Virus record (IMG/VR): IMGVR_UViG_3300029543_000199
Reading direction: 5' to 3' (one strand)
Source: a virus
Taxonomy: Duplodnaviria; Heunggongvirae; Uroviricota; Caudoviricetes
Length of the DNA stretch: 64,000 bases
Positions 1 through 64,000 of this stretch are shown one piece after another. Every line of letters begins with the position of its first letter. Position 1 is the stretch's first letter. The translations under genes and the position numbers were made by a program. The notes below the pieces were generated by a model that was not told where the DNA came from, did not search any database, and worked only from the letters and a program-made list of their open reading frames with translations.

Positions 1-1585
1 TGATTTTGATTTTGCCTCCAGACTCCTCATACAGGAGTTTCGTAAGTTCATCGACAAGCAGTGTCGTATGAATATACGGAAGCTGTAACGCCATCTTGTC
101 AGAATCAGAAAGAGAGTTGTACCCCCTGATTTCAGCAAGATATTTTTCTGCATCATACTCAGTAGAGAGAAGACGCATTCGTCCACTTCTGAATGCTTCA
201 CGGAGCATAAATGCACAGTCTGAGTTAAACTGAGCGCTTGCCTTGATAGACCAGATTGCTTTCTTTGCTCCTACGACAGTACATCTTGAAGCCATCTCAG
301 CATTATTGCAGCAAGACAATGCAGGATACAATTCTCCTGTATCTGGATTTACCATATCTCTAGCGAGAGCATCATAAACTCCAAGACCTAATCCGTTTGT
401 ATCCAGAACTATGTAGTCACATTTGTAATCCTCATATAGTTTGCGAATATACAGAGCTTGTTCATCTGTACGCATTCCCTCACATGCATCTGCATACACA
501 ATATTACTTGAGTATCGACCAGCCTTTGAAGGTTTCATCTGGTTAATGAAGATCGCTGTAGCATCGTTGTTATTTTTTCTACTTGACATAAGAGCTATAT
601 CCGCAGACAAAACTCTTACTTCTCCATTATTCCTTTCCTGAATTCGGATATTCTGAGAATTATTTAACTTTGATGCAATCTCGTCTGGAAGCATAGGATA
701 TTTGATGGTTCTGTTTTTGGAAATAGTAGGGAAGTCGAAGAATGCACCGTCTTCCGATCCATACCACAACGCATCCATCTCCATGCTCCATTTGATTTCA
801 CTAAAGTCACTTTCTGACATATCGTCTGCTACCTGCTCTGGGTCAAGCAAACCTTCCTCTATAGAAAGTTCATACGGGAATCCACACACGAATTGCCTTC
901 GATTCTCGTCCTTCATGATTTCAAATGTGTCCATGCATTTTGTATAAGACCAATGGTCTTTAAAATAAGCAGAAGATAAGTACATGGTTAGATTCTTTTC
1001 TTTTGCATATTCGATTTTCTTTTCTGCGTCAGTAAGTTCCTCGTATCTAGGCATACGTCTTAATGTAAGGAACTTCTTCAGGACAGTATCGATAGTGTCT
1101 TTTGAAATCAGTCTGTACTCATCCAGAAGTAAAACATTACATCGGTTACCTCTGGCATTGTCTGATGCCGTTACGACCTTGATTACGCTTGTGTTAAAGA
1201 ATACAATCTGAGCATTGGTTCCGTTGATTTTTGACTGCTTATCATCAATCTCCGCACGCAACTCATATGATTGTGGCTTTAGTTCGAGCATTATCTTTTC
1301 AAGCACGTTTATAGCCTGACCCCTGGTTCCGGAGGCAATACATATTTTTGTTCCCGGATACAGGATACACCTAACTACGCAATAGATAGCACTTAGGTAT
1401 GTCTTTCCCAGACCACGACATGCTATCAGAACAAATGTCGTGCTCCAAAACATCATTGTCAGCAAGATTCTTTGGAATAATTTCAACTGAATATGGAGAT
1501 AGTCTTCGGCAAATTTGTCTGGATTGGCACGATAAAAGGCGCCCCATATAGCAGCGCCTTCCATAACAGATTCATATCTGTCCAT
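1..1585 (-). CDS. terL: Terminase large subunit, truncated by the window edge (C-terminal part lies left of position 1)
   Basis: Manual translation of the minus strand from ATG at 1585..1583 gives MDRYESVMEGAAIWGAFYRANPDKF.... Walker A-like LIACRGLGKTY, Walker B VLLLDEY, and a nuclease-like C-terminal segment IVLDTNGLGLGVYD. The start overlaps the stop of the upstream gene (TAATG). Not in the ORF track because the ORF runs off the window. Confidence 0.75.
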   Translation of the reverse strand, partial: MDRYESVMEGAAIWGAFYRANPDKFAEDYLHIQLKLFQRILLTMMFWSTTFVLIACRGLGKTYLSAIYCVVRCILYPGTKICIASGTRGQAINVLEKIMLELKPQSYELRAEIDDKQSKINGTNAQIVFFNTSVIKVVTASDNARGNRCNVLLLDEYRLISKDTIDTVLKKFLTLRRMPRYEELTDAEKKIEYAKEKNLTMYLSSAYFKDHWSYTKCMDTFEIMKDENRRQFVCGFPYELSIEEGLLDPEQVADDMSESDFSEIKWSMEMDALWYGSEDGAFFDFPTISKNRTIKYPMLPDEIASKLNNSQNIRIQERNNGEVRVLSADIALMSSRKNNNDATAIFINQMKPSKAGRYSSNIVYADACEGMRTDEQALYIRKLYEDYKCDYIVLDTNGLGLGVYDALARDMVNPDTGELYPALSCCNNAEMASRCTVVGAKKAIWSIKASAQFNSDCAFMLREAFRSGRMRLLSTEYDAEKYLAEIRGYNSLSDSDKMALQLPYIHTTLLVDELTKLLYEESGGKIKI

Positions 1586-2619
1586 TATTCATCACCATCC
1601 TGACTTTCCGAGTATGCATCAACTAACAATGTTTCATCATCCTCGTCTTCATATTCAGGTTTCTCTACACGCAGTCTGTTGATTTCTTCTTCATACATTC
1701 TGGTATATCCGTTCTTTACTCCAAGCATCTTGCATACATGTCCAAACCATGTAAATACATACTTCTTGATATGATTTACGTCCTGTAGAGATTTATCAAT
1801 CTCAGGAAGAGGACGCTTGTTTTCATATCTGAATAACCATACTCCCATAGGTGTATTTGCTATAGAAGAATCCATTTCATCTGACTTCTTCTGAGCAGGC
1901 TTGAGATTCAAACTACCAATAAGAGTATTTAATGAGTTTACGCTCTTATCAATAGACTTGCCAGCAGCGGCATCTTTTGAAATGCTAACTTCAAGATTGC
2001 AGAGCTGTCTCATCAAAACATCACTACCGATATCATTTCCTCCAGAATCTGAAAACGCATCTGGAAATTTTGAAGCATAGTATTTACGACGCTGCTCCAA
2101 CTGGTCGTACATTTCTGGAGAATAACCAGATCCCCAAAAATCTATAACATTCTGTGGGACTTCAATGTTTTCGTCTTTGTCGTCATTTGATTCAATATGA
2201 TCTTCCTGCTCATCACTCAGTGATTCATCATCCACATGTTGAGCATCAAAAGACCACAATGTACCCTCGTCGAGTAATGTATCGTCGTAACTTTTCCCTG
2301 CGCATGATACGCTATTGATACGCACGATGTATTGTGTCATGATAGAACGCACAGAGCTTTTCTTTGCAACACTATCAAAAATATTTTCGTTCCAGTATAG
2401 ATCCAGCTTTCTGCAAGTCTGTCTTACGGCAATCTTTGAATCCTTACATTGAGCAAGATACTGGCTGTATATTTTGTCCACGCACGATCTGCAGTATGGT
2501 ATGTACCCTAAACCTTTGTATAGTTCACCATAACTTACTGGAAAATGACCTTTTCTTTTCGGATATCCGGTTCCGCATGTCGGACAAATTACTTTATCTG
2601 TATTCATCTCTAAAGCCAT
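1585..2619 (-). CDS. Hypothetical acidic protein with an N-terminal Cys4 zinc ribbon. Its position directly upstream of terL suggests a terminase small subunit.
   Basis: 344-aa ORF; CPTCGTG...CRSC; acidic C-terminus; translationally coupled to terL. Confidence 0.4.
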   Translation of the reverse strand: MALEMNTDKVICPTCGTGYPKRKGHFPVSYGELYKGLGYIPYCRSCVDKIYSQYLAQCKDSKIAVRQTCRKLDLYWNENIFDSVAKKSSVRSIMTQYIVRINSVSCAGKSYDDTLLDEGTLWSFDAQHVDDESLSDEQEDHIESNDDKDENIEVPQNVIDFWGSGYSPEMYDQLEQRRKYYASKFPDAFSDSGGNDIGSDVLMRQLCNLEVSISKDAAAGKSIDKSVNSLNTLIGSLNLKPAQKKSDEMDSSIANTPMGVWLFRYENKRPLPEIDKSLQDVNHIKKYVFTWFGHVCKMLGVKNGYTRMYEEEINRLRVEKPEYEDEDDETLLVDAYSESQDGDE

Positions 2620-3077
2620 TATTCATCACCTTCCTCTTCATCAGATTCGGCTGACTCATAATTTGCGAGCCGTTCTTCAAGAGATAACTCATACATCTTC
2701 GCACACATTTTTAAATCTTTTCCAGATTCAAATTTAGGTACATACCTACCAGATACCTCAACCTCTTCGTGTGTCACTGGATGTTTATTTACTCTTGGCT
2801 TTCTGTAATTAAGTGAGAGAGTACCGAATCCTCTGATTGATACAGACTCACCTCTCTTCAAACTATCACCGATTACCGCAAGGCATGTATCCATTACAGC
2901 CTCGACATCATCGTATGTAAACAGAACACCTTTATCTGTTTTCTTGACGACGAAATCTTTTGAATTTCCTTCATCGTCTGATATATGGAAGACCTGTTTT
3001 TGAGATGATACAGGTTTCCGAATATCATTTTCTCGCATTACATTCGCAATACGACGGACTAATTCCTTTCTATTCAT
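2619..3077 (-). CDS. HU/IHF-family DNA-binding protein with an acidic tail
   Basis: SIRGFGTLSL...PRVNKHPVTHEEVEVSGRYVPKFESGKDLK matches the HU beta-arm and GFG signature. Confidence 0.7.
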   Translation of the reverse strand: MNRKELVRRIANVMRENDIRKPVSSQKQVFHISDDEGNSKDFVVKKTDKGVLFTYDDVEAVMDTCLAVIGDSLKRGESVSIRGFGTLSLNYRKPRVNKHPVTHEEVEVSGRYVPKFESGKDLKMCAKMYELSLEERLANYESAESDEEEGDE

Positions 3078-3102
3078 ATCCGTAATCTCCTTTACATCTA
3101 AT

Positions 3103-4125
3103 TTATAAGTCTTCCAGACCTTTCTTTTCTGGAACTACAATGTCTCCGTCTTTGAAATACATTCCAATCTGTTCGTCAGCGTCAATGTCTTTGTAAATTT
3201 GAACCATATCGGATGATTCCCATGCGACAATACTCTGAATAACACCATCAGGAATTCCTGCTTTCGCCAGGCTGGTTGTGAAGTAGTGTCTTAAACTATG
3301 AATGTATGCTGGCTTACCAGACAGTCTGGAGAATGTATTCGACCAGCTATTGATTGTTGATATCTGAATGTGTTCACTTGGATTCTTTGCATCAGGGAAA
3401 AGCCATTCGCTATCTCCGTATTTGTTTAGTCTGTGATTTCTCCACATATCCAAATATGGGTTGAACTTTTTGGCGAGAGTGTAGCAGTTAATCATTTTCC
3501 CGCCGCCCTTACCTTTTGTTTTGATTGGATCGCTTTTATACAAAGCGCCACCGCAAACGAGTTTATCCTCATCGAAATCAGAGATTTTAAATCTGCACAG
3601 TTCGGATTTTCGTCTTCCGCTATACATTGCAAGGGCAAGATAACAGGCTTTCTCATAGTCCTTACGATCTACAAGCTTTGCAAGTAAAGCATCCAATTCT
3701 TCATCCTCCCATACAGTCTTTTCTCTGACTGGTTTGTTTGCAGGATTCTCCACTTTGTTAATGATATTTCTGAAATTTGGAAACTCGTCATCCAAAATAT
3801 TCTCAACGAAGTTACTCATCGATGAGAGAGAAGCTTTAAGTCTTCTGACACGAGCTGGACTATTTTCATTTGAATTTAATAGCCAGTTCTGATATGCTAC
3901 GATATTTCGTTTTGTCCAGTTTACGAAGAACGCATTGTTGTTATGTTGTAAACACCATACAAATGCAATTTGAATATCGTTTTCATATCCTGCGATTGTC
4001 GTTTCGCTTCTTTGCACCGAACGAAGATAATCTTTAAAATCTTCAAGTAGCTGAGTATTTTCTGGATTCACTTGCGCCAGAAGCTCTGGGCTTGTGATTG
4101 AATTCATTTTTGTCTTACGTCCCAT
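3103..4125 (-). CDS. int: Tyrosine recombinase / phage integrase
   Basis: HSLRHYFTTSLAKAG (HxLRH box) and VAWESSDMVQIYKDID (catalytic Tyr region). Confidence 0.8.
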   Translation of the reverse strand: MGRKTKMNSITSPELLAQVNPENTQLLEDFKDYLRSVQRSETTIAGYENDIQIAFVWCLQHNNNAFFVNWTKRNIVAYQNWLLNSNENSPARVRRLKASLSSMSNFVENILDDEFPNFRNIINKVENPANKPVREKTVWEDEELDALLAKLVDRKDYEKACYLALAMYSGRRKSELCRFKISDFDEDKLVCGGALYKSDPIKTKGKGGGKMINCYTLAKKFNPYLDMWRNHRLNKYGDSEWLFPDAKNPSEHIQISTINSWSNTFSRLSGKPAYIHSLRHYFTTSLAKAGIPDGVIQSIVAWESSDMVQIYKDIDADEQIGMYFKDGDIVVPEKKGLEDL

Positions 4126-4157
4126 TGCGCAAGCACCTCCTTTTTAATATAGTTGAG

Positions 4158-4240
4158 TGGGAAGTGATGGAGTCGAACCATCCGAGCCAATAGGCAACTG
4201 TTTTACAGACAGCACTGCTACCTCTACAGGATAACTTCCC
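4158..4240 (-). tRNA. tRNA-Tyr (anticodon GTA), class II with a long variable arm
   Basis: Reverse complement reads GGGAAGT..CTG/CAG D-stem..GCTGT-CTGTAAA-ACAGT anticodon arm..GCC-TATT-GGC variable arm..GATGG-TTCGACT-CCATC T-arm..ACTTCCC-A. Acceptor stem fully paired. Confidence 0.65.
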
Positions 4241-4281
4241 AAATAAATACCGGAGCATATCTCAGCTCCGGTGTGTTAAAG

Positions 4282-5487
4282 CTATGTAGTTTTCAAATCA
4301 ATATCGTAATGACACACGATACCTGTATTATCACATACGCAAACCATCTGTTCTGGCTTGCCGAATATTCGTTTTTGGATGCAAAAGTCATCAATGCCTA
4401 AGAAGCTTCCAGCCATAACTGTCTTGACACCTTGTACTTCATCGCACATATTGTGGTGCTTATGACCAGACAATACAGCATATATTGGTTTCTGTGCCAT
4501 TGCTTGTAATGCTGCAATTTTTGTTGGACTGCCGTCAAAATCACCATGCACCCCGACATAATTTTTACCACGAATATTTGTAATAAACATTGTTGCGTCA
4601 ATACGGTCATATGTATTGATAGTAATGTTCTCAAAATCTTGGAGACGAGCCTCAAGATACCATTCAATTAAATCATCCATACGCTCATCGTATGGTGAGT
4701 TCTCTTTTGAATCCAATCTACTGTGGTTGCCAGGAACACTGATGTATGTAACAGTATTAAAATGAGAACTAAGTTCTGCAAGAAGCTCAGCAATCAATTC
4801 TGATACACCCTTAACCTGATCGATTACATTTTCTTTATTTGCAATCTGAATGGTTAAATGGATTCTTCCGGATATGCTGTCTCCACAGTTATATACAATG
4901 CAGTTATCACTGTGATGTAATTCTGCAATCGCAATAATTTTATTCAGATAAATACGCATCATTTTTCTGCATACATCCGGATTATATGTATTCCATGCAT
5001 TATTTACATCGATGCCATAGTGAATGTCGTTCAGACTCACGAGCAGATCATTAGATGATGGTTCTATATAAGCTGGTTTATATTCAAGCCTCGGCAAATC
5101 ACCGCTTTTGATGGCATCAATCAGAATTTCATTCAGTTCTTCCTGACGAGACCGTTCTCTGACAACTTTATTGAATGCATTTCTTTGGTCAAAGAATTTC
5201 TGCCTTTCCTTTTTTAATTCGATGATTTTCTCATCTATATCAGACAGTACAGATGAATCTTCGACAGCAGCAATCTGCTGAGAGTCCAGCAACTCAAGCG
5301 TCTTTCTGCTTCCGTACATCATTCGACGAGCTACATCACTGGAATACGGTTGACCATAAAGCTTCTCGGAAAGCTCTACATAATCTGCATCAGCAAGAGT
5401 ACGATCAACTAATTTACCATAAATAAGCCTCTTGTGATAATCAACAAGAGACTCCTGTGGCTGTCGTTCTATATTCATATTTTGCAC
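4282..5487 (-). CDS. Calcineurin-like metallophosphoesterase (SbcD/Mre11-like)
   Basis: Motifs CGDSISGRIH, PGNHSRLD, VGVHGDFDG, LSGHKHH. Confidence 0.65.
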   Translation of the reverse strand: MQNMNIERQPQESLVDYHKRLIYGKLVDRTLADADYVELSEKLYGQPYSSDVARRMMYGSRKTLELLDSQQIAAVEDSSVLSDIDEKIIELKKERQKFFDQRNAFNKVVRERSRQEELNEILIDAIKSGDLPRLEYKPAYIEPSSNDLLVSLNDIHYGIDVNNAWNTYNPDVCRKMMRIYLNKIIAIAELHHSDNCIVYNCGDSISGRIHLTIQIANKENVIDQVKGVSELIAELLAELSSHFNTVTYISVPGNHSRLDSKENSPYDERMDDLIEWYLEARLQDFENITINTYDRIDATMFITNIRGKNYVGVHGDFDGSPTKIAALQAMAQKPIYAVLSGHKHHNMCDEVQGVKTVMAGSFLGIDDFCIQKRIFGKPEQMVCVCDNTGIVCHYDIDLKTT

Positions 5488-5667
5488 CTACCCTTCGACG
5501 CACATGGAACGATCAATTCTGTATGCATTCAGAAATTCAATAATCTTTTCAGACTCTTCACAGAAGTAGTGGTGTCTTTCAGATTTTCGTTTCATTGTTC
5601 TACGGATATGCGCATCTGGGAAGCTCTTTAAAATAGCCTCCTTTTCATTCTTAGTAACTCTAACCAT
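5488..5667 (-). CDS. Small hypothetical protein (59 aa), below the ORF-track cut-off
   Basis: ATG at 5667..5665 preceded by GGAGAATCAAT; translation MVRVTKNEKEAILKSFPDAHIRRTMKRKSERHHYFCEESEKIIEFLNAYRIDRSMCVEG. Abuts the start of the downstream gene. Confidence 0.3.
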   Translation of the reverse strand: MVRVTKNEKEAILKSFPDAHIRRTMKRKSERHHYFCEESEKIIEFLNAYRIDRSMCVEG

Positions 5668-5813
5668 ATTGATTCTCCTTTAACCTCTTGTATTTATAAG
5701 AACTTCGCGTTCATATATTCCCTTCATACAAGCACCTCATCAAATCCCCATAATTAACTGAGTATCAATAGGTTAGAGTGTATAGCAAATTTATATCGTG
5801 CTAAAAATATAAT

Positions 5814-6602
5814 TTACAAGTCCGAATTTTTTCTACGCATGACGTAGTTTACCCGCTGTTGAACGGCTATTTCTGTGGCACACGCTTTGCAGAATTTTTG
5901 CTTTCTTCCCTTTTCCGGGTCTGTATACTTGACAGTTATGCCACAGTTCTCGCATTCAAAGTATGGATTATGTCTATGCTTTCTATATTTATACTTCATA
6001 TATTGGTATCCAAGATTCCTGAAGTCAGATACAGTAAGTGCAACATCTGACTGATCCTCACTAACGAAGCATACCCGAACATTCGTATTATCAATGCGCT
6101 TTGAGAATCTGATCAGACCGGATTCTTTCAATGTCCCATATAATAAACACTGTCGTTTAATAGATGTGTTTATATTCGCAAGAGCCATAATTTCATTATC
6201 TTTATTATTTACCCAGTAATCTGTTTCTGGAGAAACCATATACCAATACTTTGCAAGACACAACAGCGTGAAAGCTAATCGTTCAATCTGGACTCCATTC
6301 ATAGATTCAATGATATCTAATTCAGAAGTCGTAATTGGTATCTGGTCAATATCTACCGCCTCATATTTCAAAGCTGATGTAGCTGCGTATTCAAGCGCAG
6401 CATCCCATTTCGGAAGAGAAGCTACCGGGTCGCATTGTAATAGGAAGATATCCAGTTTCTGACGAAGTTCTTTTTTCTTTGTATACCCATTATCTATGTA
6501 ATACCGTGCAACTCTACGTAAAGTTTCTGATGGTTTCTTTCCTAATGATTTGGACTGAATCATTTTTTCAGCCCAATCATTTTCTTTTAATACAATACTC
6601 AT
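5814..6602 (-). CDS. Hypothetical protein with a C-terminal CxxC...CxxC zinc ribbon
   Basis: 262-aa ORF, CENCG...CKAC; overlaps the upstream gene stop by 4 nt. Confidence 0.5.
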   Translation of the reverse strand: MSIVLKENDWAEKMIQSKSLGKKPSETLRRVARYYIDNGYTKKKELRQKLDIFLLQCDPVASLPKWDAALEYAATSALKYEAVDIDQIPITTSELDIIESMNGVQIERLAFTLLCLAKYWYMVSPETDYWVNNKDNEIMALANINTSIKRQCLLYGTLKESGLIRFSKRIDNTNVRVCFVSEDQSDVALTVSDFRNLGYQYMKYKYRKHRHNPYFECENCGITVKYTDPEKGRKQKFCKACATEIAVQQRVNYVMRRKNSDL

Positions 6603-9346
6603 TCGTTCACCTCTAATTTCTTTGATACAATTTTAAATTTCTCACCGCAATAATTGATATCCCCGTCAGAAGCAATAGTAGGGAAGCTTATCATATTATT
6701 GTGATTTAATAAAAGATTATGTATGATTTCTGAACCGCACATGTTCCAGGCAAATCGTTTTGATGAACTTTTCTGATAGCACAAATCCAATACGATGTTG
6801 CACAGTGCCGATTCATTCTGACATATGATGTCACATGATTTTCTGAATTCTGCATTCATCTCGGACAATTCGGTGAATGCGTCGTACTTGTCAACCTTTT
6901 CATTCTGAGCAAAGATGGTGTAGCTTTGCATTCTCTTGTTATAGTCTTCGTATAATTTTTTGATTGCTTTAAACTGTGTTGTCGTATATTCTGCAGAATC
7001 ATTTTTCATAATGGTGTAGTCGAACTTTATTTTGGAATTGTGCTTGCTGATATACCCATCGAACTCTTGCTCGAATCTGCGGCATATCTTATTCATAACG
7101 CAGTCACCAGTTCCGACCGGCATCCGGTAATCGTAGTATTTTAAAAAATCGGATTGTCTATCAGTTCGATCACTTTCTGGAATTGCTCTCAGCTCATCCA
7201 CTGTAAGCTGAAACTCTCGCAGGCAATTACGATTTGTATTTTTTATGTATTGGTTGTATTGCTTCATGAGAGCTGGGTAGATGTATCTCATGAAGTATGG
7301 CTTCTTGTCTGCAACAATGCTTCTGTAAAATTCTCTGAGTTCATCATCCTCGATTTTATTAGCTGCGTGTCTGTCGTGCCATGTACGTGGCATCGGTTTA
7401 CATATAATGCCCTTAGCCTTGTCTATAGCATTCTGCTGATAAAGCTGACCGCATCGGATACGATAGGAGAGAGCTTCGTATTCCACACTTCCTTTTGGAT
7501 AATGTGAACGGACTTCAAACATCGAAGTGATGTAGTTGGTTGTCTGACCGATATCATTACCGAAACTTTCTATATTAGACCGGATGAAATCATCTTCGGT
7601 TGGTATTATCTTTGCAGCCTTTCTTTGCGCACACATCAATGCCGGGAGAACTTCCAATTTCTCAACCAGAATTCTGTTATCGCTCAACATCACAAGGTCG
7701 CCGTCAAAATCCATACCATTCAGAGCTGCGGCAGCAGTATCCCACGCATTAAATATTGTGCAAGTCGTCATGTACTGATACCAGTAATCAGCCTCATGGC
7801 TATGCACCGGATGAACCAGTCTGATATTATTATGACATGTCATTGGAGCACGAAAGCAAGCAAGCTTCTCAGATCTGTAGTCTCTCCAGTATTTGTTGTA
7901 TATTTCTCCAGCCTTTAAAAGACCAGTCACTTCTAAACCAAACATGCTCTGACACAGTGCATATGGGTCGCCGGATACAATAGAGTAATTACCATGAACC
8001 TTGAGAACACCAACTTTTGCCTCGTCGATGCGATTCTTGATTAACTGATATACCGCATTTTGAATAAACGGGTCGTCAATCATACGGTTATCAATCATGA
8101 TTGCCTTTACGAAATCATCGTCTAATCTTTCGATATTGGATTCATTCATTCCAATTCCTTTTAAGAAAAGAACAGTTTTGCGCCAGTCTCCATGCAGAAC
8201 ATCTTTAATTTCGTTCATTGTCGGAGCAATCAGTTCTTCAATCTCATCATCAGACAGGTCATAACTCTGGATGAACTGATAATTCAATGAATGTTCACTC
8301 TCTAGTTCCTTTGGACATGTCTTAGCGATTCCAAATGTATACCCGTTTGAGAGTGAATTCTTTACATAATCTTCGCAACTATCATAACTGTCCCAAAGCT
8401 TTACCATTGATGTAGTTAATATCAGCTCTACATCACGAATATCGAAATCGTTTCCCCACGCATCCTTGATAATGTATTTGCCGTCAGCCACCTTATCCGC
8501 AAAATCCACATAGTCAAAAGTGAAAGCCATTCCTTTCTCAAAAGAGAATCTAGTATTCGCTCCGCTTATGGTATAGTCAAGTCCAAGCTCATTGCTCCAG
8601 CGTTCTGCGAGGGACGGTAGCATCATACCAAAACCGTCTGACGCATCGAGGTCAACTTTTTGCTTCTCTTTTAACTCCATGATTGGCTCTCCGTCGCACT
8701 CATCAGTTAAATGAACGATATCTGATAGGAAAGAGGTTTCACAGTCATTCACAACCGCAATTCCTTTTGGGAATGAAACAGGAGTAGAAGCACTGCATGT
8801 CAGAGCTTGATAAGCTTCGAGTTTTGCAGTAACCAATCTCTTCTCTTGGTTGCGCCCATTTGTAATTCTGCGATGTAGTTCATCGGAGACTTCTTCGCTC
8901 ACGAATACAATAGTGCTGTTTTTAATTCCACCATTAGTTCCAAGCAGTCGTCTGTATTTCACACCATTGATCTGGAATCCTTTACACGCACGGTAGTAGT
9001 CTTTTTCCTTATCGATAATTAGAGTGATGTAATCTGGTTTATACTGCAGGTGATCCAAATCCTCATACAGTTTCTTTATTGCATGTCTGTTCTTTACATT
9101 ATTTGGTGCGGAGCGAAGACTCTTGATTTCTTCCTTAATCTTTTTGGCTTCTGCGTCCGCATCTGTAATATCATTTAAGAAGTCAATCCAACGCAGTGTC
9201 TGACTATCAGCGAGAGATATCACTTCTTCATTACGTCTAGCTTCTTCGATTGGTAATGTCAGCCGCCAACGATGTTTCCGTAGGCGGCTACTATGTAGTT
9301 TGTAAATAAATTTTTGACAAGTAAGTTGCTTGCTAATTTTCAACAC
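6599..9346 (-). CDS. Candidate YonO-like single-subunit RNA polymerase (beta-prime-type double-psi beta-barrel)
   Basis: 915 aa. FRAPMTCHNNIRLVHPV resembles the beta-prime RxPxLHxxxIxxxxP segment and lies ~35 residues before NGMDFDGDLVML, which resembles NADFDGDQMAV. The spacing matches multisubunit RNAP beta-prime. Confidence 0.55.
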   Translation of the reverse strand: MLKISKQLTCQKFIYKLHSSRLRKHRWRLTLPIEEARRNEEVISLADSQTLRWIDFLNDITDADAEAKKIKEEIKSLRSAPNNVKNRHAIKKLYEDLDHLQYKPDYITLIIDKEKDYYRACKGFQINGVKYRRLLGTNGGIKNSTIVFVSEEVSDELHRRITNGRNQEKRLVTAKLEAYQALTCSASTPVSFPKGIAVVNDCETSFLSDIVHLTDECDGEPIMELKEKQKVDLDASDGFGMMLPSLAERWSNELGLDYTISGANTRFSFEKGMAFTFDYVDFADKVADGKYIIKDAWGNDFDIRDVELILTTSMVKLWDSYDSCEDYVKNSLSNGYTFGIAKTCPKELESEHSLNYQFIQSYDLSDDEIEELIAPTMNEIKDVLHGDWRKTVLFLKGIGMNESNIERLDDDFVKAIMIDNRMIDDPFIQNAVYQLIKNRIDEAKVGVLKVHGNYSIVSGDPYALCQSMFGLEVTGLLKAGEIYNKYWRDYRSEKLACFRAPMTCHNNIRLVHPVHSHEADYWYQYMTTCTIFNAWDTAAAALNGMDFDGDLVMLSDNRILVEKLEVLPALMCAQRKAAKIIPTEDDFIRSNIESFGNDIGQTTNYITSMFEVRSHYPKGSVEYEALSYRIRCGQLYQQNAIDKAKGIICKPMPRTWHDRHAANKIEDDELREFYRSIVADKKPYFMRYIYPALMKQYNQYIKNTNRNCLREFQLTVDELRAIPESDRTDRQSDFLKYYDYRMPVGTGDCVMNKICRRFEQEFDGYISKHNSKIKFDYTIMKNDSAEYTTTQFKAIKKLYEDYNKRMQSYTIFAQNEKVDKYDAFTELSEMNAEFRKSCDIICQNESALCNIVLDLCYQKSSSKRFAWNMCGSEIIHNLLLNHNNMISFPTIASDGDINYCGEKFKIVSKKLEVNE

Positions 9347-9386
9347 CTCATTTCAGTAAATTATAATATTAGCATGATATGCTATT

Positions 9387-9614
9387 TTAATGAGCAAATT
9401 CATTGATATAGCTACGCCACGCATCTTCGTACTCAGAGCGACCGTCCTCAATCATTCTCTCTACCATACGATCTGTTGGGTAGTCGTCATCTACAGGATA
9501 AAAATCCTCGCAAGGTATTGTTTCTTTGCAGTTATCTCTATATACACAGTTATTACATTTACGCTTCATTGATTGTATTTCCTCCTTTTGATGCTGTTTC
9601 AATCCAGTTTTCAA
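9387..9614 (-). CDS. Small Cys-rich hypothetical protein
   Basis: 75-aa ORF, CNNCVYRDNC...C. Confidence 0.4.
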   Translation of the reverse strand: MKTGLKQHQKEEIQSMKRKCNNCVYRDNCKETIPCEDFYPVDDDYPTDRMVERMIEDGRSEYEDAWRSYINEFAH

Positions 9615-10806
9615 GCAGTGTTCTCATTCTTCTGCTCGGTATGTATAAATATATCTCATCGCCATCACGAATTGCAGATCGCCATATCCACTGAACCATA
9701 ATAGACAGTGCGTACATGTCATTATCTGCTTCGATGCCATGTTTATGATAGAATGTCTTCTCACCAACATTCATAAATAGGTTGACCAAGTAAATCATGT
9801 AATGCCGGTTCCTGTATTGGTTCGTAGCTTTCATATTGAATCGCAGAAATGATTTCGTATATCCCTTTCCGCTAATCTTGCTCCGGCAGTCATTGAATGT
9901 TCCCCACATCTTTTCTGATGCTGGCATATCCCTCCAGATATTATTGATGCAATTATTGACATTATTCCTCAACTTCGTTACTAAGTCATCGTCTTTTTCA
10001 AACCAGCTCATTGATAATGCATGGTAGCTATCCCCGATGCTATTTAGTTTCTCATTATCCAGAATGTGAATCATTTCTTTAAGATGACTTACATACTCCG
10101 GCGTATAGCCTGGATACTCACAGAAACTATATTCGCCATCAGCATCCTTATGGATACCTATGTATTGATATGGGAGCTGATACATCTCCAAAAAATGATG
10201 CAGTGATTGCCCCTCAAATAGATAGGTCAATATAATTACATCCCTGAACGAAGTAATAAGTTCCGGCGGAAGCACCCAGTAGAATAGATGCGTACCAGAC
10301 GTATCGTCCATCTGAATCAGCTGTCGTACCTTTAAGAACTGTCGCAGCTCATGATATAGCCTACCATTATAATCTTCCTTGGCAAGAGAGTATGTATCTT
10401 CCTCTTTTGTAATTAGTCCAGAATCAATAGCAAGCTGCATATCGTCCGGATGAAAATCATACTTCTCAAGCACATCTACGTTCTCATCGATAATCAGACG
10501 ATACCCATACCTCTTGATGTCATCCAGCATATCTTCCGTATACATCTTAAATGCCTGATGCGTGGTAGTGATATTCTTACCCTGTTTAATCAGAGCAGCA
10601 GTATGTACTCCTTTTTTGAATTCGTACTGTTTCAGCTTATCGCTTGGTTCTATGAAGTGCATGTCCTTGCATCCATTCTTGATTCGCTCAGCTTCTTCCA
10701 AGTACGGTGTTATGTATATGAACTTTTCATTTCGATGCTCATTCATATACGTGATAGCAGCACTGGACTTCCCAGTACCCATGATCGCATCACAAACTTG
10801 GATCAT
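9559..10806 (-). CDS. P-loop NTPase, function unknown
   Basis: Walker A AIMGTGKSS; Walker B LIIDENVD; first gene of the minus-strand block. Confidence 0.55.
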   Translation of the reverse strand: MIQVCDAIMGTGKSSAAITYMNEHRNEKFIYITPYLEEAERIKNGCKDMHFIEPSDKLKQYEFKKGVHTAALIKQGKNITTTHQAFKMYTEDMLDDIKRYGYRLIIDENVDVLEKYDFHPDDMQLAIDSGLITKEEDTYSLAKEDYNGRLYHELRQFLKVRQLIQMDDTSGTHLFYWVLPPELITSFRDVIILTYLFEGQSLHHFLEMYQLPYQYIGIHKDADGEYSFCEYPGYTPEYVSHLKEMIHILDNEKLNSIGDSYHALSMSWFEKDDDLVTKLRNNVNNCINNIWRDMPASEKMWGTFNDCRSKISGKGYTKSFLRFNMKATNQYRNRHYMIYLVNLFMNVGEKTFYHKHGIEADNDMYALSIMVQWIWRSAIRDGDEIYLYIPSRRMRTLLENWIETASKGGNTINEA

Positions 10807-11402
10807 TTTAAACCTCCCTTTTACACCTTTTATTTGCCATTTTACAACTTAAAAGTTGTAGAATTTTTTGTAATCTGCTGACGCTCAGTAAGTTACAGGT
10901 GTGTTCATAATAACTAAAGAAAAGAAAAACACCATCTTTGCTTTTGATACAACAGCTACATGATAGAGCGTTAAATACAAAGCAGATTCAACATTGTAAA
11001 TAATATAATTAGCATTATAATCCAAAAAGAAAAATCTGCAATGGAAACAAGCAGATTATTTATTTAGCATAATTATTATAACATTGTATGCAAGAAAAGT
11101 CAATATGCAAATAATATAATTAGCATGAATTTTGCAAGTAAATAATTTGCAGGATCGGGCTCGCTGGTTACCGTCTTTTCTTATTGGATAGCTATCTATT
11201 GATTTAAAAAGGAGCATAAGAAAATCCAATAACCAGCGGTGAGCCTTTGTGAAAGAAGGCTGATTTTGGAGGTTTGAGCTGTATGTGGGAGATGAAGCGA
11301 CTTCCTTATAGTATAATCTGACAGCAGACAAAAATACCATAACCACCGCCCCTATGTGATATAGTGGGAAAAGGGAACATAGATATATAGCATTGTAAAA
11401 AG

Positions 11403-11423
11403 TTTTCCCCGTGGGTTACGGTT
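11403..11423 (+). promoter_or_regulatory. 20-nt box TTTTCCCCGTGGGTTACGGTT, the same box as in the tandem repeats at 12801-12974
   Basis: Exact match to the core of each 58-bp repeat unit; lies in the promoter region of the 11553 gene. Confidence 0.6.
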
Positions 11424-11446
11424 AGAAAATGAAACGTTATAGAATT

Positions 11447-11480
11447 AGCTTGACATCTATAACAATTCATGTTATGTTAT
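11447..11480 (+). promoter_or_regulatory. Sigma70-like promoter candidate (TTGACA - 17 nt - TATGTT)
   Basis: TTGACATCTATAACAATTCATGTTATGTTAT about 70 nt upstream of the ATG at 11553. Confidence 0.35.
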
Positions 11481-11552
11481 AGTTCCAAGATATATTTTTA
11501 TATCTTACAACAACCACATAACAACCAATTCAAAGAAAAGGAGAAAAGCGAC

Positions 11553-12728
11553 ATGACAAAACAGCAGACAGCCAAAACAACCACAACAGAAACAAGAAAC
11601 TTTACAGACCTTTTAAGACAGTACGAAAAGGAATACAACAACGACAAAACAAGCGTTGCATTTTCTAATGTATTGGACGAACTAGCAACAGCGGTTGCAT
11701 ACTCTGTTATTAAAAAGTGTCTTGACCCACAACGAAAAGGACGCAAGGACGGACAAGTTAGCAACAGCGGTTGCAATACTCAACTTGACGAAGTGAAAAG
11801 AAGTATCTACAGAGACAAGAACACACTAGCAAACATTGACTACAGTTGCAAACAAGCGTTCGTAACAGTGTATAACGAAGATGGAGACAGACAGACCAAA
11901 ACGAAAGACAGTGATTACAGATATGCTTACAACAAACTGTCACAGCAGACACTGGGGGACGGTCTCGACATTGTACACGTTGCAATGGTTGCACTATTGG
12001 ACGAAAGCGAAAAGGCAGACCGCACGAAAGAAAACTTTCTTGAAAATACATACAATGTTAGACGTTTAAAGAAAAAAATATGGATTAAGTCGGAGGGTTC
12101 TGCAAACGGTTGGGAAACGGTGGAAACTTCACCGATTAAAGAAGTTTATAAGGCGGTTCGGAGAGAAGTAGCAAACAATCGTTCCTTAAATATTGACCCG
12201 TCAAACGGTTATTTGTATCTCGAAGACCTTGCAACGGATGAAGAAAGCAACGAAGAAACAACTATTTACAGACGTTTAAATAAGTTTAGCGACCTTGCCG
12301 GAAACGTGACAGACTTTAATGGTGCTGTCAAATTTGAAACGGTGGACGCTAACAGCGTGACCGATTATGATACAATGGTTGAAAAATTAGAGTTGACAGC
12401 AAGACAAGCAAAAATTTTAGAGTTGAGAATGGGCGGTTATGGTTATGTCGCTATTGCAACTTATTTAGGCGTTAATGAGAAAAGCGTTAGGGACGTATTG
12501 AAAACAGTACAGAAAAAAGCGATTGAAAAACTAAATTTACCTGAATACCTTGTAAAAGCATTGACAGAGACAAAACAGCAGACAGCAAAAAACAAATTGA
12601 CAGATGAAGACAAGAAAACAATAGAACTTTTGTTTGCAGATGGTCATTCTATGAAATTTATTGCAGACCGTTTCAACGTGTCAAAAATGACAGTCAGCAG
12701 GGTTATAAACGGACGAAAAGATAGATAA
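11553..12728 (+). CDS. HTH transcription regulator, sigma-factor-like (region-4-like HTH plus a second C-terminal HTH)
   Basis: Start taken at the internal ATG 11553 (AAAGGAGAAAAGCGACATG). LTARQAKILELRMGGYGYVAIATYLGVNEKSVRDVLKTVQKKAIEKL and DGHSMKFIADRFNVSKMTVSRV. Confidence 0.55.
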   Translation: MTKQQTAKTTTTETRNFTDLLRQYEKEYNNDKTSVAFSNVLDELATAVAYSVIKKCLDPQRKGRKDGQVSNSGCNTQLDEVKRSIYRDKNTLANIDYSCKQAFVTVYNEDGDRQTKTKDSDYRYAYNKLSQQTLGDGLDIVHVAMVALLDESEKADRTKENFLENTYNVRRLKKKIWIKSEGSANGWETVETSPIKEVYKAVRREVANNRSLNIDPSNGYLYLEDLATDEESNEETTIYRRLNKFSDLAGNVTDFNGAVKFETVDANSVTDYDTMVEKLELTARQAKILELRMGGYGYVAIATYLGVNEKSVRDVLKTVQKKAIEKLNLPEYLVKALTETKQQTAKNKLTDEDKKTIELLFADGHSMKFIADRFNVSKMTVSRVINGRKDR

Positions 12729-12742
12729 TAATAAAGCATTTA

Positions 12743-12770
12743 GGGCGGTTATTGTACCGCCCTTTTTCTT
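12743..12770 (+). terminator. Rho-independent terminator
   Basis: GGGCGG-TTATTGTA-CCGCCC followed by TTTTTCTTTT. Confidence 0.6.
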
Positions 12771-12800
12771 TTGGATAACGTCCAAAAAGTAACCCACGAA

Positions 12801-12974
12801 CACAACAGGCAACCACTCAACAGGGTTTCCCCGTGGGTTACGGTTGTAAGTGTGGGAACACAACAGGCAACCACTCAACAGGGTTTCCCCGTGGGTTACG
12901 GTTGTAAGTGTGGGAACACAACAGGCAACCACTCAACAGGGTTTCCCCGTGGGTTACGGTTGTAAGTGTGGGAA
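12801..12974 (+). repeat. Three perfect 58-bp tandem direct repeats (CACAACAGGCAACCACTCAACAGGGTTTCCCCGTGGGTTACGGTTGTAAGTGTGGGAA)
   Basis: Unit starts at 12801, 12859 and 12917. Each contains the palindromic core GTAACCCAC/GTGGGTTAC. Confidence 0.85.
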
Positions 12975-13929
12975 CACGAAAAGACAGAGCGAAAAAGCTG
13001 AGAATCCAGAGAGTTCGCCTATGTCAGATGCGCGGTATATAAATATAATCTGACATAGTATACAAACCGCCATATAATGCAAGATACGGAACGGATGAGC
13101 ATGGGCGCTCTATAAAGGTAAATCCGTTGGTTAATTGATACGAAAATCCTTGCTAATAAGTTCTTAACGAAGAGTCTCTCTATTGAGGGGCTTTTCTTTA
13201 TGGGCTTATGTCCATACAACTGTGAGGTCTACCTACTCGCAGGTAATAAGTGCATATATCGGATCTCTTATGAGGTATCGTGAGGGCTACCTGCGTGATA
13301 GGAAATAAGTGAACTATATCAGTTGAAGCGTTCAATATGGGAAGTCTGGCAAAAGGACGCTATATAAAGAGTTTCAGCAGAGCCGACCTACTGACGGCTT
13401 TAGAATATCAGCAAAACTCTCCGGTCATCGTGGATTCCTTTGACCGATTTGAGGGAGTACATCTGCTATCAGGTGCGTCGCTGGTGCATGAGAGTTAGGC
13501 TCATGGTATCGAGATAGTGAAAATCCCCAGAGTTAGGCAGAGTTAGATGTGAAACATATGCCGCATTGTCCTGAGTGCGTCAACATGAGGGATAGCTTGA
13601 AAATCTATTGATGATTTCCAATCGTGATGGTATCAGTACCCGAGGGTACATCGACTATATTCCAAGGAATTAAATGTCGGACTATCGCAGGAAATTTGAT
13701 ACAGACAGAGTATAGCGAAACAAAATGAATATTGAACGGAACCGCTGGCATTGGCGAAAAGTTCCAGACAAATGCGCATCAGCAGAAGTCCATACGATGC
13801 CGGATATGTCGGCGGTTCTGATAAACCTATATTGAGCGTCCGAGGTTGTGTGTATCACATGGTTTCGGGCGTTCTCTTATGGGTTTATCCCATTGAAACT
13901 AAAAAGAGCATCCAGAGAGGAGAATCGTT
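12975..13929. ncRNA. Candidate large structured noncoding RNA or origin region
   Basis: ~950 nt without an ORF longer than 66 codons in any frame. Looks GC-richer than its surroundings. Internal repeats (TCTTTATGGGCTTATGTCCAT / TCTTATGGGTTTATCCCAT; GAGTTAGGC x3) and many short hairpins. Confidence 0.3.
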
Positions 13930-14679
13930 ATGGCAGAAGCAAAAGTAAAAAGAACGAAAGCCGAATTGCGTGAGGCTGTTGAGGCATTATGCAAACAATA
14001 CAATGAAAACATTCAGGAAGGAAATTTCCAGGAATCAACAAAGCTGAACGATGAAATCGAGCAGACAGTGAATGAATATACATCTATCGCTCGTGAAGAG
14101 TGTTTTGATGCACTCAAAGCAACTGAAAATCCTATGCTTGAGGCTGTGAAACAGCTGACATTCCCGACTATCCGAGCAAAAGACACAAAACAGGGTGATG
14201 AGAAAATCCCGGTTAGGGTAATTGAGGATATTGAGAAACCTATCGACCTGCTGAAATTACATAAAGCCGTTGATGGCGGTATCGGAGCGGATAAAAACTG
14301 GGCTTATAAGGTGGAGAAATTAAACTTCCTGCTGACTGCACAGAAAGCCAAGGATTTGGGTATTGATCCGAAAGAGGTTAATGACTCTTTCGCTATGGCG
14401 GATATTTCAAAGCAGATTGATATGGGGAAAAACCCGACATCAAAGACAAACCTGCTGAAAACCGTCAACGCTGTAGTCCAGGCTATGATTGGCGAGGAAT
14501 ATAAGGCGGTATCACACGATGTGAACTTCCTGATGTCTGTATTTTCACGGAAAAACAGAGCGGCTCTGACGGTATCCTGTGCAAATCACAAGTATCTGAG
14601 ACAGTACATGGCTGAGATTTGTCATCGTATCGTGATGGGCGAAACATACAAGATTGAGTTCCGAAAGGTTCGCAAATAA
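13930..14679 (+). CDS. Hypothetical protein
   Basis: 249-aa ORF with RBS; first long ORF after the noncoding region. Confidence 0.6.
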   Translation: MAEAKVKRTKAELREAVEALCKQYNENIQEGNFQESTKLNDEIEQTVNEYTSIAREECFDALKATENPMLEAVKQLTFPTIRAKDTKQGDEKIPVRVIEDIEKPIDLLKLHKAVDGGIGADKNWAYKVEKLNFLLTAQKAKDLGIDPKEVNDSFAMADISKQIDMGKNPTSKTNLLKTVNAVVQAMIGEEYKAVSHDVNFLMSVFSRKNRAALTVSCANHKYLRQYMAEICHRIVMGETYKIEFRKVRK

Positions 14680-14788
14680 TCTGCGGAATTTCCCACACTG
14701 ATGAGCCGGGAACGGCGAAACCGTCGGGTATCCGGCGGTCTGTGGGTATTACAAACACATAGCGAAAGCCGTATGGCAAAAGCGGAAA

Positions 14789-15226
14789 GTGAGGAAATCT
14801 ATGACATTTGAAGAAATGCGGGTATACATGACCCGTTCAGAGGGAAATTGTTGGGTAGGAGTGGGCATGGCTGATGGAAATATGGCTATGATTTCACGAT
14901 TTGGAAAGGAGCAGGAATTTATCTGCGACTATGACGGAGCATCTCTCGGTGACGAGATGGAAACTGAGGATATTGACAAGGCTTTGAGATGGTTATGGAA
15001 TCGCAAGGCAAGTAAAGGCGGTATGAGTTTCTTGGTATTTCGCCACAGGGTTGAGGAAATGGTCAAGAAAGCAGGTGGTGGGATTTCTGTAAACTATCGG
15101 GCTGATAGGGAAAACGGCAGGCATTTCGCAAACTGTTCTGATGGCACGAGGATTATTGGAAGTACCAGCAGTTTAAAGGTATCTGTTAGATGGGGTTCCG
15201 GTCATGCAGCTGTAGCAGAGTTATAG
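14789..15226 (+). CDS. Hypothetical protein
   Basis: 145-aa ORF, RBS GGAAAGTGAGGAAATCTATG. Confidence 0.55.
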   Translation: MRKSMTFEEMRVYMTRSEGNCWVGVGMADGNMAMISRFGKEQEFICDYDGASLGDEMETEDIDKALRWLWNRKASKGGMSFLVFRHRVEEMVKKAGGGISVNYRADRENGRHFANCSDGTRIIGSTSSLKVSVRWGSGHAAVAEL

Positions 15227-15269
15227 CATGGTGGCTGAAATCAAAAGGATTATTGGATAGGAGTTAAAG

Positions 15270-15551
15270 ATGTATCACGCAGAATATGAGGAATATGACG
15301 ATATGAGTCGTGAAGAATGGCTCGAATATCGCCAGGAAAAGAAACTGGAAAAGAGAGAAGTCGAGGTTGAACGGCAAAAGAAAATGATTATGCAGAGGCT
15401 ATTGGGAATTGGAATGTTACTTATGAGTATTTTGATTTTCATTGCAGCAAGTCATGCTCAGGTTCGGGGGGACTTAGACGGGACTCCGTTGTTCATCACG
15501 GTTCCACTCGGATTGATTCTTTTGTTCTCGAAAGACTGTTGCATAGTATAG
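15270..15551 (+). CDS. Hypothetical membrane protein
   Basis: 93 aa, one hydrophobic helix LLGIGMLLMSILIFIAA. Confidence 0.5.
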   Translation: MYHAEYEEYDDMSREEWLEYRQEKKLEKREVEVERQKKMIMQRLLGIGMLLMSILIFIAASHAQVRGDLDGTPLFITVPLGLILLFSKDCCIV

Positions 15552-15560
15552 GAGGCATTT

Positions 15561-16151
15561 ATGAAAGTATTTAGAACGTCCGAGGTGTTAGCCGGAGGGC
15601 ATTATGAGATTGGAGATGTCGTCAGCTTTTCATTGGAAGATGGTGAGGAAGTTGAAGCAGTGGCTGTAAAAGAGGAATTTGATGCACAAAATAATGCGTA
15701 CATGGTATTCATGTTTGTGGATTGCCTCAAAAAGGAATACCCAATGAATGAACGCGATACCAATGAAGGCGGATATGAGGAATCGCATCTCAGACAGAAA
15801 TTGAATACGGAAATTCTGGAAAGATTTCCGGCGGCAATGAGGCTCAGTTTGATTCCGTTCGATAATGGAGATTTACTCAGAATCCCTACGGAATATGAAA
15901 TCTTTGGGGAAAATGAATACGGAGAGCAGGAGCCTGACTGGGTAGAACAGTTTGAGTATACGAAGAAACGCCGAGGAAGAATAGCATTAGCTGGATTAAA
16001 TGGCGGTCTTCAGTATTACTGGTTACAGAATAAGCGTGTTAGGAGTGCGACTACCTTCGCTCTTGTGTCCAACAGCGGTTATGCGACCAACAGCAACGCT
16101 TCTTATTCTATTGGTGTTCGTCCGCTTTATCGTATCCGTAATTATCGGTAA
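15561..16151 (+). CDS. Hypothetical protein
   Basis: 196-aa ORF, RBS AGGAGG. Confidence 0.55.
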   Translation: MKVFRTSEVLAGGHYEIGDVVSFSLEDGEEVEAVAVKEEFDAQNNAYMVFMFVDCLKKEYPMNERDTNEGGYEESHLRQKLNTEILERFPAAMRLSLIPFDNGDLLRIPTEYEIFGENEYGEQEPDWVEQFEYTKKRRGRIALAGLNGGLQYYWLQNKRVRSATTFALVSNSGYATNSNASYSIGVRPLYRIRNYR

Positions 16152-16365
16152 TCCCGCCACCATTTATGGTGGCGATAAGCTTTGAAAACGGAGGTGTTTC
16201 TATGGAATTGACGGTTAGGTTTTTAGTAAGAGAAACAGGTGTAGTAGTTGACAAACGCTTTGATAGCTATATCGCTTGCAGGAATTTCGTGAATCGTTGC
16301 AGGCATTCAAGAAAGGTTCAGTTGATATTTTACCCTACATTCAGGGATTAAGGAGATATGGGAAT

Positions 16366-16881
16366 ATGTCAGAGAAAATGAAGAGAGACAGTAAGATTTC
16401 TTTACAAGAAAAGGTGTTTATGGTTGTAGCTGCGATTGGGATTGCAGTAGTCCTTATGTACTTTGTAAATAATCCGGTGCAGACAAATGCAAAGACTTAC
16501 ATTGTTGATACACAGGAAATCACTGTTGATTATACAGAGGCTGAGGAATTTTTCCTCAATGATTTCGAGAAAAGATATTCGGATTATGAGCTTTATGATT
16601 CCGGAGATTTGACAGCTGATATATTAGAACATCGCAACGGGAAAAGAATCATAGAGAGATGCGTGGGAATCGTAACTGATTCCGAAACATGCGACGGAAT
16701 GATTCTAAACACAGACCCAGATCATTACTACATATCATATGCGGGAATTGACGGTGTGACAGACGGAACAGTGGTCTTATCATATATGGTTTACAGTACA
16801 ACAGATAATTCTGTAGACGGAATTGAAGAACGGTATGATTACGTAGTATCCAGGGAATACGAACAGGAGGTATGGATGTGA
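16366..16881 (+). CDS. Hypothetical membrane-anchored protein
   Basis: Start moved to the ATG at 16366 (AAGGAG 10 nt upstream); TM helix VFMVVAAIGIAVVLMYF. Confidence 0.5.
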   Translation: MSEKMKRDSKISLQEKVFMVVAAIGIAVVLMYFVNNPVQTNAKTYIVDTQEITVDYTEAEEFFLNDFEKRYSDYELYDSGDLTADILEHRNGKRIIERCVGIVTDSETCDGMILNTDPDHYYISYAGIDGVTDGTVVLSYMVYSTTDNSVDGIEERYDYVVSREYEQEVWM

Positions 16882-17159
16882 TTAAGGAAGAACTTCTCGC
16901 AAAAGTTGCGAGTGACACAATGGTAAGTAGAGGGACAATCGATACGGTTGTTAATTCGTTTATCGAGAATATCGAAAAAGCATTGGTAGACGGCGATAAT
17001 GTGGTCATCAGAGGTTTCGGAGAATTCCGAAATGTAGAGAGAAAGGCGAAGGTTGCACGGAATATTAAAGCAGGAACGCCAATACATATTCCGGCACATA
17101 TCGAACCGGATTTCAAAGTCAGCGATGCTTTGAAGAAGAAATGTTACAGGGAGGTATAG
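16872..17159 (+). CDS. HU/IHF-family DNA-binding protein (second paralog)
   Basis: VVIRGFGEF...ARNIKAGTPIHIPAHIEPDFKVSDALKKK. Confidence 0.65.
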   Translation: MDVIKEELLAKVASDTMVSRGTIDTVVNSFIENIEKALVDGDNVVIRGFGEFRNVERKAKVARNIKAGTPIHIPAHIEPDFKVSDALKKKCYREV

Positions 17160-17162
17160 TTT

Positions 17163-17777
17163 ATGCAGGACATAACGATAGACTCTTCTGAGCTGTGGGA
17201 TTATTGCGAAGAAAATGAGGACGAACTCCTTACAACGCAGCATATGATAGCAGAAAATCCGGATTACGGAATGGCGGTGTGGATAACATGCATAAGCGGT
17301 TCTCCGGAAATCATCGTAGAATCAGACGATATTGAGATTTATCGAGAAGAAATTCTCAATGAAAAGGATGCTAAGAGAACAGCGGACAGGATTTATGAAG
17401 AGTATCTGAGTATAAAAGCGATCGAAACGGTAACCGAAGCTGAGGATGATGGCACGGTATATGTCGATGATGAGGACGAAGACAATCAGGTTCTCATAAA
17501 TGAAAGGGAAGATGATTTAGATGCAGCCGTTATGGAATTTGTGAATATTGTTTCAGATACAGGTTGCTACAACATAGAAGATGAAGTGCTTGATGATTTG
17601 AAAGAGCACTTCCTTGAGTATATGCACAAGACATGGGGAATCGGAATTTACCGTCCGATGTATCTTGAGGATGTAGATACAGGCGAGGAATATTTCACTG
17701 AATATCCGTATGAAGATATGGTTTTCGATGATGAAGATGATCCAGAAACAGAAATTGATGGCAAAGACAAAAAATAA
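17163..17777 (+). CDS. Hypothetical acidic protein
   Basis: 204 aa, Asp/Glu-rich. Confidence 0.5.
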   Translation: MQDITIDSSELWDYCEENEDELLTTQHMIAENPDYGMAVWITCISGSPEIIVESDDIEIYREEILNEKDAKRTADRIYEEYLSIKAIETVTEAEDDGTVYVDDEDEDNQVLINEREDDLDAAVMEFVNIVSDTGCYNIEDEVLDDLKEHFLEYMHKTWGIGIYRPMYLEDVDTGEEYFTEYPYEDMVFDDEDDPETEIDGKDKK

Positions 17778-17830
17778 CTCAAGCCGACGAACTATCGTCG
17801 GTATGCTTACTCATGCTCGGCTTCCGGGAT
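17776..17830 (+). repeat. 53-nt conserved element, copy A (AACTCAAGCCGACGAACTATCGTCGGTATGCTTACTCATGCTCGGCTTCCGGG)
   Basis: Identical to copy B at 18612-18666. Begins at a stop codon. Contains hairpin CCGACGA-ACTA-TCGTCGG and outer pairing AAGCCGA/TCGGCTT. Confidence 0.7.
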
Positions 17831-17898
17831 GCCAACCCAAGCGTAAGCGGATAACGCTAACGGAGTAAATATATCAGAGAAAAAAGGAGATAAGAATT

Positions 17899-18288
17899 AT
17901 GGCAAAAGTAAAAACAATGGGACAGGCAATCGTAGTAGTATCTGAGGTAAAACTTGATGACATCAAGAAGATTGAGAAGTATCGTCCGGAAGCACTGGTT
18001 CTTAAAGGTGGCGAAGATGGTAAAGAGGAAATCTTCAGAATTGGTACAGGAGCTGGAAAGATCAATACATACGGAGCAAGCTTCGGCGAGGCAACCCGTG
18101 ATGATGAGAAGCTGGCTACTATCACAATGACAACAAACTACGACGGAGATGACATTAAAGGATTCATCGCTGATGAGCTTGGTGCAGCTTTGACAAACCT
18201 CGGAAAACTGGAAAAAACAATCCCGGCTGTTATTGATTCTATTGACAAGGAAAGAACAGCTATCATGAATGGCATCACAGTTGCCTAA
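17899..18288 (+). CDS. Hypothetical protein, probably highly expressed
   Basis: 129 aa, strong RBS AAAAAGGAGATAAGAATTATG, own terminator downstream. Confidence 0.6.
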   Translation: MAKVKTMGQAIVVVSEVKLDDIKKIEKYRPEALVLKGGEDGKEEIFRIGTGAGKINTYGASFGEATRDDEKLATITMTTNYDGDDIKGFIADELGAALTNLGKLEKTIPAVIDSIDKERTAIMNGITVA

Positions 18289-18300
18289 TCCAGCAACTTT

Positions 18301-18330
18301 GGCTACCGCAATTAAGCGGTAGCCTTTTTA
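18301..18330 (+). terminator. Rho-independent terminator
   Basis: GGCTACCGC-AATTAA-GCGGTAGCC-TTTTT. Confidence 0.7.
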
Positions 18331-18383
18331 AAACTGAATATGGAACAAATACATATTATATAAGAAGAAAAGGAGATTTAACC

Positions 18384-18611
18384 ATGATTAAAGTTACAGT
18401 AGGAAACAACGTAAAAAGAAATAGCGTAATCGTAGATGAGGCAGTAACACTGAGATCAGTTCTTGAGGAAAACGACATTGACTACACAAGAGGAACAATG
18501 CATCTGGATGGTTCTACACTGCAGCCTGGTGATATGGACAAATCATTCGAGGAGATGGGAATCAAAGACAAATGCTTCCTGCTGAATGTAGTAAAAGCTG
18601 ACAATGCGTAA
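18384..18611 (+). CDS. Small hypothetical protein (75 aa)
   Basis: RBS AAAAGGAGATTTAACCATG; MIKVTVGNNVKRNSVIVDEAVTLRSVLEENDID... has beta-grasp-like alternation but no C-terminal GG. Confidence 0.55.
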   Translation: MIKVTVGNNVKRNSVIVDEAVTLRSVLEENDIDYTRGTMHLDGSTLQPGDMDKSFEEMGIKDKCFLLNVVKADNA

Positions 18612-18666
18612 ATAACTCAAGCCGACGAACTATCGTCGGTATGCTTACTCATGCTCGGCTTCCGGG
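18612..18666 (+). repeat. 53-nt conserved element, copy B
   Basis: Identical to 17776-17830; followed directly by the terminator. Confidence 0.7.
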
Positions 18667-18688
18667 GAGTTAATTCTCCCCGGTTTTA
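18662..18688 (+). terminator. Rho-independent terminator
   Basis: CCGGGGAG-TTAATT-CTCCCCGG-TTTT. Confidence 0.7.
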
Positions 18689-18712
18689 AAAGTAAATAAC
18701 GGAGGCGTCACG

Positions 18713-19354
18713 ATGGCAAAGAAGAAAAACAACTTTTATGCGGTGAAACAAGGAAAGAATCCAGGGATATATAAAACATGGGATGAGTGCAAGGCGCAGG
18801 TTGAAGGCTTCAGTGGCGCTTTATACAAAGGATTCTCAACCCGCAAAGAGGCTGAGATTTACTTGAGTGGAAATGTCGAACCTGTCATAGAGAGCGATAA
18901 GAGCAAGGAAGCGGACATTACCATTTATGTAGATGGAAGCTTTGATGTGGCAACAAATGTTTACGGATACGGCTGTGTTGTAATTAAAAAGGACGGTTCG
19001 ATTGGACAGTATTATGGGGCAGGAAACAATCCGGAATGTGTGTTGCTGAGGAATGTCGCGGGGGAAATGCTCGCGGCTATGAGTGCTGTAAGATATGCAA
19101 TCAGAAGCGGATGTAAATCTGTAAATATTTGCTATGACTATAGCGGTATTGAAATGTGGGCTATCGGAGCATGGAAAGCAAATAACGATTTGACATTAAA
19201 ATACTCAACGTCAATGAAGGAATGGCAGGATGAGATCGCAATATCGTTTCAAAAAGTAGCTGCTCATACAGGTGAAAAGTACAACGAAATGGTAGACAAG
19301 CTTGCGAAGTATGCGGTTAGTAATTTCTGCAAGGAAAACAAAAATAGGGAATGA
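18713..19354 (+). CDS. rnhA: Ribonuclease HI with an N-terminal RNA-DNA hybrid-binding domain
   Basis: N-terminus FYAVKQGKNPGIYKTWDECKAQVEGFSGALYKGFSTRKEAEIY (caulimovirus-VI / RNase H1 hybrid-binding-domain pattern). Catalytic segments IYVDGS, AGEMLAAMSA, ICYDYSGIE, VAAHTGEKYNEMVDKLAK. Confidence 0.75.
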   Translation: MAKKKNNFYAVKQGKNPGIYKTWDECKAQVEGFSGALYKGFSTRKEAEIYLSGNVEPVIESDKSKEADITIYVDGSFDVATNVYGYGCVVIKKDGSIGQYYGAGNNPECVLLRNVAGEMLAAMSAVRYAIRSGCKSVNICYDYSGIEMWAIGAWKANNDLTLKYSTSMKEWQDEIAISFQKVAAHTGEKYNEMVDKLAKYAVSNFCKENKNRE

Positions 19355-19498
19355 GGTGCGTTAAACGCTGATACCGGGTTCAACTCCCGGTTTCCCTTTA
19401 TCTCATAAAGAGAAATGAGATATGAGGATGCTGTCCAAGATGTAAGAATCAGTCGGCTTGTGGATTGCCGGTACAAATATGCTGAAAATCCACGACAC

Positions 19499-19572
19499 GG
19501 ATTGTTAGCTCAGTGGGTTAGAGCAGTCGGCTCATAACCGACCGGTCATCCGTTCGAGTCGGATACGATCCA
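19499..19572 (+). tRNA. tRNA-Met/Ile2 (anticodon CAT), elongator type
   Basis: GGATTGT-TA-GCTC-AGTGGGTTA-GAGC-A-GTCGG-CTCATAA-CCGAC-CGGTC-ATCCG-TTCGAGT-CGGAT-ACGATCC-A. G1-C72 paired. Confidence 0.8.
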
Positions 19573-19599
19573 TTAAACATTAGAAAAGGAGGAATCAAA

Positions 19600-21189
19600 A
19601 TGTTTAGACCAACTATTACAACCACACCATTGGTCACACAGACAGCAAATACATACTTTGCGAATATCAGAGGAGAAAACTTCAACCATGATGTTACATT
19701 TATCTCAACATTAAGAGCATTAGTAAGTCCAAGAATTGCAGACGGGGAATCGGTGTCCTTGTATTTTAGAGGTACATCATTCGATAAAGAAACTGTAGAA
19801 AGGAATCCGGATGGAGCTGTTCTTGATGCTATGTATAATTCAAGACAATATGAAGATGGGTCTATCGTCATTCATAATCTGTCTGGAAATGCACAGGGAA
19901 ATCTTGCATGTCTGAAATTGATTGAAAAAGCGTTCACAACAAACAATTCTCGTTATGAACGAATTGTCAAAGTAACAGAGTTTTTCAAGAAAACTTTTTA
20001 TGCTTTGTGTTATGTAAATCCTACAAATAAAAAGGTTGTCATATTTGTAGATAATCTCAATATTCGTAGAATGCACTATTTACAGTGTTCAATATTTGCA
20101 TTCTTACCTTGGTATTTTAACCCGGAGGCTGGAGTAACGGAAGATGAAATGGAATTGATCCAGTCTCTGAGAGAAACAACTCCAGAGCGGTATATGAATG
20201 CAATTTCAAAGATTGCTTCTGGATATGATTTCAGAGGAATGTTTATCAGACAGCAGTTGAAAGGGTTTGAAACCGCATACGAAGAACAACAGGTTAGGAT
20301 TGTACAGGAAAATATCAGCGATTACGTAGACCAGATTAGAGGATATAACAATAGTATCTCAACTGCACTGAACAGGAAGAGAGATGCTGAGATTAGACTG
20401 CTAGGTCTAAAGACAAAGATTGCTCAGATGGAAGGAGAGGATTCCGAAATTATGGAATACTTCCTGTGCAATCAGAAACTGGATCTTGAGTATGTCAGAG
20501 GATCAGAGATGACTTTTGTTGTTAAAGATTATCTGATGTACTTTGATGAGGATATGGCAAAGACAGTTATAGATAATAGAAGAAGCTATATCTATAGATA
20601 CATCGGAGATTCTATGGAAAAGGATGATGTCGAGAAGCTGATGTATGCGATCTTCATCGACCAGGCATTGAAATTAAGATTCTGCTGTGCATACCGTATC
20701 AGGCTAGGAGAAAGAGTGGATGGCTTACGGAATTATGATTACAACGAGAGCTACGAAACATATATTCCAAACCCGCATATTGACAGATACAGCTGTCTTG
20801 GAAATTACGAAAGAACGATGAATGAGAGACTGGCTGACAATGATGCAATCGGAGCTATCGAGCAATGTATCTCATCATGCAAGAGTTTGAATTTCGCTGA
20901 CAGTACAGTTATGGAAGTATTTATGGAACGCATGTGTGGAAGAAATGGATACAGACATAACAAATGTATCGAGCTTCCAGATGGCAGCATCGTTGATATG
21001 CGAGGGGCTATCAAGTGGATGAAAGAACAGGAAGCGGCAGAGCAGGTTAAGGAGTCTGAGCAGATCGAATCAACTGAGACAACTGCTAATCCAGATACTG
21101 TAACAGATGAAGAGACGGATACAGAAGCAGTAGACACAGAAGAAACTGAAACAGAGGATGATTTCCTTGAAGAAGACGATTTATTCTAA
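19600..21189 (+). CDS. Hypothetical protein (529 aa) with an acidic C-terminus
   Basis: Long ORF with RBS AAAGGAGGAATCAAAATG; no motif recognised. Confidence 0.6.
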   Translation: MFRPTITTTPLVTQTANTYFANIRGENFNHDVTFISTLRALVSPRIADGESVSLYFRGTSFDKETVERNPDGAVLDAMYNSRQYEDGSIVIHNLSGNAQGNLACLKLIEKAFTTNNSRYERIVKVTEFFKKTFYALCYVNPTNKKVVIFVDNLNIRRMHYLQCSIFAFLPWYFNPEAGVTEDEMELIQSLRETTPERYMNAISKIASGYDFRGMFIRQQLKGFETAYEEQQVRIVQENISDYVDQIRGYNNSISTALNRKRDAEIRLLGLKTKIAQMEGEDSEIMEYFLCNQKLDLEYVRGSEMTFVVKDYLMYFDEDMAKTVIDNRRSYIYRYIGDSMEKDDVEKLMYAIFIDQALKLRFCCAYRIRLGERVDGLRNYDYNESYETYIPNPHIDRYSCLGNYERTMNERLADNDAIGAIEQCISSCKSLNFADSTVMEVFMERMCGRNGYRHNKCIELPDGSIVDMRGAIKWMKEQEAAEQVKESEQIESTETTANPDTVTDEETDTEAVDTEETETEDDFLEEDDLF

Positions 21190-21201
21190 GGAGTACGAGA
21201 T

Positions 21202-22155
21202 ATGAGTAAAATGATAACATTGCCACAGGAAATCCTTAACCAGTACACACAGGAATTTTATGAAATCCTCCGCACTGGAAAGTTTTCTGATGGAAAAATA
21301 AATTTCACAAAGACATTAGGGACTGTTGATAGAAAAGCAACAGTCCTTTTTACTGAAATGGCATGGCAGAAAATGCAGACTCTTATTAGAGAATTTGATA
21401 AAGAAGTTGCATGGCATGGTGTGGCAGAACGATGCGAAGAAAAAGATACATATCTGATTTCGGATATATTGGTTTATCCGCAGGAAGTTACAGGTTCAAC
21501 CGTAACAACAGATCAGAATGAGTATGAGATGTGGTTGATGAAGCAGGAAGATGACGTATTCAACAACATTAGAATGCAGGGACATTCGCATGTAAATATG
21601 TCAACAAGTCCATCAAGTGTGGATTTGAATCTTTATGATGGAATTCTTAGCCAGCTGGACAGCGATATGTTTTATATCTTTATGATATACAACAAGCGAG
21701 GGGAGAAAACAGTAAAATTATATGATCTGAGAGAGAACATTCTTTTTGAAACGGCAGATGTTACAGTCGCCGTCAAAGAAGTCGGAGATTTGACAGGATT
21801 CCTTGAGGAAGCAAAAGAACTGGTTGTTACAAAAACATACAATTACGGCGCTGGGGTTGGAACTTATGGAAACTCTTATCCTGGATATCCAAGCTACGGC
21901 GGATATTCAGCGCAGAAAAAGGAAGAACCGAAAAAGGAGAACTCTAGCCTGGGAAAAACCAGTCCCCTTGTGCAGGGAAATAAAAGTGGCAAGAAGCGCA
22001 AGGGGAAACGTAAGAAAGGAAATAAATCTTCTGGTAAACAGATGAGCATGTCAGATTACGGATACCCTGGCTATTTAGATGACGACGATGATGTATACGG
22101 TGGATACAGTGAATTCCAGGATGAGTATTGGAGACAGAAATACGGATTTGAATAA
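21202..22155 (+). CDS. JAB/MPN (JAMM) metallopeptidase-domain protein with a low-complexity Gly/Tyr- and Lys-rich C-terminal half
   Basis: JAMM signature HSHVNMSTSPSSVD (H-x-H-x7-S-x2-D) with upstream Glu residues. Confidence 0.7.
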   Translation: MSKMITLPQEILNQYTQEFYEILRTGKFSDGKINFTKTLGTVDRKATVLFTEMAWQKMQTLIREFDKEVAWHGVAERCEEKDTYLISDILVYPQEVTGSTVTTDQNEYEMWLMKQEDDVFNNIRMQGHSHVNMSTSPSSVDLNLYDGILSQLDSDMFYIFMIYNKRGEKTVKLYDLRENILFETADVTVAVKEVGDLTGFLEEAKELVVTKTYNYGAGVGTYGNSYPGYPSYGGYSAQKKEEPKKENSSLGKTSPLVQGNKSGKKRKGKRKKGNKSSGKQMSMSDYGYPGYLDDDDDVYGGYSEFQDEYWRQKYGFE

Positions 22156-22171
22156 TAAGGAGATGAGATAA

Positions 22172-22651
22172 ATGACCAGAGATGAATTCATTCAGAATGT
22201 GACAACATGGAGTGAATTGAGAAGCTTCTGCTACGACTATGAGTGTTCGGTTTGTAGCGAAGTATATTCACAGGATGAATTAGATGACTATTTTAATGAG
22301 CGGCTTGTCGATATGGCGAGAGATGCAAGTGATTGGAGTGATCTTTTAGAATCCTTGGAAGATATTCCGACAGGAGCATCTTATTATATTAGAGATGATG
22401 ATGGAGATTTTTCAGAAGCAGATGAAAGTGATTTTGATGATTTAAAGGATGAGGTGCTTGAGTGGGCTGATTATGAGGAAGTATTTGACGATTGCGATGA
22501 AGATGAAGAAGACTACGATGACGAAGAAGAGCCGGAGCCATTCGTAGAAGAAGATCCAGACGATAGATATGAAGTGGGAAATGAAGAAATGTCTATCGCA
22601 GAGTTATTTACTGTACCACAAAACGGAAGCAGAGGAATTTACAACGTATAG
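22172..22651 (+). CDS. Hypothetical highly acidic protein
   Basis: 159 aa, D/E-rich; no E2-like HPN-Cys motif. Confidence 0.5.
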   Translation: MTRDEFIQNVTTWSELRSFCYDYECSVCSEVYSQDELDDYFNERLVDMARDASDWSDLLESLEDIPTGASYYIRDDDGDFSEADESDFDDLKDEVLEWADYEEVFDDCDEDEEDYDDEEEPEPFVEEDPDDRYEVGNEEMSIAELFTVPQNGSRGIYNV

Positions 22652-22660
22652 GAGGATATT

Positions 22661-23332
22661 ATGGATTTAAGTAAGAGTTATGAATTTTTCCAGCCAGAAA
22701 AAGATCAGGCAAGAATCCACATTGTAGGATGTGGATCTGTCGGTTCTACAGTAGCAGAGAACCTTGCAAGATGTGGTGTAACAAAGATGACTTTATGGGA
22801 TTTCGATAAAGTTGAACCACATAACATTGTAAATCAGATGTTCGACCAGAACGATGTTGGCAAACTCAAGGTCGAAGCATTAAAAGATATTCTGACAGAT
22901 ATCAATCCAGAAATTTCTGATCAGATTGAAATCAAACCGGAAGGATGGCAGGGAAAGCTGATGTCGGGATATATCTTCCTGTGTGTAGACAGCATTGAAC
23001 TGAGAAGAGAGATTGTTGAAAAACATTTTGACAGTCCATATGTAAAAGCGGTATTTGATTTTAGAACACTGCTTGAAAGCGCACAGCATTATGCAGCTGA
23101 CTGGTCTGATTCCAAAATGAAGGAAGATTTATTGAACTCGATGCAGTTCTCACATGATGAAGCTAAGGATGAGACACCAATATCCGCTTGTGGTGTTACA
23201 CTTGGTGTAGCGACAACAGTAAGATTGATTTCGGCTCTCGGTGTGAACAACTACATCAATTTCGTAAAAGGCGATGGAATCAAGAAAATGATTATTATGG
23301 ACGGGTTCAAATTTGACCTGTTGGCGTTTTAG
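22661..23332 (+). CDS. E1-like (ThiF/MoeB family) adenylyltransferase
   Basis: IHIVGCGSVGSTVAENLARCGVTKMTLWDFDKVEPHNIVNQ: nucleotide-binding GxGxxG plus DxD...NxxRQ-like segment. Confidence 0.7.
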   Translation: MDLSKSYEFFQPEKDQARIHIVGCGSVGSTVAENLARCGVTKMTLWDFDKVEPHNIVNQMFDQNDVGKLKVEALKDILTDINPEISDQIEIKPEGWQGKLMSGYIFLCVDSIELRREIVEKHFDSPYVKAVFDFRTLLESAQHYAADWSDSKMKEDLLNSMQFSHDEAKDETPISACGVTLGVATTVRLISALGVNNYINFVKGDGIKKMIIMDGFKFDLLAF

Positions 23333-23334
23333 CC

Positions 23335-23532
23335 ATGAGGGATAAGCAAAGAATCGACCTATTCTGCGAAATTTTATCGACTGCGTGGAAAAGAGTACCA
23401 GACATGAGATTCGGTCAGCTAATGTATAACTTCTTTCACGACGAGTATAACTCTGATCCATTTTATATAGAAGATACAGAACTGATTCGTAGCTTCCAAG
23501 CATATGTCGATAAGATTAGCAAGAATGTGTAG
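23335..23532 (+). CDS. Small hypothetical protein
   Basis: 65-aa ORF followed by a terminator. Confidence 0.45.
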   Translation: MRDKQRIDLFCEILSTAWKRVPDMRFGQLMYNFFHDEYNSDPFYIEDTELIRSFQAYVDKISKNV

Positions 23533-23545
23533 TAAAAGTGAATGA

Positions 23546-23571
23546 ACCGCCACGTTGCGTGGCGGTTTTTA
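23546..23571 (+). terminator. Rho-independent terminator
   Basis: CCGCCACG-TTGC-GTGGCGG-TTTTT. Confidence 0.75.
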
Positions 23572-23575
23572 TAAA

Positions 23576-23847
23576 GAACATGCAATGATATTTATCTCTT
23601 TGAGATAGCTTTCAGCCGTTGGCGGAAGTAGCAACTTGATAGGGAATGCAACCCCGCCGGGATAGAAGGCAACGGAGGATGCGAGAGTTTCATGAAATTC
23701 CAGCAAAGGTTCCGAAGAAGATGAATCCCGGAACAGATAGGTCATAAGTACATGATAATCAATGGATTATACCAAGCAGAGACATGATCAAGATCAGGAT
23801 CATGCAGCACGGATACAACTAAGACATACATTAGATTGCAGTTCTTG
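23576..23847 (+). ncRNA. Retron-like noncoding element R1 (candidate msr-msd) immediately upstream of the reverse transcriptase
   Basis: ORF-free. Flanking inverted repeats GAACATGCAAT (23576-23586) / ATTGCAGTTC (23835-23844). Conserved block TTCAGCCGTTGGCGGAAGTAGCAACTTGATAGG. Member of a 5-copy family. Confidence 0.4.
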
Positions 23848-23859
23848 AAAGGAGAAAAT

Positions 23860-24999
23860 ATGTATTACATAACAGTAAAACAGCCACCATCATACCACCA
23901 GATGACTCTGGAAGAGTTCCTATTTGGATCTGGTTCTGGCGCACAGTTAATAAATGCAAATTTAACGAATACAAGGACGTATGAGGTTGAAGAAGTTAGT
24001 GATCGATTTCTTCAGCTTGTTGATATTGACAAGCTTATTGCAAAACTCGAATGGTTCAACGAAAGAACAGAATATTTAAGAGAGAAGCCACGGCATGAAT
24101 GGTACTATGAGTTCCATATTCCGAAAAAGAGTGGCGGACTTAGAAAGATTGACGCTCCGGAACCGGAACTCAAAGAAGCATTACGCACTCTGAAAAATAT
24201 ATTTGAGGTTGATTTCAAAGCGCTTTATCACACATCAGCATTCGCATATATACAAGGTAGAAGTACGTTAGATCTTTTGAAAAGGCATCAGGCGAATGAA
24301 AGTAAGTGGTTTGAGAAGTTAGACTTATCCAATTTCTTTGGAAGCACAACAATGGAATGGGTGCTGCATATGTTTTCGATGGTGTTCCCATTCTCGGAAG
24401 TAATGAAAGATGACAAAGGAAAAGAAGCACTTGCAAAGGCTCTTGAGCTTGGATTCTTGGATGGGGGACTTCCACAGGGAACTCCGTTGTCTCCAACCAT
24501 TACAAACATTATGATGATTCCGGTTGATTTTGAAGTTGCAAGAACACTCAGAGAATACAATCACCAGAGGTTTGTATATACAAGATATGCTGATGATTTC
24601 CAGATTTCATCTAAATATGGGTTTAGCTTTATGGAAATCCAGAATGTAATCGTATCAATACTGAATGATTTCGGAGCGCCGTTTACAATCAAGAAAGAGA
24701 AGACGAGATATGGATCGTCAGCGGGTCAGAACTGGAATCTTGGATTGATGCTCAACAAAGATAATGAAATCACGATAGGTCACAAAAAGAAAAGACAATT
24801 CCAGGCAATGCTTTCATCGTATGCTATGGATAGAAAGAATGGAATCGCCTGGGATAAAAGTGATATTCAAACGATGGACGGGTATAGAAACTATTACCGG
24901 ATGGTTGAGGGAGAAAAGATTGACGGAATCGTTAAACATCTCAGCGAGAAATTTGGTGTGGATATCGTGAAATCAATTAAAGAAGACCTCACAGCTTAG
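23860..24999 (+). CDS. Reverse transcriptase, retron-type (not DGR, not group II intron)
   Basis: Start at the ATG with RBS GAAAGGAGAAAATATG. Motifs FHIPKKSGGLRKIDAP, FAYIQGRS, LDLSNFFGS, LPQGTPLSP, FVYTRYADDF. Post-YADD NWNLGLMLN resembles the retron VTG segment. No maturase or endonuclease domain. Confidence 0.85.
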   Translation: MYYITVKQPPSYHQMTLEEFLFGSGSGAQLINANLTNTRTYEVEEVSDRFLQLVDIDKLIAKLEWFNERTEYLREKPRHEWYYEFHIPKKSGGLRKIDAPEPELKEALRTLKNIFEVDFKALYHTSAFAYIQGRSTLDLLKRHQANESKWFEKLDLSNFFGSTTMEWVLHMFSMVFPFSEVMKDDKGKEALAKALELGFLDGGLPQGTPLSPTITNIMMIPVDFEVARTLREYNHQRFVYTRYADDFQISSKYGFSFMEIQNVIVSILNDFGAPFTIKKEKTRYGSSAGQNWNLGLMLNKDNEITIGHKKKRQFQAMLSSYAMDRKNGIAWDKSDIQTMDGYRNYYRMVEGEKIDGIVKHLSEKFGVDIVKSIKEDLTA

Positions 25000-25043
25000 G
25001 CTGTAGGTCTTCAAAGGTATAGAAAGGTTTTAAAAGGTAGCAA

Positions 25044-25439
25044 ATGATGGAAGAACGAAAGAAAATCTTGTCAATGTGGATTGGTAATAGAGTTAAAGAT
25101 AATGAAATCGCAAAATGCATGTTCGATATAACCGTTCCAAAACTTGAGGAGATGCTGTATGAGAATGAATATATCAAAGAAGTGTGTGCGATGCTGGATA
25201 AATACGGAATCAAGCACATGAAAGTTGATACCATTCCTGGATCGTTCAATTTAGACAGAGATTGGATAGAGACCGATTCATCAACTCCAATAGAGTGTGC
25301 AATCGAATATCCTGGAGCATACCCGATAAACTGGGATATAGAAGATGTAGTCATGTTAGAGAAAATGGATCAAAACGGAGACATTATCATTAGAGTAATG
25401 TGGATTACAGAAGATGGGAAATTCGTACAGAACCACTAA
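25044..25439 (+). CDS. Hypothetical protein adjacent to the RT (possible retron accessory protein)
   Basis: 131-aa ORF, no motif recognised. Confidence 0.5.
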   Translation: MMEERKKILSMWIGNRVKDNEIAKCMFDITVPKLEEMLYENEYIKEVCAMLDKYGIKHMKVDTIPGSFNLDRDWIETDSSTPIECAIEYPGAYPINWDIEDVVMLEKMDQNGDIIIRVMWITEDGKFVQNH

Positions 25440-25453
25440 GTGACAAATAATAA

Positions 25454-25702
25454 GCTATGCAATGAAATTACTGTTTTACAGTGCTTTTTGCTGTTAGCGA
25501 AAGTAACAACTCGATCAGGAAAGAAACATACCACCCTGCAGAAGACGGGTGCCTCCTTCCGGATCACCATCCAGGAACTGAAGACTCGAGAAGAAGCAAT
25601 ATTGATAATCAGGAACTTATACCAAATCAAACCCAGAAAGTTATCTCCAGAAGAAACTTCCAGGAAGCGATATACAGGTAAACATGCACTAGATTGCATA
25701 GC
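25454..25702 (+). ncRNA. Retron-like element R2a (first of a tandem pair)
   Basis: Inverted repeats GCTATGCAATG (25454-25464) / ATTGCATAGC (25693-25702). Conserved block TGCTGTTAGCGAAAGTAACAACTCGATCAGG. Confidence 0.35.
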
Positions 25703-25709
25703 AAATCAT

Positions 25710-25990
25710 AAATGTACAATGAAATTATATCCATTGGATATGCTTCTTGCCGTCGGCGGAAGTGACAACTTGATAGGGCAGAGAACCTACCCGAGAGCGC
25801 CAGAGGAGGAGCTGAGCACAGACTCATAAGGAACCTCATAACATAATAAATACAAACTGTCAACAGGATAACTAATTGAAATTCAATGAAACATAGAATC
25901 AAGGATACTCGAAATCCAAATCATCGCAGCATCGACATGCATAAATCAGATCCTGGATAAGCTCATCTGCACATATTAGATTGTACATTT
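25710..25990 (+). ncRNA. Retron-like element R2b (second of the tandem pair)
   Basis: Inverted repeats AAATGTACAAT (25710-25720) / ATTGTACATTT (25980-25990), 11/11. Conserved block TGCCGTCGGCGGAAGTGACAACTTGATAGGG. Confidence 0.35.
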
Positions 25991-26013
25991 AAACAAATTT
26001 AAGGAGGAAGAAT

Positions 26014-26472
26014 ATGTATTTTAACACTAGCATCAATTTGATAAAAGTACCAAATAGATTTAACCATTCAAAACCAAATGAAGACAAAATGGAGGCTTGT
26101 AGAGAGTTCTACCGGACGAACCATCGTCTTGACAGGGATATTGTAGTTGATGAAAATATGGTACTTAAAGACGGATATATCGGATATCTTGTCCTCATTG
26201 AAAACGAAGCCAAGGTTGTATGTGTTAAGCAGACAAATACAAGACAGGTCACACTGGTTTATGGAGTGCATCCTGGTGTTGATAAGGAATATCGCTGGAA
26301 GATGGTAGATGATACTGAAGGCTCAGAGAATCTTAAAATCGGATCTCATGCAATAGTCAGAACAACATTTGGAGATGTAGAAGTTACAGTTACAAAGATT
26401 GAGAAAATTACAAGATCTAAGCTAAAGACGATAGGGCATATAAAAAGAGTTGTTAAGTGCCTGCCGGAGTAA
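26014..26472 (+). CDS. Hypothetical protein
   Basis: 152-aa ORF, RBS AAGGAGGAAGAATATG. Confidence 0.55.
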   Translation: MYFNTSINLIKVPNRFNHSKPNEDKMEACREFYRTNHRLDRDIVVDENMVLKDGYIGYLVLIENEAKVVCVKQTNTRQVTLVYGVHPGVDKEYRWKMVDDTEGSENLKIGSHAIVRTTFGDVEVTVTKIEKITRSKLKTIGHIKRVVKCLPE

Positions 26473-26476
26473 CAGT

Positions 26477-26647
26477 ATGAGATGTATTTATTTGGATAAA
26501 AGAGACTTTCTGTCCAAAGAAGACATGCGAATACATACAGCATTTGTTTGCATGAACAAAGAATCTGATAAGTATAAAACATTTAGTATTGATAAGGCTT
26601 ATATTTGTGGAAATTGCCTACATCACACTAAAGAAAGGGAAAAGTAA
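26477..26647 (+). CDS. Small Cys-containing hypothetical protein
   Basis: Start at the internal ATG with RBS GGAGTAACAGTATG; C...CGNCLHH. Confidence 0.35.
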   Translation: MRCIYLDKRDFLSKEDMRIHTAFVCMNKESDKYKTFSIDKAYICGNCLHHTKEREK

Positions 26648-27210
26648 TGAATTTTTATATAGCAGATATGCATTTTGGTCACAAGAATATCATCCAGTAT
26701 GATAATAGACCGTTTGACTCAGTGGAGGAAATGGATAAGGCGTTGATCCAACTGTGGAATGAGACTGTCGGCAGTGACGATATAGTATATATCCTAGGAG
26801 ATTTTAGCTGGTACAAAGAAGATAAAACAGCCTTTATTCTCGGATGTTTAAAGGGGCATAAAGTTCTGGTAAAAGGAAATCATGACCATATTTCTCCAAA
26901 AGTTGCAAGAAATTTTGACAGAATCTGCGAGTATGCAGAAATTAAAGACGGAGATGAGAAGGTTATACTATCCCATTATCCGATACCATTTTGGAATGGA
27001 CAGCACAGGAATACAATACACCTGTATGGTCATGTTCATACATCAAGTCAGTACAATTACTGCCTGAATATTGAGAAAGAATTAAGACAGCTTCAGGGTA
27101 TTCCAATGAGGATGTTTAATGTTGGATGTATGGTAGAGTACATGAACTACATGCCGAGAACATTAAGCGAGATACTGAGGTGGAAAGGAGATAAGGATGG
27201 ACAGGAGTAA
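26647..27210 (+). CDS. Calcineurin-like metallophosphoesterase
   Basis: DMHFGH, ILGDFSWY, KGNHD, GHVH motifs. Confidence 0.7.
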   Translation: MNFYIADMHFGHKNIIQYDNRPFDSVEEMDKALIQLWNETVGSDDIVYILGDFSWYKEDKTAFILGCLKGHKVLVKGNHDHISPKVARNFDRICEYAEIKDGDEKVILSHYPIPFWNGQHRNTIHLYGHVHTSSQYNYCLNIEKELRQLQGIPMRMFNVGCMVEYMNYMPRTLSEILRWKGDKDGQE

Positions 27211-27505
27211 TTTTAATCCTCAAGTCGGAGATCTCGTAAGAGTTCGATTGTGGGAGGACATGGCAAAAGAGTTTGGTATTGATGAAGATGGTAATATACC
27301 ATGCAAATTCAGTTTCGTTGGTTATATGGAAAATATGTGCGGCGATGAATTTATGATTACGAAGATTATAGATGGAAATTACATCGGTCATCCAAAAGGA
27401 GGCGGCGTATCTATATCTATTGATATGCTCGAACCTGTAATTGAGGATGAAGTTGACGGGTCGGAAATTGATGATTTTCTAAGTGGAATTAAGATCAATA
27501 GTTAG
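27197..27505 (+). CDS. Hypothetical protein
   Basis: 102-aa ORF, overlaps the upstream gene by 14 nt. Confidence 0.5.
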   Translation: MDRSNFNPQVGDLVRVRLWEDMAKEFGIDEDGNIPCKFSFVGYMENMCGDEFMITKIIDGNYIGHPKGGGVSISIDMLEPVIEDEVDGSEIDDFLSGIKINS

Positions 27506-27514
27506 GAGGAAGGT

Positions 27515-27925
27515 ATGAAACTTATTATAGTTTCTGGACAAGAAGGGACAGATGTAGAATCACTGTTTGAGAAAGTTATATCTGAAAACGGATATGTGTA
27601 TCAATATGCTCCTAAAATGGTATTTCCAGAAAATTCGATGCTTTTACGACATCCGAGAGCTTTATATAATAATGTAAGAAAAGTTGTAAGGAAACATATA
27701 GAGAATGGTCAGGATTTGTTTGTTCTGACATTTTCTGATTATGCAATGTATGGTATCAGAGTAGAAATCAAGAAGAATGATTTTGAAGGGGCAATAGTAC
27801 ATCAATTAAAGAATGATGGAGAGGATATTATATCAGAAATGAATCCAGAGACGGCAAAATATGAATACGTTGATGGAATTTTTGATACTATAGACAAAGC
27901 TCTTAATGAACTACTTTGGGGATAA
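27515..27925 (+). CDS. Hypothetical protein
   Basis: 136-aa ORF, RBS AGGAGGAAGGTATG. Confidence 0.5.
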   Translation: MKLIIVSGQEGTDVESLFEKVISENGYVYQYAPKMVFPENSMLLRHPRALYNNVRKVVRKHIENGQDLFVLTFSDYAMYGIRVEIKKNDFEGAIVHQLKNDGEDIISEMNPETAKYEYVDGIFDTIDKALNELLWG

Positions 27926-27952
27926 GGTATTACTGCACATAGTGCATTAGTA

Positions 27953-28213
27953 TACTCACAATGAAAATGGATTGTTTTTAGCGAAAGTATTTACTACGAC
28001 AGCAATACATATTTACAATCACTCCTGCTGTTAGCGAGAGTTCGACAATGGTTCTTGCATCTCAAAACTTTGTACGTTTTCAAAATAAGATCATTTAACT
28101 GCGTTAAAGATCAAATTTTGAAAACGTACAGTTTTTCGATGGCACTTCCAGCATATGCTAATCTCTTAATTCGGACAACACGAACCAGAGATTACGCATA
28201 CGGATTGTGAGTA
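27953..28213 (+). ncRNA. Retron-like element R3
   Basis: Inverted repeats TACTCACAAT (27953-27962) / ATTGTGAGTA (28204-28213), 10/10. Two core-like blocks: TTTAGCGAAAGTATTTAC and CTGCTGTTAGCGAGAGTTCGACAATGG. Confidence 0.35.
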
Positions 28214-28234
28214 AAAAAGGAGGAATTTAATAAA

Positions 28235-29356
28235 ATGAAAGCAATTAACCGTGGTGACAACACATACGATATTTTTGATGACACAATGCAGGTGTTTGAA
28301 AAGTTGCCTGCTCAGCCATATATCGTCAGATTTTCAGAAATCAGAGGCTTCTTTTTGGAGAAATATAATGATATGGAAATCAAGGAGCCAAAAGTTTATG
28401 GTGTACATACAGAAAAAGTAAACAAAGTAATGAATATGTTTGAAAGGCAGGATAGAAATCTCGGAGTCATCCTTAGCGGAGACAAAGGAATCGGAAAATC
28501 TCTGTTTGCAAAGATGCTGTCGAACGCTGCGATTGAAAGAGGTATTCCAATGATTGTAGTTGACAGATATATTCCTGGCATCGCTTCTTATATAGAAGAT
28601 ATTGAACAGGAAATCATGGTTCTGTTTGATGAATTCGATAAAACATTCGGAGAGGTTAAGTCAAAGGCAGGAGAAGCGTCGCCACAAACAAATCTATTAT
28701 CTTTATTTGACGGGTTATCGTCAGGAAAGAAACTGTTTGTCGTGACTTGCAATGAGCTGTATAAACTGAATGAGTATCTGATTAACAGACCGGGGCGGTT
28801 CCATTATCATTTTAGATTTGAGTATCCGTCCGCAAATGAGATCCGAGAATATCTGACAGATAAATTGCAGCAAGAATACCAGAAAGAAATTGATAATGTT
28901 ATTTCTTTCTCAAATAAAATCAGCTTAAACTATGACTGCTTGCGCGCTATCGCAACTGAGCTGAATACCGGATTGACATTCTGTGATGCGATTAAGGATC
29001 TGAATATCGTAAACACAGAGCAGCAGTCATATAACCTTATGCTGAGATTCAAGAATGGAGTCAGCTTCAAAGCGAAGGATATCAGTATGGATATGTTTGG
29101 TGACGATGATGATAAAAATGTGTATATGTACGATAATAAAGGTCGAAACAATGTAGACATTACGTTCAATCCTTGCAATGCAGTCTATGATACAGGAAAG
29201 TTCGCACATGTAATACCTGCTGATGCGATTAAAGTTGAATATTATTTTGGAGACAGTGAAGATGAAAAGGCTATGGAAACTGCATTAAAAGACGCAGGAG
29301 TGGAATGCCTTGTAATCAATAGAAAGGTATCAAGAAATATTCATTACAATGTTTAA
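28235..29356 (+). CDS. AAA+ ATPase
   Basis: Walker A GDKGIGKS; Walker B VLFDEFDK. Confidence 0.7.
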   Translation: MKAINRGDNTYDIFDDTMQVFEKLPAQPYIVRFSEIRGFFLEKYNDMEIKEPKVYGVHTEKVNKVMNMFERQDRNLGVILSGDKGIGKSLFAKMLSNAAIERGIPMIVVDRYIPGIASYIEDIEQEIMVLFDEFDKTFGEVKSKAGEASPQTNLLSLFDGLSSGKKLFVVTCNELYKLNEYLINRPGRFHYHFRFEYPSANEIREYLTDKLQQEYQKEIDNVISFSNKISLNYDCLRAIATELNTGLTFCDAIKDLNIVNTEQQSYNLMLRFKNGVSFKAKDISMDMFGDDDDKNVYMYDNKGRNNVDITFNPCNAVYDTGKFAHVIPADAIKVEYYFGDSEDEKAMETALKDAGVECLVINRKVSRNIHYNV

Positions 29357-29367
29357 GGTGGTAAAAG

Positions 29368-30654
29368 ATGGGGTATAAAGATATCTATAAGTTGCAATCC
29401 ATTACTGGTGCAAATGCAAAGTGCGAGTTCATTAAAGCACATCGCGATGATACATACTTTAAAAGATTTCTATATTTTGCACTTAACCCAATGCTTACAT
29501 ACAACATATCGAAAAAATCAACAGATAAGCTGATGGCTGAAGAAAATTTCGACGGTCAAAAGCTTATCTTTTTTAATGACATTTTTGAATGTTGTGAGCA
29601 TTTGTCAAGGCTCAGAGGTATGGATGATGCAACATTAAGACAGGTAAAGATGCTTCTGAATGTGAAGTATCCGGAAAGGGATGAGAGAGATCTGTATATA
29701 CAGCTGCTTTCAAAGAAAGTTCGCCTTGGAATTGCAGCTAAGACGATCAATAAGATCATTCCGAATCTTATCCCGGAATGGGAAGTGCAGCAAGCTTATA
29801 CCGTTGAGAAGTATCCGTTGAAAGAAGGAACGGAATTCTGGCTTACACAAAAGCTTAATGGAGCAAGAGCAACTTTGTATGAGGGACAGCTGCTCGCAAG
29901 AAGCGGTATGCCGTATAAAGGACTGGAACATATAACTGATGCATTGTCGTGGTTGAGAGTTGCAGGGTTTGTTGCTGACGGAGAATTGACACTGAAAGAT
30001 AAAGGCGACCTGAGTGACAATGAAGCATTCAGAGTTTCTACTGGAATATTGAACTCCGATAATGTTAATAAAACGGTGATTTGCTATACGATTTTTGACA
30101 TGGTTCCGGTAAAAGATTTCGATGCATTAAAGCCGCAGGTCACATACAGATATCGCAGGGATATTCTTAATCAGTTTGCAGAGAGAATTGCAGACACAGA
30201 TGGTGCTGTAAAGGTTCTCCCAGTTCTATATCATGGCACAGATCAGTCCAAAATCGAAGAGTTATTAGAACAGATGGTTCGAGAAGACAAGGAAGGATTG
30301 ATGATTAACACAGATGCTCCATACCGAAGAACAAGGCATAAAGGAATTCTGAAAGTAAAGAGATTCTACACGATGGATTTACCGATTATCCGTTGTGAGG
30401 AAGGAACTGGTAGATTATCCGGTACATTAGGAGCGTTTGTTCTGAAGTACAAAGAGAACGAGGTAAAAGTAGGATCGGGATTCACAGACGAGCAGAGAGA
30501 GCAGTTCTGGAATAACCGTGATGATATGGAAGGATTACTTTGCGAAGTGAAGTACAAAGAAATATCTCAGGACAAGGGAACTGGGCTTGAAAGTTTACAG
30601 TTCCCGGTATTTGTCGGAATCAGAACAGATAAAACAGAAGTGAGCTACAGTTAG
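29368..30654 (+). CDS. Nucleotidyltransferase of the ATP-dependent DNA/RNA ligase superfamily
   Basis: Motif I KLNGAR (Asn where Asp is usual), III FVADGELTL, IV EGLMIN, V ILKVK, OB-fold segment VKVGSGFTDEQREQFW. Confidence 0.55.
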   Translation: MGYKDIYKLQSITGANAKCEFIKAHRDDTYFKRFLYFALNPMLTYNISKKSTDKLMAEENFDGQKLIFFNDIFECCEHLSRLRGMDDATLRQVKMLLNVKYPERDERDLYIQLLSKKVRLGIAAKTINKIIPNLIPEWEVQQAYTVEKYPLKEGTEFWLTQKLNGARATLYEGQLLARSGMPYKGLEHITDALSWLRVAGFVADGELTLKDKGDLSDNEAFRVSTGILNSDNVNKTVICYTIFDMVPVKDFDALKPQVTYRYRRDILNQFAERIADTDGAVKVLPVLYHGTDQSKIEELLEQMVREDKEGLMINTDAPYRRTRHKGILKVKRFYTMDLPIIRCEEGTGRLSGTLGAFVLKYKENEVKVGSGFTDEQREQFWNNRDDMEGLLCEVKYKEISQDKGTGLESLQFPVFVGIRTDKTEVSYS

Positions 30655-30666
30655 GAGGTAAATTAC

Positions 30667-31122
30667 ATGTTATTGCATAAGCAAAAGTCGCTATATCATC
30701 TTAGCGATGATGAGAAGTCAGATTTAATGGATATGATCCTTGTTGCAATCAACGAAGTGACAAAGTTCAATCCGAATGAATCTGACGGTAGCCGGTATGA
30801 TTATGGTGTTGATTTCTCCAACATGCCACCAATCAATCCATATGTGGTATCTAATGTATTGCAGGATTTAGGGTACGAAGAGGGAGATGTAGACACTAAC
30901 GGCTGGGAGAATGATTATTGGCAGTCGTTTACTCATCCGGATAAAAAGAAATTTCCTCCAATGCAGATGAGCGGCACAAGTTGGATTCATGAATGTCACT
31001 TACACGGAGAAGAAGACGAGGATGCTTTATATCAGCACCTTGAAGATGATGAGGAATATGCAGATCGAATCAAACATGGCTTGGAGTTAATCGGAAAGGC
31101 AATGAATCGTGCAGACGGGTAG
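30667..31122 (+). CDS. Hypothetical protein
   Basis: 151-aa ORF. Confidence 0.5.
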   Translation: MLLHKQKSLYHLSDDEKSDLMDMILVAINEVTKFNPNESDGSRYDYGVDFSNMPPINPYVVSNVLQDLGYEEGDVDTNGWENDYWQSFTHPDKKKFPPMQMSGTSWIHECHLHGEEDEDALYQHLEDDEEYADRIKHGLELIGKAMNRADG

Positions 31123-31227
31123 TAAAGGACGAAAAGAGTACGCTGATAGAGTCATTAAAATTAAGTCTCCAAACAATGAAGCGTATACGAAAGCAGTAGA
31201 AGATATGGCAGAGCAAAAAAAAAGGAG

Positions 31228-31416
31228 GTGAGGTCTATGGTCGGCATTGTGATTTTTACCCTATTGGTATGCATAACAACTGCAACTTGCGTGCTCGGAT
31301 GTAAATATTTGGACAAGCAGGGTGATTTATCGTATGCAAAATTTAAGGAATTAAATCAAAAGCTCGATAATTTGGAAAAGATGTTAAGCGACAAAGGACA
31401 TGGAGGTAGGGGATAA
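31228..31416 (+). CDS. Small membrane protein
   Basis: 62 aa, TM helix IVIFTLLVCITTATCVLG, RBS AAAGGAGGTGAGGTCTATG. Confidence 0.45.
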   Translation: MRSMVGIVIFTLLVCITTATCVLGCKYLDKQGDLSYAKFKELNQKLDNLEKMLSDKGHGGRG

Positions 31417-31586
31417 TGAATCCAGTATTTTGGTTTTTGATAATTGTTGCTGCCTTTTGTTTATGGCTTGCGATTTCCTTCATCTTTATTCCTTTAGGAG
31501 GTATTCTCCTGAAAATGATGAAGAGAATTTTTAATATTATCAATTATGAGGAAAAAGAATCAGAGTCAAAGGAGAAAGAAGAATGA
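31416..31586 (+). CDS. Small membrane protein (56 aa), below the ORF-track cut-off
   Basis: ATG overlaps the upstream stop (GGATAATGA); MNPVFWFLIIVAAFCLWLAISFIFIPLGGILLKMMKRIFNIINYEEKESESKEKEE; its stop overlaps the next start (ATGA). Confidence 0.4.
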   Translation: MNPVFWFLIIVAAFCLWLAISFIFIPLGGILLKMMKRIFNIINYEEKESESKEKEE

Positions 31587-32455
31587 AGAAAAAAGGTTTA
31601 ATCGGAGCTATTGTTACAGCTATCGTTATGATTACGGTGGTTGTAGGAGTAATTATGTGCGTTGAAAAGATTCCGGTTGGATATGAGGGTGTTGTGTACA
31701 ACATCAACGGCGGCGTATCCGGTGAGACTCTCAGCACAGGCTGGAACATAGTATCTCCGACTAAGAAAGTAAAGAATTTCACGATCAGTAATGAGCAAAT
31801 TATCCTGAGTAAAGATAGTCGCGAGGGCAGCGAAGGAGACGATTCATTCAAAGTGTCAACATCTGATGATGCTATGCTCGCAATTAGTTTCCAGATGTCT
31901 TACAGATTCAATCCGGATACACTCGTGGATACATATAAGAAGTTCAAAGGTATGGACGGAGAGGCTATTGTAAATAGCAGAGTAAAAACTGTTCTGAAGT
32001 CAAAGGTGTCTGAGGTTACAACAGACTATTCAATGATGGATATCTATTCCGGCAATCGTAGTGAAATCAACAATAAGATTACAGAATATTTGAATAATGC
32101 ATTTGAAAAGGAATATGGCATTCAGGTATTAGATGCAAGTATTATTGATGTTCATCCAGATGATAAGCTGAAAGAGTCGATTGACAACAGGGTAACGGCA
32201 TTACAACAGAAACAGCAGGCACAGGTTGAACAGGAGACTGCAAAAGTACAGGCTGAGACAGCACTTATTAAGGCGCAGAATGAAGCCGATATCAAAGTGA
32301 CTGCCGCAAAAGCAGAGGCTGAGGCGAATCAGTTAAAATCAGCAAGCCTTACACCGGAACTTATTCAGATGACAGAGGCAGAAGCTCGTCTGAAGCATGG
32401 ATGGGTTACGGTACAGGGAGCAGATGCAACGGTTGTAGATGCGAACGGTAAATAA
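31583..32455 (+). CDS. SPFH/Band-7 (stomatin/prohibitin/flotillin-like) membrane protein
   Basis: N-terminal TM; SPFH-like core ISFQMSYRFNP...IQVLDASIIDVHP followed by an Ala/Gln/Glu coiled coil. Confidence 0.65.
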   Translation: MKKKGLIGAIVTAIVMITVVVGVIMCVEKIPVGYEGVVYNINGGVSGETLSTGWNIVSPTKKVKNFTISNEQIILSKDSREGSEGDDSFKVSTSDDAMLAISFQMSYRFNPDTLVDTYKKFKGMDGEAIVNSRVKTVLKSKVSEVTTDYSMMDIYSGNRSEINNKITEYLNNAFEKEYGIQVLDASIIDVHPDDKLKESIDNRVTALQQKQQAQVEQETAKVQAETALIKAQNEADIKVTAAKAEAEANQLKSASLTPELIQMTEAEARLKHGWVTVQGADATVVDANGK

Positions 32456-32543
32456 TTAAAAAGAATATCGGCTACTATATATAGAAAATTTTCCTCAAGA
32501 AATCGCAAGTATTAGTAGCCGATAACTAAAGAGAGGTGGATTT

Positions 32544-32843
32544 ATGAATGATGCAATGAAATTTATATATCGGATTACCTCTGGAGGAGCAAATCATGGC
32601 GTGATCGAATCATTTTCTGGTCGAAACAGCTACTGGTTTGCTTCTATTTTATTCAGAAGATTTATTCGGAACAACGCAGCAATCATGTATGATCCAAAAA
32701 ATAATTGTTTCGGAACAAGAATTGGAGGGAAAGTATACGATGTGACTGGAGATGTCACGGAAAATCACAAATGGATTTCATGGGTAGAATACTCAAATAA
32801 GAAGTCCAAAGATCAAGTCACGAAAGAAGATATTATGTTTTAA
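32544..32843 (+). CDS. Hypothetical protein
   Basis: 99-aa ORF with RBS. Confidence 0.45.
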   Translation: MNDAMKFIYRITSGGANHGVIESFSGRNSYWFASILFRRFIRNNAAIMYDPKNNCFGTRIGGKVYDVTGDVTENHKWISWVEYSNKKSKDQVTKEDIMF

Positions 32844-32845
32844 AC

Positions 32846-33092
32846 CGTAATGATATTACTGCTTTGCAGTGCTTCTTGCCGTCGGCGGAAGTGACAACTT
32901 GATGAGGAAAATAACCGTCACCAAGCAGCTGGAAGACGCGGCAGCACGAGATGCTGAGCACGCCGTAAACCCAGAAATAATTTCAGGATATACATAACCC
33001 ACTGATAATCAATACCTCCATAAGAGGAGGAACCTGAAGATCAAAGATCTACTGGGCGTGATTACACGGGCTACCGTACATTAGATTACAGT
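32846..33092 (+). ncRNA. Retron-like element R4
   Basis: 5' block CCGTAATGATATTACTG...CTTCTTGCCGTCGGCGGAAGTGACAACTTGATGAGG (identical over 31 nt to R2b); 3' block ACATTAGATTACAG. Confidence 0.35.
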
Positions 33093-33287
33093 TTAAACAG
33101 GAAAGGAAGTGTTATGAAATGGCTGAAAACACCTGATTGTAATGACAACTGTTTGTAAGGCAGAACAAGATGATTAAGAAAGAAATTGATCGACTTGGAG
33201 ATGTTACAGATGAAGACATGGCTATGCACAGGGAATTTTATAAGCTTGGATGTGAATATCTGAATAAGTTGAAAGAGGATAGATAGG

Positions 33288-33458
33288 ATGAGCAAAGATA
33301 ATACATGTATTTTCTGCAATGAAGTGATACCCGAAGGAATGATGGTCTGCCCTGTATGCGAGGAGGCTTTAAGAAATATTCCGGCTGGAAGATATACAAA
33401 GGAATCTTTCCTTAAAAGATTGAAGAAAGAAGCAAGAAAATTGTTTCGGATAGCATGA
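33288..33458 (+). CDS. Small zinc-ribbon protein (56 aa), below the ORF-track cut-off
   Basis: MSKDNTCIFCNEVIPEGMMVCPVCEEALRNIPAGRY... Confidence 0.35.
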   Translation: MSKDNTCIFCNEVIPEGMMVCPVCEEALRNIPAGRYTKESFLKRLKKEARKLFRIA

Positions 33459-33874
33459 GAAATCGCCCGGTTGAGACAACATATCACGGCTGTGAGTAGC
33501 GGTCGGGTTCCAAGGTGGATATATAAACAAGTATGTTGTGGTTGGCATATATTTGTTTATATATTTGGGCGTAAAAGAAATAGAGGTTAAGTGGAAGTTG
33601 CACCACCGAAGCGAAACGATGAGCTTTTCAGCGATGCGTAAGGCGTAGCCTCAACGGACGGAGCGATTATTCCTTTTCTGGCTTCGTAAATACCTTGGTA
33701 GACTGAGACGGGAAACACTAACACCCCTGCTCCTATAAGTAGACTGAAAAGACTATCGGTAATGCACTTGAGGCATTATTGTGGTTGCAATATCGTCATG
33801 CGTAAAGGCAATGAGTGAGGTCTGGAGTGGAGTTACTTATGCAACCAACTAAGAAATATATGAGAGGTGAAAAC

Positions 33875-34588
33875 ATGAGAGTTTTACTGTTATTAAGAGG
33901 AAGCGCAGGATGTGGGAAATCCACATGGATTGAGCAGAACGGATTAAAACAGTATGCATTATCAGCAGATAATATTAGAATGATGTGCTCAAGTCCGCAG
34001 ATGATGCCGGACGGAACACACGCAATCAGTCAGGCAAATGACAATATTGTGTGGAAAACACTGTTCAATATCTTGGAGACAAGAATGAAGAATGGCGAGT
34101 TTACTGTGATTGATGCTACTAACTCTAAAACATCTGAAATGAATAGATATAAGAAGATGTGCGATGAGTACAGATACCGAATCTACTGCGTTGATATGAC
34201 GACTGTTCCAATCGAGGTAACAAAGGAAAGAAATCGAGGGCGACAGGAACTGAAAAGAGTGCCGGAAGAAGTAATCGATAAGATGTATGCAAGGTTCGAG
34301 ACACAGAAAATTCCGTCAGGCATTAAAGTTATTCAGCCAGATGAGTTAAACGCTGTTTTGGTGAAGTTAAATGATGAGATATCTCCATACTGCTTTTCTT
34401 TGATGTACTTATTTCTTCTAAGCTCAAGAATCCACTCTCCGACGGAATCCGCACCAGCAGCTACCTCTCCCGGTTCTCTAAATACTGTATTCTTTACCTC
34501 TACCGTATTGAAAGTACCGTCGTTATCGAGGATAACAGCTCTCAGGCTTCCACCAAACTCAACTCTTCCTTCAAGATTGAAGGCATGA
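33875..34588 (+). CDS. Polynucleotide kinase-like P-loop kinase. The 3' end is uncertain: the ORF runs 255 nt into the convergent phosphatase gene.
   Basis: Start at the internal ATG with RBS GAGAGGTGAAAACATG. Walker A LLLRGSAGCGKST; T4-Pnk-like kinase fold for ~170 residues. The last ~65 codons are low-complexity and look like antisense read-through. Confidence 0.55.
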   Translation: MRVLLLLRGSAGCGKSTWIEQNGLKQYALSADNIRMMCSSPQMMPDGTHAISQANDNIVWKTLFNILETRMKNGEFTVIDATNSKTSEMNRYKKMCDEYRYRIYCVDMTTVPIEVTKERNRGRQELKRVPEEVIDKMYARFETQKIPSGIKVIQPDELNAVLVKLNDEISPYCFSLMYLFLLSSRIHSPTESAPAATSPGSLNTVFFTSTVLKVPSLSRITALRLPPNSTLPSRLKA

Positions 34589-35187
34589 TTGTTGACTTTT
34601 ACCGGAAGTCCTTTTGTATTTCTATGACCATGAATCTGATAACAATTTTCATCCATCTTATCCTCGAATGTTGCATCTACCTGCTCAGCATCGTTGTATC
34701 TTCCAACACCCTTAATCATCTGACTGGTAGATACCATTGTGAGATTATCTGGAATCATACTTAACCCAGCATGTGTGGCAAGGACTGTCTTACCTCTGAA
34801 TTCGTAATAAGCGCACTGACCCATCCGTCTGTAAAGCTTCCTGATTGACTTCTTATCAATACCGGCTGCTTCGATTTCTGCTTTTGTATGGAATTCAAAC
34901 TCTTTAGATGCCGTCACTTTATCATGCGCCCAGTCCCATAACCACCGCTCATGATTACCCTCAAGAAGCAGCACATTCGGCTTATCATATGTTGAAAGCA
35001 AGAACTTCAAGACATCAGCGTTTTCAATTCCTCGATCTGTGTAATCACCACAGAAGATGTAGAATTCATCATCTTTAAAACCGCCATTCGCTTCAAAATA
35101 TGTATTCAATGCTGTATTACATCCATGAATATCTCCAATATGATGGATACGTTTGTACTGATCCAGATTGAATTTCTTCATAAACAC
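34333..35187 (-). CDS. Lambda-phosphatase-like (PPP family) metallophosphatase. Only minus-strand gene in the 53-kb plus-strand array.
   Basis: GDIHGC, GDYTDRG, GNHERW motifs. Confidence 0.75.
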   Translation of the reverse strand: MFMKKFNLDQYKRIHHIGDIHGCNTALNTYFEANGGFKDDEFYIFCGDYTDRGIENADVLKFLLSTYDKPNVLLLEGNHERWLWDWAHDKVTASKEFEFHTKAEIEAAGIDKKSIRKLYRRMGQCAYYEFRGKTVLATHAGLSMIPDNLTMVSTSQMIKGVGRYNDAEQVDATFEDKMDENCYQIHGHRNTKGLPVKVNNHAFNLEGRVEFGGSLRAVILDNDGTFNTVEVKNTVFREPGEVAAGADSVGEWILELRRNKYIKEKQYGDISSFNFTKTAFNSSG

Positions 35188-36088
35188 AGCGTTTTATGAC
35201 AAAATCTGGGACGAGCAGACAACAAAGGCAAGAGGATTATACATCAATATTCCGAAACAGAAGATTGTTGCCAGAGCTTATGATAAGTTCTTTAACATCA
35301 ATGAAAGACCAGAGACAGAATTAGACAAGCTGCAGGATAAGTTGGCATTCCCGGTAAGAGCATACGTCAAAGAGAATGGATATCTTGGAATCGTATCCAA
35401 TAATCCAGAAACAGGAAAGCTGTTTGTGACTACTAAATCAAACCCGGAAGGGTCATATGCTGAATGGTTTGCTGAAGCACTTCATACACAGCTTGGTGAC
35501 GATACTCTTGATAAGATCAATGCTTATTGTAAAGAGCACGATGTATCATTTGTATTTGAAAATGTAGACATGGAAAGAGACCCTCATATCATTAAGTATT
35601 CGGGAAGCAGAGTATTTCTGCTGGATATAGTATCGAATGATATGAAATTCCAGAAGCTTAGTTTTGAGGAGATGTGTACTGTTGCCGAATCTCTCAAAAT
35701 TCCTCATAAAGAATTAGGATACGAGATTGAAACATGGCAGGATTTCTTTGATTGGTACAACAGGGTAATGGATGAAGATTACAAGTACGGCGGAAGACGC
35801 ATCGAAGGATTCGTTATTGAAGATTCAAACGGGTACATGGTTAAGTTGAAACTGGCGTACTACAATTTCTGGAAATTCATGAGATCAATTTCGCATGAAG
35901 CTATTAAGAAAGGATATATTGACCCGAAAAGAACAGCTGCGTTGGTAACACCTCTTGCAAATCAGTTCTATGCATGGGTTAAAACACTTCATGATGTAGA
36001 GGATTTAGATAGTGTTCCGAGAAATATCTGCACATTGCGAGATATGTTTTACGAATCAGACTCCGGTAAGAAATTCAAAGATGAATAG
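35168..36088 (+). CDS. RNA-ligase-like nucleotidyltransferase (Rnl2 / Pnkp-ligase-like)
   Basis: Motif I YVKENGYLG (KxNG), IV EGFVIE, V MVKLK. Divergently overlaps the phosphatase start by 20 nt. Confidence 0.5.
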   Translation: MNFFINTAFYDKIWDEQTTKARGLYINIPKQKIVARAYDKFFNINERPETELDKLQDKLAFPVRAYVKENGYLGIVSNNPETGKLFVTTKSNPEGSYAEWFAEALHTQLGDDTLDKINAYCKEHDVSFVFENVDMERDPHIIKYSGSRVFLLDIVSNDMKFQKLSFEEMCTVAESLKIPHKELGYEIETWQDFFDWYNRVMDEDYKYGGRRIEGFVIEDSNGYMVKLKLAYYNFWKFMRSISHEAIKKGYIDPKRTAALVTPLANQFYAWVKTLHDVEDLDSVPRNICTLRDMFYESDSGKKFKDE

Positions 36089-36217
36089 GAGATGATGCCA
36101 TGACAACTCTAATTGTTGTTGAAATAGTGTGTTTCTGCGCTGGACTTATATCCGGCGTGGTAACAATGTGTCTTGTGAGTATTGACAGAGTAAACAAGAT
36201 GCAGAAAGGCGATACAT

Positions 36218-36547
36218 ATGAATGAAATTATGACAAGCGCAGGAAGAATGTCGAAAGCAGATGCGGCAAGGATGAGATTTGCAAAGCATTATGAGATTAT
36301 GCGTAAATATCATACACAGGTTAATCGAATTAAGAACGGGAATATTGCGAAGAACAATAAAACCGGAAGAACAGGAGTGTGGCTTGATCCAAAGAGAAAT
36401 ATATACCAGGCATACATTACTGTTAATTATAAGAAAATGCATTTAGGATGTTTTGACAACTATGCGGAAGCGGTAGAGGCAAGAATCGAAGCGGAGCACA
36501 AGTATTATGATCCGTTGATTGCCGCTATTGAAGAAGAATTCAGTTAA
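36218..36547 (+). CDS. AP2-domain DNA-binding protein (the domain commonly attached to phage HNH homing endonucleases)
   Basis: GVWLDPKRNIYQAYITVNYKKMHLGCFDNYAEAVEAR. Confidence 0.5.
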   Translation: MNEIMTSAGRMSKADAARMRFAKHYEIMRKYHTQVNRIKNGNIAKNNKTGRTGVWLDPKRNIYQAYITVNYKKMHLGCFDNYAEAVEARIEAEHKYYDPLIAAIEEEFS

Positions 36548-36558
36548 GGAGGATTCAT

Positions 36559-36756
36559 ATGGATATTGAAGAAATGATGATAGATTATATTATGAATCAT
36601 GCATCCAATGAAGAAATACAGGAGTTCTTCGGTTATGCAGATTATGGAATTCTTTCAGTTGATGCGTGCAGGGATAACTTATCACAGATGCCTGATGAAG
36701 AATTCGATATGTTTGTAAAGAAATTCAATATCCCACATGACGGTGTAAAATTATAA
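36559..36756 (+). CDS. Small hypothetical protein
   Basis: 65 aa, RBS AAGGAGGATTCATATG. Confidence 0.45.
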   Translation: MDIEEMMIDYIMNHASNEEIQEFFGYADYGILSVDACRDNLSQMPDEEFDMFVKKFNIPHDGVKL

Positions 36757-36768
36757 AAGGAGGACGCT

Positions 36769-37404
36769 ATGAATTTAAAAGAAGCATTTAGATACCAGAA
36801 TTTTCTTGACAGAGTATTTGGCGCCGCTGCAATAAGTATTCAGGTTAGAGACCATTGCCTTACTCAGACAAGAGAGCATCTTTGTAATAAGGTAAATCCA
36901 GACGCCGATGATTTTAGAGAAGAAGTTAAGACGGAGGAAGAATTCTTCCAGAACGACGATGTGATCCGGGCTATGAGATTTCTCATTGGAGAGAAAGAGA
37001 AGCTCAGCATTGCAATCAATAAGGCTAAGAAAAGCATTGCTTTGGATATTGATGCAGCGACAGCTGTTAATAAATACAGACAGAAGCTCAATGGTTCCAT
37101 TGCACTAATGATGAGATTCAAGCCATGTAATCGTATCGAAACAGAGATTGGTCACAAATTTAATGTCGCAGGAGATCCAGTGGATTATAAATACGATGTG
37201 AAAGTGACAAGTGAAGAAGCTTATGATAGAGATTCTGCAAAGAAAACAATGAAAAAAATTATCTCTGAAGCTGATAAGATTTCATCAGAAATTGATGCGG
37301 CAAAAGTTAATACTCAGGTAGAGTATACACCTGTGTTCGATGTTAATGACTCGTTCGAGGATGTAATGAATACATTCCTGAGTATGCAGGAAGTAACAGA
37401 GTAG
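36769..37404 (+). CDS. Hypothetical protein
   Basis: 211 aa, RBS AAAGGAGGACGCTATG. Confidence 0.55.
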   Translation: MNLKEAFRYQNFLDRVFGAAAISIQVRDHCLTQTREHLCNKVNPDADDFREEVKTEEEFFQNDDVIRAMRFLIGEKEKLSIAINKAKKSIALDIDAATAVNKYRQKLNGSIALMMRFKPCNRIETEIGHKFNVAGDPVDYKYDVKVTSEEAYDRDSAKKTMKKIISEADKISSEIDAAKVNTQVEYTPVFDVNDSFEDVMNTFLSMQEVTE

Positions 37405-37904
37405 GGAGCTATCGGCTCTCTGATTTGGACAGTAATTTAGGAAAGTGTAATATCAGTGTCTGACAGTACATAACTGTTGGCTTTCAGCGATGAAGGTCAA
37501 ATCTTATAACAGATGATTATTTGAATCATTGATTATAAATCTAAAAGAAGAATATTAAATTTTCTAGCGAAAATTATCAAGTTCGACAAGCACTTTGCAA
37601 GGCATTCTTCATCATAACACGATAGCTCCATATCCATATAACACAAAAATTATAGCGTACATAAAATGATAATATGTCAATCACAACAAACGCTACTTCT
37701 TCCTCAAATGATATTTGGGTTTTAATGACACATATGGTAAGTGTAAAATTGGTGAAAACACACATTGACGCTGGTCATAATAGTCGTGATCGGCGACGAT
37801 AAAGGTGCAATTAAGTTGCGTGACGCATTTGCGTTTTCTGATATTTATATTTGAATAAGTTGCTGTTCAAATCAGGGAGCCGATATTAAATAGGAGGTTT
37901 TGAT

Positions 37905-38120
37905 ATGCTAGAGGCATGTTTTGGAGTCGTAGTTGCGGCTGTAGTGACAGCATCTCTGGTTGCTGTTGTAATGGCAATAGCAGATCATCCAGAGTTTAAA
38001 TGCCAGTATGGAAACTGCGATGATTGTCCGTTCCCTAGATGTAGAAAGGAGATGGTCAATAATGGGCGTATACATAACAGGAGATTGCCACGGAGAGTGG
38101 ATAAAACTAAGGCAATTTAG
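37905..38120 (+). CDS. Small membrane/Cys-rich hypothetical protein; overlaps the next gene
   Basis: RBS AATAGGAGGTTTTGATATG; TM helix VVVAAVVTASLVAVVMAIA; C...C...C motifs. Confidence 0.35.
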   Translation: MLEACFGVVVAAVVTASLVAVVMAIADHPEFKCQYGNCDDCPFPRCRKEMVNNGRIHNRRLPRRVDKTKAI

Positions 38121-38823
38121 CATTCTCCGTGAATTAACCGAGGACGATTTCATCATAGTTTGCGGTGACTTCGGAATCTGGAATGATACAAACGGATACG
38201 AGACACGAGGGTTAGATAGACTTGCAGAAATCAAACCTACTGTTGTATTTGTCTCCGGCAACCATGAGAATTTTGATAGGCTGTACAGCGATGAGTTTGA
38301 GACGGTTGATTTTCATGGTGGTAAAGCTCAGAGAATTCGAGACAATGTATACCATTTGTTACGAGGATATGTATTTGAATTCTGTGGAAAGAAATTTTTC
38401 GCGTTTGGAGGAGCAAGCAGTCACGATGTAGATGATGGTATTCTTGATCCAGATGATTACGCAACATGGGATGACTTTGTGAAGGTTGCAAATGAATGGG
38501 ATAGACAGAGAAAGATGTTCCGTGTAAAAGGGTTATCATGGTGGGAAAGAGAACTTCCGACAGAGGAAGAAATGAATTTCGGTAAAGAAACACTGAAAGA
38601 AAACGATAATAAGGTTGATTACATTATATCACATTGCTGCCCACAGCAAATCGCAGCTATGTTTTCTCATGGAATGTACAAGCACGATGTGCTGACAAAT
38701 TACTTTGATGAGATCATGGAGAGCACAGAGTTTACCAGATGGTACTTTGGACATTACCACGATGACAGACTTATCATGGGTAAATTTGTAATGCTGTATG
38801 ACAGTTTTGAGAGAGTGGTGTGA
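38062..38823 (+). CDS. Calcineurin-like metallophosphoesterase
   Basis: Start at the ATG with RBS GGAGATGGTCAATAATG. ITGDCHG, VCGDFGIW, SGNHENFD. Confidence 0.65.
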   Translation: MGVYITGDCHGEWIKLRQFSILRELTEDDFIIVCGDFGIWNDTNGYETRGLDRLAEIKPTVVFVSGNHENFDRLYSDEFETVDFHGGKAQRIRDNVYHLLRGYVFEFCGKKFFAFGGASSHDVDDGILDPDDYATWDDFVKVANEWDRQRKMFRVKGLSWWERELPTEEEMNFGKETLKENDNKVDYIISHCCPQQIAAMFSHGMYKHDVLTNYFDEIMESTEFTRWYFGHYHDDRLIMGKFVMLYDSFERVV

Positions 38824-38824
38824 T

Positions 38825-39424
38825 ATGGAAGTTAAAATCAGTAGTGGAAATTCAAAGCTCGGAAAGATACCGAGTGTATCACTTCCTGCCGGGGCGACAT
38901 GCAGAAGCGATTGTGAGTGCAGTAGGAAGTGTTATGCAAAGAAACTTGAAAGACTTAGAAAGACAGTGAGAGAAGCGTATCAACACAACTATGATTTATT
39001 AAAAAACAAACCAGATGTATATTGGAGAGAGGTCGAGGCGTCAATTATGATGTCTCGATTTTTTAGATTCCACGTATCCGGCGATATACCGGATGAATAT
39101 TATTTAATACATATGCTTGAAATTGCAAAGAGGAATCCTCATTGTGAGATTCTGTGCTTTACAAAGAAGTTTGAAATAGTAAATAAAATACTACTTTCAT
39201 ATCCAGTGCCGAGCAATTTGCATCTGATTTTAAGCGGATGGGCTGGCTTAGAAATGCAAAATCTATTCAATCTTCCGGAGGCTCATGTGAGGTATCGTGA
39301 TGGTACTACGACTGCAAGAGAGGATGCTAGAGAATGTGCTGGTAATTGTACAGAATGTGCAATTACAGATGGAGGATGTTGGTCTTTAAAGTCAGGAGAG
39401 CAGGTTGTTTTTAATGAACATTAG
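38825..39424 (+). CDS. Cys-rich hypothetical protein
   Basis: CRSDCECSRKC...C...CTEC; start at the ATG overlapping the upstream stop. Confidence 0.5.
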   Translation: MEVKISSGNSKLGKIPSVSLPAGATCRSDCECSRKCYAKKLERLRKTVREAYQHNYDLLKNKPDVYWREVEASIMMSRFFRFHVSGDIPDEYYLIHMLEIAKRNPHCEILCFTKKFEIVNKILLSYPVPSNLHLILSGWAGLEMQNLFNLPEAHVRYRDGTTTAREDARECAGNCTECAITDGGCWSLKSGEQVVFNEH

Positions 39425-39435
39425 GAGGTGAGGCT

Positions 39436-39783
39436 ATGTTAAATCGTGAAAAACGAAGGAAGTTTGCTAAAGAAGCTAAAGCAAAAGGTATCCCAAAAGA
39501 GTATATTGATGCCTATTTGACAATGCTTGCAAGCAAAAGCGATGGTGACTTAATCGAAGACGGTATGAAAGTCATGGTCAATGTAGAGCGTGTGAAGCAT
39601 GGTAAGAATTACGAGTCCATGCACGATAGATACAAAGAATTCATCAATCAGTGCGATGGACAAGTCTTTACAGCGCATGTTGAAGACAATGGTCTGATTA
39701 GCCTGAAAGAGAGTCCGGAATGGTTGTTCTGGGAGGGAGACTTGATTAAGTGCAAAGAAGGTGATTCTGATGGATGCAGTTGA
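39436..39783 (+). CDS. Hypothetical protein
   Basis: 115 aa, RBS AGGAGGTGAGGCTATG. Confidence 0.5.
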   Translation: MLNREKRRKFAKEAKAKGIPKEYIDAYLTMLASKSDGDLIEDGMKVMVNVERVKHGKNYESMHDRYKEFINQCDGQVFTAHVEDNGLISLKESPEWLFWEGDLIKCKEGDSDGCS

Positions 39784-40273
39784 TAGGCTTAAAAAAGAAT
39801 TGTGTGAATTTGCGCAAAAAAAGTTAGTGGCAAAATATGTTGATTGTATGTCTCTGATGACTATCGTGGACAAGTATAATCGCTGCGCCGGATCGGTCGA
39901 AGGAAATATGATTGACTGTATTACAATCCATAATCGGCTCCTTGCAATAAGATATCCAGCTGGAGAGTATACACTGGATTATATGGATAGGCTTTTAAAA
40001 AATGTGTCTGATACTGTTAGAGATAACACAACGAGAGTAGTTTGTGTGCCAGATGATATTGCAATACAAAGCATGACACAAACAGAATTCGGAAAATTTA
40101 TACATGAATTACTTAGAATATATCAGGAAAAGCCGGACTATCCAGACTACATAGATGCAGCTGGATGGAGATGGATGGGTTATGATTATGCAGATCATAT
40201 GTATGGTTTAAGACATATGATGGATCATTCAGCAGCAGGGTTGGAAAATCAGTTTTTGAGACAGAGATTCTAA
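39761..40273 (+). CDS. Hypothetical protein
   Basis: 170-aa ORF. Confidence 0.5.
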   Translation: MILMDAVDRLKKELCEFAQKKLVAKYVDCMSLMTIVDKYNRCAGSVEGNMIDCITIHNRLLAIRYPAGEYTLDYMDRLLKNVSDTVRDNTTRVVCVPDDIAIQSMTQTEFGKFIHELLRIYQEKPDYPDYIDAAGWRWMGYDYADHMYGLRHMMDHSAAGLENQFLRQRF

Positions 40274-40346
40274 CACGAAACATAGCGAGCTTGCAGTAAT
40301 GCAACTCGCTATTTATATATACAAAACAAACGAAAGGAGTAAAGAA

Positions 40347-42938
40347 ATGAATGGATTAAGTAGTAGTGAGGTTCTGCGAAGCAGGGAAATGCATGGCAGT
40401 AATAAACTTCCAGAACCGAAGATGAAGAAGTGGTATGACTTTGCAAAAGAGGCATTGAGTGAAAAAATCACAATGATTTTGATTGCCATTGCTGTTCTGC
40501 AGTTATTCCTCGGATTCATGGGAGTGATGGAACTTTCTGATCCAATCATGATTCTTGTGGTACTTGCAATCGTGACAGTGATTGCTGTAAAGACTGGACT
40601 TGGTGTTCAGAAGTCAGCAGCAGAGTTGCGAGCAAAGACGTCGGTCAGGTACTGCGATGTAATTCGTGATGGGAAAGTTCAGACAATCAACAAGGATGAG
40701 TTGGTTGTTGGAGATTTAGTATGTGTAGGTATGGGACAGGAGATTTTCGCTGATGGTTATATTGTAGATGGAAAAATCTCAGTGAATAATGCAGCAATCA
40801 ATGGAGAGACAAAAGAGTGTAAGAAGACACCGATTCAAGGATACATACACGCAAAAACTACATCAACATCTGCATACACAAACCCGAATTGCTTGTTTGC
40901 AGGAACTACGGTTATGTCAGGCGAGGGAAAGATGATTGTCACAGATGTAGGCGTAAATACAGTCAACGGGGATACGATGGTTAAGATGCAGACATTGGAA
41001 TCTCCGAAAACAGCTCTTGATATCGCACTCGATAATTTAAGTGACTTTATTTCAAAATGGGGAACCGTCGCAGCTGTGGTAACATTTGCAGTTTTGACAA
41101 TGACAGGCATCATGAGTGTTGGGTTCAGCAACTATTTCGGAGGAAATATTTTAGATGTGATCCAGAAAATCGCACAGAATTTCTCTGTCGCATTAACAAT
41201 TATTGTAGCAGCAGTTCCGGAGGGGCTTCCACTGATTGTAAAGCTCGTAACAAAGCAAAATGTTCGGACGATGGAGACGTTCAATATTCTGGCGAAGAAT
41301 CCAGGCAAAATTCCAGAGCTTGCTTATGTGGATATTATTTGTACGGATAAGACTGGTACGCTTACAACCGGAGTCATGACCCCAAAGAAAATCATCGATG
41401 CATTTGTAGATGAAGTTGATGAATCGTCTGAATTATGGAAAGCTATGGTCAATAATATCTGTATCAATAATAGCGCAGTATTCGACGGCAACGGAGAAAT
41501 TACTGGAGGCAATTCCATTGACCGTGCGGTATTAACTCTGACGGATTCTGAAGAGTATGGAAAAATCGTGAATGACTTACAGGTCAAAGCGAAACAGGTC
41601 TTCAATAGTTCTAATAAATATTCCGCAGTAAGTTGTTCAAACGAAGTTACCTATTATAAAGGTGCTCCAGAAAAACTCATTGATCACTGTACGACAGCTC
41701 TCGGAGATGGAATTCAGACATTTACAGACAGCGATAAGATTAGACTGCTTGAGAACATTAAAGAGATGACAACGAAGTCAATGAGATGTATTGCTCTTAC
41801 GCAATCAAAGGAAGAACTTGTTGAGAATGAGCTTCCAAATAACATGACATTGTTAGGAATTATCGGAGTTGTTGACCCGGTAAGAGAGGAAGTTCCAAAT
41901 GCAGTGGCTATGGCTCATAAAGCAGGTATTCAGGTAATCGAGATTACCGGAGATTGCCTTGAGACAGCAAAAGCCGTGGCAGAAGAATGTGGAATTTATA
42001 TGGCTGGAGATCTGGCTATTACAAATGATGACTTTGAAGCGATGTCTGATGACGAAGTAAAAAGTATCATTCCAAAACTGAGAGTTATTTCAAGATGTTC
42101 ACCTAATACAAAACTGAGACTGGTAACTCTTGCTCAGGAAATTGGAAAGTCTGTTGCGATGACCGGAGACGGTGTGAATGATTCACCGGCATTAAAAAGA
42201 GCAGATGTAGGATTCGGTATGCAGGGCGGGTCTGATGTAGCAAAAGAGGCATCTGATATTGTTCTGACTGATGATAACTTTGCAAGTGTTGTAAAAGCTG
42301 TGGAACTTGGAAGAACATTCATGCACAACATCATGATGTTTCTTGAGTTCCAGTTACCAATCAACATCGCATTGCTTATCTTGAGTGTGATTTATCCTAT
42401 GGTTGCAACCGGTGCTCTGCTGGCTTCGGTACAAATTCTGATTGTGAATATCATTATGGATTCACTTAACTCGCTGTCTTTTGGAGGTGAGCCGCCGAAG
42501 GAAGAATATATGTCTGAGCGACCTATTAAAAAGGGTTCTGGATTATTTATTCGAGGAGCTAAGAAACGTATAGCAATCAGTACAGCTACGTTTATCGCCT
42601 TATACGGAATCATCACATTCAGTCCAGTATCAAATATGTTCGCAACTGATGTGGAGGCTATGACGGCGAGATTTGCGCTCTTATGTTTCATGGCTGTATT
42701 CAACGGATTCAATATCCGTACAGAACATATGAATCTATTTAAAGGTATAGGAAAGAATAAGCTGTTCTCATATATTGCAGTTGGAATCTGTGCGATGACA
42801 GTAATTCTGTGTGATTTCGCAGGAACGTTGATTAAGGCAACAGCGCTTGACTTAAATCATTGGCTTGTAATTATCGCACTTGCGTTTATGGTTATCCCAG
42901 TCGATCTTATAAGAAAGGCTGTAGATAATAGAAAATAA
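40347..42938 (+). CDS. P-type cation-transporting ATPase (P2-type, Ca2+-ATPase-like)
   Basis: Start at the ATG with RBS AAAGGAGTAAAGAAATG. DKTGTLT phosphorylation motif; GDGVNDSPALKRADVG hinge; N-terminal cation-ATPase domain; about 10 TM segments. Confidence 0.85.
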   Translation: MNGLSSSEVLRSREMHGSNKLPEPKMKKWYDFAKEALSEKITMILIAIAVLQLFLGFMGVMELSDPIMILVVLAIVTVIAVKTGLGVQKSAAELRAKTSVRYCDVIRDGKVQTINKDELVVGDLVCVGMGQEIFADGYIVDGKISVNNAAINGETKECKKTPIQGYIHAKTTSTSAYTNPNCLFAGTTVMSGEGKMIVTDVGVNTVNGDTMVKMQTLESPKTALDIALDNLSDFISKWGTVAAVVTFAVLTMTGIMSVGFSNYFGGNILDVIQKIAQNFSVALTIIVAAVPEGLPLIVKLVTKQNVRTMETFNILAKNPGKIPELAYVDIICTDKTGTLTTGVMTPKKIIDAFVDEVDESSELWKAMVNNICINNSAVFDGNGEITGGNSIDRAVLTLTDSEEYGKIVNDLQVKAKQVFNSSNKYSAVSCSNEVTYYKGAPEKLIDHCTTALGDGIQTFTDSDKIRLLENIKEMTTKSMRCIALTQSKEELVENELPNNMTLLGIIGVVDPVREEVPNAVAMAHKAGIQVIEITGDCLETAKAVAEECGIYMAGDLAITNDDFEAMSDDEVKSIIPKLRVISRCSPNTKLRLVTLAQEIGKSVAMTGDGVNDSPALKRADVGFGMQGGSDVAKEASDIVLTDDNFASVVKAVELGRTFMHNIMMFLEFQLPINIALLILSVIYPMVATGALLASVQILIVNIIMDSLNSLSFGGEPPKEEYMSERPIKKGSGLFIRGAKKRIAISTATFIALYGIITFSPVSNMFATDVEAMTARFALLCFMAVFNGFNIRTEHMNLFKGIGKNKLFSYIAVGICAMTVILCDFAGTLIKATALDLNHWLVIIALAFMVIPVDLIRKAVDNRK

Positions 42939-42951
42939 GGAGGTTTGTAAC

Positions 42952-43530
42952 ATGTCAATTAGTTTAGTGAAAGGTCAGAAGATTGATCTTACAAAAGGAA
43001 ATGCTGGGCTGAAGAGGGTTGTGTTTGCTCTTGGCTGGGACACAAACAGATATGACGGAGACGAAGAATTCGATCTTGATGTGTCGGCGTTCTTCACTGA
43101 TGAGTCTGGCAAGGTCACAGGAGAGCAGGATTTCGTATTCTACGGACAGCCACAGCATCCGAGCGGAGCACTTACATACTCAGGAGATAACAGAACAGGA
43201 GAAGGAAGCGGCGATGATGAAACCATGACGGTCGAGTTAGAAAAGATTCCGGCAAATATCTCCAAAATCAGTTTCGCTGCAACAATTTACGATGCAGAAA
43301 ACAGGCTGCAAAACTTTGGTATGGTTGATAATTCATACATCCGTGCATACGATGCAGATACAAATGAGGAGCTTTTCAGATACGATTTGAATGAGGACTT
43401 CTCACTGGAAACAGGCGTAGTTGCCGGAGAGCTGTACAGCAGAAATGGAGAATGGAAATTCAATGCTGTTGGATCTGGATTTACTGGAGGATTAGCAGCA
43501 GTCGGTAGAAACTTTGGACTGAATTTATAA
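42952..43530 (+). CDS. TerD-domain protein (paralog 1)
   Basis: SGDNRTGEGSGDDE Ca-binding signature. Confidence 0.8.
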   Translation: MSISLVKGQKIDLTKGNAGLKRVVFALGWDTNRYDGDEEFDLDVSAFFTDESGKVTGEQDFVFYGQPQHPSGALTYSGDNRTGEGSGDDETMTVELEKIPANISKISFAATIYDAENRLQNFGMVDNSYIRAYDADTNEELFRYDLNEDFSLETGVVAGELYSRNGEWKFNAVGSGFTGGLAAVGRNFGLNL

Positions 43531-43547
43531 GAAAGAAGGGTTGGCAT

Positions 43548-44120
43548 ATGTCAGTAAGTTTAGTAAAGGGGCAGAAAATCAATCTGTCAAAAGAAGTAGA
43601 AGGGCTTAAAAAGGTGGTTGTAGGTCTCGGCTGGGATGCAGCAAAACAGGGTGTGTTCGGTCATAAGCCAAACATTGACTGTGATGCGTCTGCAATTATC
43701 CTGGGTAAAGGTAATAAGTATAAGGGTGTTGTATATTACGGAGACAGATCAGCTGAAGACGGATGTGTATATCATCATGGAGACAACCTTACCGGAGACG
43801 GAGATGGTGATGATGAACAGATTACAGTAAATCTTGAAAAGATGCCATCCGATGTCGAAAAGATTGTATTCGTTGTTAATATCTATGCTTGTACATCCAG
43901 AAAACAGGACTTTGGTCTGATTAAGAACGCATTTATTAGACTTGTGGATGACGCAAGTAGAAAGGAAATTTGCAAATATAATCTCTCTGAAAATTATGCA
44001 GGAAAAACTGCTATGGTATTTGCAGAAGTGTATAAGAAAGACGGAGAGTGGAAGTTCAATGCAATCGGACAGGGAACAAACGACACAAGTATCAGTGAAT
44101 TGGCAAACAGATATAAATAA
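43548..44120 (+). CDS. TerD-domain protein (paralog 2)
   Basis: HGDNLTGDGDGDDE. Confidence 0.8.
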   Translation: MSVSLVKGQKINLSKEVEGLKKVVVGLGWDAAKQGVFGHKPNIDCDASAIILGKGNKYKGVVYYGDRSAEDGCVYHHGDNLTGDGDGDDEQITVNLEKMPSDVEKIVFVVNIYACTSRKQDFGLIKNAFIRLVDDASRKEICKYNLSENYAGKTAMVFAEVYKKDGEWKFNAIGQGTNDTSISELANRYK

Positions 44121-44131
44121 GGAGGATTCAC

Positions 44132-44713
44132 ATGTCAGTATTATTAAGTAAAGGGCAGAGGGTAGACCTTACGAAAGGTCGCCCTTCTTTAAAGAATATA
44201 TTTGTAGGTCTTGGGTGGGACATCAATCACTACGACGGAGAATCTGATTTTGACCTAGATGCATCCGTGTTTATGACAAAAGAAAATGGTAAAGTCGGAT
44301 CGGATGGAGACTTTGTATTCTATGGAAATCTGGCACACAATTCAAAGAGCGTAGTTCACATGGGCGACAATCGAACAGGCGAAGGAGAGGGAGATGATGA
44401 GGTAATCAACATCAAACTTGACAAGGTTCCGGATGATTACGAATCAATCGCTGTAACTGTAACAATTTACGATGCAGAAAGCAGACTACAGAATTTTGGA
44501 ATGGTAGAAAACGCATACGTAAGAGTTGTTGACGCAGACACAGGAGAAGAACTGATGAGATTTGACCTGAGCGAAGACTTCTCTACAGAAACAGCCATCG
44601 TTGTTGCAGAAATTTACCGACACAACGGTGAATGGAAATTTAAAGCAGTTGGTAGCGGATATAACGGAGGTCTTGCAGCTCTTTGTAGACAGTACGGAAT
44701 TGACGCGGAGTAG
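44132..44713 (+). CDS. TerD-domain protein (paralog 3)
   Basis: MGDNRTGEGEGDDE. Confidence 0.8.
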   Translation: MSVLLSKGQRVDLTKGRPSLKNIFVGLGWDINHYDGESDFDLDASVFMTKENGKVGSDGDFVFYGNLAHNSKSVVHMGDNRTGEGEGDDEVINIKLDKVPDDYESIAVTVTIYDAESRLQNFGMVENAYVRVVDADTGEELMRFDLSEDFSTETAIVVAEIYRHNGEWKFKAVGSGYNGGLAALCRQYGIDAE

Positions 44714-44722
44714 GAGGATATC

Positions 44723-45469
44723 ATGACTAACTTTATGTTTACTGTGATTGTAGTAATTGTGCTTGCTGTGATTATACTTTTCGGAACTGTCTTTGGAAAA
44801 CAGCTCCGTGTGAAAATGAAAGGCAGAACTGATGAAGTAATGCGCCAGGACGCTCAGACTCCAGAAGGAGCGAGAGATTACTACAACGCCGCAATTAGAG
44901 AAAAAGAAGATTTTTACAATAGGGCATCTGCAAGTTTTGCTGAAATTTCCGGCAAAAGATCTGCTGCAGAAAATGATCTGCATAAGACACGGAAGGAAAT
45001 TATGAAAGTTACAAACGATATGAATGCTTGTATTGACAGCGATCGAGAAGATGAGGCAATGCAGTATGCACGGAAGAAATCAACGCTCGAAAGCAAAATC
45101 AATGTTTTAAAAGATACTGTGGATGAGATGAAAGAGGTTGAAGCTCATCAGAAAGAGATTATGCAGCAAGCAGCTGAGGAACTGCAGAAGCTAAAAGAAG
45201 AAAAAGAGCAGGTAGTTTTCCAGATGGAAGCCGATAGTCAGATTATTGAACTTCATCAGAGCATGGATTCTTTAAGCATGAACAACGAGAGTGATAGGAT
45301 GCTTGAGAGAGTTCGTGAGGGCGCAAGAAAGACGAGAGAACGCGCCGATGGTAGTCGAATCGCATATGATTCAAGCGCACAGGCGGCTGATCGAAGACTT
45401 GAGGCATCTGAGAGAGAAAGAAATGCTCGTCAGATTCTCGAAGAGGCAAGGAGACAGCGAGGAAAGTAA
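44723..45469 (+). CDS. Membrane-anchored coiled-coil protein (PspA/TelA-like?)
   Basis: N-terminal TM FTVIVVIVLAVIILFG, then ~200 residues of charged coiled coil. Confidence 0.4.
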   Translation: MTNFMFTVIVVIVLAVIILFGTVFGKQLRVKMKGRTDEVMRQDAQTPEGARDYYNAAIREKEDFYNRASASFAEISGKRSAAENDLHKTRKEIMKVTNDMNACIDSDREDEAMQYARKKSTLESKINVLKDTVDEMKEVEAHQKEIMQQAAEELQKLKEEKEQVVFQMEADSQIIELHQSMDSLSMNNESDRMLERVREGARKTRERADGSRIAYDSSAQAADRRLEASERERNARQILEEARRQRGK

Positions 45470-45482
45470 TTCCGGTGATAAT

Positions 45483-45836
45483 ATGTTCAGAGTAATAATT
45501 GCAGGTAGCCGATCATTTGCGAACTACGAAATGTTAAAAGCAAATATGAATCGTCTGTTGCAGAATATCAGTGATGAAATATCCATAGTATGCGGAACCG
45601 CAAGAGGAGCAGACAGGCTTGGAGAGAAGTATGCGAAAGAAATGGGTTTCCATGTTGCATACTTCCCGGCAGACTGGGAGCGGTATGGCAAAGCGGCTGG
45701 ATATATAAGAAATAAAGAGATGGCTCAAAACGCCGATGCTTTGGTAGCATTTTGGGACGGAGAAAGTAGAGGAACAAAATCAATGATAGACCTGGCTAAA
45801 GAGTATGATCTCGCTGTCAGGGTTTTAAAATTCTGA
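45483..45836 (+). CDS. DUF2493-like (SLOG/DprA-LOG-related Rossmann) protein
   Basis: VIIAGSRSF...VCGTARGADRLGEKYAKEMG...FPADWERYGKAAGYIRNKEM pattern; start taken at the internal ATG 45483. Confidence 0.45.
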   Translation: MFRVIIAGSRSFANYEMLKANMNRLLQNISDEISIVCGTARGADRLGEKYAKEMGFHVAYFPADWERYGKAAGYIRNKEMAQNADALVAFWDGESRGTKSMIDLAKEYDLAVRVLKF

Positions 45837-45852
45837 CGGAGGTAATATCGAT

Positions 45853-45990
45853 ATGGACGAAGATGAGCTTGACTATTGCTATGAGTGCGGAGGCTACGGA
45901 GATGATTACTCCGTAGACGAGCACGGCGAACTTGTGTGTAATTGTGATACATGTCCGATGAATCCATTTAGAGGTGATTGGGATGATTAA
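45853..45990 (+). CDS. Small Cys-rich protein (45 aa), below the ORF-track cut-off
   Basis: MDEDELDYCYECGGYGDDYSVDEHGELVCNCDTCPMNPFRGDWDD. Confidence 0.3.
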   Translation: MDEDELDYCYECGGYGDDYSVDEHGELVCNCDTCPMNPFRGDWDD

Positions 45991-46030
45991 CGATAGTGAG
46001 ATAGAATGATTTTAATATGAGGAGTTAAAG

Positions 46031-46381
46031 ATGCAGAAAGACAAAATTATCTATACGGTTAAGCACAGAAAAGCATTCAGAAGAGTAGAGAAAGAACTGC
46101 TTGGACATAACACCCTGAGAGGAATCCTTCATGATTTGGATAAGGTGTTTCTGTATATGATTTTTGATTATAAATCAGTGCATAACTGGCATAGGAATCA
46201 TTCCAGACATCATTCTATTAAGGCAAAGACACATAGTGATTTTGTCCAAATGGTAGTGGACTGGGAATGTTCAAGATATACAAAGCCAGACAAACCATTA
46301 AATGCGAGAGAGACGCTCAACAAGTTCTATCCTGAATTAAAAGACGAGGTTTTACCTGTCATTCAGGAACTTGGTTTATAA
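46031..46381 (+). CDS. Hypothetical His-rich protein
   Basis: 116 aa, RBS GAGGAGTTAAAGATG. Confidence 0.5.
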   Translation: MQKDKIIYTVKHRKAFRRVEKELLGHNTLRGILHDLDKVFLYMIFDYKSVHNWHRNHSRHHSIKAKTHSDFVQMVVDWECSRYTKPDKPLNARETLNKFYPELKDEVLPVIQELGL

Positions 46382-46392
46382 AATTGATGTTT

Positions 46393-46426
46393 GACAGGGT
46401 GGAGTCACATCTGCCCTGTTGATTTT
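46393..46426 (+). terminator. Rho-independent terminator
   Basis: ACAGGGTGGAGTCACATCTGCCCTGT followed by TGATTTT. Confidence 0.55.
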
Positions 46427-46711
46427 CTACAGCAGACAATAGGCGGTATCTGTAACACCTATTGTAGAAGACTTTGCTCGGTATATGATTTATTCAGTGC
46501 ATGAAAACAGATAAGTGCGTTGATAACGAGCAACACTCCAAAGTCTTGGGTAGTTTTTGAGGAGAGAACCCTTCCGACTTAGGTGATATCGGTATCCGGG
46601 TTACGGGAGAATAGTTTGGAGCCTGCAGAAGCGACGTAACCGCGTGACCAGACATAGGAGGAAACGAGCCTCCTACCACCAGTAAACAGGGCGATAGCTG
46701 GATGGATTTTC

Positions 46712-47039
46712 GGGGCTGTAAAGGTTTCGACAGGGGTATGAAAGTTATGAATTCGCTAGAGTGATGACTTAATCATCAACCATTAAACACAAACGCAAAC
46801 AGACAGATGTTAGCAGTAGCCTAAGTTGCTACACCAAAATGTATTGAGATATTGCTGGTAGATACTGAGGTTCAAAAACAAGCATAATTTGTATACGGTT
46901 CTCTGTAAATGAACACCTGTATTGGTTGAGATAGTTAAGAACAGAGTGGTGGATAGAAATCAGTACATGATTCCAAAACAGCGTAAAGATTCATAGTGAG
47001 TAATATTTTTGGACAGGGGTTCGACTCCCCTCAGCTCCA
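46712..47039 (+). ncRNA. ssrA: tmRNA (ssrA-like transfer-messenger RNA)
   Basis: 5' GGGGCTGTAAAGGTTTCGACAGGGG and 3' GGACAGGGGTTCGACTCCCCTCAGCTCCA match the tRNA-like domain of bacterial tmRNA (acceptor GGGGCTG/CAGCTCC, T-arm GGGG-TTCGACT-CCCC). Internal reading frame GCA AAC AGA CAG ATG TTA GCA GTA GCC TAA (ANRQMLAVA-stop). Confidence 0.7.
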
Positions 47040-47068
47040 TTTATATTTAAGAAAGGCTGATAGTTATT

Positions 47069-47266
47069 ATGGATGAAAAGGTAGTTAGATATAGAAAAAG
47101 ACACAAAAGGTGTAAATATTGCATACATAAAACTCTTCGGACTCCAAAGTGCTCTGGACTTCCAGATTATTATGTATGCGAGGCAAAAGATAAAGTAATG
47201 TTTGATTGGAGTGTAGAGTATTTACCGAGATTCTTTTGCTCATGCTATCAATTAAGTAAAGCTTAA
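47069..47266 (+). CDS. Small Cys-rich hypothetical protein
   Basis: 65-aa ORF, CKYC...C...C. Confidence 0.45.
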   Translation: MDEKVVRYRKRHKRCKYCIHKTLRTPKCSGLPDYYVCEAKDKVMFDWSVEYLPRFFCSCYQLSKA

Positions 47267-47268
47267 CA

Positions 47269-47469
47269 GTGGAGGGTTTATCTATGAAGTTGTATAAAAT
47301 AAATTATATGGATGATTGCGATAATGAGACTTGCTTAATGGTCGCAAATAATGAAGAAGATGTAAAAAGGAAGTTTGAGGAGGAAATCTTCTCAAAGCTC
47401 CCGTGTCCAATGTATTATTTTGTACACGAGATAACTGAAATAGACGGTCATAAAATTATAGTCGATTGA
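47269..47469 (+). CDS. Small hypothetical protein
   Basis: 66-aa ORF with RBS. Confidence 0.45.
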   Translation: MEGLSMKLYKINYMDDCDNETCLMVANNEEDVKRKFEEEIFSKLPCPMYYFVHEITEIDGHKIIVD

Positions 47470-47472
47470 TAT

Positions 47473-47544
47473 AATGCGGTGGCGGAATAGGTAGACGCTA
47501 ATGACAGATAGGCTCCCCTAGCGGTTCGATTCCGTCGGTATCTT
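47473..47544 (+). pseudogene. Degenerate tRNA-like element (class-II-type D-arm and canonical T-arm, no pairable acceptor stem or anticodon arm)
   Basis: TG-GCGG-AATAGGTAGA-CGC matches a tRNA-Leu/Ser-type D-arm; AGCGG-TTCGATT-CCGTC is a T-arm. The 21 nt between them cannot form an anticodon arm and the ends do not pair. Confidence 0.3.
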
Positions 47545-47655
47545 AGACAGCGAAATAGCTGACGATACTGGGTCTGATTTGGTAGAAGGGAGTGAGGGGC
47601 TATGTGTGGTGCGAATCCACACCCGCTTTATTATAAAGAAGAGGAGATGATTATC

Positions 47656-47892
47656 ATGTGTAAAGTAATGTTAAATTCTATTGACAAAGTTAAGGAGTTC
47701 GTAAATAAAACATCCAGAGTAGACGGAGATGTGTTCCTGCAATCTGGAAGATATATCATTGATGCTAAATCAATTATGGGGATTTTCAGCTTAGACCTGA
47801 CAAAGCCGTTGAGTTTAAGCTTTGAGAAATGCTCTGATGAAGAAGTTCAGAATTATATGAGTAGCATCCATGAATTCATTATGGAGGAGTAA
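47656..47892 (+). CDS. HPr/Crh-like phosphocarrier-fold protein lacking the active-site His15
   Basis: GDVFLQSGRYIIDAKSIMGIFSLDL closely parallels Crh/HPr SDVFLEKDGKKVNAKSIMGLMSLAV, including the Ser46-equivalent in KSIMG. No His in the N-terminal region (LNSIDKV where GIHARPA would be). Confidence 0.55.
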   Translation: MCKVMLNSIDKVKEFVNKTSRVDGDVFLQSGRYIIDAKSIMGIFSLDLTKPLSLSFEKCSDEEVQNYMSSIHEFIMEE

Positions 47893-48511
47893 GATGGATT
47901 TGCAAACAATTAAAAATATGGTCTCGTCGGAGGAATACAATTTCCTTAGAAATAACGATCACCTCGGAAACAGAATCATCCTTATCGGACTTGGCGGAAG
48001 TCATGCATATGGAACAAATAACGAGACATCTGACCTTGATGTAAGAGGATGCGCTCTGAATAGTAAGGAAGAAATTCTTACAAATCAACATTACGAGCAG
48101 TTTGTTGATGAGAAAACGGATACTACAGTGTATGCGTTCAATAAGTTAATAAGTTTGCTTTGTAATTGCAATCCAAATACGATTGAGATGCTTGGGTTAA
48201 AGCCTGAGCATTATTTATTTCTGTCTCCTGTAGGACAGGAATTATTACATAATAAGGATTTGTTCCTTTCAAAGAAAGCGGCACAGGCTTTCGGTGGATA
48301 TGCTACGGCTCAGCTTAGAAGACTTGATAATAAAGCAGCAAGGCTTGTCGGTCAAGCGCAGCGGGAGCAACACATATTAAACAGTATACGTAACGTGGGT
48401 GCAGACTTCAAAGAAAGATATTTTGAATATCCGGATGACGCGATCAAGTTGTATATCGATAAGTCGGATAGGGAAGATATGATTCCGAAATTTATATGGA
48501 TGTGCATTTAA
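47870..48511 (+). CDS. Pol-beta-superfamily nucleotidyltransferase
   Basis: GLGGSHAYGTNNETSDLDVRG (GS-x9-13-DhD). Confidence 0.6.
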   Translation: MNSLWRSKMDLQTIKNMVSSEEYNFLRNNDHLGNRIILIGLGGSHAYGTNNETSDLDVRGCALNSKEEILTNQHYEQFVDEKTDTTVYAFNKLISLLCNCNPNTIEMLGLKPEHYLFLSPVGQELLHNKDLFLSKKAAQAFGGYATAQLRRLDNKAARLVGQAQREQHILNSIRNVGADFKERYFEYPDDAIKLYIDKSDREDMIPKFIWMCI

Positions 48512-48921
48512 CAAGATATCCACTTCGGGATTATAAATCAATGTGGTCTGAAATGCATAATGTGGTGAAGGACTACGCCAAGGTAGGGAAAAGAAATAAG
48601 AATGCGATAGAGCATAACAAATTAGGAAAGCATATGATGCATCTAATCAGGCTCTATATGATGTGCCTTGATATTCTTGAGAGAAAAGAGATTGTAACAT
48701 TCAGAGAGAAAGAACATGAACTGCTGATGTCAATCAGAAATGGTGAATACCTTGATGGTAATAGACAGCCAATACCGGAGTTCTTTGAAATGGTCGATGA
48801 CTACGAAAAGAAGATGAAGTATGCAAAAGAAAATACAGATCTTCCTGAAAATCCAGACTATAAGGCAATACAGGAATTTGTGATGGACGTAAACGAAAGA
48901 GTTGTAAGAGGACTAATTTAG
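48496..48921 (+). CDS. HEPN-like protein partnered with the nucleotidyltransferase
   Basis: RNKNAIEH fits the Rx4-6H motif; overlaps the nucleotidyltransferase gene by 16 nt in another frame. Confidence 0.4.
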   Translation: MDVHLTRYPLRDYKSMWSEMHNVVKDYAKVGKRNKNAIEHNKLGKHMMHLIRLYMMCLDILERKEIVTFREKEHELLMSIRNGEYLDGNRQPIPEFFEMVDDYEKKMKYAKENTDLPENPDYKAIQEFVMDVNERVVRGLI

Positions 48922-48933
48922 GAGGTGTAAGCT

Positions 48934-49749
48934 TTGGGTGAAATTGTAAATATTGCAGATGCTAAAAATAAGGTAATTGATTTACAGGCACTACAGAGAA
49001 GTAAGGTTAAGTCCGCAGCCGGTTTAATTGCTCCTGCGAAAGAGGAAACCCATTGCGAATTAGCACCGGAACATGCTGCGGAGCCAATTAAAAGTCTGGA
49101 TGATATCTATGCAATTTCTGAATTTCTCATTTCTAATAAAAGATACAGAGATAACATGCTATTCATAGTCGGCATCAACTTTGGACTTCGAGTCAGCGAT
49201 TTAAGGATGCTGAGATTCTCAAATCTTATCAATGATAATTTCACATTTCGTGATAACTTCCCAGTATTTGAAAAGAAAACAAGAAATACAAGGAAAAGAA
49301 AAAAGAATAGATATATCACAATCAATACCGCCGTTATAGAGGCGGTAACTTTATATCTTGAGAATACGCCAGGCGTTACGTTGAGTGATTATCTATTTCG
49401 TAGCGAATCCAATAGGGGGAAATCAACGAATCAGCCATTATCAAAACAGTCAATAGACCGGATTTTAAAAGGAATTGCGGTCGATTTGCACCTGAACATA
49501 AGGATTGCTACACATAGTTTACGGAAAACATTTTGCTATCACCAGATGGTGATGTCGAACAATGATAGCAGAAAGCTTTTGCTTTTGCAGAAGATGCTGA
49601 ATCATTCTTCGCCCGCACAGACGCTGGATTACATCGGAATCACTTCCGAGGAAATCGAAGCTGCGTATAAGGAATTGAATCTTGGAGGAAGAACAAGGAA
49701 TTATCTGATGGACAGTAACATAGTAGAAGTCGAGAATTTTGCGGGGTAG
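48934..49749 (+). CDS. Tyrosine recombinase (second integrase-family gene), TTG start
   Basis: IATHSLRKTFCYHQM (HxLRK) and LNHSSPAQTLDYIGI (Tyr nucleophile); RBS TTTAGGAGGTGTAAGCTTTG. Confidence 0.7.
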   Translation: MGEIVNIADAKNKVIDLQALQRSKVKSAAGLIAPAKEETHCELAPEHAAEPIKSLDDIYAISEFLISNKRYRDNMLFIVGINFGLRVSDLRMLRFSNLINDNFTFRDNFPVFEKKTRNTRKRKKNRYITINTAVIEAVTLYLENTPGVTLSDYLFRSESNRGKSTNQPLSKQSIDRILKGIAVDLHLNIRIATHSLRKTFCYHQMVMSNNDSRKLLLLQKMLNHSSPAQTLDYIGITSEEIEAAYKELNLGGRTRNYLMDSNIVEVENFAG

Positions 49750-49837
49750 GTGTGGCTATGGTTAATTTATATACAGATTATTACAAACAATATCCAGATA
49801 AATTTTTGGAAGAATTTTTTGGAATCAAACTAAGTCT

Positions 49838-50065
49838 GTGGCAAAAATTCATCATAAGGAGGTGGTTGAAATGTCACTAGATAAAGCAATCAAGCATGGA
49901 AAAGAAAAGAGAAAGCAATACACAGGAGCAAGAGCTGTAGATCCGTCTTGCAGAAATCATGGCAATTGCGATTGGTGCAAAGAGAACAGATTACACGCTT
50001 CTAAAGTGCAGCAGGAAATTGCTGATGCAAAACTTGATGAATATGAGAAAGGAGACAGTGGATGA
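49838..50065 (+). CDS. Small Cys-containing hypothetical protein
   Basis: 75 aa, C...CRNHGNCDWC. Confidence 0.45.
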   Translation: MAKIHHKEVVEMSLDKAIKHGKEKRKQYTGARAVDPSCRNHGNCDWCKENRLHASKVQQEIADAKLDEYEKGDSG

Positions 50066-50379
50066 AAAAGTGGTTTTATATCGTTATGTTGTCTCTGATG
50101 CTTGTATTTGGGATAATCGGATGCACATCAAAGGATGATGAAACACAGGGTGGTAAGCAAGATGAGGCTACACCAATACATATTACGATTCCAAAAAGAA
50201 GACGTGGTGATTTCACAGCAGAAATCGATACCGTGTCTGTCACGGATGAGAACGGAGAGATATTGTTTGAATGTGACACAGAAGGAGGAGTTACTATCAA
50301 ACTAAATGATAGTGTTCTTACAGTTGTCGTTCCAGAACGAAATGACAGCTGTTTTGATAATGGAAAATTAGCAGAATAA
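50062..50379 (+). CDS. Putative lipoprotein
   Basis: Signal peptide MKKWFYIVMLSLMLVFGIIGC with lipobox-like IIGC. Confidence 0.55.
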   Translation: MKKWFYIVMLSLMLVFGIIGCTSKDDETQGGKQDEATPIHITIPKRRRGDFTAEIDTVSVTDENGEILFECDTEGGVTIKLNDSVLTVVVPERNDSCFDNGKLAE

Positions 50380-50392
50380 GGAGGAATAGGAA

Positions 50393-50914
50393 ATGAAAAA
50401 TGTACTTATTGTAGTAGACGTTCAGAATGATTTTGTTGATGGTGCTCTTGGAAGCAAAGAAGCGCAAGCAATCATTCCAGCTGTGAAAGCAAAGATTGAG
50501 AAATATGATAAATACGGTAGAGAGATTCTTTTCACAAGAGACTCACACGATGGGGATTATCTGTACACTTCTGAAGGAAGAAAACTGCCTATTAAACACT
50601 GCATTATGGGGACTCGCGGACATAGAATTGTAGATGGTCTTGAAACACATAATAGCAGGCATATTGATAAGCAGACATTCGGATACACTGGATGGGATGA
50701 GGTGTTGGATATGCTTGGAAATCCGGATAGCATTGAGATGATTGGTCTTGATACCGATATTTGTGTTGTTGCAAATGCATTGATTATTAAAACATTAAGA
50801 CCAGATATTGAAATCACAGTGGATGCAGGATGCTGTGCAGGATCGACACCAGAAAAGCACAAAGCAGCACTAGAAGTAATGAAGAGTTGTCAGATTGATG
50901 TGATTGGAGAATAA
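50393..50914 (+). CDS. Isochorismatase-family hydrolase, nicotinamidase (PncA)-like
   Basis: VLIVVDVQNDFVDGALG; LFTRDSH; catalytic Cys in IGLDTDICVVANAL. Confidence 0.6.
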   Translation: MKNVLIVVDVQNDFVDGALGSKEAQAIIPAVKAKIEKYDKYGREILFTRDSHDGDYLYTSEGRKLPIKHCIMGTRGHRIVDGLETHNSRHIDKQTFGYTGWDEVLDMLGNPDSIEMIGLDTDICVVANALIIKTLRPDIEITVDAGCCAGSTPEKHKAALEVMKSCQIDVIGE

Positions 50915-50920
50915 AAAGAA

Positions 50921-51748
50921 ATGATTATTTTGGATGGAACAGAAGTAAATGTAGCGCATTTTCCAGATGGTACTCAGAGAATTATACTAGAAAATCTTCC
51001 AAAGATGGAGTGGAGAAATATACATGAAATTACATGGAAATTTGAAAGAGAGGAAGAACTGTCTACTTTAATTTATGTTACGAGACATTTGAGAAACATG
51101 CCGTGTATACAGGAAATATATCTTAATTTGCTATATCTCCCAAATGCAAGAATGGATCGTATACATCATCATGAAGAAGTATTCACGCTTAGAGGGTTCG
51201 CCGATGCAATTAACTGGTTGCGATTTGATGTTGTGAGGGTTCTTGATGTTCATAGCAATGTTGGAGCAGCCTTACTTAATAATGTGTTGGTTTGTACACC
51301 GGAGAAGTATTTAAAAGAAGTAATGGAACAGATAGATGAAACCGTACCATTAGTTTTATATTTCCCAGATGAAGGAGCAGCAAAACGGTATTCCGATTTA
51401 TTCCCTGGTATGCGGTATTGCTATGGAGAGAAGAAGAGAGACTGGAAGACGGGTAAAATTCTCGGACTAGATATTGTGACAAACGGCATTGATTTGCAGA
51501 AGCAGACCGTATTGATGATAGACGATATCATCGCTTATGGAGGTTCTTTATACTATAGTGCAAAAGAGTTGAAGCGCAGAGGAGTTGGTACGATTTATGC
51601 TTATGCGACACATACAGAAAACTCTATACTCGATGACGAGAAGGGAACTTTGATTAAGTTATTAGAAGACAATACAGTGGAGAGGCTGTATACAACAGGA
51701 AGTCTTTTTGCAGGGAAACATGACAAAATTACAGTTTTGGAGGTGTAA
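50921..51748 (+). CDS. prs: Ribose-phosphate pyrophosphokinase (PRPP synthetase)-like
   Basis: PRPP-binding loop VLMIDDIIAYGGSLYYSAKELKRRGVGTIYAYATH; N-terminal FPDGTQRIILENL parallels Prs FSDGEVSVQI. Confidence 0.6.
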   Translation: MIILDGTEVNVAHFPDGTQRIILENLPKMEWRNIHEITWKFEREEELSTLIYVTRHLRNMPCIQEIYLNLLYLPNARMDRIHHHEEVFTLRGFADAINWLRFDVVRVLDVHSNVGAALLNNVLVCTPEKYLKEVMEQIDETVPLVLYFPDEGAAKRYSDLFPGMRYCYGEKKRDWKTGKILGLDIVTNGIDLQKQTVLMIDDIIAYGGSLYYSAKELKRRGVGTIYAYATHTENSILDDEKGTLIKLLEDNTVERLYTTGSLFAGKHDKITVLEV

Positions 51749-51750
51749 TA

Positions 51751-53211
51751 ATGGATAATACAATGGCTTTATTATTGTCAGACACATATAAACAGTGCCA
51801 TGACAGGATGTATCCAAAAGGATTGACAAAGCTTGTTTCTTATTGGGTTCCAAGAAGATCCATGCTGAAAAATCAGGATAAGATGGTTTTCTTTGGGCTG
51901 CAGGCATTCATTAAAGAGTATCTGTTAGGTTATTTTCAGACAAACTTCTTTGATGTTAATGAGGAGGAAGTTGTCAAACAATACACGGATGCAATGAACA
52001 TTCAGATCGGGTCAGGGAATTACGATGTAGATAAGATCGTGCAATTACATCGTCTCGGATATCTTCCTTTGGAAATCAGAGCGCTTCCGGAAGGAACACT
52101 TGTTACAATGGGAATTCCATGTATCGAAATCACAAACACTACAGAGGAATTTGCGTGGCTCGTGCAGTGGATTGAATGTATCTTGCAGGTAGAATTGTGG
52201 AAACCTTGCTGCCACGCAACAATCGGTTATATGTACAGAAATATTGCGGACTATTGGTATAACAAAACAACAGACGGTCTGGATGGAGCAATGGCTTGTG
52301 CCGATTTCGGCATGAGAGGAATGTCATGCATGGATGAAGCAATAAGATGTTCGGCTTCGTGGCTGTTATCATTTAATAAGACATCTACAATTCCAGCCAT
52401 TTCATATATTGACAAATATTACAATGCAGATTGTAAACACAACAGAATTGGTATCGGAGCAGTATCCACAGAGCATAGCGTTATGGGTGCAAATTTCTCA
52501 ATCGATGGTGATGAAATTACATTTGTAAAAAGATTGCTTACTGAATTATATCCAGACACATCGTTCAGTATGGTATCAGATACATATGATTACTGGAATC
52601 TAGTGAATAATATCCTGCCTCAGTGCAAAGAAGAGATTATGAACCACAATGGAAAACTCTTAGTTAGACCAGACAGCGGAGATATTGTGGAAATCTCAGT
52701 TAAAACAGTTGAAAGACTGTGGGAAATTTTCGGAGGAACTGAAAATTCCAAAGGGTACAAGGTATTAGACCCTCATATTGGAATTATTTACGGGGATGGA
52801 TGCACATTATCCAATGTCGAAACTATTTGGGAAGAACTTGAAAAGCGCGGATTTGCTGCGAATAACATCGCATATGGAGTTGGGGCATTTTGCTTTACAG
52901 CAATCGTAGAAGATGGAAAGCTTGTAGTTGCTACTAGAGATACATTTGGTATTGCGATGAAAGCAACATATGGTGTTATCAATGGTGAGAAGCTGATGAT
53001 TTATAAAGACCCGAAGACAGACACAAGCCATTTGAAGAAATCACATAAAGGTTGTTGCCGAGTATATAAAGAGAATGGACGGCTGAAGTGTCAGGATCAG
53101 TTGATGGAGATGAGTACCGACAGTTTATTAACAACTGTATTCAAAGATGGAGAGCTCGTCAGAGAAGATTCATTTATGGATATCAGAGAAAGAATGTATG
53201 GAGGTGAGTAG
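51751..53211 (+). CDS. nadV: Nicotinamide phosphoribosyltransferase (NAMPT/NadV)
   Basis: N-terminal LLLSDTYKQCHDRMYP (NAMPT xxDSYKxxHxxxYP); size 486 aa. Confidence 0.7.
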   Translation: MDNTMALLLSDTYKQCHDRMYPKGLTKLVSYWVPRRSMLKNQDKMVFFGLQAFIKEYLLGYFQTNFFDVNEEEVVKQYTDAMNIQIGSGNYDVDKIVQLHRLGYLPLEIRALPEGTLVTMGIPCIEITNTTEEFAWLVQWIECILQVELWKPCCHATIGYMYRNIADYWYNKTTDGLDGAMACADFGMRGMSCMDEAIRCSASWLLSFNKTSTIPAISYIDKYYNADCKHNRIGIGAVSTEHSVMGANFSIDGDEITFVKRLLTELYPDTSFSMVSDTYDYWNLVNNILPQCKEEIMNHNGKLLVRPDSGDIVEISVKTVERLWEIFGGTENSKGYKVLDPHIGIIYGDGCTLSNVETIWEELEKRGFAANNIAYGVGAFCFTAIVEDGKLVVATRDTFGIAMKATYGVINGEKLMIYKDPKTDTSHLKKSHKGCCRVYKENGRLKCQDQLMEMSTDSLLTTVFKDGELVREDSFMDIRERMYGGE

Positions 53212-53620
53212 GTTGGATTTTTATCTGCAATCTGGAAATTCATATAGAAGACTTGAAAATGAATTTAAGAAATACGGTAAGTTGATATTTTGTGTCGATT
53301 TTGATGATACGATTTATGACTTCCATAAGAAAGGAAGAACATATGAAGATGTTATTCATTTACTTCGTAGATGGGAGGATTATTCAGAGGTTATTATCTT
53401 TACAGGAAACGGCGAAGATAAATATGCAATGATTGAGAAGTATCTACTGGACAATCATATTAAGTACAAAGGAATTAACTGTGATGCGTCTGTCGAATTT
53501 GCAGGAAGAAAGATTTATGCGAATGCCTACATTGATGATAGGGGTGGGTTAATACAGGTATATAATGAATTACTTACACTGATTGAAAAGGTCGAAAGGG
53601 GAGAAATTAAGCATGAATAG
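53198..53620 (+). CDS. HAD-superfamily phosphatase
   Basis: HAD motif I FCVDFDDTIYD; start at the ATG overlapping the NAMPT 3' end. Confidence 0.55.
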   Translation: MEVSRLDFYLQSGNSYRRLENEFKKYGKLIFCVDFDDTIYDFHKKGRTYEDVIHLLRRWEDYSEVIIFTGNGEDKYAMIEKYLLDNHIKYKGINCDASVEFAGRKIYANAYIDDRGGLIQVYNELLTLIEKVERGEIKHE

Positions 53621-54626
53621 CTTTAATGCAGAAAAAGTAAAAGGTGATATTGTTGCATGGATTAGAGAATTCTTTGAACAGAATGGTGATGGATGCAGTG
53701 CTGTAATCGGTATTTCTGGAGGTAAAGACTCTAGTGTGGTTGCAGCTTTATGCGTAGAGGCTCTCGGTAAAGACAGAGTTTTTGGAGTTCTGATGCCTAA
53801 TGGCGAACAGATTGATATTGATTCTGCATACGCTTTAGTGGAGCATTTAGGTATTGAGTATTGTGTAATCAATATTCATAGTGCCGTAAAATCCTTAAAG
53901 CATGAGATCAAACCTCAGTTAGACGATCATTGGTCAGCTCAGACGGCTACAAATCTTCCAGCCAGAATTAGAATGGCTACATTGTATGCAGTTTCTCAGA
54001 CAGTCGGCGGAAGAGTTGCGAATACATGCAATTTATCAGAAGATTGGGTTGGTTATGCTACAAGATACGGAGATGGAGCCGGGGATTTTAGTCCGTTATC
54101 AAAACTCACTGTAACTGAAGTTAAAGCAATCGGACATGAACTTGGTCTTCCAGAAGAACTAATTGAAAAGGTTCCTACAGATGGTCTGTGTGGTCATACG
54201 GACGAAGATAATCTTGGATTTACATATGCAGTTCTGGACAGATACATTAGAACAGGGGAAATCGATGATATCCATACAAAAGAAAGAATTGATACCATGC
54301 ATGAAAAGAATTTATTCAAGTTGGAGCTTATGCCGTCGTTTGAATACATAAATCCAGTAGAAACAGTAGTGTTGGATGATAAGCAGACTGGGTATGGTGT
54401 TGTAAGTGAGTATGTTAAAAAATACTGGGAACATCACTGTACTGAAGATGTGATTGTATCAATTGAAATATCCAGAGATGGAGAGAATTATGAATGCTTT
54501 AATGAAGTCGCAAGTCCATACGATATGTATGATGTAGAATATTTAAACGATTGGTGGGAAGGCGAGAAATATATCAGGGTAACAGGTATACAAGGCATAT
54601 CCGATATAAAAATCAAGAAATTATAG
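53583..54626 (+). CDS. nadE: NH3-dependent NAD+ synthetase (NadE) with a ~80-aa C-terminal extension
   Basis: PP-loop GISGGKDSSVVAAL; NadE-like ...ATNLPARIRMATLYA.... Confidence 0.75.
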   Translation: MKRSKGEKLSMNSFNAEKVKGDIVAWIREFFEQNGDGCSAVIGISGGKDSSVVAALCVEALGKDRVFGVLMPNGEQIDIDSAYALVEHLGIEYCVINIHSAVKSLKHEIKPQLDDHWSAQTATNLPARIRMATLYAVSQTVGGRVANTCNLSEDWVGYATRYGDGAGDFSPLSKLTVTEVKAIGHELGLPEELIEKVPTDGLCGHTDEDNLGFTYAVLDRYIRTGEIDDIHTKERIDTMHEKNLFKLELMPSFEYINPVETVVLDDKQTGYGVVSEYVKKYWEHHCTEDVIVSIEISRDGENYECFNEVASPYDMYDVEYLNDWWEGEKYIRVTGIQGISDIKIKKL

Positions 54627-54893
54627 AAAGGAACAATTATGGACACATCAGCACTTGCGAAAAGAATGAAGAAGTATGAAGCAGTGCCGAAGAATACGTT
54701 AATGAGAAGAACGCTCGTAATCATCAGAGTTGATGGTCGGGCGTTTCATATTAAAAGAAAAATACTGCCAGGATTCTACTGATGAAGTGCATGTTATAAG
54801 AACAAGATGGGTTATTGATACAGAGATTCCAATCTTTAAAGGATAGGGCAGAGATTATATCGACAGATTAGTGTGTATTGGAGGTGTTGAAAA

Positions 54894-55244
54894 TTGAAAT
54901 GGTTTGAAGCAAAAGATAAAGCAAAAGACAAAGTATGGGCTTTCTTAGAATTACGTCCGACAGGTAAAGTTTTGACGAAAGAACAGTATGATTACGCAAT
55001 GTATTATGCCAAGCATACAGGAATTGATTGCAGCTATGTAAGATCGTTTGAAGAAGAGAAGGGGAAATATCTGCGACTGGGTAGCTGGTTTGGCGGTGCA
55101 TCATATTACTTTTTCTTCGGAGATCAGCCGGAAGGCATTATCGAGACGGCTGTTACAAATGAATGGAAAGTTATTGAAACTTTCAAAGAATATTACGAGG
55201 ATTTTTCTTATGGTAAATTAGGGAAAATCGAATTTGATGAGTAG
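54894..55244 (+). CDS. Hypothetical protein
   Basis: 116-aa ORF. Confidence 0.45.
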   Translation: MKWFEAKDKAKDKVWAFLELRPTGKVLTKEQYDYAMYYAKHTGIDCSYVRSFEEEKGKYLRLGSWFGGASYYFFFGDQPEGIIETAVTNEWKVIETFKEYYEDFSYGKLGKIEFDE

Positions 55245-55715
55245 GTGATACATATGAAATGTAAGCAATGTGAAGGAAAAGGAATGATTGGTCTTGGAGT
55301 AGGAATCAGAGGGGTAACAAAATGTCCCGTATGTAATGGCAAAGGCGAGGTTCCGGATAATTCTACTACAAAGGTAGCTGTTATATTCGATAGATGGTTC
55401 ATCGCGCCAGACGAATTAAATGAATTTTGTCAAAGTATCGGGTACGAAAACCCGGATTACCCAAACGACTTTGATTTAATGTTTGACCCAAGAGTTGCTC
55501 AATTTTGTCAGCAGAATTTGACTAGATTATGGGGAGAACATGTATACAGAGGACGAGAAAGCTGCGATTTTAGATGTGGTTTTGCAGGAGCTGGCTATAT
55601 CAGACAAATAGACACATCTCAGACATGGAGATTGTCTTACAATCATGTGGACGCTCCGGTGATTGACTATGTGCAGGTTAGCACGAATAAATACGGATAC
55701 CTTTCCGTATTATAA
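55245..55715 (+). CDS. Protein with DnaJ-type CxxCxGxG zinc-finger repeats
   Basis: CKQCEGKG...CPVCNGKG. Confidence 0.5.
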   Translation: MIHMKCKQCEGKGMIGLGVGIRGVTKCPVCNGKGEVPDNSTTKVAVIFDRWFIAPDELNEFCQSIGYENPDYPNDFDLMFDPRVAQFCQQNLTRLWGEHVYRGRESCDFRCGFAGAGYIRQIDTSQTWRLSYNHVDAPVIDYVQVSTNKYGYLSVL

Positions 55716-55725
55716 GGAGGAATTT

Positions 55726-56925
55726 ATGATTTACTTAGATAACTCAGCAACAACTCCGATTCACCCGGATGTGCTCAATGCTATGATGCCATACTTAAAG
55801 GGTGGATATGGGAATGCGGGGGCTGTTTATAGGATTGGACGAGAATCTGCAAAAGCTATTCAGAAAGCAAGAGAGCAGGTTGCTCAGTTATTTAATGCTT
55901 CCGCCGATCAGATTGTATTTACATCTGGAGGAAGCGAAGGAAGCAATATGGTGTTCTCATACGGCATGAGATGTATGCTTGAAGAGCTGGGGAAGAAACA
56001 TGTTGTGATTTCTCAGATTGAACATGATTCAGTGTATGAAGCAGCGACGCACATGTTCAAACCATCTGGGAATGTGAATATAAAAGACGACTTTTATACA
56101 CACTTTATACATACAAAGCAGGACGGAACTATAGATGTTAAGCACTTAGAAGAACTACTTAACACAGATGAAAGCATTGGTCTCGTATCTGTGATGTATG
56201 TAAATAATGAAACAGGGGCTGTAAATCCAATCAACCATATCGGGGAAATGTGTAAAGAGCGTGGAATCTTATTTCATACCGATTGCGTACAAGCTGCCGG
56301 GTGTCATGCGATTGATACGAATTTAATAGGATGTGACTATGCTACAATTTCGGGTCATAAAATATATGCTCCAAAAGGAATCGGTGCGATATATGTCAGG
56401 GATAAGTCAATGGCTAGGTCACTGATATATGGTGGGTCAAACCAAGAGTTCGGTCTCCGTGGAGGTACTGAAAATGTCGCAAGTATCGTTGGCTTAGGGA
56501 AAGCTTGTGACATAATATGTTCAGACTTCGGTGCTCAAAGGGTCACGGTTTCTTTACTCAAGAGATTGTTTTATGAAAATGTAATATCCGGTCTTAAAGA
56601 GTATGGCATTGATGAAAGAGTACATGTGAATGGGGCTTCTGTAGGAGATGTTGGGAAGACATTGAATCTAAGAATAGAGGATATTGACAGTGAGACTCTG
56701 CTGCTTATGCTTGACGCAAAGGGCGTATGTATTTCGGCTGGCTCCGCCTGTCACAGTCATAAATCCGATCCAAGTCGGGTGTTGACATCTATGGGGCTTT
56801 CCGATGATGAGGCTAGGGATTCTGTGAGAATCTCATTTTCGTCAATGAATACTCCGGTTGAAGTTGAGGAAGCTGCTGAGATATTTTCAGCGTGTGTAAA
56901 GACATTGGCTGGATTGCAGCGCTAA
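55726..56925 (+). CDS. Cysteine desulfurase (NifS/IscS-like class V aminotransferase)
   Basis: Start at the ATG with RBS AAGGAGGAATTTATG. MIYLDNSATTP; PLP-Lys motif ISGHKIYAPKGIGAIYV; C-terminal SAGSACHS active-Cys loop. Confidence 0.8.
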   Translation: MIYLDNSATTPIHPDVLNAMMPYLKGGYGNAGAVYRIGRESAKAIQKAREQVAQLFNASADQIVFTSGGSEGSNMVFSYGMRCMLEELGKKHVVISQIEHDSVYEAATHMFKPSGNVNIKDDFYTHFIHTKQDGTIDVKHLEELLNTDESIGLVSVMYVNNETGAVNPINHIGEMCKERGILFHTDCVQAAGCHAIDTNLIGCDYATISGHKIYAPKGIGAIYVRDKSMARSLIYGGSNQEFGLRGGTENVASIVGLGKACDIICSDFGAQRVTVSLLKRLFYENVISGLKEYGIDERVHVNGASVGDVGKTLNLRIEDIDSETLLLMLDAKGVCISAGSACHSHKSDPSRVLTSMGLSDDEARDSVRISFSSMNTPVEVEEAAEIFSACVKTLAGLQR

Positions 56926-56956
56926 TGTTTTAATGATAAAATAGGAGGTGTGCTAC

Positions 56957-57355
56957 ATGGATACAATAGGACTTCAGGTTGATATGAGTTTTTTAAATCA
57001 GTCTGATAGACAATGGATTATGGATACAGCGGATGAACTGTGTCGTAATGATTCATGTGTGGACAAAGAACGTATTAGTCAGATGCTTTATAGCTATCTG
57101 GCTTTACGCAATATAACACAAGGAAGAAACGTAAAGGTAAAATATGAGCTGTTTAAACCATCAAAGAATATGGGATATATCAGTGTAGTTGGAAAGAAAA
57201 TCGACTACTATGATAGTAAGCTTTTCAGAACTGTTGCAATGTTGGCAACAAATTTTGAGGCATATCCAAAAACAAATGGTACAGTTCAGCTCAACTTCAC
57301 GTTTCACAAATTAAGAAAGAAGCGAGGAGATGATTGCAATGGGAAGAGTAATTAA
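56957..57355 (+). CDS. Hypothetical protein
   Basis: RBS AAATAGGAGGTGTGCTACATG. Confidence 0.5.
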   Translation: MDTIGLQVDMSFLNQSDRQWIMDTADELCRNDSCVDKERISQMLYSYLALRNITQGRNVKVKYELFKPSKNMGYISVVGKKIDYYDSKLFRTVAMLATNFEAYPKTNGTVQLNFTFHKLRKKRGDDCNGKSN

Positions 57356-57698
57356 ATGTTTTGATGTAGTAAATATGGTTGTGGAAGAAGGAAGCAATCA
57401 GTTCAAACCATTATGGAAAGTCGATCAGGAAAAACTTGATATTTTGCATGAGTATTGTGATGCAATCGACGGGATTTTAAAAGAGTTTGATGGTGATTCT
57501 ATTGATGTTGATATCGATGATATTAAGATGACAATCTGCATTACTATTGAGTGCGAAGATTTGACCATCGAATCCAAAGAACATCAATTCCATCAGCTCG
57601 TGGAAAGAGCCATAGAGTTTGGATTTGAAAAGTCAAAAGAAAGAGAAGCGATGTGTGTGAAATTCGTGTTCCCAAGTGTATGGGATAAAGCGATGTAG
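57330..57698 (+). CDS. Hypothetical protein
   Basis: 122-aa ORF overlapping the upstream gene. Confidence 0.45.
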   Translation: MIAMGRVIKCFDVVNMVVEEGSNQFKPLWKVDQEKLDILHEYCDAIDGILKEFDGDSIDVDIDDIKMTICITIECEDLTIESKEHQFHQLVERAIEFGFEKSKEREAMCVKFVFPSVWDKAM

Positions 57699-57712
57699 GC
57701 GGAGGTATCTGC

Positions 57713-57943
57713 GTGAATAATAAAAGGCGAGAACTGTTAAAAAATGCAACAGGTCTGCTGGATCAGGCATCCGGAATGGTGCAGAGGGCATTAGATTCAG
57801 AGCAGGATTGCTTGGATAATATGCCGGAAAATCTTCTGGATAGTGAGAGATGTCAGAAAATGGAAGATGCAATAGAGAGACTAGAGGAGGCTATCGAACA
57901 AATAGATAACGCGAAAGATTGTATAGTCGAAGCCTCCGCATAG
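57713..57943 (+). CDS. Small hypothetical protein
   Basis: 76-aa ORF. Confidence 0.4.
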   Translation: MNNKRRELLKNATGLLDQASGMVQRALDSEQDCLDNMPENLLDSERCQKMEDAIERLEEAIEQIDNAKDCIVEASA

Positions 57944-58560
57944 GAGGTATTATGTGGGGTATTGTGATCGTTTTAGTCGGTGGAATTTACTGGGGATATA
58001 AATATATTGATGAGAAGACAAACGCAGAGATTGCTCAGAAGAAAGAAAATGATGCAGCAGAAATCAATAAGAAGATAAATGCGACACTGGAGGAAGAACT
58101 GTTCGTCAAATCATTGTTAAAAAATGAGGATACAAGATGGCAGACGTTGGATTCGATTTCCATAGAATTGGAAGATGTATACGGCGTTTGTTGGGGAAAA
58201 TACTTCCAGGATGATGCGAAGTTCGAGTGGGAAATTTCTACGATATATGCATCATGGGGAAAAGCATATCATCTTCTTCTGTCAAAAAGAGGAAAGACTC
58301 CAAGAATGTTCTCTAAGACATATTCTCTTGCTGGAGGCGGAGAAAAAACCGACCAAACCGTCCGTACATGTAAACATATAGAAAAGAATATCCAGACATA
58401 TTATCCAGAATTACGAATGATGTTTGTTCCGGGTCACGGTATTTCAAGCTCATATGAAAATGAGTATTACGATGATTTATGTCGTGGACAACTGTATTGG
58501 GAGCACAATATCCCACCAAGAAATAAGAAATGGAATCCCAATATTAGACAACTCTGGTAA
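57919..58560 (+). CDS. Hypothetical membrane-anchored protein
   Basis: TM helix IGGIMWGIVIVLVGGIYWGY. Confidence 0.5.
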   Translation: MYSRSLRIGGIMWGIVIVLVGGIYWGYKYIDEKTNAEIAQKKENDAAEINKKINATLEEELFVKSLLKNEDTRWQTLDSISIELEDVYGVCWGKYFQDDAKFEWEISTIYASWGKAYHLLLSKRGKTPRMFSKTYSLAGGGEKTDQTVRTCKHIEKNIQTYYPELRMMFVPGHGISSSYENEYYDDLCRGQLYWEHNIPPRNKKWNPNIRQLW

Positions 58561-58585
58561 TTTCTGCCAGCTGCCAAATATACAT

Positions 58586-58616
58586 TGACAGATAATAAGA
58601 TACATGATAAAATTAC
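58586..58616 (+). promoter_or_regulatory. Sigma70-like promoter (TTGACA - 17 nt - extended TGATAAAAT)
   Basis: TTGACAGATAATAAGATACATGATAAAAT in a 300-nt intergenic gap. Confidence 0.4.
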
Positions 58617-58864
58617 AATAAACCGAACGAATGTTCGTGTGACGACCGAACATTTCTCAATAAAAAAGTAGCTGTGAAACAACCACGAAACACAGCTACT
58701 TAACATCAGACCGCGCAAACAACCACTTTCACACGGCTTCTGAATCGGTAGTGGAGCGACATGAATCAGCCACTACGATCATGAATACATGCCCACTATA
58801 GAACACATATTCTGATTGTAGTATGCCACATCACTGCTAAAAAGTCAATGGAGGAATACTGCAA

Positions 58865-59230
58865 ATGAATGGGAAAATCGGGAATAATCATAAAAAAGTT
58901 TCGATTGTTGAATTAAAAGATTACCTTTCAAAAGAAAGGTATAATAAGTATATTTTTTCAAGTAATTATCAGAGCAATATTAACAATTACACACTCAGAT
59001 GTAGTATGATATTCGAGCAGCTTGATGTATTATTTAATCCGAATAAAATTTTCATACACAGTAGATGCGATTCGCCAGATAAAGGGCAGTATATAGTCAT
59101 CGAAAAAGTGAAATATGCGTACATAGAAGAACTTGAGTATGGAATTTTGATGGAAATTGTGTGCGGTAATATATCAAACGACATTGATAATCATACATAT
59201 ACAGTTGTTGCTGAGATTTTTAACAAGTAA
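58865..59230 (+). CDS. Hypothetical protein
   Basis: 121 aa, RBS AATGGAGGAATACTGCAAATG. Confidence 0.5.
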   Translation: MNGKIGNNHKKVSIVELKDYLSKERYNKYIFSSNYQSNINNYTLRCSMIFEQLDVLFNPNKIFIHSRCDSPDKGQYIVIEKVKYAYIEELEYGILMEIVCGNISNDIDNHTYTVVAEIFNK

Positions 59231-59322
59231 ATTATTTTATTAGCTTGACATATTGGGGATAGTATGCTATTCTTTAACTGTAAAACAACAGAAACAAATT
59301 ACAGTGAAAGGAGTGGCAGCCT

Positions 59323-59751
59323 TTGAAGAACAGTAACAACATAAGAAATCCAAAGATAGGAGACATATACCTCGTATATTTCAATGGAAATGGAAACGAG
59401 CAAAATGGTTATAGACCTGGCTTAGTATTCCAAAATAATGTGGGAAATCAGCATAGTCCTAACTTAATTGTATTACCACTTACAAGTGCATTGAAGAAAA
59501 CCACACAACCAACGCATGTATTCATACCAAAGGAGGTCGGACTCCGTAAGGACAGTATGGTATTATGTGAAAATCCAGAATGTATGTCAAAGTACAAATT
59601 GGGAGATTATATTACAACACTACCAGAAGAATATATGGCACAGGTTGCAGTTGGAAATATATTATCTTCATCAGCAATATCATTCATAGATCCTGACTTA
59701 CTGATGAGTGTTTGGCAGAAAGCTTTGGCATTAAATGCAATAGCTAATTAG
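59323..59751 (+). CDS. MazF/PemK-family endoribonuclease toxin
   Basis: KIGDIYLVYFNGNGNEQNGYRPGLVFQNNVGNQHSPNLIVLPLTSALKKTTQPTHVFI closely follows the MazF/PemK consensus GDIYxVDFxPxxGxEQxGxRPxLVxSxxxFNxxSxLVIVxPxTS. Confidence 0.75.
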   Translation: MKNSNNIRNPKIGDIYLVYFNGNGNEQNGYRPGLVFQNNVGNQHSPNLIVLPLTSALKKTTQPTHVFIPKEVGLRKDSMVLCENPECMSKYKLGDYITTLPEEYMAQVAVGNILSSSAISFIDPDLLMSVWQKALALNAIAN

Positions 59752-59760
59752 GAGGAGCAG

Positions 59761-60717
59761 ATGTATAATGAAGAAGTGAAACATCGATTTATGAGAGAAA
59801 CGGTTGCTTCGACACCGTACAAATTGAAATTATGTGAGTCAATATTCAATAGCACAGAGCAATTTGAAGAAGGATGGGGAGCAGATTTATGCACGAGATC
59901 TGCAGAAGAGCTTCAACCGATGGTAAATCAGCTTGCAGGATTTAGAGCAAGAAGCAAGTGGTCAAAACTCATTCTATTAAAAGAGTATGTAAAATGGTGC
60001 ATAGAGATGGGGATTGACGGAGCAAGTCCAGGAATGCTAGAGATTAAGACTGTTGGGCTTGATAAAGTAAAACAGCAAACGATAGCAAATCCGAAGCATC
60101 TGCAGAATTATTTGAATGCAATATGCGAACCGGCGGAGAAACAGGCGACTGATAATATATATCGATGTTATTATTGGTTGGCATACGCTGGAATGGATGA
60201 GGAGGACATCTTAAATGTAAAATGCTCAGATGTTGATTTTAAAACTCTCACGGTAAAATATGATAAGAAATATACGGTTGTTCCTATCTATCCAGAAGGA
60301 TTGGAGGCTTTTCATAATTGTGTTGAATTAGATAGCTTTGCATTCCTACATCCAAATTATTCACATGAGATACGAAAGGAAAGAGCAGCCGGTGATACAT
60401 TGATTCGAGGAATAAGATCCGCCTTAACAATAAAGGCATTGAGAGTTGAGCTATCGAGAAGATCGAAGAATAAAAGCGACAACACTCCGCTGAAATTGAG
60501 TTACTTTAGAGTCTGGATTTCTGGAGTTTTCTACAGAATGTACGAGCAAGAAACCATTGGAGTACCGCCAGATTTTAATGCAATCGTATCTCAGCAGATG
60601 GAAGGGAAGACATACAAGCTGGATAGCGGAAGAAACACAACAGAAGCGAAACATAGACAGCTTGTAAGAGATTATGAAGAAGACTATGAAAGATGGAAAC
60701 TTGCATGGTTTTTATAA
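59761..60717 (+). CDS. Hypothetical protein (possible integrase/recombinase-related DNA-binding protein)
   Basis: 318-aa ORF, RBS TTAGGAGGAGCAGATG; no clear catalytic motif. Confidence 0.45.
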   Translation: MYNEEVKHRFMRETVASTPYKLKLCESIFNSTEQFEEGWGADLCTRSAEELQPMVNQLAGFRARSKWSKLILLKEYVKWCIEMGIDGASPGMLEIKTVGLDKVKQQTIANPKHLQNYLNAICEPAEKQATDNIYRCYYWLAYAGMDEEDILNVKCSDVDFKTLTVKYDKKYTVVPIYPEGLEAFHNCVELDSFAFLHPNYSHEIRKERAAGDTLIRGIRSALTIKALRVELSRRSKNKSDNTPLKLSYFRVWISGVFYRMYEQETIGVPPDFNAIVSQQMEGKTYKLDSGRNTTEAKHRQLVRDYEEDYERWKLAWFL

Positions 60718-60808
60718 GTTCATATTAGGCTAATAGCCATATTGATCGCCTGCTACAGAGTGGGCTTTCAATTACATATATCATGCTAATTAAATAATTT
60801 ACAGTATG

Positions 60809-60879
60809 GGGGTATCGCCAAGTGGTAAGGCATAGCACTTTGACTGCTAAATTCGTTGGTTCAAATCCAACTACCCCTG
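60809..60879 (+). tRNA. tRNA-Gln-like (anticodon TTG) with a 6-nt anticodon loop
   Basis: GGGGGTA-TC-GCC-AAGTGGTAA-GGC-A-TAGCA-CTTGAC-TGCTA-AATTC-GTTGG-TTCAAAT-CCAAC-TACCCCT-G. Near-identical in architecture to Firmicutes tRNA-Gln, but the loop reads CTTGAC instead of CTTTGAC. Confidence 0.6.
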
Positions 60880-60922
60880 CTAGGGTGTAACAGCCCACAA
60901 TAAAACTGAAAGGAGATAACAA

Positions 60923-61501
60923 ATGATTACAGAAGCAAAGAGAATTGCAAACCATGACAGAGTAGTGGAACTTCTCAATTCGGTAAGCAGAGATGGTATT
61001 GATGAATTGCTGAAGTGGCTTGAAGAATCTGATTTTTTCAATGCTCCAGCATCACATGCGTACCACGGTTCATACATCGGAGGTTTATGTGAGCATTCGT
61101 TGAATGTTTACGATGAAGTTCAGAGACTTTTGAAGGCTTATCCGGAAGTAAGTGTGCCAGAGGAATCTGTGATTATTGCAGCACTGCTTCATGATTTATG
61201 CAAAGTAAATTTTTATGCTACTGAAAAGCGAAATCGAAAGAATAGCGAAACAAATCAGTGGGAAAGCTACGATGCATTTACAATCAAAGAAAAATTCTGC
61301 TATGGCGGTCACGGAAGTAAATCAGTGTTCCTCGCTCAGAACTTCATTAAGCTGACACCGACAGAGGCAGTGGCTATTAACTGCCATATGAGCGTATGGG
61401 ACGGCAATAAAGATGTTGGACGGGCATATGAAAAATGTTGGTTTGCATGGCTTTTACATGTCGCAGACGAAAGTGCTACATATATCATGGAAGGAGAATA
61501 A
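60923..61501 (+). CDS. HD-domain phosphohydrolase
   Basis: H...HD pattern: ASHAYHGSYIGGLCEHS...AALLHDLCK. Confidence 0.65.
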   Translation: MITEAKRIANHDRVVELLNSVSRDGIDELLKWLEESDFFNAPASHAYHGSYIGGLCEHSLNVYDEVQRLLKAYPEVSVPEESVIIAALLHDLCKVNFYATEKRNRKNSETNQWESYDAFTIKEKFCYGGHGSKSVFLAQNFIKLTPTEAVAINCHMSVWDGNKDVGRAYEKCWFAWLLHVADESATYIMEGE

Positions 61502-61503
61502 GG

Positions 61504-61782
61504 ATGCGAAGACGCAATGTAGGAAAGGAGACAGTAGAGATCGATGTACTCCAGAAAAAGAATGAGGAACTCAAACAGTTTGTTGAAAGATACGATAGTG
61601 CTGTAGCAGTTGTGACAGGCACAATCAATAATCTCAAGGAAATCAATGAGAATATCGGAGAGAAAATCAAGGAAATTGAAGAGTATCAGACAGAGCTGGC
61701 AAGAACCAGAAATGGTCTTGATGATACGAGATTAAAAAATGAGCAGATCATTAAAAATTTCAGTGCGCTTATCGAAGCGTAG
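61504..61782 (+). CDS. Coiled-coil hypothetical protein
   Basis: Start moved to the ATG just after the HD-gene stop (TAAGGATG). Confidence 0.45.
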   Translation: MRRRNVGKETVEIDVLQKKNEELKQFVERYDSAVAVVTGTINNLKEINENIGEKIKEIEEYQTELARTRNGLDDTRLKNEQIIKNFSALIEA

Positions 61783-61794
61783 TAAGGAGGAACT

Positions 61795-62487
61795 ATGGCA
61801 GAAACATTAAATCTGATTCAGAAACTTGCAAAAATTCGTGCAATTTCTGATGTAGTAGCAAAAGAAAAACGAGGATACAATTACAGCTATGCGGATATCA
61901 CAACAATTTTGGCTAAGATTACAGCAGGTATGAAGAAGTACGGCGTATCACTGATTCCGCAGATTGTTCCAGGAACCGCAAATGTAGAACAGTCCGTATC
62001 TTCAACAACGAAATTTACAAAAACAGGAGAGGCATATGAAGCAAAGACAACGGAGATGCTTGTAACTGCCGACATGATTTTCAAATGGGTAAACGATGAA
62101 GACCCAGAGGACTATATCGAGGTTCCGTGGTTTGTCACAGGATCGCAGGGCGACCCGTCACAAGCACTTGGATCAGGTCTTACATATTGCACAAGATACT
62201 TCCTTTGCAATTATTTCCAGATCGCACAGGCTGATTCGGATGTAGATGCATACAGAAGCAAGCAGAAAGAAGCGGAGTCTTCAGAAGATAGAGCGATTGC
62301 AGAGGAGATTATTTCTCAGTTCGATGCTCAAGTAAGAACATTCCTTGCGGATAATCCTGGAAAATCAGATGAAGTAAAAACATTTGTTAAGAGATATGTT
62401 AAGAGTGGAAACTATCTCGCAATTAAAGAGCCTGCATTAGCAGCAGACTTGCTCGCAAAGTTCAATGAGAAATTCATTACAAAATAA
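61795..62487 (+). CDS. ERF-family single-strand annealing protein
   Basis: LIQKLAKIRAISDVVAKEKRGYNYSYADITTILAKITAGMKKYGVSLIPQI matches the ERF N-terminal pattern (K..G..Y.Y..L..IL). Confidence 0.55.
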   Translation: MAETLNLIQKLAKIRAISDVVAKEKRGYNYSYADITTILAKITAGMKKYGVSLIPQIVPGTANVEQSVSSTTKFTKTGEAYEAKTTEMLVTADMIFKWVNDEDPEDYIEVPWFVTGSQGDPSQALGSGLTYCTRYFLCNYFQIAQADSDVDAYRSKQKEAESSEDRAIAEEIISQFDAQVRTFLADNPGKSDEVKTFVKRYVKSGNYLAIKEPALAADLLAKFNEKFITK

Positions 62488-62513
62488 TACATATAAGAAA
62501 GGCGGAACTACAC

Positions 62514-62903
62514 ATGGGATTTAGAACAGGAAGCTATGCGACAATTTGGACAGTAGAAAGTGCATCAGACACTCGAACAAAAGCAAGAATTTCTATTAGC
62601 AGAAAGAATAAACAGACAGGAGAATACGACACAGATTTTTCCGGGTTTGTAGATTTCATTGGAACTGCTGCTGCTAGGAAAGCTCTGTCTCTGAAAGAGA
62701 AAGACAGAATTAAGCTCGGAGATGTTGATGTCACAAACAACTACAGCAAAGAGACAGGGAAGACATATACCAATTTCAAGATCTTCAGTTTTGAGACACA
62801 GGCAGAAATCAATGGCGGTGGAAGTGGAAATTCAGGATATAGTACAGAGCCACAGAAATCTGTAGACAGTGGCGAGATTGATGACTCACAGCTTCCATTT
62901 TAG
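62514..62903 (+). CDS. ssb: Single-stranded DNA-binding protein (SSB)
   Basis: OB-fold N-terminus; Gly/Ser-rich linker; acidic tail ending DDSQLPF. Confidence 0.7.
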   Translation: MGFRTGSYATIWTVESASDTRTKARISISRKNKQTGEYDTDFSGFVDFIGTAAARKALSLKEKDRIKLGDVDVTNNYSKETGKTYTNFKIFSFETQAEINGGGSGNSGYSTEPQKSVDSGEIDDSQLPF

Positions 62904-62912
62904 AGGTGAAAG

Positions 62913-63722
62913 ATGGGAGAAATAAGTTATCGACCTTTAATTGAGGCGATGACCTGGAGCTATAGCAGACTCGAAATATTTGACGACTGCCCTTACAGAT
63001 GGTTCCTGACATATATACATACTCCAAAATTAAAAAAAGAAGATAAATTCTACGCAATTTATGGACTGTTCATGCATGACTTGCTTGAGAAATATTATAA
63101 AGGTGAAAATTCTAAAGAAGAAATACTGATAATGTTTCTCACGCAATTCAAAGAGCGTACCAAAGGAACCGGTAGACCAAAGTCAGCAACGGTTCAGAAG
63201 TATTTTCAGTCAGGTATAGAATTTATCAAGTCTTTAGAACCTATGAGATTCAAAATGATTTCGGTTGAGGAGAAGATAGATTTTAAGATCGGCGAACTTA
63301 ACTTTACCGGAAGAATTGATTACCTAGGAGAGGAAGATGGAGAACTGATTATCGTAGACAATAAATCAAGAGACTTAAAACAGAGGAGTAAGCGAGAAAA
63401 ACCTACATTAAAAGATAAGGAACTTGATTCGATGCTACGACAGCTGTATATATATGCAGAAGCAGTACGTCAGAAGTATGGTAGATTGCCGAAATTATTA
63501 TGTTTTAACTGTTTTAGGACAGGAGTGTTTATCGAAGAACCGTTTAACGAAGACGCATATCACGAAGCCTTATCATGGGCGCAGAGTAAAGTCGAAGAAA
63601 TATCAGGCGCAGATGAATTCTATCCTAATCGGGAATTTTTCTCATGCTACTATCTTTGCGGATTGAGCAATCATTGCTGCTACGATAGAGAAGCACGAGC
63701 CGAGAGGAGGACTAGATCATGA
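62913..63722 (+). CDS. PD-(D/E)XK nuclease, Cas4/RecB-like, with a C-terminal 4-Cys cluster
   Basis: GRIDYLGEEDGELIIVDNKS (D...E.K core); CYYLCGLSNHCC Cys cluster. Confidence 0.65.
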   Translation: MGEISYRPLIEAMTWSYSRLEIFDDCPYRWFLTYIHTPKLKKEDKFYAIYGLFMHDLLEKYYKGENSKEEILIMFLTQFKERTKGTGRPKSATVQKYFQSGIEFIKSLEPMRFKMISVEEKIDFKIGELNFTGRIDYLGEEDGELIIVDNKSRDLKQRSKREKPTLKDKELDSMLRQLYIYAEAVRQKYGRLPKLLCFNCFRTGVFIEEPFNEDAYHEALSWAQSKVEEISGADEFYPNREFFSCYYLCGLSNHCCYDREARAERRTRS

Positions 63723-64000
63723 CTAGCGTAGACGATATCAATAGTCTTGAGAGCGAAGCCGGTATTATTGCATCATTGATACATAAACCGGATTTCATAT
63801 TCTATTCCGAATATTTATTACCCAATCATTTTACAAATAAAGAAAACAGATGTGTGTACACAGCTATCGGAGACCTTGTTAATAGAGGTATTACGACAGT
63901 TGACCCATATAACATCATTGAAAGTCTTAATGCATCAGAGGCAACGAGAAAGTACGCAGATGAATTGTCTGTAGAAAAGTTGAATGAGCTGATGGAGATG
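63719..64000 (+). CDS. DnaB-like replicative helicase, N-terminal part (continues beyond the window)
   Basis: DDINSLESEAGIIASLIHKPDFIFYSEYLLPNHFTNKENRCVYTAIGDLVNRGITTVDPYNIIESL matches the DnaB N-terminal domain pattern (AE..vLG.ll..p....l..F....h..if.ai..L...g..iD). Confidence 0.55.
   Translation, partial: MTSVDDINSLESEAGIIASLIHKPDFIFYSEYLLPNHFTNKENRCVYTAIGDLVNRGITTVDPYNIIESLNASEATRKYADELSVEKLNELMEM

What the first reader, a model, noticed from the sequence alone, without database searches (positions are those of the whole stretch)
23546..24999. Retron-type reverse transcriptase preceded by a terminator-delimited noncoding element with flanking inverted repeats
The RT at 23860-24999 has full motifs 1-7 (FHIPKKSGGLRKIDAP, LPQGTPLSP, VYTRYADDF) and a post-YADD stretch NWNLGLMLN resembling the retron VTG region. 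Motif 4 QGxxxSP (not the DGR-type [I/L]GxxxSQ) together with the absence of any TR/VR pair argues against a diversity-generating element. No maturase or endonuclease domain is present, so it is not a group II intron. Directly upstream, after a strong intrinsic terminator (23546-23571), lies an ORF-free 270-nt element (23576-23847). It is bracketed by inverted repeats GAACATGCAAT / ATTGCAGTTC and contains a conserved block, GCCGTTGGCGGAAGTAGCAAC in this copy and TTAGCGAAAG / TTAGCGAGAG in its paralogs. From memory, this recalls the conserved msr segment around the branching G of characterised retrons (Ec86 msr ...CCCUUAGCGAGAGG...). The a1-msr-msd-a2-RT order is the retron architecture. An RNase H1 gene needed for msDNA maturation lies 4.5 kb upstream (18713-19354). 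A phage-borne retron is itself unusual, since retrons are mostly known as host anti-phage systems.
Basis: partly seen in the sequence, partly recalled or inferred. Interest (0 to 1): 0.85.

Follow-up and report, generated by a model that had tools for sequence, protein, structure and literature searches.

The report
Phage retron with five template RNAs
A roughly 115-kb gut phage carries one retron-type reverse transcriptase and five copies of a retron-like template RNA but no toxin partner, an arrangement fixed across a large phage clade, which suggests the phage uses retron reverse transcription for its own purposes.

Summary
ORF 23860-24999 encodes a reverse transcriptase (RT) whose best profile and PDB matches are all retron RTs. 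The 270-nt element upstream (23576-23844) has retron ncRNA anatomy. An 8-12 bp closing stem (a2/a1) is flanked by two opposing G residues and is followed by two msr-like hairpins. All of these helices are supported by heavy covariation across more than 80 distinct relatives.

The window holds five such elements for one RT, at 23576, 25454, 25709, 27953 and 32842. Relatives hold two to five. All 213 model hits lie on the RT strand, typically just before and just after the RT gene. No known retron effector is nearby. All 80 loci chosen through a neighbouring gene also carry the RT, so it is a core gene of a large clade of gut Clostridia phages.

The Ec86 "UUAGCGAGAG" resemblance is positional coincidence. 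The RNase H1 gene accompanies the RT in only 8 of 82 loci. Prophage-borne retrons are classical, not unusual.

Best reading: an effector-less, multi-template retron. msDNA synthesis and its biological role are inferred, not shown.

The parts
23545..23574 (+). Intrinsic-terminator-like hairpin (AACCGCCACG-TTG-CGTGGCGGTT) plus T-run. It ends the upstream ThiF operon and abuts the a2 arm.
   Evidence: A hairpin occupies the same position in relatives with 66% RT identity (upstream sequences).
23576..23844 (+). ncRNA copy 1, retron msr/msd-like. a2 arm 23576-23586. Candidate branching G 23587. Hairpin 1 23593-23607. Hairpin 2 23608-23629. Conserved single-stranded tail AGCAACUUGAUAGGG 23630-23644. 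Sequence-variable middle (putative msd) about 23645-23815. Conserved ACAUACAUUAG ending in the opposing G 23834. a1 arm 23835-23844.
   Evidence: Fold z = -3.5. CM R1 79 bits, E = 1.9e-15. Covariation of the hairpins and of the closing stem.
23860..24999 (+). Retron-type reverse transcriptase, 379 aa. RBS AGGAG at 23850-23854. YADD catalytic motif. Region X reads LLKRH and region Y reads NWNLG.
25454..25702 (+). ncRNA copy 2. a2 25454-25463, G 25464, opposing G 25692, a1 25693-25702. The stem is 10 bp, GCTATGCAAT/ATTGCATAGC.
   Evidence: CM R1 89 bits.
25709..25991 (+). ncRNA copy 3. a2 25709-25720, G 25721, opposing G 25979, a1 25980-25991, a 12-bp stem. It is followed by an RBS and the 152-aa ORF 26014-26472.
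   Evidence: CM R1 81 bits. The 152-aa family follows an element in 14 loci.
27953..28213 (+). ncRNA copy 4, a divergent subtype. a2 27953-27962, G 27963. An extra 5' hairpin, then hairpin 2 (28022-28042). A long msd-like hairpin at 28058-28141 and a 3' hairpin. Opposing G 28203, a1 28204-28213. It is followed by the AAA ATPase gene 28235-29356.
   Evidence: Compensatory changes in the long hairpin among 7 orthologs. Only a weak CM R1 hit, 18 bits.
32842..33094 (+). ncRNA copy 5. a2 32842-32851 with one mismatch, G 32852, opposing G 33084, a1 33085-33094. The a2 arm overlaps the stop codon of the upstream ORF.
   Evidence: CM R1 78.5 bits.

Best explanation
This is an effector-less, multi-template retron carried as a core module by a clade of roughly 100-130 kb phages of gut Clostridia.

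Shown:
- One retron-clade RT gene.
- Five paralogous ncRNAs of 250-285 nt on the same strand within 9.5 kb.
- Each ncRNA is closed by its own covarying a2/a1 stem, which is flanked by two opposing G residues.
- The ncRNAs share a conserved 5' (msr-like) module of two hairpins plus an ACAACUUGAKAGG tail. Copy 4 carries a divergent version.
- The interior differs in sequence between copies.

Inferred:
- The RT recognises the shared 5' module on every copy.
- It primes from the 2'-OH of the G just 3' of a2 (G23587 in copy 1).
- It copies the RNA leftward from the nucleotide 5' of a1 (template start at G23834) into the variable interior.
- With RNase H trimming, this would yield four or five different branched msDNAs with similar 5' ends.

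The RT is fixed in the clade and no toxin gene travels with it. I therefore think the msDNAs most likely serve the phage itself. They could be decoys or sponges for host DNA-sensing or nuclease defences. Alternatively, RT-dependent processing of the 5' leaders could control the genes that start 10-30 nt after each a1. A classical abortive-infection guard seems less likely.
For: RT identity:
- The best PADLOC models are all retron RTs: II-A 158 bits, I-A 135, XIII 135, III-A 131.
- NCBIfam retron_St85_RT scores 170 bits, against group II RT 76 and Drt2 35.
- The top PDB sequence hits are retron RTs, from Ec83 (5.5e-22) through Ec78, Ec67 and Kva2 to Ec86 (1.2e-7), against group II RTs at about 5e-6.
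- YADD is invariant across the family.

ncRNA structure:
- 74 distinct a2/a1 arm pairs.
- In the closing helix, all 12 pairs show changes on both sides. The covariation score is 0.657 against 0.243 in shuffles, with 0 of 500 shuffles as high, and it collapses when the partner is slid.
- G lies on both sides of the stem in 78 of 121 elements when G is not imposed.
- Hairpins 1 and 2: 90.5% of cells paired over 84 distinct sequences. Hairpin 2 is 100% paired, with double changes in all 6 pairs.
- The long msd-like hairpin of copy 4 carries compensatory changes.
- The interior evolves at about the rate of third codon positions: 57-60% identity against 51-59%.

Linkage of RT and ncRNA:
- 213 CM hits across the window and 129 related loci are all on the RT strand. 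They cluster about 280-350 nt before the RT start and 20-60 nt after its stop.
- There are no hits in 10 loci of unrelated retron-type RTs, and none elsewhere in the 64-kb window.
- Paralogous 5' modules within one genome are more alike (62%) than modules from genomes whose RT is under 85% identical (49-52%).

Core status: 80 of 80 loci selected through the neighbouring ThiF gene carry the RT.

No effector: no PADLOC effector among the 11 neighbouring proteins scanned, two of them (RNase H1, ligase) against Pfam only, and the genes downstream of the RT vary between phages.
Against: - No msDNA has been observed. Priming at the G is inferred from position only.
- The retron signature motifs are degenerate: LLKRH for NAxxH and NLG for VTG. 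Only the H and the G are kept, which Mestre 2020 calls the most conserved residues.
- The NCBIfam score is below the St85 family cut-off (170 against 235).
- Copies 1, 2, 3 and 5 lack an obvious single long msd hairpin. Their minimum-free-energy interiors are branched and inconsistent.
- I found no consistent pairing partner for the conserved tail.
- Use of the four distal copies by the RT is inferred from shared modules, strand and proximity.
- A tyrosine integrase next to a tRNA-Tyr gene, and relatives on contigs of up to 359-692 kb, suggest a temperate lifestyle. That keeps a prophage-defence role open.
- The RT co-occurs almost perfectly with an upstream ThiF/E1-like block. That block could in principle be an unrecognised effector.
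Confidence: 0.55

Rival explanations
1. This is a conventional prophage-encoded retron defence system (abortive infection or superinfection exclusion). The effectors are unrecognised genes. They could be the variable genes that follow each ncRNA copy, with one msDNA guarding one toxin. Or they could be the conserved upstream ThiF/E1-like block.
For: - Classical retrons are prophage-borne and pair with effectors (Ec86 in a P2-like prophage).
- The window has a tyrosine integrase beside a tRNA-Tyr gene.
- Each a1 arm is followed within 10-30 nt by an RBS and an ORF in 52 of 72 cases.
- ThiF co-occurs with the RT in 76 of 82 and 80 of 80 loci.
Against: - No neighbouring protein matches any PADLOC retron effector model.
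- The genes after the elements are heterogeneous: RT, a 152-aa family, a metallophosphoesterase, an ATPase, HTH and zinc-ribbon proteins.
- The RT is a fixed, syntenic core gene down to about 50% identity within the loci examined, and the family spans 433 clusters at 50% identity overall. Defence islands are usually sporadic.
Confidence: 0.22
2. The elements are primarily cis-acting 5' leader RNAs, for example RT-binding translational operators, mRNA stabilisers or processing sites. They organise expression of the early and accessory gene cassettes. DNA synthesis, if any, occurs only on the copy next to the RT.
For: - The elements are packed between ORFs with no spare sequence. The a2 arm of copy 5 overlaps the preceding stop codon, and copy 3 starts 7 nt after copy 2.
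- There is no conserved promoter upstream of a2.
- a1 lies just upstream of an RBS.
- The elements mark the borders of variable gene cassettes downstream of the RT.
Against: - The two opposing G residues and the a2/a1 stem are kept on all paralogs, not only the copy next to the RT.
- The invariant YADD shows that polymerase activity is under selection.
- A pure leader function would not require retron geometry.
Confidence: 0.15
3. This is a different kind of retroelement that only resembles a retron. It could be a DGR, a group II intron remnant, or a UG/Abi/DRT-type RT that makes cDNA by another priming route.
For: - Regions X and Y are non-canonical.
- The ncRNA matches no Rfam family at E up to 1, including the RT-1 to RT-19 motifs.
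- The interior of most copies is not a simple msd hairpin.
Against: - No TR/VR-like match of any element interior exists elsewhere in the 64 kb.
- Motif 4 is QGxxxSP.
- There are no group II RNA hits and no maturase or endonuclease domain.
- Retron models outscore group II and DRT models by 95-150 bits.
Confidence: 0.08

Closest known systems
Retron Ec86 / St85-family retrons (type II-A)
   Same: - It is the best-scoring RT profile family (PADLOC RT_II-A, NCBIfam NF038233).
- The ncRNA lies upstream of the RT on the same strand.
- The geometry is the same, a2-G ... G-a1: Ec86 TGCGCACCCTTA-G ... G-TAAGGGTGCGCA against the window's TGCAAT-G ... G-ATTGCA.
- It is prophage-borne.
   Different: - RT identity is only 25%, and the score is below the family cut-off.
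- NAxxH and VTG are not kept.
- No NDT-like effector gene is present, whereas one lies upstream of the msr in Ec86.
- There are five ncRNAs per RT instead of one.
- The ncRNAs are 250-285 nt, against about 170 nt.
- There is no ncRNA sequence homology. The UUAGCGAGAG match is positional coincidence.
Retron type I-A (Ec78/Eco7, Ec83), solved RT structures
   Same: These are the best PDB sequence matches: Ec83 RT at 5.5e-22 over residues 73-375, including the region after motif 7.
   Different: Type I-A retrons carry PtuA/PtuB ATPase-nuclease effectors and a single ncRNA. The AAA ATPase at 28235-29356 in the window matches no PADLOC retron effector (one weak PDC-S73 hit, E=2.4e-4) and is present in only 9 of 82 loci.
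RT-1 to RT-19 RNA motifs (Weinberg et al. 2017, PMC5737381)
   Same: They are structured RNAs found next to bacterial RT genes, and many were suggested to be retron RNAs.
   Different: None matches the window at E up to 1. That paper states that no RT motif occurs on both sides of an RT gene. Here, elements flank the RT and recur downstream.
Engineered multiplexed retron ncRNA arrays (from my own knowledge, not checked here)
   Same: One retron RT reverse-transcribes several ncRNAs that share the msr but differ in the msd.
   Different: Those arrays are synthetic. I found no report of a natural multi-ncRNA retron.
Retron-like RTs noted in other phages (Staphylococcus jumbo phages MarsHill and Madawaska; Klebsiella phage 4LV2017; Pseudomonas Pf phages)
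   Same: They are retron-type RT domains encoded in phage genomes, with no known function.
   Different: Identity to this RT is only 26-31%. No ncRNA arrays have been described for them. MarsHill gp206 has a different N-terminal domain of about 200 aa.

Membership tests
Retron | The RT belongs to the retron/retron-like clade. | tested here: met
   The best profile and PDB hits are all retron RTs, well above group II, DRT and Abi models. This rests on best hits, not on a rooted phylogeny.
Retron | Region X motif NAxxH between RT2 and RT3. | tested here: inconclusive
   The aligned segment reads LLKRH. Only the H is kept, and it is family-invariant within (K/R)(R/K)HQ. Mestre 2020 calls H the most conserved residue.
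Retron | Region Y VTG triplet in RT7. | tested here: inconclusive
   The aligned segment reads NLG within the nearly invariant NWNLG. Only the G is kept. Mestre 2020 calls G the most conserved residue.
Retron | A contiguous ncRNA on the RT strand whose ends form the a1/a2 inverted-repeat stem. | tested here: met
   The stems are 8-12 bp. There are 74 distinct arm pairs, and all 12 pairs show double-sided changes.
Retron | A branching G immediately 3' of a2, opposed by a G immediately 5' of a1. | tested here: met
   G lies on both sides in 78 of 121 elements without imposing it. It is present in all five window copies. This is positional evidence only.
Retron | One to three short msr hairpins. 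| tested here: met
   Two hairpins, and three in copy 4, with strong covariation.
Retron | A long stable msd stem-loop. | tested here: inconclusive
   It is clear and covarying in copy 4, at 28058-28141. Copies 1, 2, 3 and 5 have branched interiors that fold inconsistently.
Retron | Production of a 2'-5' branched RNA-DNA molecule (msDNA). | not testable with these tools
   This needs expression and nucleic-acid analysis.
Retron (tripartite defence system, types I-XIII) | A cognate effector gene or domain adjacent to the RT and ncRNA. | tested here: not met
   No PADLOC effector hit was found among the neighbours. The RT has no fused domain. The downstream genes vary between phages.
Diversity-generating retroelement | A TR/VR repeat pair with adenine-specific differences, Avd, and RT motif 4 [LIV]GxxxSQ. 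| tested here: not met
   No second copy of any element interior exists in the 64 kb. Motif 4 is QGTPLSP.
Group II intron | Ribozyme domains I-VI flanking an RT with a maturase (X) domain. | tested here: not met
   There are no group II RNA hits. Only RVT_1 is found in Pfam. The group II RT model scores 76 bits against a cut-off of 300.
UG/Abi/DRT reverse transcriptases | The RT clusters with AbiA, AbiK, Abi-P2 or UG classes. | tested here: not met
   Drt2 scores 35 bits and Drt3a 21 bits, against 170 bits for the retron model. No DRT or Abi model is among the top 25 PADLOC hits.

The most novel reading that the evidence does not exclude
A large clade of gut phages has domesticated a retron as a core gene for its own use. 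A single RT services three to five dispersed template RNAs, which sit as 5' leaders of early and accessory gene cassettes. It makes several different msDNAs without any toxin partner. That would make it a phage-benefiting retron (counter-defence decoys or RT-dependent control of gene expression), not a host immune system, and a natural counterpart of engineered multiplexed retrons.
Probability: 0.4. Interest if true: 0.85.

Novelty: new variant of a known kind. Interest (0 to 1): 0.72.

Why it matters
Retrons are currently understood as tripartite bacterial immune systems: one RT, one ncRNA and one effector. This case has no recognisable effector, has arrays of ncRNAs around one RT, and is fixed in a large and diverse phage clade (433 clusters at 50% identity with E up to 1e-30; more than 550 IMG/VR contigs).

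If msDNAs are made, three things follow.
- Retron reverse transcription would have a role in a phage's own biology.
- There would be a natural rule set for one RT recognising many templates: a conserved msr module with a free interior and private a1/a2 stems. That is directly useful for multiplexed retron editing.
- There would be a testable entry point into why abundant gut Clostridia phages need an RT.

Tried and rejected
- AlphaFold2 model of the RT from a 16-sequence alignment gave pLDDT 51.7 and pTM 0.39. It was too poor for fold search and I did not use it.
- I searched for a conserved pairing partner for the ACAACUUGAKAGG tail. No consistent position emerged. Only a subset of elements has a complement 18-43 nt before a1.
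- I looked for a conserved promoter upstream of a2. Only general A+T richness is present.
- I looked for DGR-like targets of the variable interiors in the window. None exist.
- Minimum-free-energy folds of 109 elements gave inconsistent interiors.
- Sequence-only nhmmer was less sensitive than the covariance model: 126 hits against about 170.
- Rfam at E up to 1 over 23300-33500 gave only two chance hits.
- Phage GenBank records hold no DNA match. At protein level there is only a 41% metagenomic relative.
- PDB, Pfam, PHROG and PADLOC searches on the conserved upstream proteins (529 aa, 317 aa, 159 aa) gave nothing.
- Ten literature searches found no description of this family or of natural multi-ncRNA retrons.
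- One preprint from September 2026, listed (10.64898/2026.09.22.753630, coevolutionary mining of non-coding elements), mentions RTs and the human gut. It could not be opened, so I cannot exclude prior description there.
Full report
**1. What is in the sequence**

The stretch 23545-23574 is a 10-bp hairpin with 7 G-C pairs, followed by a T-run on the + strand. Immediately after it, 23576-23844 has no + strand ORF of 50 aa or more. It folds better than all 200 shuffles, with z = -3.5. An RBS (AGGAG, 23850-23854) and an ATG at 23860 open a 379-aa ORF that ends at 24999. The ORF matches Pfam RVT_1 at E = 2.8e-20. They are conserved or invariant in alignments of 8 and 24 family members: YTRYADDF, QGTxxSP and NWNLG.

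**2. The RT is retron-type**

- All of the 25 listed PADLOC models (of 65 matched) are retron RTs. The best are II-A at 158 bits, I-A at 135, XIII at 135 and III-A at 131.
- NCBIfam gives retron_St85_RT at 170 bits, which is below its cut-off of 235. The group II RT/maturase model scores 76 bits, Drt2 35 and Drt3a 21.
- Against PDB sequences the top hits are retron RTs: Ec83 at 5.5e-22, then Ec78, a St85-family RT, Ec67, Kva2 and Ec86. Group II RTs appear at about 5e-6.
- Identity to the Ec86 RT is 25%.
- Mestre et al. 2020 give two retron signatures, NAxxH (region X) and VTG (region Y), and say that H and G are the most conserved residues. Here the aligned segments read LLKRH and NLG, so only the H and the G survive. 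Both are invariant in the family.
- In a scan of species-representative genomes, identity drops from at least 44% (the family) to at most 31% (everything else). The family is therefore well separated.
- It is also very large. There are 433 cluster-50 representatives at E up to 1e-30, and the 150 listed range from 216 to 500 aa, most between 370 and 400. More than 558 IMG/VR stretches encode a relative, mostly on contigs of 60-140 kb.

I conclude that the RT lies in the retron/retron-like clade but in none of the described types. This rests on best hits, not on a rooted tree.

**3. The upstream element has retron ncRNA geometry**

The arms GAAC-A-TGCAAT (23576-23586) and ATTGCA-GTTC (23835-23844) pair. 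A G follows the 5' arm (23587) and a G precedes the 3' arm (23834). This is the "two opposing G" arrangement of retron msr/msd transcripts (figure legend read). It is also the arrangement I verified in Ec86: TGCGCACCCTTA-G ... G-TAAGGGTGCGCA.

After the G come two short hairpins, 23593-23607 and 23608-23629, and then a conserved tail, AGCAACUUGAUAGGG.

- Across the window and 81 RT-centred loci I recovered 113 elements with a closing stem of at least 6 bp, of which 109 are distinct. They have 74 different arm pairs.
- 80% of the distinct elements have at least 8 contiguous pairs with G on both sides, against 2.8% in shuffles.
- When G is not imposed, 78 of 121 best stems still have G on both sides.
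- I made a gap-free alignment of 56 arm pairs, curated from 83 by dropping obviously spurious stems. In it all 12 pairs show double-sided changes. The covariation score is 0.657 against 0.243 in shuffles, with 0 of 500 shuffles as high, and pairing collapses when the partner is slid. Pairs 5 and 6 from the outside, which my selection did not force, are paired in 48 and 54 of 56 sequences.
- For the two hairpins, a covariance-model alignment of 84 distinct sequences gives 90.5% paired cells and a covariation score of 0.767 against 0.284, again with 0 of 500 shuffles as high. Hairpin 2 is 100% paired, with double changes at all six pairs.

The interior of the element is another matter.
- Among orthologs whose RT is 87-90% identical at protein level, the interior is 57-60% identical. 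That is about the rate of RT third codon positions (51-59%). The 5' module is 82-85% identical.
- Minimum-free-energy folds of the interiors are inconsistent.
- I found no fixed partner for the conserved tail.
- Copy 4 is the exception. It has a textbook long hairpin (28058-28141) and a 3' hairpin, both with compensatory changes among seven orthologs.

**4. One RT, five elements**

The core of hairpin 2 occurs five times in the window with no mismatch, always on the + strand. Model R1, a 78-nt covariance model of the 5' module, finds copies at 23579, 25456, 25713 and 32844 (E below 1e-14) and weakly at 27955. It finds nothing else in the 64 kb. Each copy has its own arm sequence:
- TGCAAT/ATTGCA
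- GCTATGCAAT/ATTGCATAGC
- TAAATGTACAAT/ATTGTACATTTA
- TACTCACAAT/ATTGTGAGTA
- GTAAT/ATTAC

Each copy should therefore fold on itself and not onto a paralog.

Related loci hold two to five detectable copies. Summing three searches gives 57 + 111 + 45 = 213 hits over the window and 129 related loci, and all lie on the RT strand. Ten loci with unrelated retron-type RTs give none. The typical layout is one copy 280-350 nt before the RT start, one 20-60 nt after its stop, and more further downstream. Paralogous 5' modules within one genome are more alike (62%) than modules from genomes whose RT is under 85% identical (49-52%). That fits joint recognition by the resident RT.

The elements are packed tightly between genes.
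- The a2 arm of copy 5 overlaps the preceding stop codon.
- Copy 3 starts 7 nt after copy 2.
- In 52 of 72 cases an RBS and an ORF start 10-30 nt after a1. These ORFs are the RT (30 cases), a 152-aa family (14), a metallophosphoesterase (7) and assorted small proteins.
- No promoter motif is conserved upstream of a2.

**5. Context**

The conserved neighbours all lie upstream of the RT: a ThiF/E1-like protein (76 of 82 loci), a 529-aa protein and a 317-aa protein. The genes downstream vary between phages.

None of the 11 neighbouring proteins I scanned matches a PADLOC retron effector, two of them (RNase H1, ligase) having been scanned against Pfam only. ThiF matches only the nucleotide-binding part of the CBASS E1-E2 models.

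I then selected loci through ThiF alone, at 59-97% identity. All 80 of 80 carry the RT, at a median of 1.2 kb downstream. The RT is therefore a fixed gene of the clade, not a sporadic island.

The window also holds a tyrosine integrase (3103-4125, minus strand) next to a tRNA-Tyr gene, a tmRNA gene and an NAMPT gene. Some RT relatives lie on contigs of 359-692 kb, so a temperate lifestyle is possible. The relatives are binned mostly with gut Clostridia MAGs: Lachnospiraceae, Oscillospiraceae and Ruminococcus.

**6.

I confirmed my recollection of the Ec86 msr by an exact match in 48 E. coli genomes. It lies next to a gene annotated as a retron St85 family RT, inside a P2-like prophage. In Ec86, TTAGCGAGAGG covers the end of a2, the branching G and the 5' arm of the first hairpin. 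In the window, the look-alike GTTAGCGAGAGT occurs only in copy 4. There it forms the loop and 3' arm of hairpin 2, about 65-75 nt downstream of the candidate G. Copy 1 reads GTTGGCGGAAGT. The resemblance is therefore not homology. It has no bearing on the retron reading, which rests on geometry and covariation.

Phage or prophage carriage of retron-type RTs is not unusual in itself.

**7. Mechanism**

Shown: the anatomy described above.

Inferred from established retron biochemistry (Mestre 2020 figure legend):
- The RT binds the shared 5' module.
- It uses the 2'-OH of the G after a2 as primer.
- It copies the RNA from the nucleotide 5' of a1 into the interior.
- RNase H, host or phage, removes the template.

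The conserved ...ACAUUAG before a1 would then encode a common msDNA 5' end. The sequence-free interiors would give four or five different msDNAs.

The biological role is not resolved. Core-gene status and the lack of an effector argue against a standard abortive-infection guard. They point to a use by the phage itself: msDNA decoys against host DNA-sensing or nuclease systems, or RT-dependent processing of the leaders of downstream genes. A defence role with unrecognised effectors remains a serious rival, and so does a purely cis-regulatory role for the distal copies.

**8. Novelty**

- Rfam has no match for the element at E up to 1.
- Weinberg et al. 2017 state that their RT-1 to RT-19 motifs never occur on both sides of an RT gene.
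- Ten literature searches found no description of this family or of any natural multi-ncRNA retron.
- One possibly relevant preprint could not be read.

I class this as a new variant of a known kind. It has a retron-type RT and retron-type ncRNA geometry. The ncRNAs come in arrays, there is no effector, and the module is fixed in a phage clade.

Noticed in passing
window 46712-47042 (+): A full-length tmRNA gene with tag peptide ANRQMLAVA is encoded by the phage (Rfam 91 bits; ARAGORN). The window also has tRNA-Met (19499-19572), tRNA-Gln (60808-60880) and tRNA-Tyr (4157-4240, minus strand).
   Followed up: no
window 13460-13532 (+): A RAGATH-16 RNA scores 89 bits against a gathering score of 65.6. 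It lies downstream of a sigma-70-region-4/HTH protein gene (11469-12728).
   Followed up: no
window 12798-12977, and 11397-11423: Three perfect tandem copies of a 58-nt unit (reported as 64-nt overlapping copies) lie just after the sigma-like gene. The unit contains GTTTCCCCGTGGGTTACGGTT. A related 27-nt copy lies just before the gene.
   Followed up: no
window 17772-17828 and 18610-18666: An exact 57-nt direct repeat (AAATAACTCAAGCCGACGAACTATCGTCGGTATGC...) follows two paralogous small ORFs, 17899-18288 and 18384-18611. It contains a hairpin, so it may be a terminator or another small RNA.
   Followed up: no
window 19600-23532 (+): A block of a 529-aa, a 317-aa and a 159-aa protein, a ThiF/E1-like adenylyltransferase (22661-23332) and a 65-aa ORF lies immediately upstream of the RT. 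It is present in 61-76 of 82 loci. ThiF is more conserved than the RT itself (59-97% identity). The three larger partners have no Pfam, PHROG, PADLOC or PDB match. It could be a ubiquitin-like or adenylation system of unknown role, and it might be functionally tied to the RT.
   Followed up: partly
window 3103-4125 (-) and 4157-4240 (-): A tyrosine integrase (phrog_1, 1.1e-39) lies directly beside a tRNA-Tyr gene. This suggests a temperate or integrative lifestyle. RT relatives occur on contigs of up to 692 kb.
   Followed up: partly
window 51751-53211 (+): A nicotinamide phosphoribosyltransferase gene (phrog_448, 9e-163). Phage NAD+ salvage genes are known counter-measures to NAD-depleting defences (from my own knowledge).
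   Followed up: no
window about 33470-33830: An ORF-poor stretch of about 350 nt lies downstream of copy 5, with G+C-rich segments. It matches no Rfam family at the gathering threshold and was not examined further.
   Followed up: no
L015:3163-4527 (also L145, P0122, P0129, P0131 and others): A subset of family RTs is about 455-480 aa long. In L015 the cause is an insertion of about 77 aa directly after motif 1 (after ...PKxxxG), at the point where the others read LRKIDAP.
   Followed up: no

Follow-up and report, generated by a model that had tools for sequence, protein, structure and literature searches.

Introduction

Retrons are currently viewed as bacterial abortive-infection systems made up of one reverse transcriptase (RT), one ncRNA and one effector. 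Mestre et al. 2020 reportedly divide them into types I-XIII, with for example Ec83 and Ec78 placed in type I-A and St85 and Ec86 in type II-A. The RTs of retrons are recognised by a VTG triplet in region Y and NAxxH in region X, and the classical msd region forms a hairpin of 10-50 bp (PMC7736814), whilst the maturation of msDNA depends on RNase H1 (PMC8989520). In type VI retrons a single transcript carries both the template and an ORF whose translation is repressed (10.1101/2025.10.22.683967). Engineered retron arrays, known as multitrons, demonstrate that one RT can serve several ncRNAs (PMC10370050), and the literature searched contains only such engineered arrays and no natural multi-ncRNA retron, which agrees with an earlier note on this DNA that had called several templates per RT undescribed.

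The window, meaning the whole 64-kb stretch of DNA analysed here, which comes from a large phage of gut bacteria, carries five ncRNA elements on the same strand as a single RT gene. On balance these are probably retron-type msr-msd ncRNAs that are all served by this one RT, forming a natural template array, with reverse transcription itself being inferred. The locus resembles classical retrons in that its RT is of the retron clade and directly preceded by an ncRNA on its own strand. The ncRNAs also have the a1/a2 inverted repeats at their ends, the conserved G right after a1, between one and three msr hairpins and a variable template region, and in one element (R3, type B) there is a long msd hairpin as well. 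The locus differs in having five ncRNAs per RT where classical retrons have one, in lying in the backbone of a phage of ~115 kb rather than in a bacterial defence island or a temperate-phage moron, and in the absence of a recognisable effector near the RT. The type-A templates are also long, U-poor and weakly structured without a long hairpin, and both VTG and NAxxH are degenerate in the phage RT.

Multitrons are similar in that one RT is combined with several ncRNAs sharing an msr handle and differing in msd, and they do make several RT-DNAs in one cell (PMC10370050), whereas production from the phage array is inferred. They are synthetic and intended for multiplexed editing, whilst the phage array is natural, conserved across a family and contains two ncRNA classes. 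The hybrid RNA of the type VI Retron-Vpa2 (10.1101/2025.10.22.683967) likewise joins a template RNA to a downstream ORF on one transcript and is likewise non-canonical relative to the model of msDNA as antitoxin, but the phage system has no HTH or small toxin partner, several templates instead of one, no general predicted occlusion of the downstream RBS and no conservation of the downstream genes. The defence RTs DRT2 and DRT9 also pair a single RT with a structured ncRNA next to it, the template part of which forms no long hairpin; the phage RT is much nearer to retrons, a stop-free template is lacking, and the phage ncRNAs are multiple with a terminal a1/a2 helix and junction G.

The reverse transcriptase and its neighbours

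Every one of the top 25 PADLOC matches of the RT is a retron RT model, the best being RT_II-A (9.4e-47). Against NCBIfam the RT matches retron_St85 at 4.9e-50, which is below the cutoff (170 vs 235 bits), and Drt2 at only 8.4e-9 (35 bits, cutoff 390). The best sequence matches in the PDB are the retron RTs Ec83 (5.5e-22), then Ec78, Ec67, Kva2 and Ec86, with the St85 family also among the leading matches, and a fold search with a low-confidence model of the RT gave retron RTs as its top 11 matches with DRT9 and Abi RTs lower. When aligned to Ec83, VTG is replaced by NLG in region Y and NAKIH by LLKRH in region X; only the G and the H, described as the most conserved residue of each motif, are kept, and these are invariant or nearly so in family alignment A3. 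The RT has an N-terminal extension of ~75 aa. By these sequence comparisons the RT belongs to the retron or retron-like clade, with degenerate signature motifs and a score below the NCBIfam retron cutoffs.

None of the genes neighbouring the RT could be assigned to a retron effector family. The conserved ones encode a protein of 529 aa whose fold is unknown, a JAB/MPN protein and a ThiF/E1-like protein. The phage carries its own RNase H1 (Table 1), a possible processing partner, although the association is only inferred and RNase H1 lies within 10 kb of the RT in just 6 of 54 loci.

Five elements of two classes

Element boundaries were defined by the closing helices (a1/a2), and all five positions that had been claimed earlier are occupied (Table 1). 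The claim that these are five copies of the same element stands for R1, R2a, R2b and R4, the canonical copies here termed type A, and fails for R3, which lacks the H1 hairpin, has a conserved leader of its own and a 38-bp hairpin, and forms a distinct class, type B. A covariance model (CM) run across the whole 64-kb window matches exactly the four canonical copies and no further ones. Type B is not confined to this phage, the class being found in at least 17 loci where its a1/a2 arms covary between phages, and the relatives of R3 carry similar long hairpins.

Table 1. Positions of the RT, the RNase H1 gene and the five ncRNA elements with their parts
Feature	Position	Strand	Description	a1	G	H1	H2	Motif before a2	a2	Other parts
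RT	23860-24999	+	retron-type RT, 379 aa, YADD catalytic motif; Pfam RVT_1 2.9e-20							
RNase H1	18713-19354	+	hybrid-binding domain + RNase H; Pfam Cauli_VI 2.7e-21, RNase_H 1e-10							
R1	23577-23843	+	type-A ncRNA, directly upstream of RT; CM 71 bits	23577-23586	23587	23593-23607	23609-23628	ACATTAG 23828-23834	23835-23843	conserved AGCAACTTGATAGGG 23630-23644
R2a	25454-25702	+	type-A ncRNA, first in tandem pair; CM 77.6 bits; a1/a2 10/10	25454-25463	25464	25470-25482	25484-25503	GCACTAG 25686-25692	25693-25702	
R2b	25710-25990	+	type-A ncRNA, second in tandem pair; CM 77.8 bits; a1/a2 11-12 bp	25710-25720	25721	25727-25741	25743-25762	ATATTAG 25973-25979	25980-25990	
R3	27953-28213	+	type-B ncRNA, class in other loci; a1/a2 10/10	27953-27962	27963		28021-28041	CATACGG 28197-28203	28204-28213	partial H2-like remnant 27974-27988; leader ATACATA..AATCAC 28005-28022; 38-bp msd-like hairpin 28063-28138
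R4	32842-33094	+	type-A ncRNA; CM 73.4 bits; a1/a2 9/10	32842-32851	32852	32858-32870	32872-32891	ACATTAG 33078-33084	33085-33094	

R1 ends 17 nt before the start codon of the RT, in the canonical order msr-msd-RT, its closing helix consists of 6 bp, a bulge and 3 bp, and a G+C hairpin plus T-run lies on its 5' side (23545-23574). R2b is followed by an RBS and the ATG of a gene at 26014. R2a has orthologues at the matching position in the related loci L013-L018, in which orthologues of R4 are also present.

Conserved ends and covarying helices

The 5' block GCYGTYRGCGRRAGT occurs exactly five times and once more with 2 mismatches at 27974, inside R3, whilst a seventh match with 2 mismatches lies on the minus strand at 20890, outside the elements. 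These 7 matches compare with 0.85 expected, and 7 or more were reached in 0 of 100 shuffles. The 31 identical bases that had been reported between R2b and R4 prove to be a conservative figure, the two having 34 in common, and the inverted repeats that had been quoted for R3 (10/10) and R2b (11/11) are exact.

All elements follow a common plan of a copy-specific closing helix a1/a2, an invariant G right after a1 and a hairpin H2, to which type A adds H1, so that its msr-like region has two covarying hairpins and falls within the retron range of one to three. The shared handle consists of H2 (plus H1 in type A) and a conserved ACAAYTTGA stretch. A YAG motif is conserved before a2, with CGG in its place in R3. 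Across 69 distinct junctions a G follows a1 and a G precedes a2 without exception, the former corresponding to the position of the retron branching G and the latter to the position where a template would start.

Compensatory changes, the absence of which would have counted against the stems proposed earlier, are abundant in all three helices (H1, H2 and a1/a2) among ~100 relatives. In a MAFFT alignment of 57 sequences H1 and H2 together are 87.5% paired vs 70% in shuffles, with 12 of 14 pairs changed on both sides, and in 102 distinct CM-aligned sequences the figures are 90.9% vs 68.8% and 13 of 14 pairs. For H2 by itself, pairing is 97.6% in the MAFFT alignment and 97.6-98.4% over both alignments. 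The a1/a2 helix is 85% paired vs 63.6% in shuffles, with changes on both sides in 11 of 12 pairs, and pairing drops to 29-40% in slid registers. As a2 was placed by complementarity, the percentage paired is inflated, which is controlled for by a null with mismatched partners: perfect 10/10 arms are seen in 45% of elements vs 2.2% when arms are matched to those of other elements.

Template interiors

That the ends are conserved and the interiors diverged, as had been described from the five copies, is borne out between phages, where the interior drifts freely. Orthologues are 84-92% identical in the handle and 79-82% in the RT coding sequence vs 55-61% in the interiors, which is close to the shuffled baseline (51%) and to the third codon positions of the RT (51-59%). 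The interiors of paralogues resemble each other no more than at random, and nothing similar to them was found elsewhere in the 64-kb window. No significant folding is seen in type-A interiors (mean z = -0.64, with only 6% below -2), and the long msd stem-loop of 10-50 bp was not found in them, being present only in type B.

The gaps holding the elements had been called free of ORFs. In the strict sense this does not hold, since mechanical ORFs exist (for example 25440-25829 on the plus and 25436-25699 on the minus strand), but these open frames are no longer than in shuffles. No open-frame signal was detected in the interiors on either strand, the statistics being equal to those of shuffles. 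The conserved blocks are not coding.

Distribution

Family-wide there are 193 CM matches in 81 sources, and all 197 HMM (nhmmer) matches lie on the strand of the RT. The usual count in 47 full related phage loci is three type-A copies, one before and two after the RT, with a copy less than 1 kb upstream of the RT in 43 of the 47 and at least two just after it in 31. The layout recurs in 41 independent loci from GTDB and metagenome-assembled genomes (MAGs) of gut Clostridia, with 72/72 matches on the RT strand. Multiple same-strand copies around the RT are the rule in ~120 related loci, an outcome in favour of the earlier note. The module is part of the conserved backbone of the phage family, and the phages that carry it are related and syntenic, whilst the genes downstream of the elements are not conserved across the family. 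In a clade in which the RT is only 40% identical, the layout is unchanged but the RNA is a different one, whose end helices are likewise specific to each copy. Rfam (release 15) gave no match on any of the five elements, either at the gathering score or at E<=5.

Alternative explanations

It is possible, though unlikely, that only R1 (perhaps also R3) is a true template and that the other copies are RT-binding leader RNAs which couple expression of the downstream gene to RT or cDNA, much as in the hybrid RNA of type VI retrons, which provides a precedent (10.1101/2025.10.22.683967). The earlier note had each gap ending at the RBS of a downstream gene, and R1, R2b, R3 and R4 do end 10-20 nt before a Shine-Dalgarno (SD) sequence; R2a ends at R2b, with no gene after it, and a tandem pair with no gene in between is the usual state (31/47 loci). 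An anti-SD-like CCTCC is present in 42% of type-A interiors vs 21% in shuffles and in R1 the predicted fold pairs the SD of the RT with the 5' arm of H1, yet the SD is not sequestered in the predicted folds of R2b, R3 and R4. The lack of family-wide conservation in the downstream genes also speaks against leaders, as do the priming-type features (a1/a2, the invariant G and YAG before a2) that are conserved in all copies and not just in the one next to the RT. An improbable variant keeps the elements as templates and replaces the retron mechanism with 3'-OH or protein priming, template jumping or rolling-circle copying as in DRT2/DRT9, the end helix then merely scaffolding the template. The degenerate VTG and NAxxH, the N-terminal extension, the unstructured type-A templates and the appearance of DRT9 and Abi RTs lower in the fold-match list would all fit with this, but the best sequence and fold matches are all retron RTs, the Drt2 match is far weaker than that to St85, and the invariant G has exactly the place at the a1 junction that it has in retrons. 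A DRT2-like (Neo) system in particular was rejected, both on the Drt2 HMM score and because neither strand differs from shuffles in its open-frame statistics.

It is very doubtful that the elements are small RNAs, processing or stability elements or other structured phage RNAs which are independent of the RT and have only a conserved genome region in common with it. The absence of an Rfam family leaves room for this, and shared ancestry of related, syntenic phages could partly explain the co-occurrence. Against it, two IMG/VR-wide scans for the core motif, bearing on the earlier concern that identical elements might occur in RT-free genomes, found it only on RT-carrying contigs (8/8 and 16/16), the copies are tightly clustered around the RT gene on either side, without exception on its strand, and they are built like a retron ncRNA. 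The clade at 40% RT identity keeps the layout but has an RNA sequence that has changed together with the RT, which is what co-evolution of the two would lead to. A MITE-like mobile repeat, repeated promoter/RBS cassettes or the template and variable repeats of a DGR can hardly be entertained any longer. The elements are indeed repeated, intergenic and bounded by terminal inverted repeats, and R3 contains one sigma-70-like match (TTTACT-18-TACAAT, 27990-28019). A mobile repeat is rejected as the copies lie at orthologous positions, all on one strand and clustered around the RT, with end repeats that differ per copy and covary as RNA helices. Fewer sites than in shuffles came out of the promoter scan, none of them on the conserved blocks, so that reading the blocks as -35/-10 or RBS signals is effectively refuted. 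A DGR is excluded by interiors that match nothing else in the window, with no TR/VR pair, and by an RT that is not of DGR type.

A probable natural multi-template retron

The interpretation of the elements as templates of a multi-template retron, proposed earlier from the window alone, is therefore supported by covariation, by conserved blocks that are not promoters, by a distribution linked to the RT and by an RT of retron type, with cDNA synthesis remaining an inference. Under this interpretation the RT would bind the common handle, prime from the 2'-OH of the invariant G (the 2'-5' branch has not been shown) and copy the interior from the a2 side towards the handle, with the template presumably trimmed by RNase H1 of the host or of the phage itself. 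The inferred product would be several branched RNA-DNA molecules with a common RNA part and differing DNA parts. Four of these, the type-A products, would be ~150-190 nt, made from U-poor, weakly structured templates unconstrained in sequence, and the single type-B product (R3) would be rich in hairpins.

The biological role of the array is not established. A role that serves the phage is favoured over one in toxin-antitoxin defence, because there is no known retron effector adjacent and the module sits in the conserved backbone of a phage family. One candidate role is that abundant ssDNA titrates or decoys host ssDNA-binding or sensing factors; the several copies may serve dosage, and divergent interiors would avoid recombination between repeats. 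More tentative still is the suggestion that a widespread family of gut Clostridia phages uses an effector-less retron as a viral tool and not as a bacterial defence, in which one RT would make a mixture of abundant ssDNAs from 3-5 templates. As decoys or sponges these might occupy host nucleases or the host proteins that bind or sense ssDNA, or alternatively they might function in phage DNA metabolism. The sequence of the ssDNA would be left to drift whilst its length, U-poor composition and common RNA handle are conserved. If true, the array would rank as the first multitron from nature, and no retron before it would have had a pro-viral function.

Significance

For annotation, the elements account for several hundred previously unannotatable intergenic bases per genome in an abundant phage group. 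They also offer a testable system: the putative RT-recognition handle (H2 plus flanks) is compact and covaries richly, two putative template classes go with the same RT, and there are ~100 natural variants. RNA recognition by a retron RT may be studied in it, as may the tolerance of arbitrary, unstructured templates of ~150-190 nt, which bears on retron-based genome editing. A conserved array of cognate templates would show that multiplexed templating exists in nature, and its presence as an effector-less array in the core genomes of many gut phages would show that viruses have recruited retron reverse transcription.

Five elements around one reverse transcriptase

Between 23.5 and 33.1 kb the window carries five non-coding elements of 250-285 nt each, all on the plus strand, around one retron-type reverse transcriptase (RT). 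The earlier note, made by a model that read the sequence alone, had proposed them as five candidate templates for one RT, and the coordinates it gave match the boundaries set by terminal inverted repeats within a few bases. The 5' block GCYGTYRGCGRRAGT has five exact occurrences and one with two mismatches that falls within R3, whilst a seventh match, again with two mismatches, lies outside the elements on the minus strand at 20890; by chance 0.85 matches would be expected, and a total of seven was not reached in any of 100 shuffles. A repeat finder grouped R1, R2a, R2b and R4 over 47 nt, 34 nt are identical between R2b and R4, and in the whole 64 kb a covariance model recovered exactly these four, the canonical copies. 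Rfam 15 holds no family for the elements, whether searched at the gathering score or at E<=5.

Positions of the elements, the RT and other features in the window
Feature	Position	Strand	Remarks
tRNA-Tyr	4157-4240	-	
Single copy related to 58-nt unit	11397-11423		1.4 kb upstream of head-to-tail copies
58-nt unit containing GGGTTTCCCCGTGGGTTACGGTT	12798-12977		three perfect head-to-tail copies
RAGATH-16 RNA	13460-13532		full-length; 89.4 bits (gathering score 65.6)
57-nt direct repeat	17772-17828 and 18610-18666		perfect; 838 nt apart
RNase H1 gene	18713-19354		N-terminal hybrid-binding domain
tRNA-Met	19499-19572	+	immediately before conserved 529-aa/JAB/E1 block
529-aa/JAB/E1 block	19600-23332		directly upstream of R1/RT; in 54/54 full related loci
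R1	23577-23843	+	boundaries by terminal inverted repeats
RT ORF	23860-24999	+	379 aa; RBS AAGGAGAA, ATG at 23860
R2a	25454-25702	+	boundaries by terminal inverted repeats
R2b	25710-25990	+	boundaries by terminal inverted repeats
102-aa ORF	27197-27505		
R3	27953-28213	+	boundaries by terminal inverted repeats
H2-like remnant in R3	27974-27988		resembles 3' half of H2 (GTTTTTAGCGAAAGT)
Type-B hairpin in R3	28063-28138		38 bp
R4	32842-33094	+	boundaries by terminal inverted repeats
tmRNA	46712-47042		Rfam 91 bits; ARAGORN tag peptide ANRQMLAVA
tRNA-Gln	60808-60880	+	

Two classes of element

Four of the elements (R1, R2a, R2b and R4; type A) begin with a copy-specific arm, a1, which ends in YAAY and is followed by an invariant G, a short A/U linker and a hairpin, H1, that is free in sequence. 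The second hairpin, H2, has an outer stem of five pairs, CUUCN with NGAAG, and inside it an inner stem of three pairs with a loop of three bases; a single base is bulged out on the 5' side. Beyond H2 lie the conserved U-RRCAAYUUGAK and an interior of 155-190 nt, the putative msd template, and at the 3' end the motif YAU-R-YAG is followed by an arm, a2, complementary to a1.

R3 represents a second class (type B), found in at least 17 related loci, in which a1, H2 and the junction G are retained and H1 is missing. The motif preceding a2 is also kept, as CGG in R3 rather than the YAG of type A. R3 has a leader of its own, UAGAUUGAUUG ... AUACAUA-N7-AAUCRC, and type B has long stable hairpins. The type-B arms vary between phages with complementarity retained, a1/a2 being ACTCACAAT/ATTGTGAGT in R3 and ACCCCAAT/ATTGGGGT, TCCCCGTAT/ATACGGGGA and GGCGGACGTAT/ATACGTCCGCC in the related loci L026, L073 and L075. 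As a remnant like the 3' half of H2 precedes the complete H2 in R3, it is suggested that the type-B element of the window's clade came about through an adjacent type-A-like copy, which either fused with it or decayed.

Covariation of the stems

Relatives were drawn from IMG/VR (80 loci, RT identity 39-100%), from pattern scans and from GTDB genomes (41 loci), and they allowed the compensatory changes that the earlier note had asked for to be looked for in the stems. When 57 diverse 5' modules are aligned with MAFFT alone, without fitting to the structure, 87.5% of the cells of H1 and H2 are paired against 70.0% in column shuffles, with changes on both sides in 12 of 14 pairs; H2 alone reaches 97.6%, and registers slid by 1-3 columns fall to 39-49%. 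The covariance-model alignment of 102 distinct sequences, which is fitted to the structure, gives 90.9% where shuffles give 68.8%, and 13 of 14 pairs are changed on both sides.

The closing helix formed by a1 and a2 was assessed in 69 distinct elements with the two junctions spliced, where 85.0% of cells are paired; shuffles give 63.6%, slid registers 29-40%. Double changes occur in 11 of 12 pairs, including the junction-adjacent pair (U-A 51, C-G 13, U-G 5), and neither the G after a1 nor the one before a2 varies. The a2 site was picked by complementarity, so as a control the search was repeated unchanged with each arm tried against those of other elements; arms pairing at 10/10 positions were found in 45% of cases with the true partners and in 2.2% of mismatched-partner trials. 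An earlier version of this test, restricted to contiguous stems, had agreed with it.

A further signal of covariation joins the third nucleotide beyond the invariant G to the central base of the H2 loop (e.g. 25467 with 25494; MI 0.68, 92% Watson-Crick), the pair being A-U in the window's clade and U-A in clades with a CCAAAGG loop. This may be a tertiary contact between loop and linker, but it counts as no more than a lead because the signal tracks clade boundaries.

The reverse transcriptase

The RT matches RVT_1 of Pfam at 2.9e-20, and its top 25 matches in PADLOC are all retron RT models, with type II-A the best (9.4e-47). Retron St85 is the best match in NCBIfam (4.9e-50), although under its curated cutoff, with Drt2 far weaker at 8.4e-9. 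All strong matches among PDB sequences are retron RTs, led by Ec83 (5.5e-22) and followed by Ec78, an St85-family RT, Ec67, Kva2 and Ec86, and the top 11 fold matches of a low-confidence AlphaFold model (pLDDT 65) are likewise retron RTs. Aligned to Ec83, the protein has YADD, with NLG in place of VTG and LLKRH in place of NAxxH; it thus keeps only the G and H of these signatures, which are their most conserved residues (PMC7736814), and the retron RT motif criterion is only half satisfied.

No DNA match was found among INPHARED phages, and the sole full-length match in a protein search of that collection is an unannotated faecal contig at 41% identity. The jumbo Staphylococcus phages vB_StaM_SA1, Madawaska and LY01 (~260 kb; INPHARED matches H22-H25) have retron-type RTs that are ~30% identical to that of the window.

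Distribution of the family

The covariance model gave 193 matches in 81 sources, and an HMM built from these gave 197, all on the strand of the RT. Copies were counted within 10 kb either side of the RT rather than in complete genomes, using the 47 loci with full flanks and leaving out the most distant clade: 27 loci have three copies, eight have four and one has five. A copy lies within 1 kb upstream of the RT in 43 of the 47, and just after the RT there is at least one copy in 41 and there are at least two in 31. The 41 independent GTDB loci, nearly all from MAGs (one record has no MAG label), add 72 matches with identical layout and strand; the bins are mostly gut Lachnospiraceae, Oscillospiraceae, Ruminococcus, Roseburia and Acutalibacteraceae, and a few are Bacteroidota. 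In the clade whose RT is just 40% identical the RNA is different, with the hairpin CUCUU-CGGUUAUAUCC-AAGAG and its own complementary end arms in each copy, and the layout is unchanged: a first copy precedes the RT, a second follows it directly and a third lies 3 kb further along.

The co-occurrence of RNA and RT is tight and exclusive. Two exact-pattern scans covering the full set of 2.9 million IMG/VR contigs matched 8 and 16 contigs, and because all of them (8/8 and 16/16) carry this RT, the abundant copies in RT-free genomes that would have marked a generic repeat, and refuted the earlier proposal, are not seen in IMG/VR.

In the distant-clade locus L082 the region downstream of the RT (12900-20200 of that locus) contains many paralogous small genes with the motif GD.V.IR.WDDM..EFG, each preceded by a repeated leader, and the 102-aa ORF of the window belongs to the same family.

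The interiors

Among phages whose RT genes share 79-82% DNA identity, identity is 84-92% for the 5' modules and only 55-61% for the interiors, compared with 51.3 +/- 2.0% for shuffled sequences and 51-59% for RT third codon positions. Faster-than-neutral change is ruled out, the RT third codon positions having diverged equally; the interiors thus drift at about the neutral rate, as their identity resembles that of those positions. Length and composition are conserved, with 17-19% T compared with 27.6% in the window. The interiors show no significant folding (mean z = -0.64) and have no match elsewhere in the window. CCTCC occurs in 42% of them and in 21% of shuffles, the relevance of which has not been shown, and TGATAATCAAT was dropped as a conserved interior motif, since only the window's clade has it (12-13 of 83 elements).

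Alternative readings

The conserved blocks might simply be promoter and ribosome-binding signals, as the earlier note had allowed. This can be excluded, as a sigma-70 scan gives fewer sites than shuffles; none of these sites coincides with a conserved block, and the sole one inside any element is TTTACT-18-TACAAT within R3. A MITE would be a mobile repeat with inverted ends, and is ruled out by the strand bias, the orthologous positions and the copy-specific arms. The RT class rules out a diversity-generating retroelement, as does the lack of a template/variable pair, the interiors being unmatched in the window. Nor are the interiors a coding template of the Neo type, as they carry no open-frame signal, with frames on both strands equal in length to those of shuffles.

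It remains possible that some copies are leader RNAs, modelled on the hybrid RNA of type VI retrons. Against this are the tandem pairs, whose two members have no gene separating them, and the lack of conservation of the genes downstream of the elements; moreover sequestration of the ribosome-binding site as a general role is rejected, being predicted only for R1, which precedes the RT's own SD, and not for R2b, R3 or R4.

Gene neighbourhood

In 54 of 54 loci the backbone order is a 529-aa protein, a JAB/MPN protein and a ThiF/E1-like protein, then the ncRNA and RT. The 529-aa protein belongs to no family and its confident model (pLDDT 85) has no PDB fold match; the JAB/MPN-type protein (317 aa) has an invariant HSHx7SxxD motif and the ThiF/E1-like protein (223 aa) resembles the E1 domain of CBASS Cap2. 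The block could be a ubiquitin-like conjugation module, although a functional tie to the RT is not established.

Elsewhere in the window the phage carries a tmRNA and three tRNA genes, and the 58-nt repeats lie ~500 nt upstream of the RAGATH-16 RNA. The 57-nt direct repeat has an internal hairpin (GCCGACGA...TCGTCGG) and its second copy stops 46 nt short of the RNase H1 gene.

Proposed mechanism and role

The window thus holds one retron-type RT and five RNAs that share a presumptive recognition handle and the geometry for 2'-OH priming. It is inferred that the RT would bind each RNA at H2 and the sequences flanking it, prime on the junction G and copy the interior, beginning opposite the G immediately 5' of a2, which would yield several msDNA-like molecules with the RNA part in common. 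The template may then be trimmed by RNase H1, the class needed for maturation of retron msDNA (PMC8989520); the phage gene lies ~4.5 kb upstream of the RT, and such a gene is within 10 kb of the RT in the closest relatives only (6/54 loci).

Most of the retron features in PMC7736814 are present: the RT falls in the retron clade, an ncRNA lies contiguous with it on the upstream side, and that ncRNA has the a1/a2 arms, the junction G and the msr hairpins. The long msd hairpin (in type A) and an associated effector are lacking. The system would work as retrons do, and the best place for it is among them, as a divergent lineage whose architecture is new, with reverse transcription itself inferred. 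That one RT can serve several ncRNAs per cell is established for engineered arrays (PMC10370050). Neither a natural retron with several ncRNAs nor a retron as a core feature of a phage family was found in the literature searched, although prior description of either is not fully excluded.

No known effector was found adjacent to the RT, and because of this and the place of the module in a conserved phage backbone we favour a function that serves the phage, for which abundant ssDNA unconstrained in sequence would be made, although the role itself is not established. It is speculation that the multiple copies serve dosage, with the divergent interiors limiting recombination between the repeats.

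Follow-up and report, generated by a model that had tools for sequence, protein, structure and literature searches.

Gene architecture at the RNA-repair locus

The window analysed here, a 64,000-nt stretch of tailed-phage DNA, carries a kinase ORF and a ligase ORF on the plus strand and, between them, a phosphatase ORF on the minus strand (Table 1). A sequence-only reading of the window had described these as a Pnkp-like RNA end-healing and end-sealing system split into three genes, with the phosphatase gene either inverted locally or acquired independently, and the ORF list of the locus indeed contains the three ORFs with their motifs. In silico reversal of 34357–35185, however, yields an uninterrupted 737-codon ORF spanning 33875–36088, which along its whole length shares 99% identity with the contiguous proteins P0001–P0011 of close phage relatives; its identity to P0012 (1098 cluster members) is 87%. 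The contiguous proteins of near-identical relatives have 749 or 737 aa, the longer form arising from a start call at the upstream ATG (33839) in some relatives. Related phages are collinear with the window except for one segment, which differs by an exact 829-nt flip between 9-nt inverted cores, and alignment to these relatives places the breakpoints within AAACGCTGT and ACAGCGTTT. The sign of the GC skew changes exactly across this segment (−0.23 inside versus +0.24 and +0.18 in the flanks).

These comparisons bear out the proposed local inversion, whereas they argue against both an independent acquisition of the phosphatase, since the window equals its relatives plus the exact flip, and a division into three genes, since near-identical relatives have a single contiguous one. 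The statement that the phosphatase is the only minus-strand gene holds in that, from ~11.4 to 64 kb, no other minus-strand ORF bears a domain. Taken together, our analyses leave little doubt that 33875–36088 is a single gene within which an inversion recurs naturally. We note that the sequence-only reading had missed the antisense read-through tail, the absent translation signals, the inverted repeats at the junctions and the recurrent site-specific polymorphism.

In the window the kinase frame continues into the inverted segment as a 77-codon tail, which is probably a meaningless extension. We rejected the idea that this tail is a selected alternative C-terminus, as the hypothetical tails of homologues lacking the repeat have 11–94 codons.

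Table 1 Features of the RNA-repair locus and of the candidate recombination genes in the window.
Feature	Position	Strand	Details
Kinase ORF	33815/33839/33875..34588	+	P-loop GSAGCGKS
Phosphatase ORF	34333..35187	-	284 aa; GDIHG, GDYTDRG, GNHE
Ligase ORF	35168(TTG)..36088	+	306 aa
Kinase part, 5' end of RNA-repair gene	33875..34356	+	residues 1-160; P-loop GSAGCGKS residues 9-16
Invertible segment, 829 nt	34357..35185	-	residues 161-437; inverted here (putative OFF state); phosphatase and linker to ligase; minus-strand motifs GDIHG, GDYTDRG, GNHE, THAG, HGHRN
Kinase-frame tail, 77 codons and stop	34357..34588	+	antisense to phosphatase segment, codon-offset
Ligase part, 3' end of gene	35186..36088	+	residues 438-737 and stop codon
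Left inverted repeat TTAAACGCTGTTTTGGTGAAG	34346..34366		core AAACGCTGT 34348-34356; kinase-phosphatase linker, codons 158-161
Right inverted repeat CTTCATAAACACAGCGTTTTA	35176..35196		core ACAGCGTTT 35186-35194; codons 438-440, just before ligase domain
Tyrosine recombinase, 271 aa	48934..49749	+	candidate invertase; catalytic domain only
Second tyrosine recombinase, 340 aa	3103..4125	-	XerC/D-like, phrog_1 integrase; alternative candidate
Third recombinase-like ORF, 318 aa	59761..60717	+	MrpR_N_CB core-binding domain, phrog_5830 integrase; alternative candidate
ERF	61795-62487		window recombination module
PD-(D/E)XK nuclease	62913-63722		window recombination module

Pfam searches with the flipped protein detected AAA_33 (E 2e-20, residues 4–142), Metallophos (E 1e-13, residues 173–352) and RNA_lig_T4_1 (PF09511; E 1e-39, model positions 1–227 of 227). 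The best solved-structure matches of the kinase domain are to the kinase domain of Clostridium thermocellum Pnkp (4gp7/4jst; E 4e-7, query residues 4–162), and no dNMP or adenylate kinase, the alternative that the sequence-only reading had raised, is among the 60 structure matches listed. The phosphatase motifs GDIHG (178–182), GDYTDRG (207–213) and GNHE (237–240) align with those of PP1 and lambda phosphatase. For the ligase domain, the best solved-structure matches are to fungal tRNA ligase, and its motif I KENGY (499–503), motif IV EGFVIE (644–649) and motif V VKLKL (656–660) are aligned to the motifs KANG, EGFVI and KYK in 9qw7, a fungal tRNA ligase; by these matches it is a complete Rnl1/Trl1-type nucleotidyltransferase domain and a putative ATP-dependent RNA ligase. 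The Pfam, structure and motif evidence thus upholds the kinase, binuclear metallophosphatase and RNA-ligase modules originally recognised.

The likeness to bacterial Pnkp that had been claimed for the trio stands for the kinase and phosphatase parts and fails for the ligase. TIGR04075 (bacterial Pnkp) scores 75 bits against a cut-off of 750, covering model positions 10–324 of 851 in the kinase and phosphatase parts only, and the ligase is of the T4 Rnl1/Trl1 type; on profile evidence the protein falls outside bacterial Pnkp proper. In L001, L006, L009 and L049, no Hen1-like Pfam match is present among the genes called up to 10 kb to each side of the locus, and Hen1 is absent from the Pfam results listed for the 48 window ORFs (top 25 of 50 families and individually scanned ORFs). 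P0003, a contiguous relative 99% identical to the flipped window ORF, matches phrog_8238 ('RNA ligase') end to end (E 5.1e-226, residues 13–740 on profile positions 1–732 of 737). The forward gene is therefore predicted to encode a trifunctional RNA end-healing and end-sealing enzyme of this phage family, with putative 5'-OH polynucleotide kinase, 2',3'-cyclic/3' phosphate metallophosphatase and ATP-dependent RNA ligase activities. Members of phrog_8238 from SPbeta-like Bacillus phages and Staphylococcus Sep1-like phages show end-to-end homology with the same three domains; they are at most 46% identical to the window gene, and all are contiguous without the inverted repeat.

Recurrence of the inverted orientation

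The inverted form is present in metagenome contigs (ENA k141_78767, two ENA scaffolds, Logan ERR10890004, OLQY01000247.1 and ENA contig_1193), in three IMG/VR UViGs and in the genome of an isolate, Ruminococcus sp. AF12-5 (GCA_003461655.1). MEGAHIT, scaffold, Logan and IMG/VR assemblies as well as the isolate thus contain it, in lineages up to 20% apart at the nucleotide level (inverted loci L005–L008, L040–42, L047, L049 and L050; forward loci L001–4, L009–15, L051–59 and L090–99). Gene callers list three ORFs in inverted genomes, and the ligase-only 306-aa ORF was found on 38+6 contigs. Among 195 cultured-phage matches, the 111 whose alignment spans 80% or more of the query at a single place are all contiguous. 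An exact search of IMG/VR with the left junction gave no match; the inverted genomes in that collection, which show SNP differences, were recovered by protein search. GenBank phages gave no match to the locus by megablast and contain distant protein-level homologues only. The collection has 3251 blocks in which one flanking protein is indexed, and the carrier, a temperate phage of Ruminococcus-like Firmicutes of the human gut, is very common.

When loci were retrieved regardless of orientation, through IMG/VR and flank-protein look-ups, four were inverted and none was otherwise disrupted; inversion therefore runs ahead of every ordinary kind of loss-of-function mutation. Inverted loci are the minority form, with 1 of 15 long contigs in an unbiased flank-based sample. 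Four contigs (L005, L007, L044 and L048) stop within ~120 nt of a junction, as would be the case if the two orientations were mixed within a sample. The AF12-5 isolate assembly is unbroken across the inverted locus, and any switching is therefore not fast.

Orientation is polyphyletic, with at least 6–7 flips on the gene tree. Specifically, the Fitch minimum is 7 changes on the whole-gene tree (97 of 100 bootstraps) and 6 (range 5–7 across trees) on trees built from the 50–100 nt next to each junction, and sister sequences differing at just 7–17 of 2214 nt occur in opposite orientations in separate samples. We rejected a single ancient inversion spread by recombination, as the junction-adjacent trees still require 5–7 changes. 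The gene is visibly mosaic, with dS differing several-fold between segments of the same pair; recombination within it is real, yet does not explain the orientation pattern. A model that forbids reversion also gives 7 events on the left and middle gene parts, so that reversibility is compatible with the tree and not required by it. Across aligned relatives (29 loci, 296 kb) the only inversion is the one in this gene, and none of the 278 other inverted-repeat pairs of at least 9 nt in the region is associated with one.

Flipping restores an intact ORF in six of the seven inverted lineages, and their dN/dS is 0.03–0.12 in all three gene parts, the same as in forward–forward pairs. The gene of one inverted lineage (L006/L007) is decaying, because it has a nonsense codon at position 409. 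Two other rearrangements involve the same sites: in L089 the segment has been lost precisely, and L046 has a 17-kb deletion at AAACG. Both are as compatible with a fragile or recombinogenic site as with a recombinase. Some related Logan contigs, L046 and L089, look chimeric.

Inverted repeats and candidate recombinases

Both junctions lie in an imperfect inverted repeat of 19–21 nt with a perfect core of 9 nt. The left site has just two matches in 64 kb versus 0.01 expected, and a window-wide search for more copies of the core or extended site found only a degenerate third copy inside the segment (35003–35023). The longest invariant runs of the gene are located at the two sites, the longest of all among 11 clade members being AACTTCACCAAAACAGCGTTTTATGA, the forward-gene counterpart of the right repeat. 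At the two sites, 15 of 18 codons for invariant amino acids are identical in sequence versus a background of 37% (P=5e-5), and synonymous conservation is thus in excess at both. Homologues at ≤66% identity (n=27) lack the repeat (best ≤7 nt) and are all contiguous; the repeat is restricted to one clade of the family, and any switch is therefore young. No known recombinase site was recognised within the repeat, and a window search found no similar site near any recombinase gene. The right site has what we take to be a resemblance to the 12-2-12 architecture of Hin/Gin-type sites, which we do not use as evidence.

The window encodes three tyrosine recombinases (Table 1), the nearest of which lies 13.7 kb away; none is adjacent. 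The 271-aa recombinase, in which no N-terminal arm-binding domain was detected, is 94–100% identical in all six of the six repeat-bearing IMG/VR genomes. The 340-aa recombinase adjoins a tRNA-Tyr (4157–4240) and an HU-like gene (2619–3077), and is probably the lysogeny integrase. The 318-aa ORF lies directly 3' of a PemK/MazF toxin gene (59323–59751). No serine invertase is found among 48 ORFs of the window, which covers all of the phage but ~60 kb. One perfect inverted repeat of 15 nt (49435/50349) overlapping the gene for the 271-aa recombinase was rejected as its native site, the pair being not conserved in six relatives and showing no inversion there.

A candidate intragenic switch and its alternatives

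In a common human-gut prophage this flip has originated six times or more, and it is therefore probably a DNA on/off switch for the gene. We lean, with some hesitation, towards a recombinase-driven, reversible intragenic inverton that toggles the Pnkp-like RNA-repair enzyme. In the forward orientation, read-through would produce the 737-aa enzyme (ON). In the orientation found in the window (OFF), the frame is broken at both junctions: the kinase domain would be made with a 77-aa nonsense tail, the phosphatase lies antisense without translation signals, and the ligase lacks a proper start. The flip would be made by a site-specific recombinase, for which the three tyrosine recombinases of the window, above all the 271-aa one, are candidates, and would be reversible. 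It may act as a population-level, bet-hedging switch for a counter-defence or RNA-repair function, the OFF state being possibly of benefit if the enzyme imposes a cost or if a host system senses it. The more specific proposal that this is a dedicated, reversible recombinase-driven switch, in which inversion removes the catalytic core of the phage's own repair enzyme and ON and OFF (kinase-only) subpopulations are always present, we offer tentatively.

We counted the three tyrosine recombinases and the HU-like protein in favour of a switch, and the perfect core of just 9 nt and the absence of an adjacent recombinase gene against it. In fimS of E. coli, which has 9-bp inverted repeats and is acted upon by the tyrosine recombinases FimB and FimE, a 9-bp core is enough; the G/C segments of Mu and P1 are inverted by Gin and Cin. 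The locus resembles these elements in having short inverted repeats around a flipped segment of 0.3–3 kb. In those systems, however, a promoter or the ends of tail-fibre genes are switched and the recombinase gene is adjacent, whereas here a catalytic domain is switched and no recombinase gene adjoins it.

A different explanation, to which we give some weight while doubting it, is a non-programmed hot-spot, whereby a chance 9-nt (19-nt imperfect) inverted repeat in one clade undergoes recurrent spontaneous inversion through replication template switching, or through annealing via the ERF/PD-(D/E)XK module of the phage. Each inversion would then produce a null allele of an accessory gene, a dead end that is tolerated in the prophage for some time. 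The short core, the distance to a recombinase gene, the clade-specific repeat and the presence of ERF and PD-(D/E)XK nuclease genes in the window fit such a hot-spot, as do the microhomology-type deletions at the same sites, the nonsense codon in L006 and the minority status of the inverted form; the inverted lineages all look young, which is also consistent with dead ends. A hot-spot of this kind, however, does not readily account for the 0 of 278 other repeat pairs inverted in the 296 kb compared, for at least six independent events at one pair against no nonsense or frameshift alleles in unbiased loci, for the conservation of synonymous sites in both repeats, or for contig breaks at the junctions that may reflect mixtures within samples. 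The rate it needs is far above usual reports for spontaneous events at such short repeats.

Three free-standing genes forming a split Pnkp-like system, with a phosphatase acquired independently or served by its own opposite-strand promoter, would have a counterpart in bacterial split Pnkp1/Rnl/Hen1 systems (PMC4411300) and would match the three ORFs called in inverted genomes, but we consider this very improbable. Once flipped, the locus reads as a perfect single ORF with 99% identity to contiguous relatives, and in the inverted state the phosphatase ORF lies antisense within an otherwise all-plus-strand operon and overlaps by 256 nt the kinase ORF, which ends in the nonsense tail. Read from the sequence, the ligase piece has a TTG start at 35168 only, with no ATG and no Shine-Dalgarno-like sequence, and no Shine-Dalgarno-like sequence precedes the ATG of the phosphatase ORF; in a search for a promoter or terminator of the minus-strand ORF, the counts of both were at the level of chance (13 promoter-like sites versus 11.6 expected). 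In the Pnkp1-Rnl-Hen1 complex (PMC4411300) the kinase-phosphatase and the ligase are separate polypeptides, as the window appears to have at first sight, but that split is a stable organisation of working genes, whereas here the pieces are by-products of inversion without translation signals. An assembly or library artefact, such as a chimeric join or a mis-oriented segment in one contig, is scarcely credible: balanced inversions at microhomologies can occur in vitro, and the related Logan contigs noted above look chimeric, but the same two junctions recur in over 10 assemblies, which come from different samples and were made with different assemblers and k-mer sizes, as well as in an isolate genome, and a 9-nt repeat is far below any k used.

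The closest parallels to the proposed switch are the intragenic invertons of gut bacteria of the 'premature stop' class, exemplified by BT3786 of Bacteroides thetaiotaomicron (Chanin et al., bioRxiv 10.1101/2023.03.11.532203). As in those elements, the segment lies wholly within one ORF between short inverted repeats, its flip splits the ORF into separately called ORFs, both orientations occur (in gut metagenomes there, across natural samples here), and no invertase is assigned to it. Unlike them, the element resides in phage or prophage DNA and not in a gene of a bacterial chromosome, a whole catalytic domain of a multidomain enzyme is removed or returned at domain boundaries, the target is an RNA-repair/counter-defence gene, and the evidence comes from comparison of assemblies rather than from reads or PCR. 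The TPMM putative viral invertons (PMC13501310, 2026) comprise 16 candidates, a Microviridae capsid gene serving as the worked example; these too are repeat-flanked segments in coding sequences of gut viral contigs whose flip turns one CDS into two. The words ligase and kinase are absent from the main text of that study, which contains no phylogenetic analysis of recurrence.

As regards the enzyme, Pnkp of the Pnkp-Hen1 system of C. thermocellum (PMC3675462, PMC3902929) has the same order of kinase, binuclear metallophosphatase and ligase in one polypeptide and the same phosphatase metal-binding motifs, and its kinase (CthPnk) is the closest solved relative of the phage kinase. The phage protein differs in its PF09511 ligase (T4 Rnl1 / fungal Trl1), in having no Hen1 neighbour called, and in its length (737 aa versus the 851 positions of the TIGR04075 profile). 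T4 Pnkp and Rnl1 reverse the damage caused by the anticodon nuclease PrrC (PMC3592404, PMC3025547) and are likely to be the functional analogue, both systems comprising predicted or known phage-encoded healing and sealing of breaks bearing 2',3'-cyclic-phosphate together with 5'-OH termini by way of an Rnl1-family ligase. The T4 phosphatase, however, is a DxDxT acylphosphatase (HAD type) and the T4 activities reside in two proteins with no DNA switch, whereas here a metallophosphatase is part of a single protein.

Intragenic phase-variable inversions are a recent discovery in gut bacteria and have so far just been hinted at in viruses. The gene affected here encodes what is predicted to be a complete RNA break-repair enzyme, of the kind that phages deploy to counter anticodon nucleases and other defences that cut RNA, and its carrier prophage is seen in thousands of human-gut data sets. 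If the inversion is programmed, the locus would offer a natural ON/OFF system with which to test phage RNA repair in gut Firmicutes, it would suggest that counter-defence genes can be bet-hedged, and it would make this the first inverton with demonstrated control of a viral counter-defence function. An active tRNA or mRNA repair enzyme would then sometimes be a liability, for example through a host system that senses it or through interference with the phage's own MazF-type toxin. We note that annotation pipelines present the inverted state as three unrelated genes (a kinase, a 'hypothetical protein' and an RNA ligase), and inverted loci are easily misread as split systems.

One RNA-repair gene with a segment in two orientations

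The locus contains a P-loop, a metallophosphatase and an RNA-ligase-like open reading frame at the coordinates given in the sequence-only reading, which took them for three genes of a Pnkp-like trio, the phosphatase being inverted or independently acquired. These ORFs fit poorly to free-standing genes, since the final 77 codons of the 'kinase' ORF are low-complexity and run antisense across the phosphatase ORF, an ATG and a Shine-Dalgarno sequence are both missing from the ligase ORF, and TAF is written at both junctions, at the C-terminus of the phosphatase ORF (...FNFTKTAFNSSG, then the stop) and at the N-terminus of the ligase ORF (..NTAFYDKIWDE). Reverse-complementing 34357..35185 in silico gave one 2214-nt ORF of 737 codons with zero internal stops, whose product matches the Pfam domains AAA_33 (residues 4-142), Metallophos (173-352) and RNA_lig_T4_1 (451-663, complete domain). 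The nearest solved structures are the Clostridium thermocellum Pnkp kinase domain, PP1/lambda-type phosphatases and fungal tRNA ligase, and comparison with solved structures aligned all of the ligase motifs KxNG, EGFV and KxK. The 60 structure matches listed include no dNMP kinase and no adenylate kinase, an outcome that the sequence-only reading had named as counting against it.

A search of 5.8 billion proteins returned contiguous relatives of the flipped protein: full-length matches of 749 or 737 aa, eleven of them 99% identical (P0001-P0011) and one 87% identical (P0012, 1098 cluster members), and ~4800 more homologues, mostly of ~740 aa among those listed. The 158-kb ENA contig encoding P0003 is collinear with the window save for 34348-35194, which aligns in reverse, and the junction sequences placed side by side reveal an exact exchange within a 9-nt core. 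Thus the local inversion of the phosphatase part is borne out, whereas the three genes give way to a single RNA-repair gene whose 829-nt segment exists in two orientations. This structural conclusion, common to both of the mechanisms considered below, is one we hold to be nearly certain. GC skew across the three gene parts is +0.24, -0.23 and +0.18. The junctions fall at domain boundaries (codons 158-161 and 438-440). Inversion (the OFF state) leaves the kinase domain with a 77-aa tail and deprives the phosphatase and ligase parts of their translation context.

The inverted state is present on ENA k141_78767 (53 kb), an 11-kb ENA scaffold, Logan ERR10890004_3712, OLQY01000247.1, three IMG/VR genomes (115-118 kb), ENA scaffold_115 (127.5 kb, identical to the window over 6921 nt), ENA contig_1193 (367 kb) and a 499-kb contig of the isolate genome Ruminococcus sp. 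AF12-5. The kinase-plus-tail ORF, found in the inverted state only, matches P0121 (98% identical, 33 cluster members) and P0122 (86%, 31 members), and the 306-aa ligase-only product occurs in the window's exact sequence on 6 contigs and as a sister sequence on 38. The same two junctions recur across samples, assemblers and k-mer sizes, which excludes an artefact of assembly. In four contigs an end falls ~120 nt or less from a junction: L044 breaks off exactly where the left core ends, L005 and L007 stop 6 nt short of the right core and 21 nt past it, respectively, and L048 (a k127 contig) begins 118 nt ahead of the right core. De Bruijn assemblers yield such ends when both continuations co-occur in a sample.

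Recurrence of the inversion and conservation of its sites

Orientation is scattered over the gene tree, for which inverted copies were first flipped back to sense. The inverted copies of the window and L047 are sisters of forward L001 (99.2% identical), sisters of opposite orientation are likewise seen in L042 versus L014 (99.3%) and L041/L049 versus L015 (99.1%), and L050 differs from forward L013 at 7/2214 nt. The Fitch minimum is 7 orientation changes for the whole gene (97/100 bootstraps) and 6 (range 5-7) when only 50 or 100 nt beside each junction are used, which rules out one old inversion passed on by recombination.

An imperfect inverted repeat detected with a repeat finder lies exactly on both junctions (34348-34366 and 35176-35194; 19 nt, 84% complementary), with a perfect core of AAACGCTGT on the left and ACAGCGTTT on the right; orientation is exchanged inside this 9-nt core. 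The cores are identical in all copies and spaced 838 nt start to start. In 11 sequences of the repeat-bearing clade, up to 20% divergent, the 26-nt right site is the gene's longest invariant run and the left site is 31 nt with one polymorphism; at the two sites taken together, 15/18 codons for invariant amino acids are identical, against a 37% background (hypergeometric P=5e-5). In the 27 homologues at <=66% identity, repeats at the equivalent sites reach 7 nt at most, and 0/27 copies are inverted. A third, degenerate copy of the repeat lies within the segment at 35003-35023; it departs from the consensus at 4/19 nt, its complementarity to the left arm is 81%, and no rearrangement through it was seen.

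The inversion is the only one in 29 related loci (296 kb aligned to window 22.7-47.7 kb), a region in which the window has 278 other inverted-repeat pairs of at least 9 nt, 50-2000 nt apart. Of 195 cultured-phage matches, 111 align over >=80% of the query at a single location, and all 111, which include SPbeta-like, Staphylococcus Sep1-like, Streptomyces and Lactobacillus phages, are contiguous. At loci chosen blind to orientation (six IMG/VR clade genomes and 15 long contigs reached through flanking proteins), 4 are inverted and 0 carry any other disruption. Selection for inactivation alone would be expected to produce nonsense or frameshift alleles outnumbering an inversion at one 9-nt repeat. 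Once flipped, 6/7 inverted lineages have an intact ORF (the exception, L006/L007, has a nonsense codon at position 409), and their dN/dS of 0.03-0.12 in the kinase, inverted and ligase parts is the same as that of forward-forward pairs. The inverted state is therefore short-lived on an evolutionary scale, through reversion or lineage loss. At least two distant homologues on long contigs (P0183 and P0190) are frameshifted in the phosphatase domain immediately past DDEFYIF, a hint of either a slippery run or a sequencing error that recurs there.

Programmed switch or recombination hot-spot

We lean towards a programmed switch of the RNA-repair gene, in which a site-specific recombinase would catalyse the flip of the 829-nt segment. 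A candidate tyrosine recombinase of 271 aa is encoded at 94-100% identity in 6/6 repeat-bearing IMG/VR genomes; none of the three tyrosine recombinases of the window can be linked to the sites, and no related site was found near their genes. A possible though rather doubtful alternative is a non-programmed hot-spot, acting for example by template switching or by annealing through the phage ERF/PD-(D/E)XK module. The shortness of the core speaks for it, as does the clade-specific origin of the repeat. A 9-bp core suffices for the FimB/FimE switch, so that a short core is by itself no objection to a recombinase.

Two other rearrangements at the same sites also favour a hot-spot. L089 (Logan ERR14039590_3262, ~3474-3500) has lost exactly the invertible segment, leaving the junction AAACGCTGT/TTTTATGAC, and its flanks are 92.6% (upstream) and 100% (downstream) identical to those of L009, so a lineage boundary coincides with the site. 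In L046 (Logan ERR13958090_27027, ~10217-10221), a deletion of 17 kb with its join at AAACG in the left core fuses the kinase part to the PRTase gene 17 kb downstream (window 34348-34352 and 51481); the contig has other rearrangements too, so the deletion may be either genuine or chimeric.

P0123 is a further deletion allele, fused to a PspA-like gene (window 44723-45469). The clade gene is mosaic (L008, L009, L014, L015 and L040 compared): for one phage pair dS varies several-fold among the three parts (L008 versus L015: 0.38, 0.66 and 0.08 for 1-480, 483-1311 and 1311-2211), a pattern suggestive of homologous exchange among lineages, with its borders close to both conserved sites. A perfect 15-nt inverted repeat (CCATTATCAAAACAG; 49435-49449 and 50349-50363), not expected by chance in 5 kb by our estimate, covers the 3' part of the gene for the 271-aa recombinase together with the ORF that follows; the pair is not conserved in six relatives and no inversion was found there.

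Known counterparts and genomic setting

In function the forward protein corresponds to T4 Pnkp plus Rnl1 as well as to bacterial Pnkp, with predicted healing and sealing of breaks whose ends bear a 2',3'-cyclic phosphate and a 5'-OH. Membership of the bacterial Pnkp family was rejected (TIGR04075, 75 bits against a cut-off of 750, covering kinase and phosphatase only); unlike bacterial Pnkp the protein has an Rnl1/Trl1-type ligase, and no Hen1 gene is nearby. It matches phrog_8238 end to end (E 5e-226). The switch has parallels in the 'premature stop' intragenic invertons described from Bacteroides (10.1101/2023.03.11.532203) and in a small number of putative viral invertons published in 2026 (PMC13501310); as far as the available text of these two studies goes, neither involves an RNA-repair gene. 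A literature search of incomplete coverage turned up no earlier inverton in a phage gene for RNA repair or counter-defence. Intragenic invertons are a known kind of element; this one stands in a new setting, the RNA-repair enzyme of a prophage.

That the element is a temperate phage of gut Firmicutes is shown by the long bacterial contigs and by an integrase beside a tRNA gene. The phage is very common, with 3251 blocks of the collection indexed for one flanking protein. RNA damage and RNA repair form a theme among its other genes: the PemK/MazF toxin, the RlaP nucleotidyltransferase, the tmRNA, three tRNAs, RNase H, the RdRP-like 915-aa ORF and the NAD-salvage block. A role of the enzyme in RNA-cleavage conflicts fits this gene set, which gives no direct indication of why the enzyme would be switched.

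Features of the locus and of the surrounding phage genome
Feature	Coordinates	Strand	Remarks
XerC/D-like integrase (tyrosine recombinase)	3103-4125		beside tRNA-Tyr and HU-like gene
tRNA Tyr-GTA	4157-4240
RdRP-like 915-aa ORF	6599-9346	-	PF05183 match
RNase H1	18713-19354
tRNA Met-CAT	19499-19572
ThiF-like gene	22661-23332
RVT_1 reverse transcriptase	23836-24999		possibly diversity-generating retroelement
P-loop ORF	ATG 33875 (or 33839) to 34588	+	ORF list
Metallophosphatase ORF	34333-35187	-	ORF list; GDIHG, GDYTDRG, GNHE
RNA-ligase-like ORF	TTG 35168 to 36088	+	ORF list
P-type cation ATPase, then three TerD genes	40299-44713
tmRNA	46712-47039		tag peptide ANRQMLAVA
RlaP 'RNA repair pathway' nucleotidyltransferase	47870-48511
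Candidate tyrosine recombinase	48934-49749		271 aa, catalytic domain only
NAD-salvage block	50393-54626		isochorismatase, PRTase, NAMPT/NAPRTase, NAD synthase
PemK/MazF-type toxin	59323-59751
MrpR_N_CB protein (tyrosine recombinase)	59761-60717
tRNA Gln-TTG	60808-60880

A perfect tandem repeat (12798-12977; 58-nt unit, 3.1 copies, 100% matches) sits in the 1.2 kb that separate a sigma/HTH-like ORF (11469-12728) from the ORF at 13930-14679.
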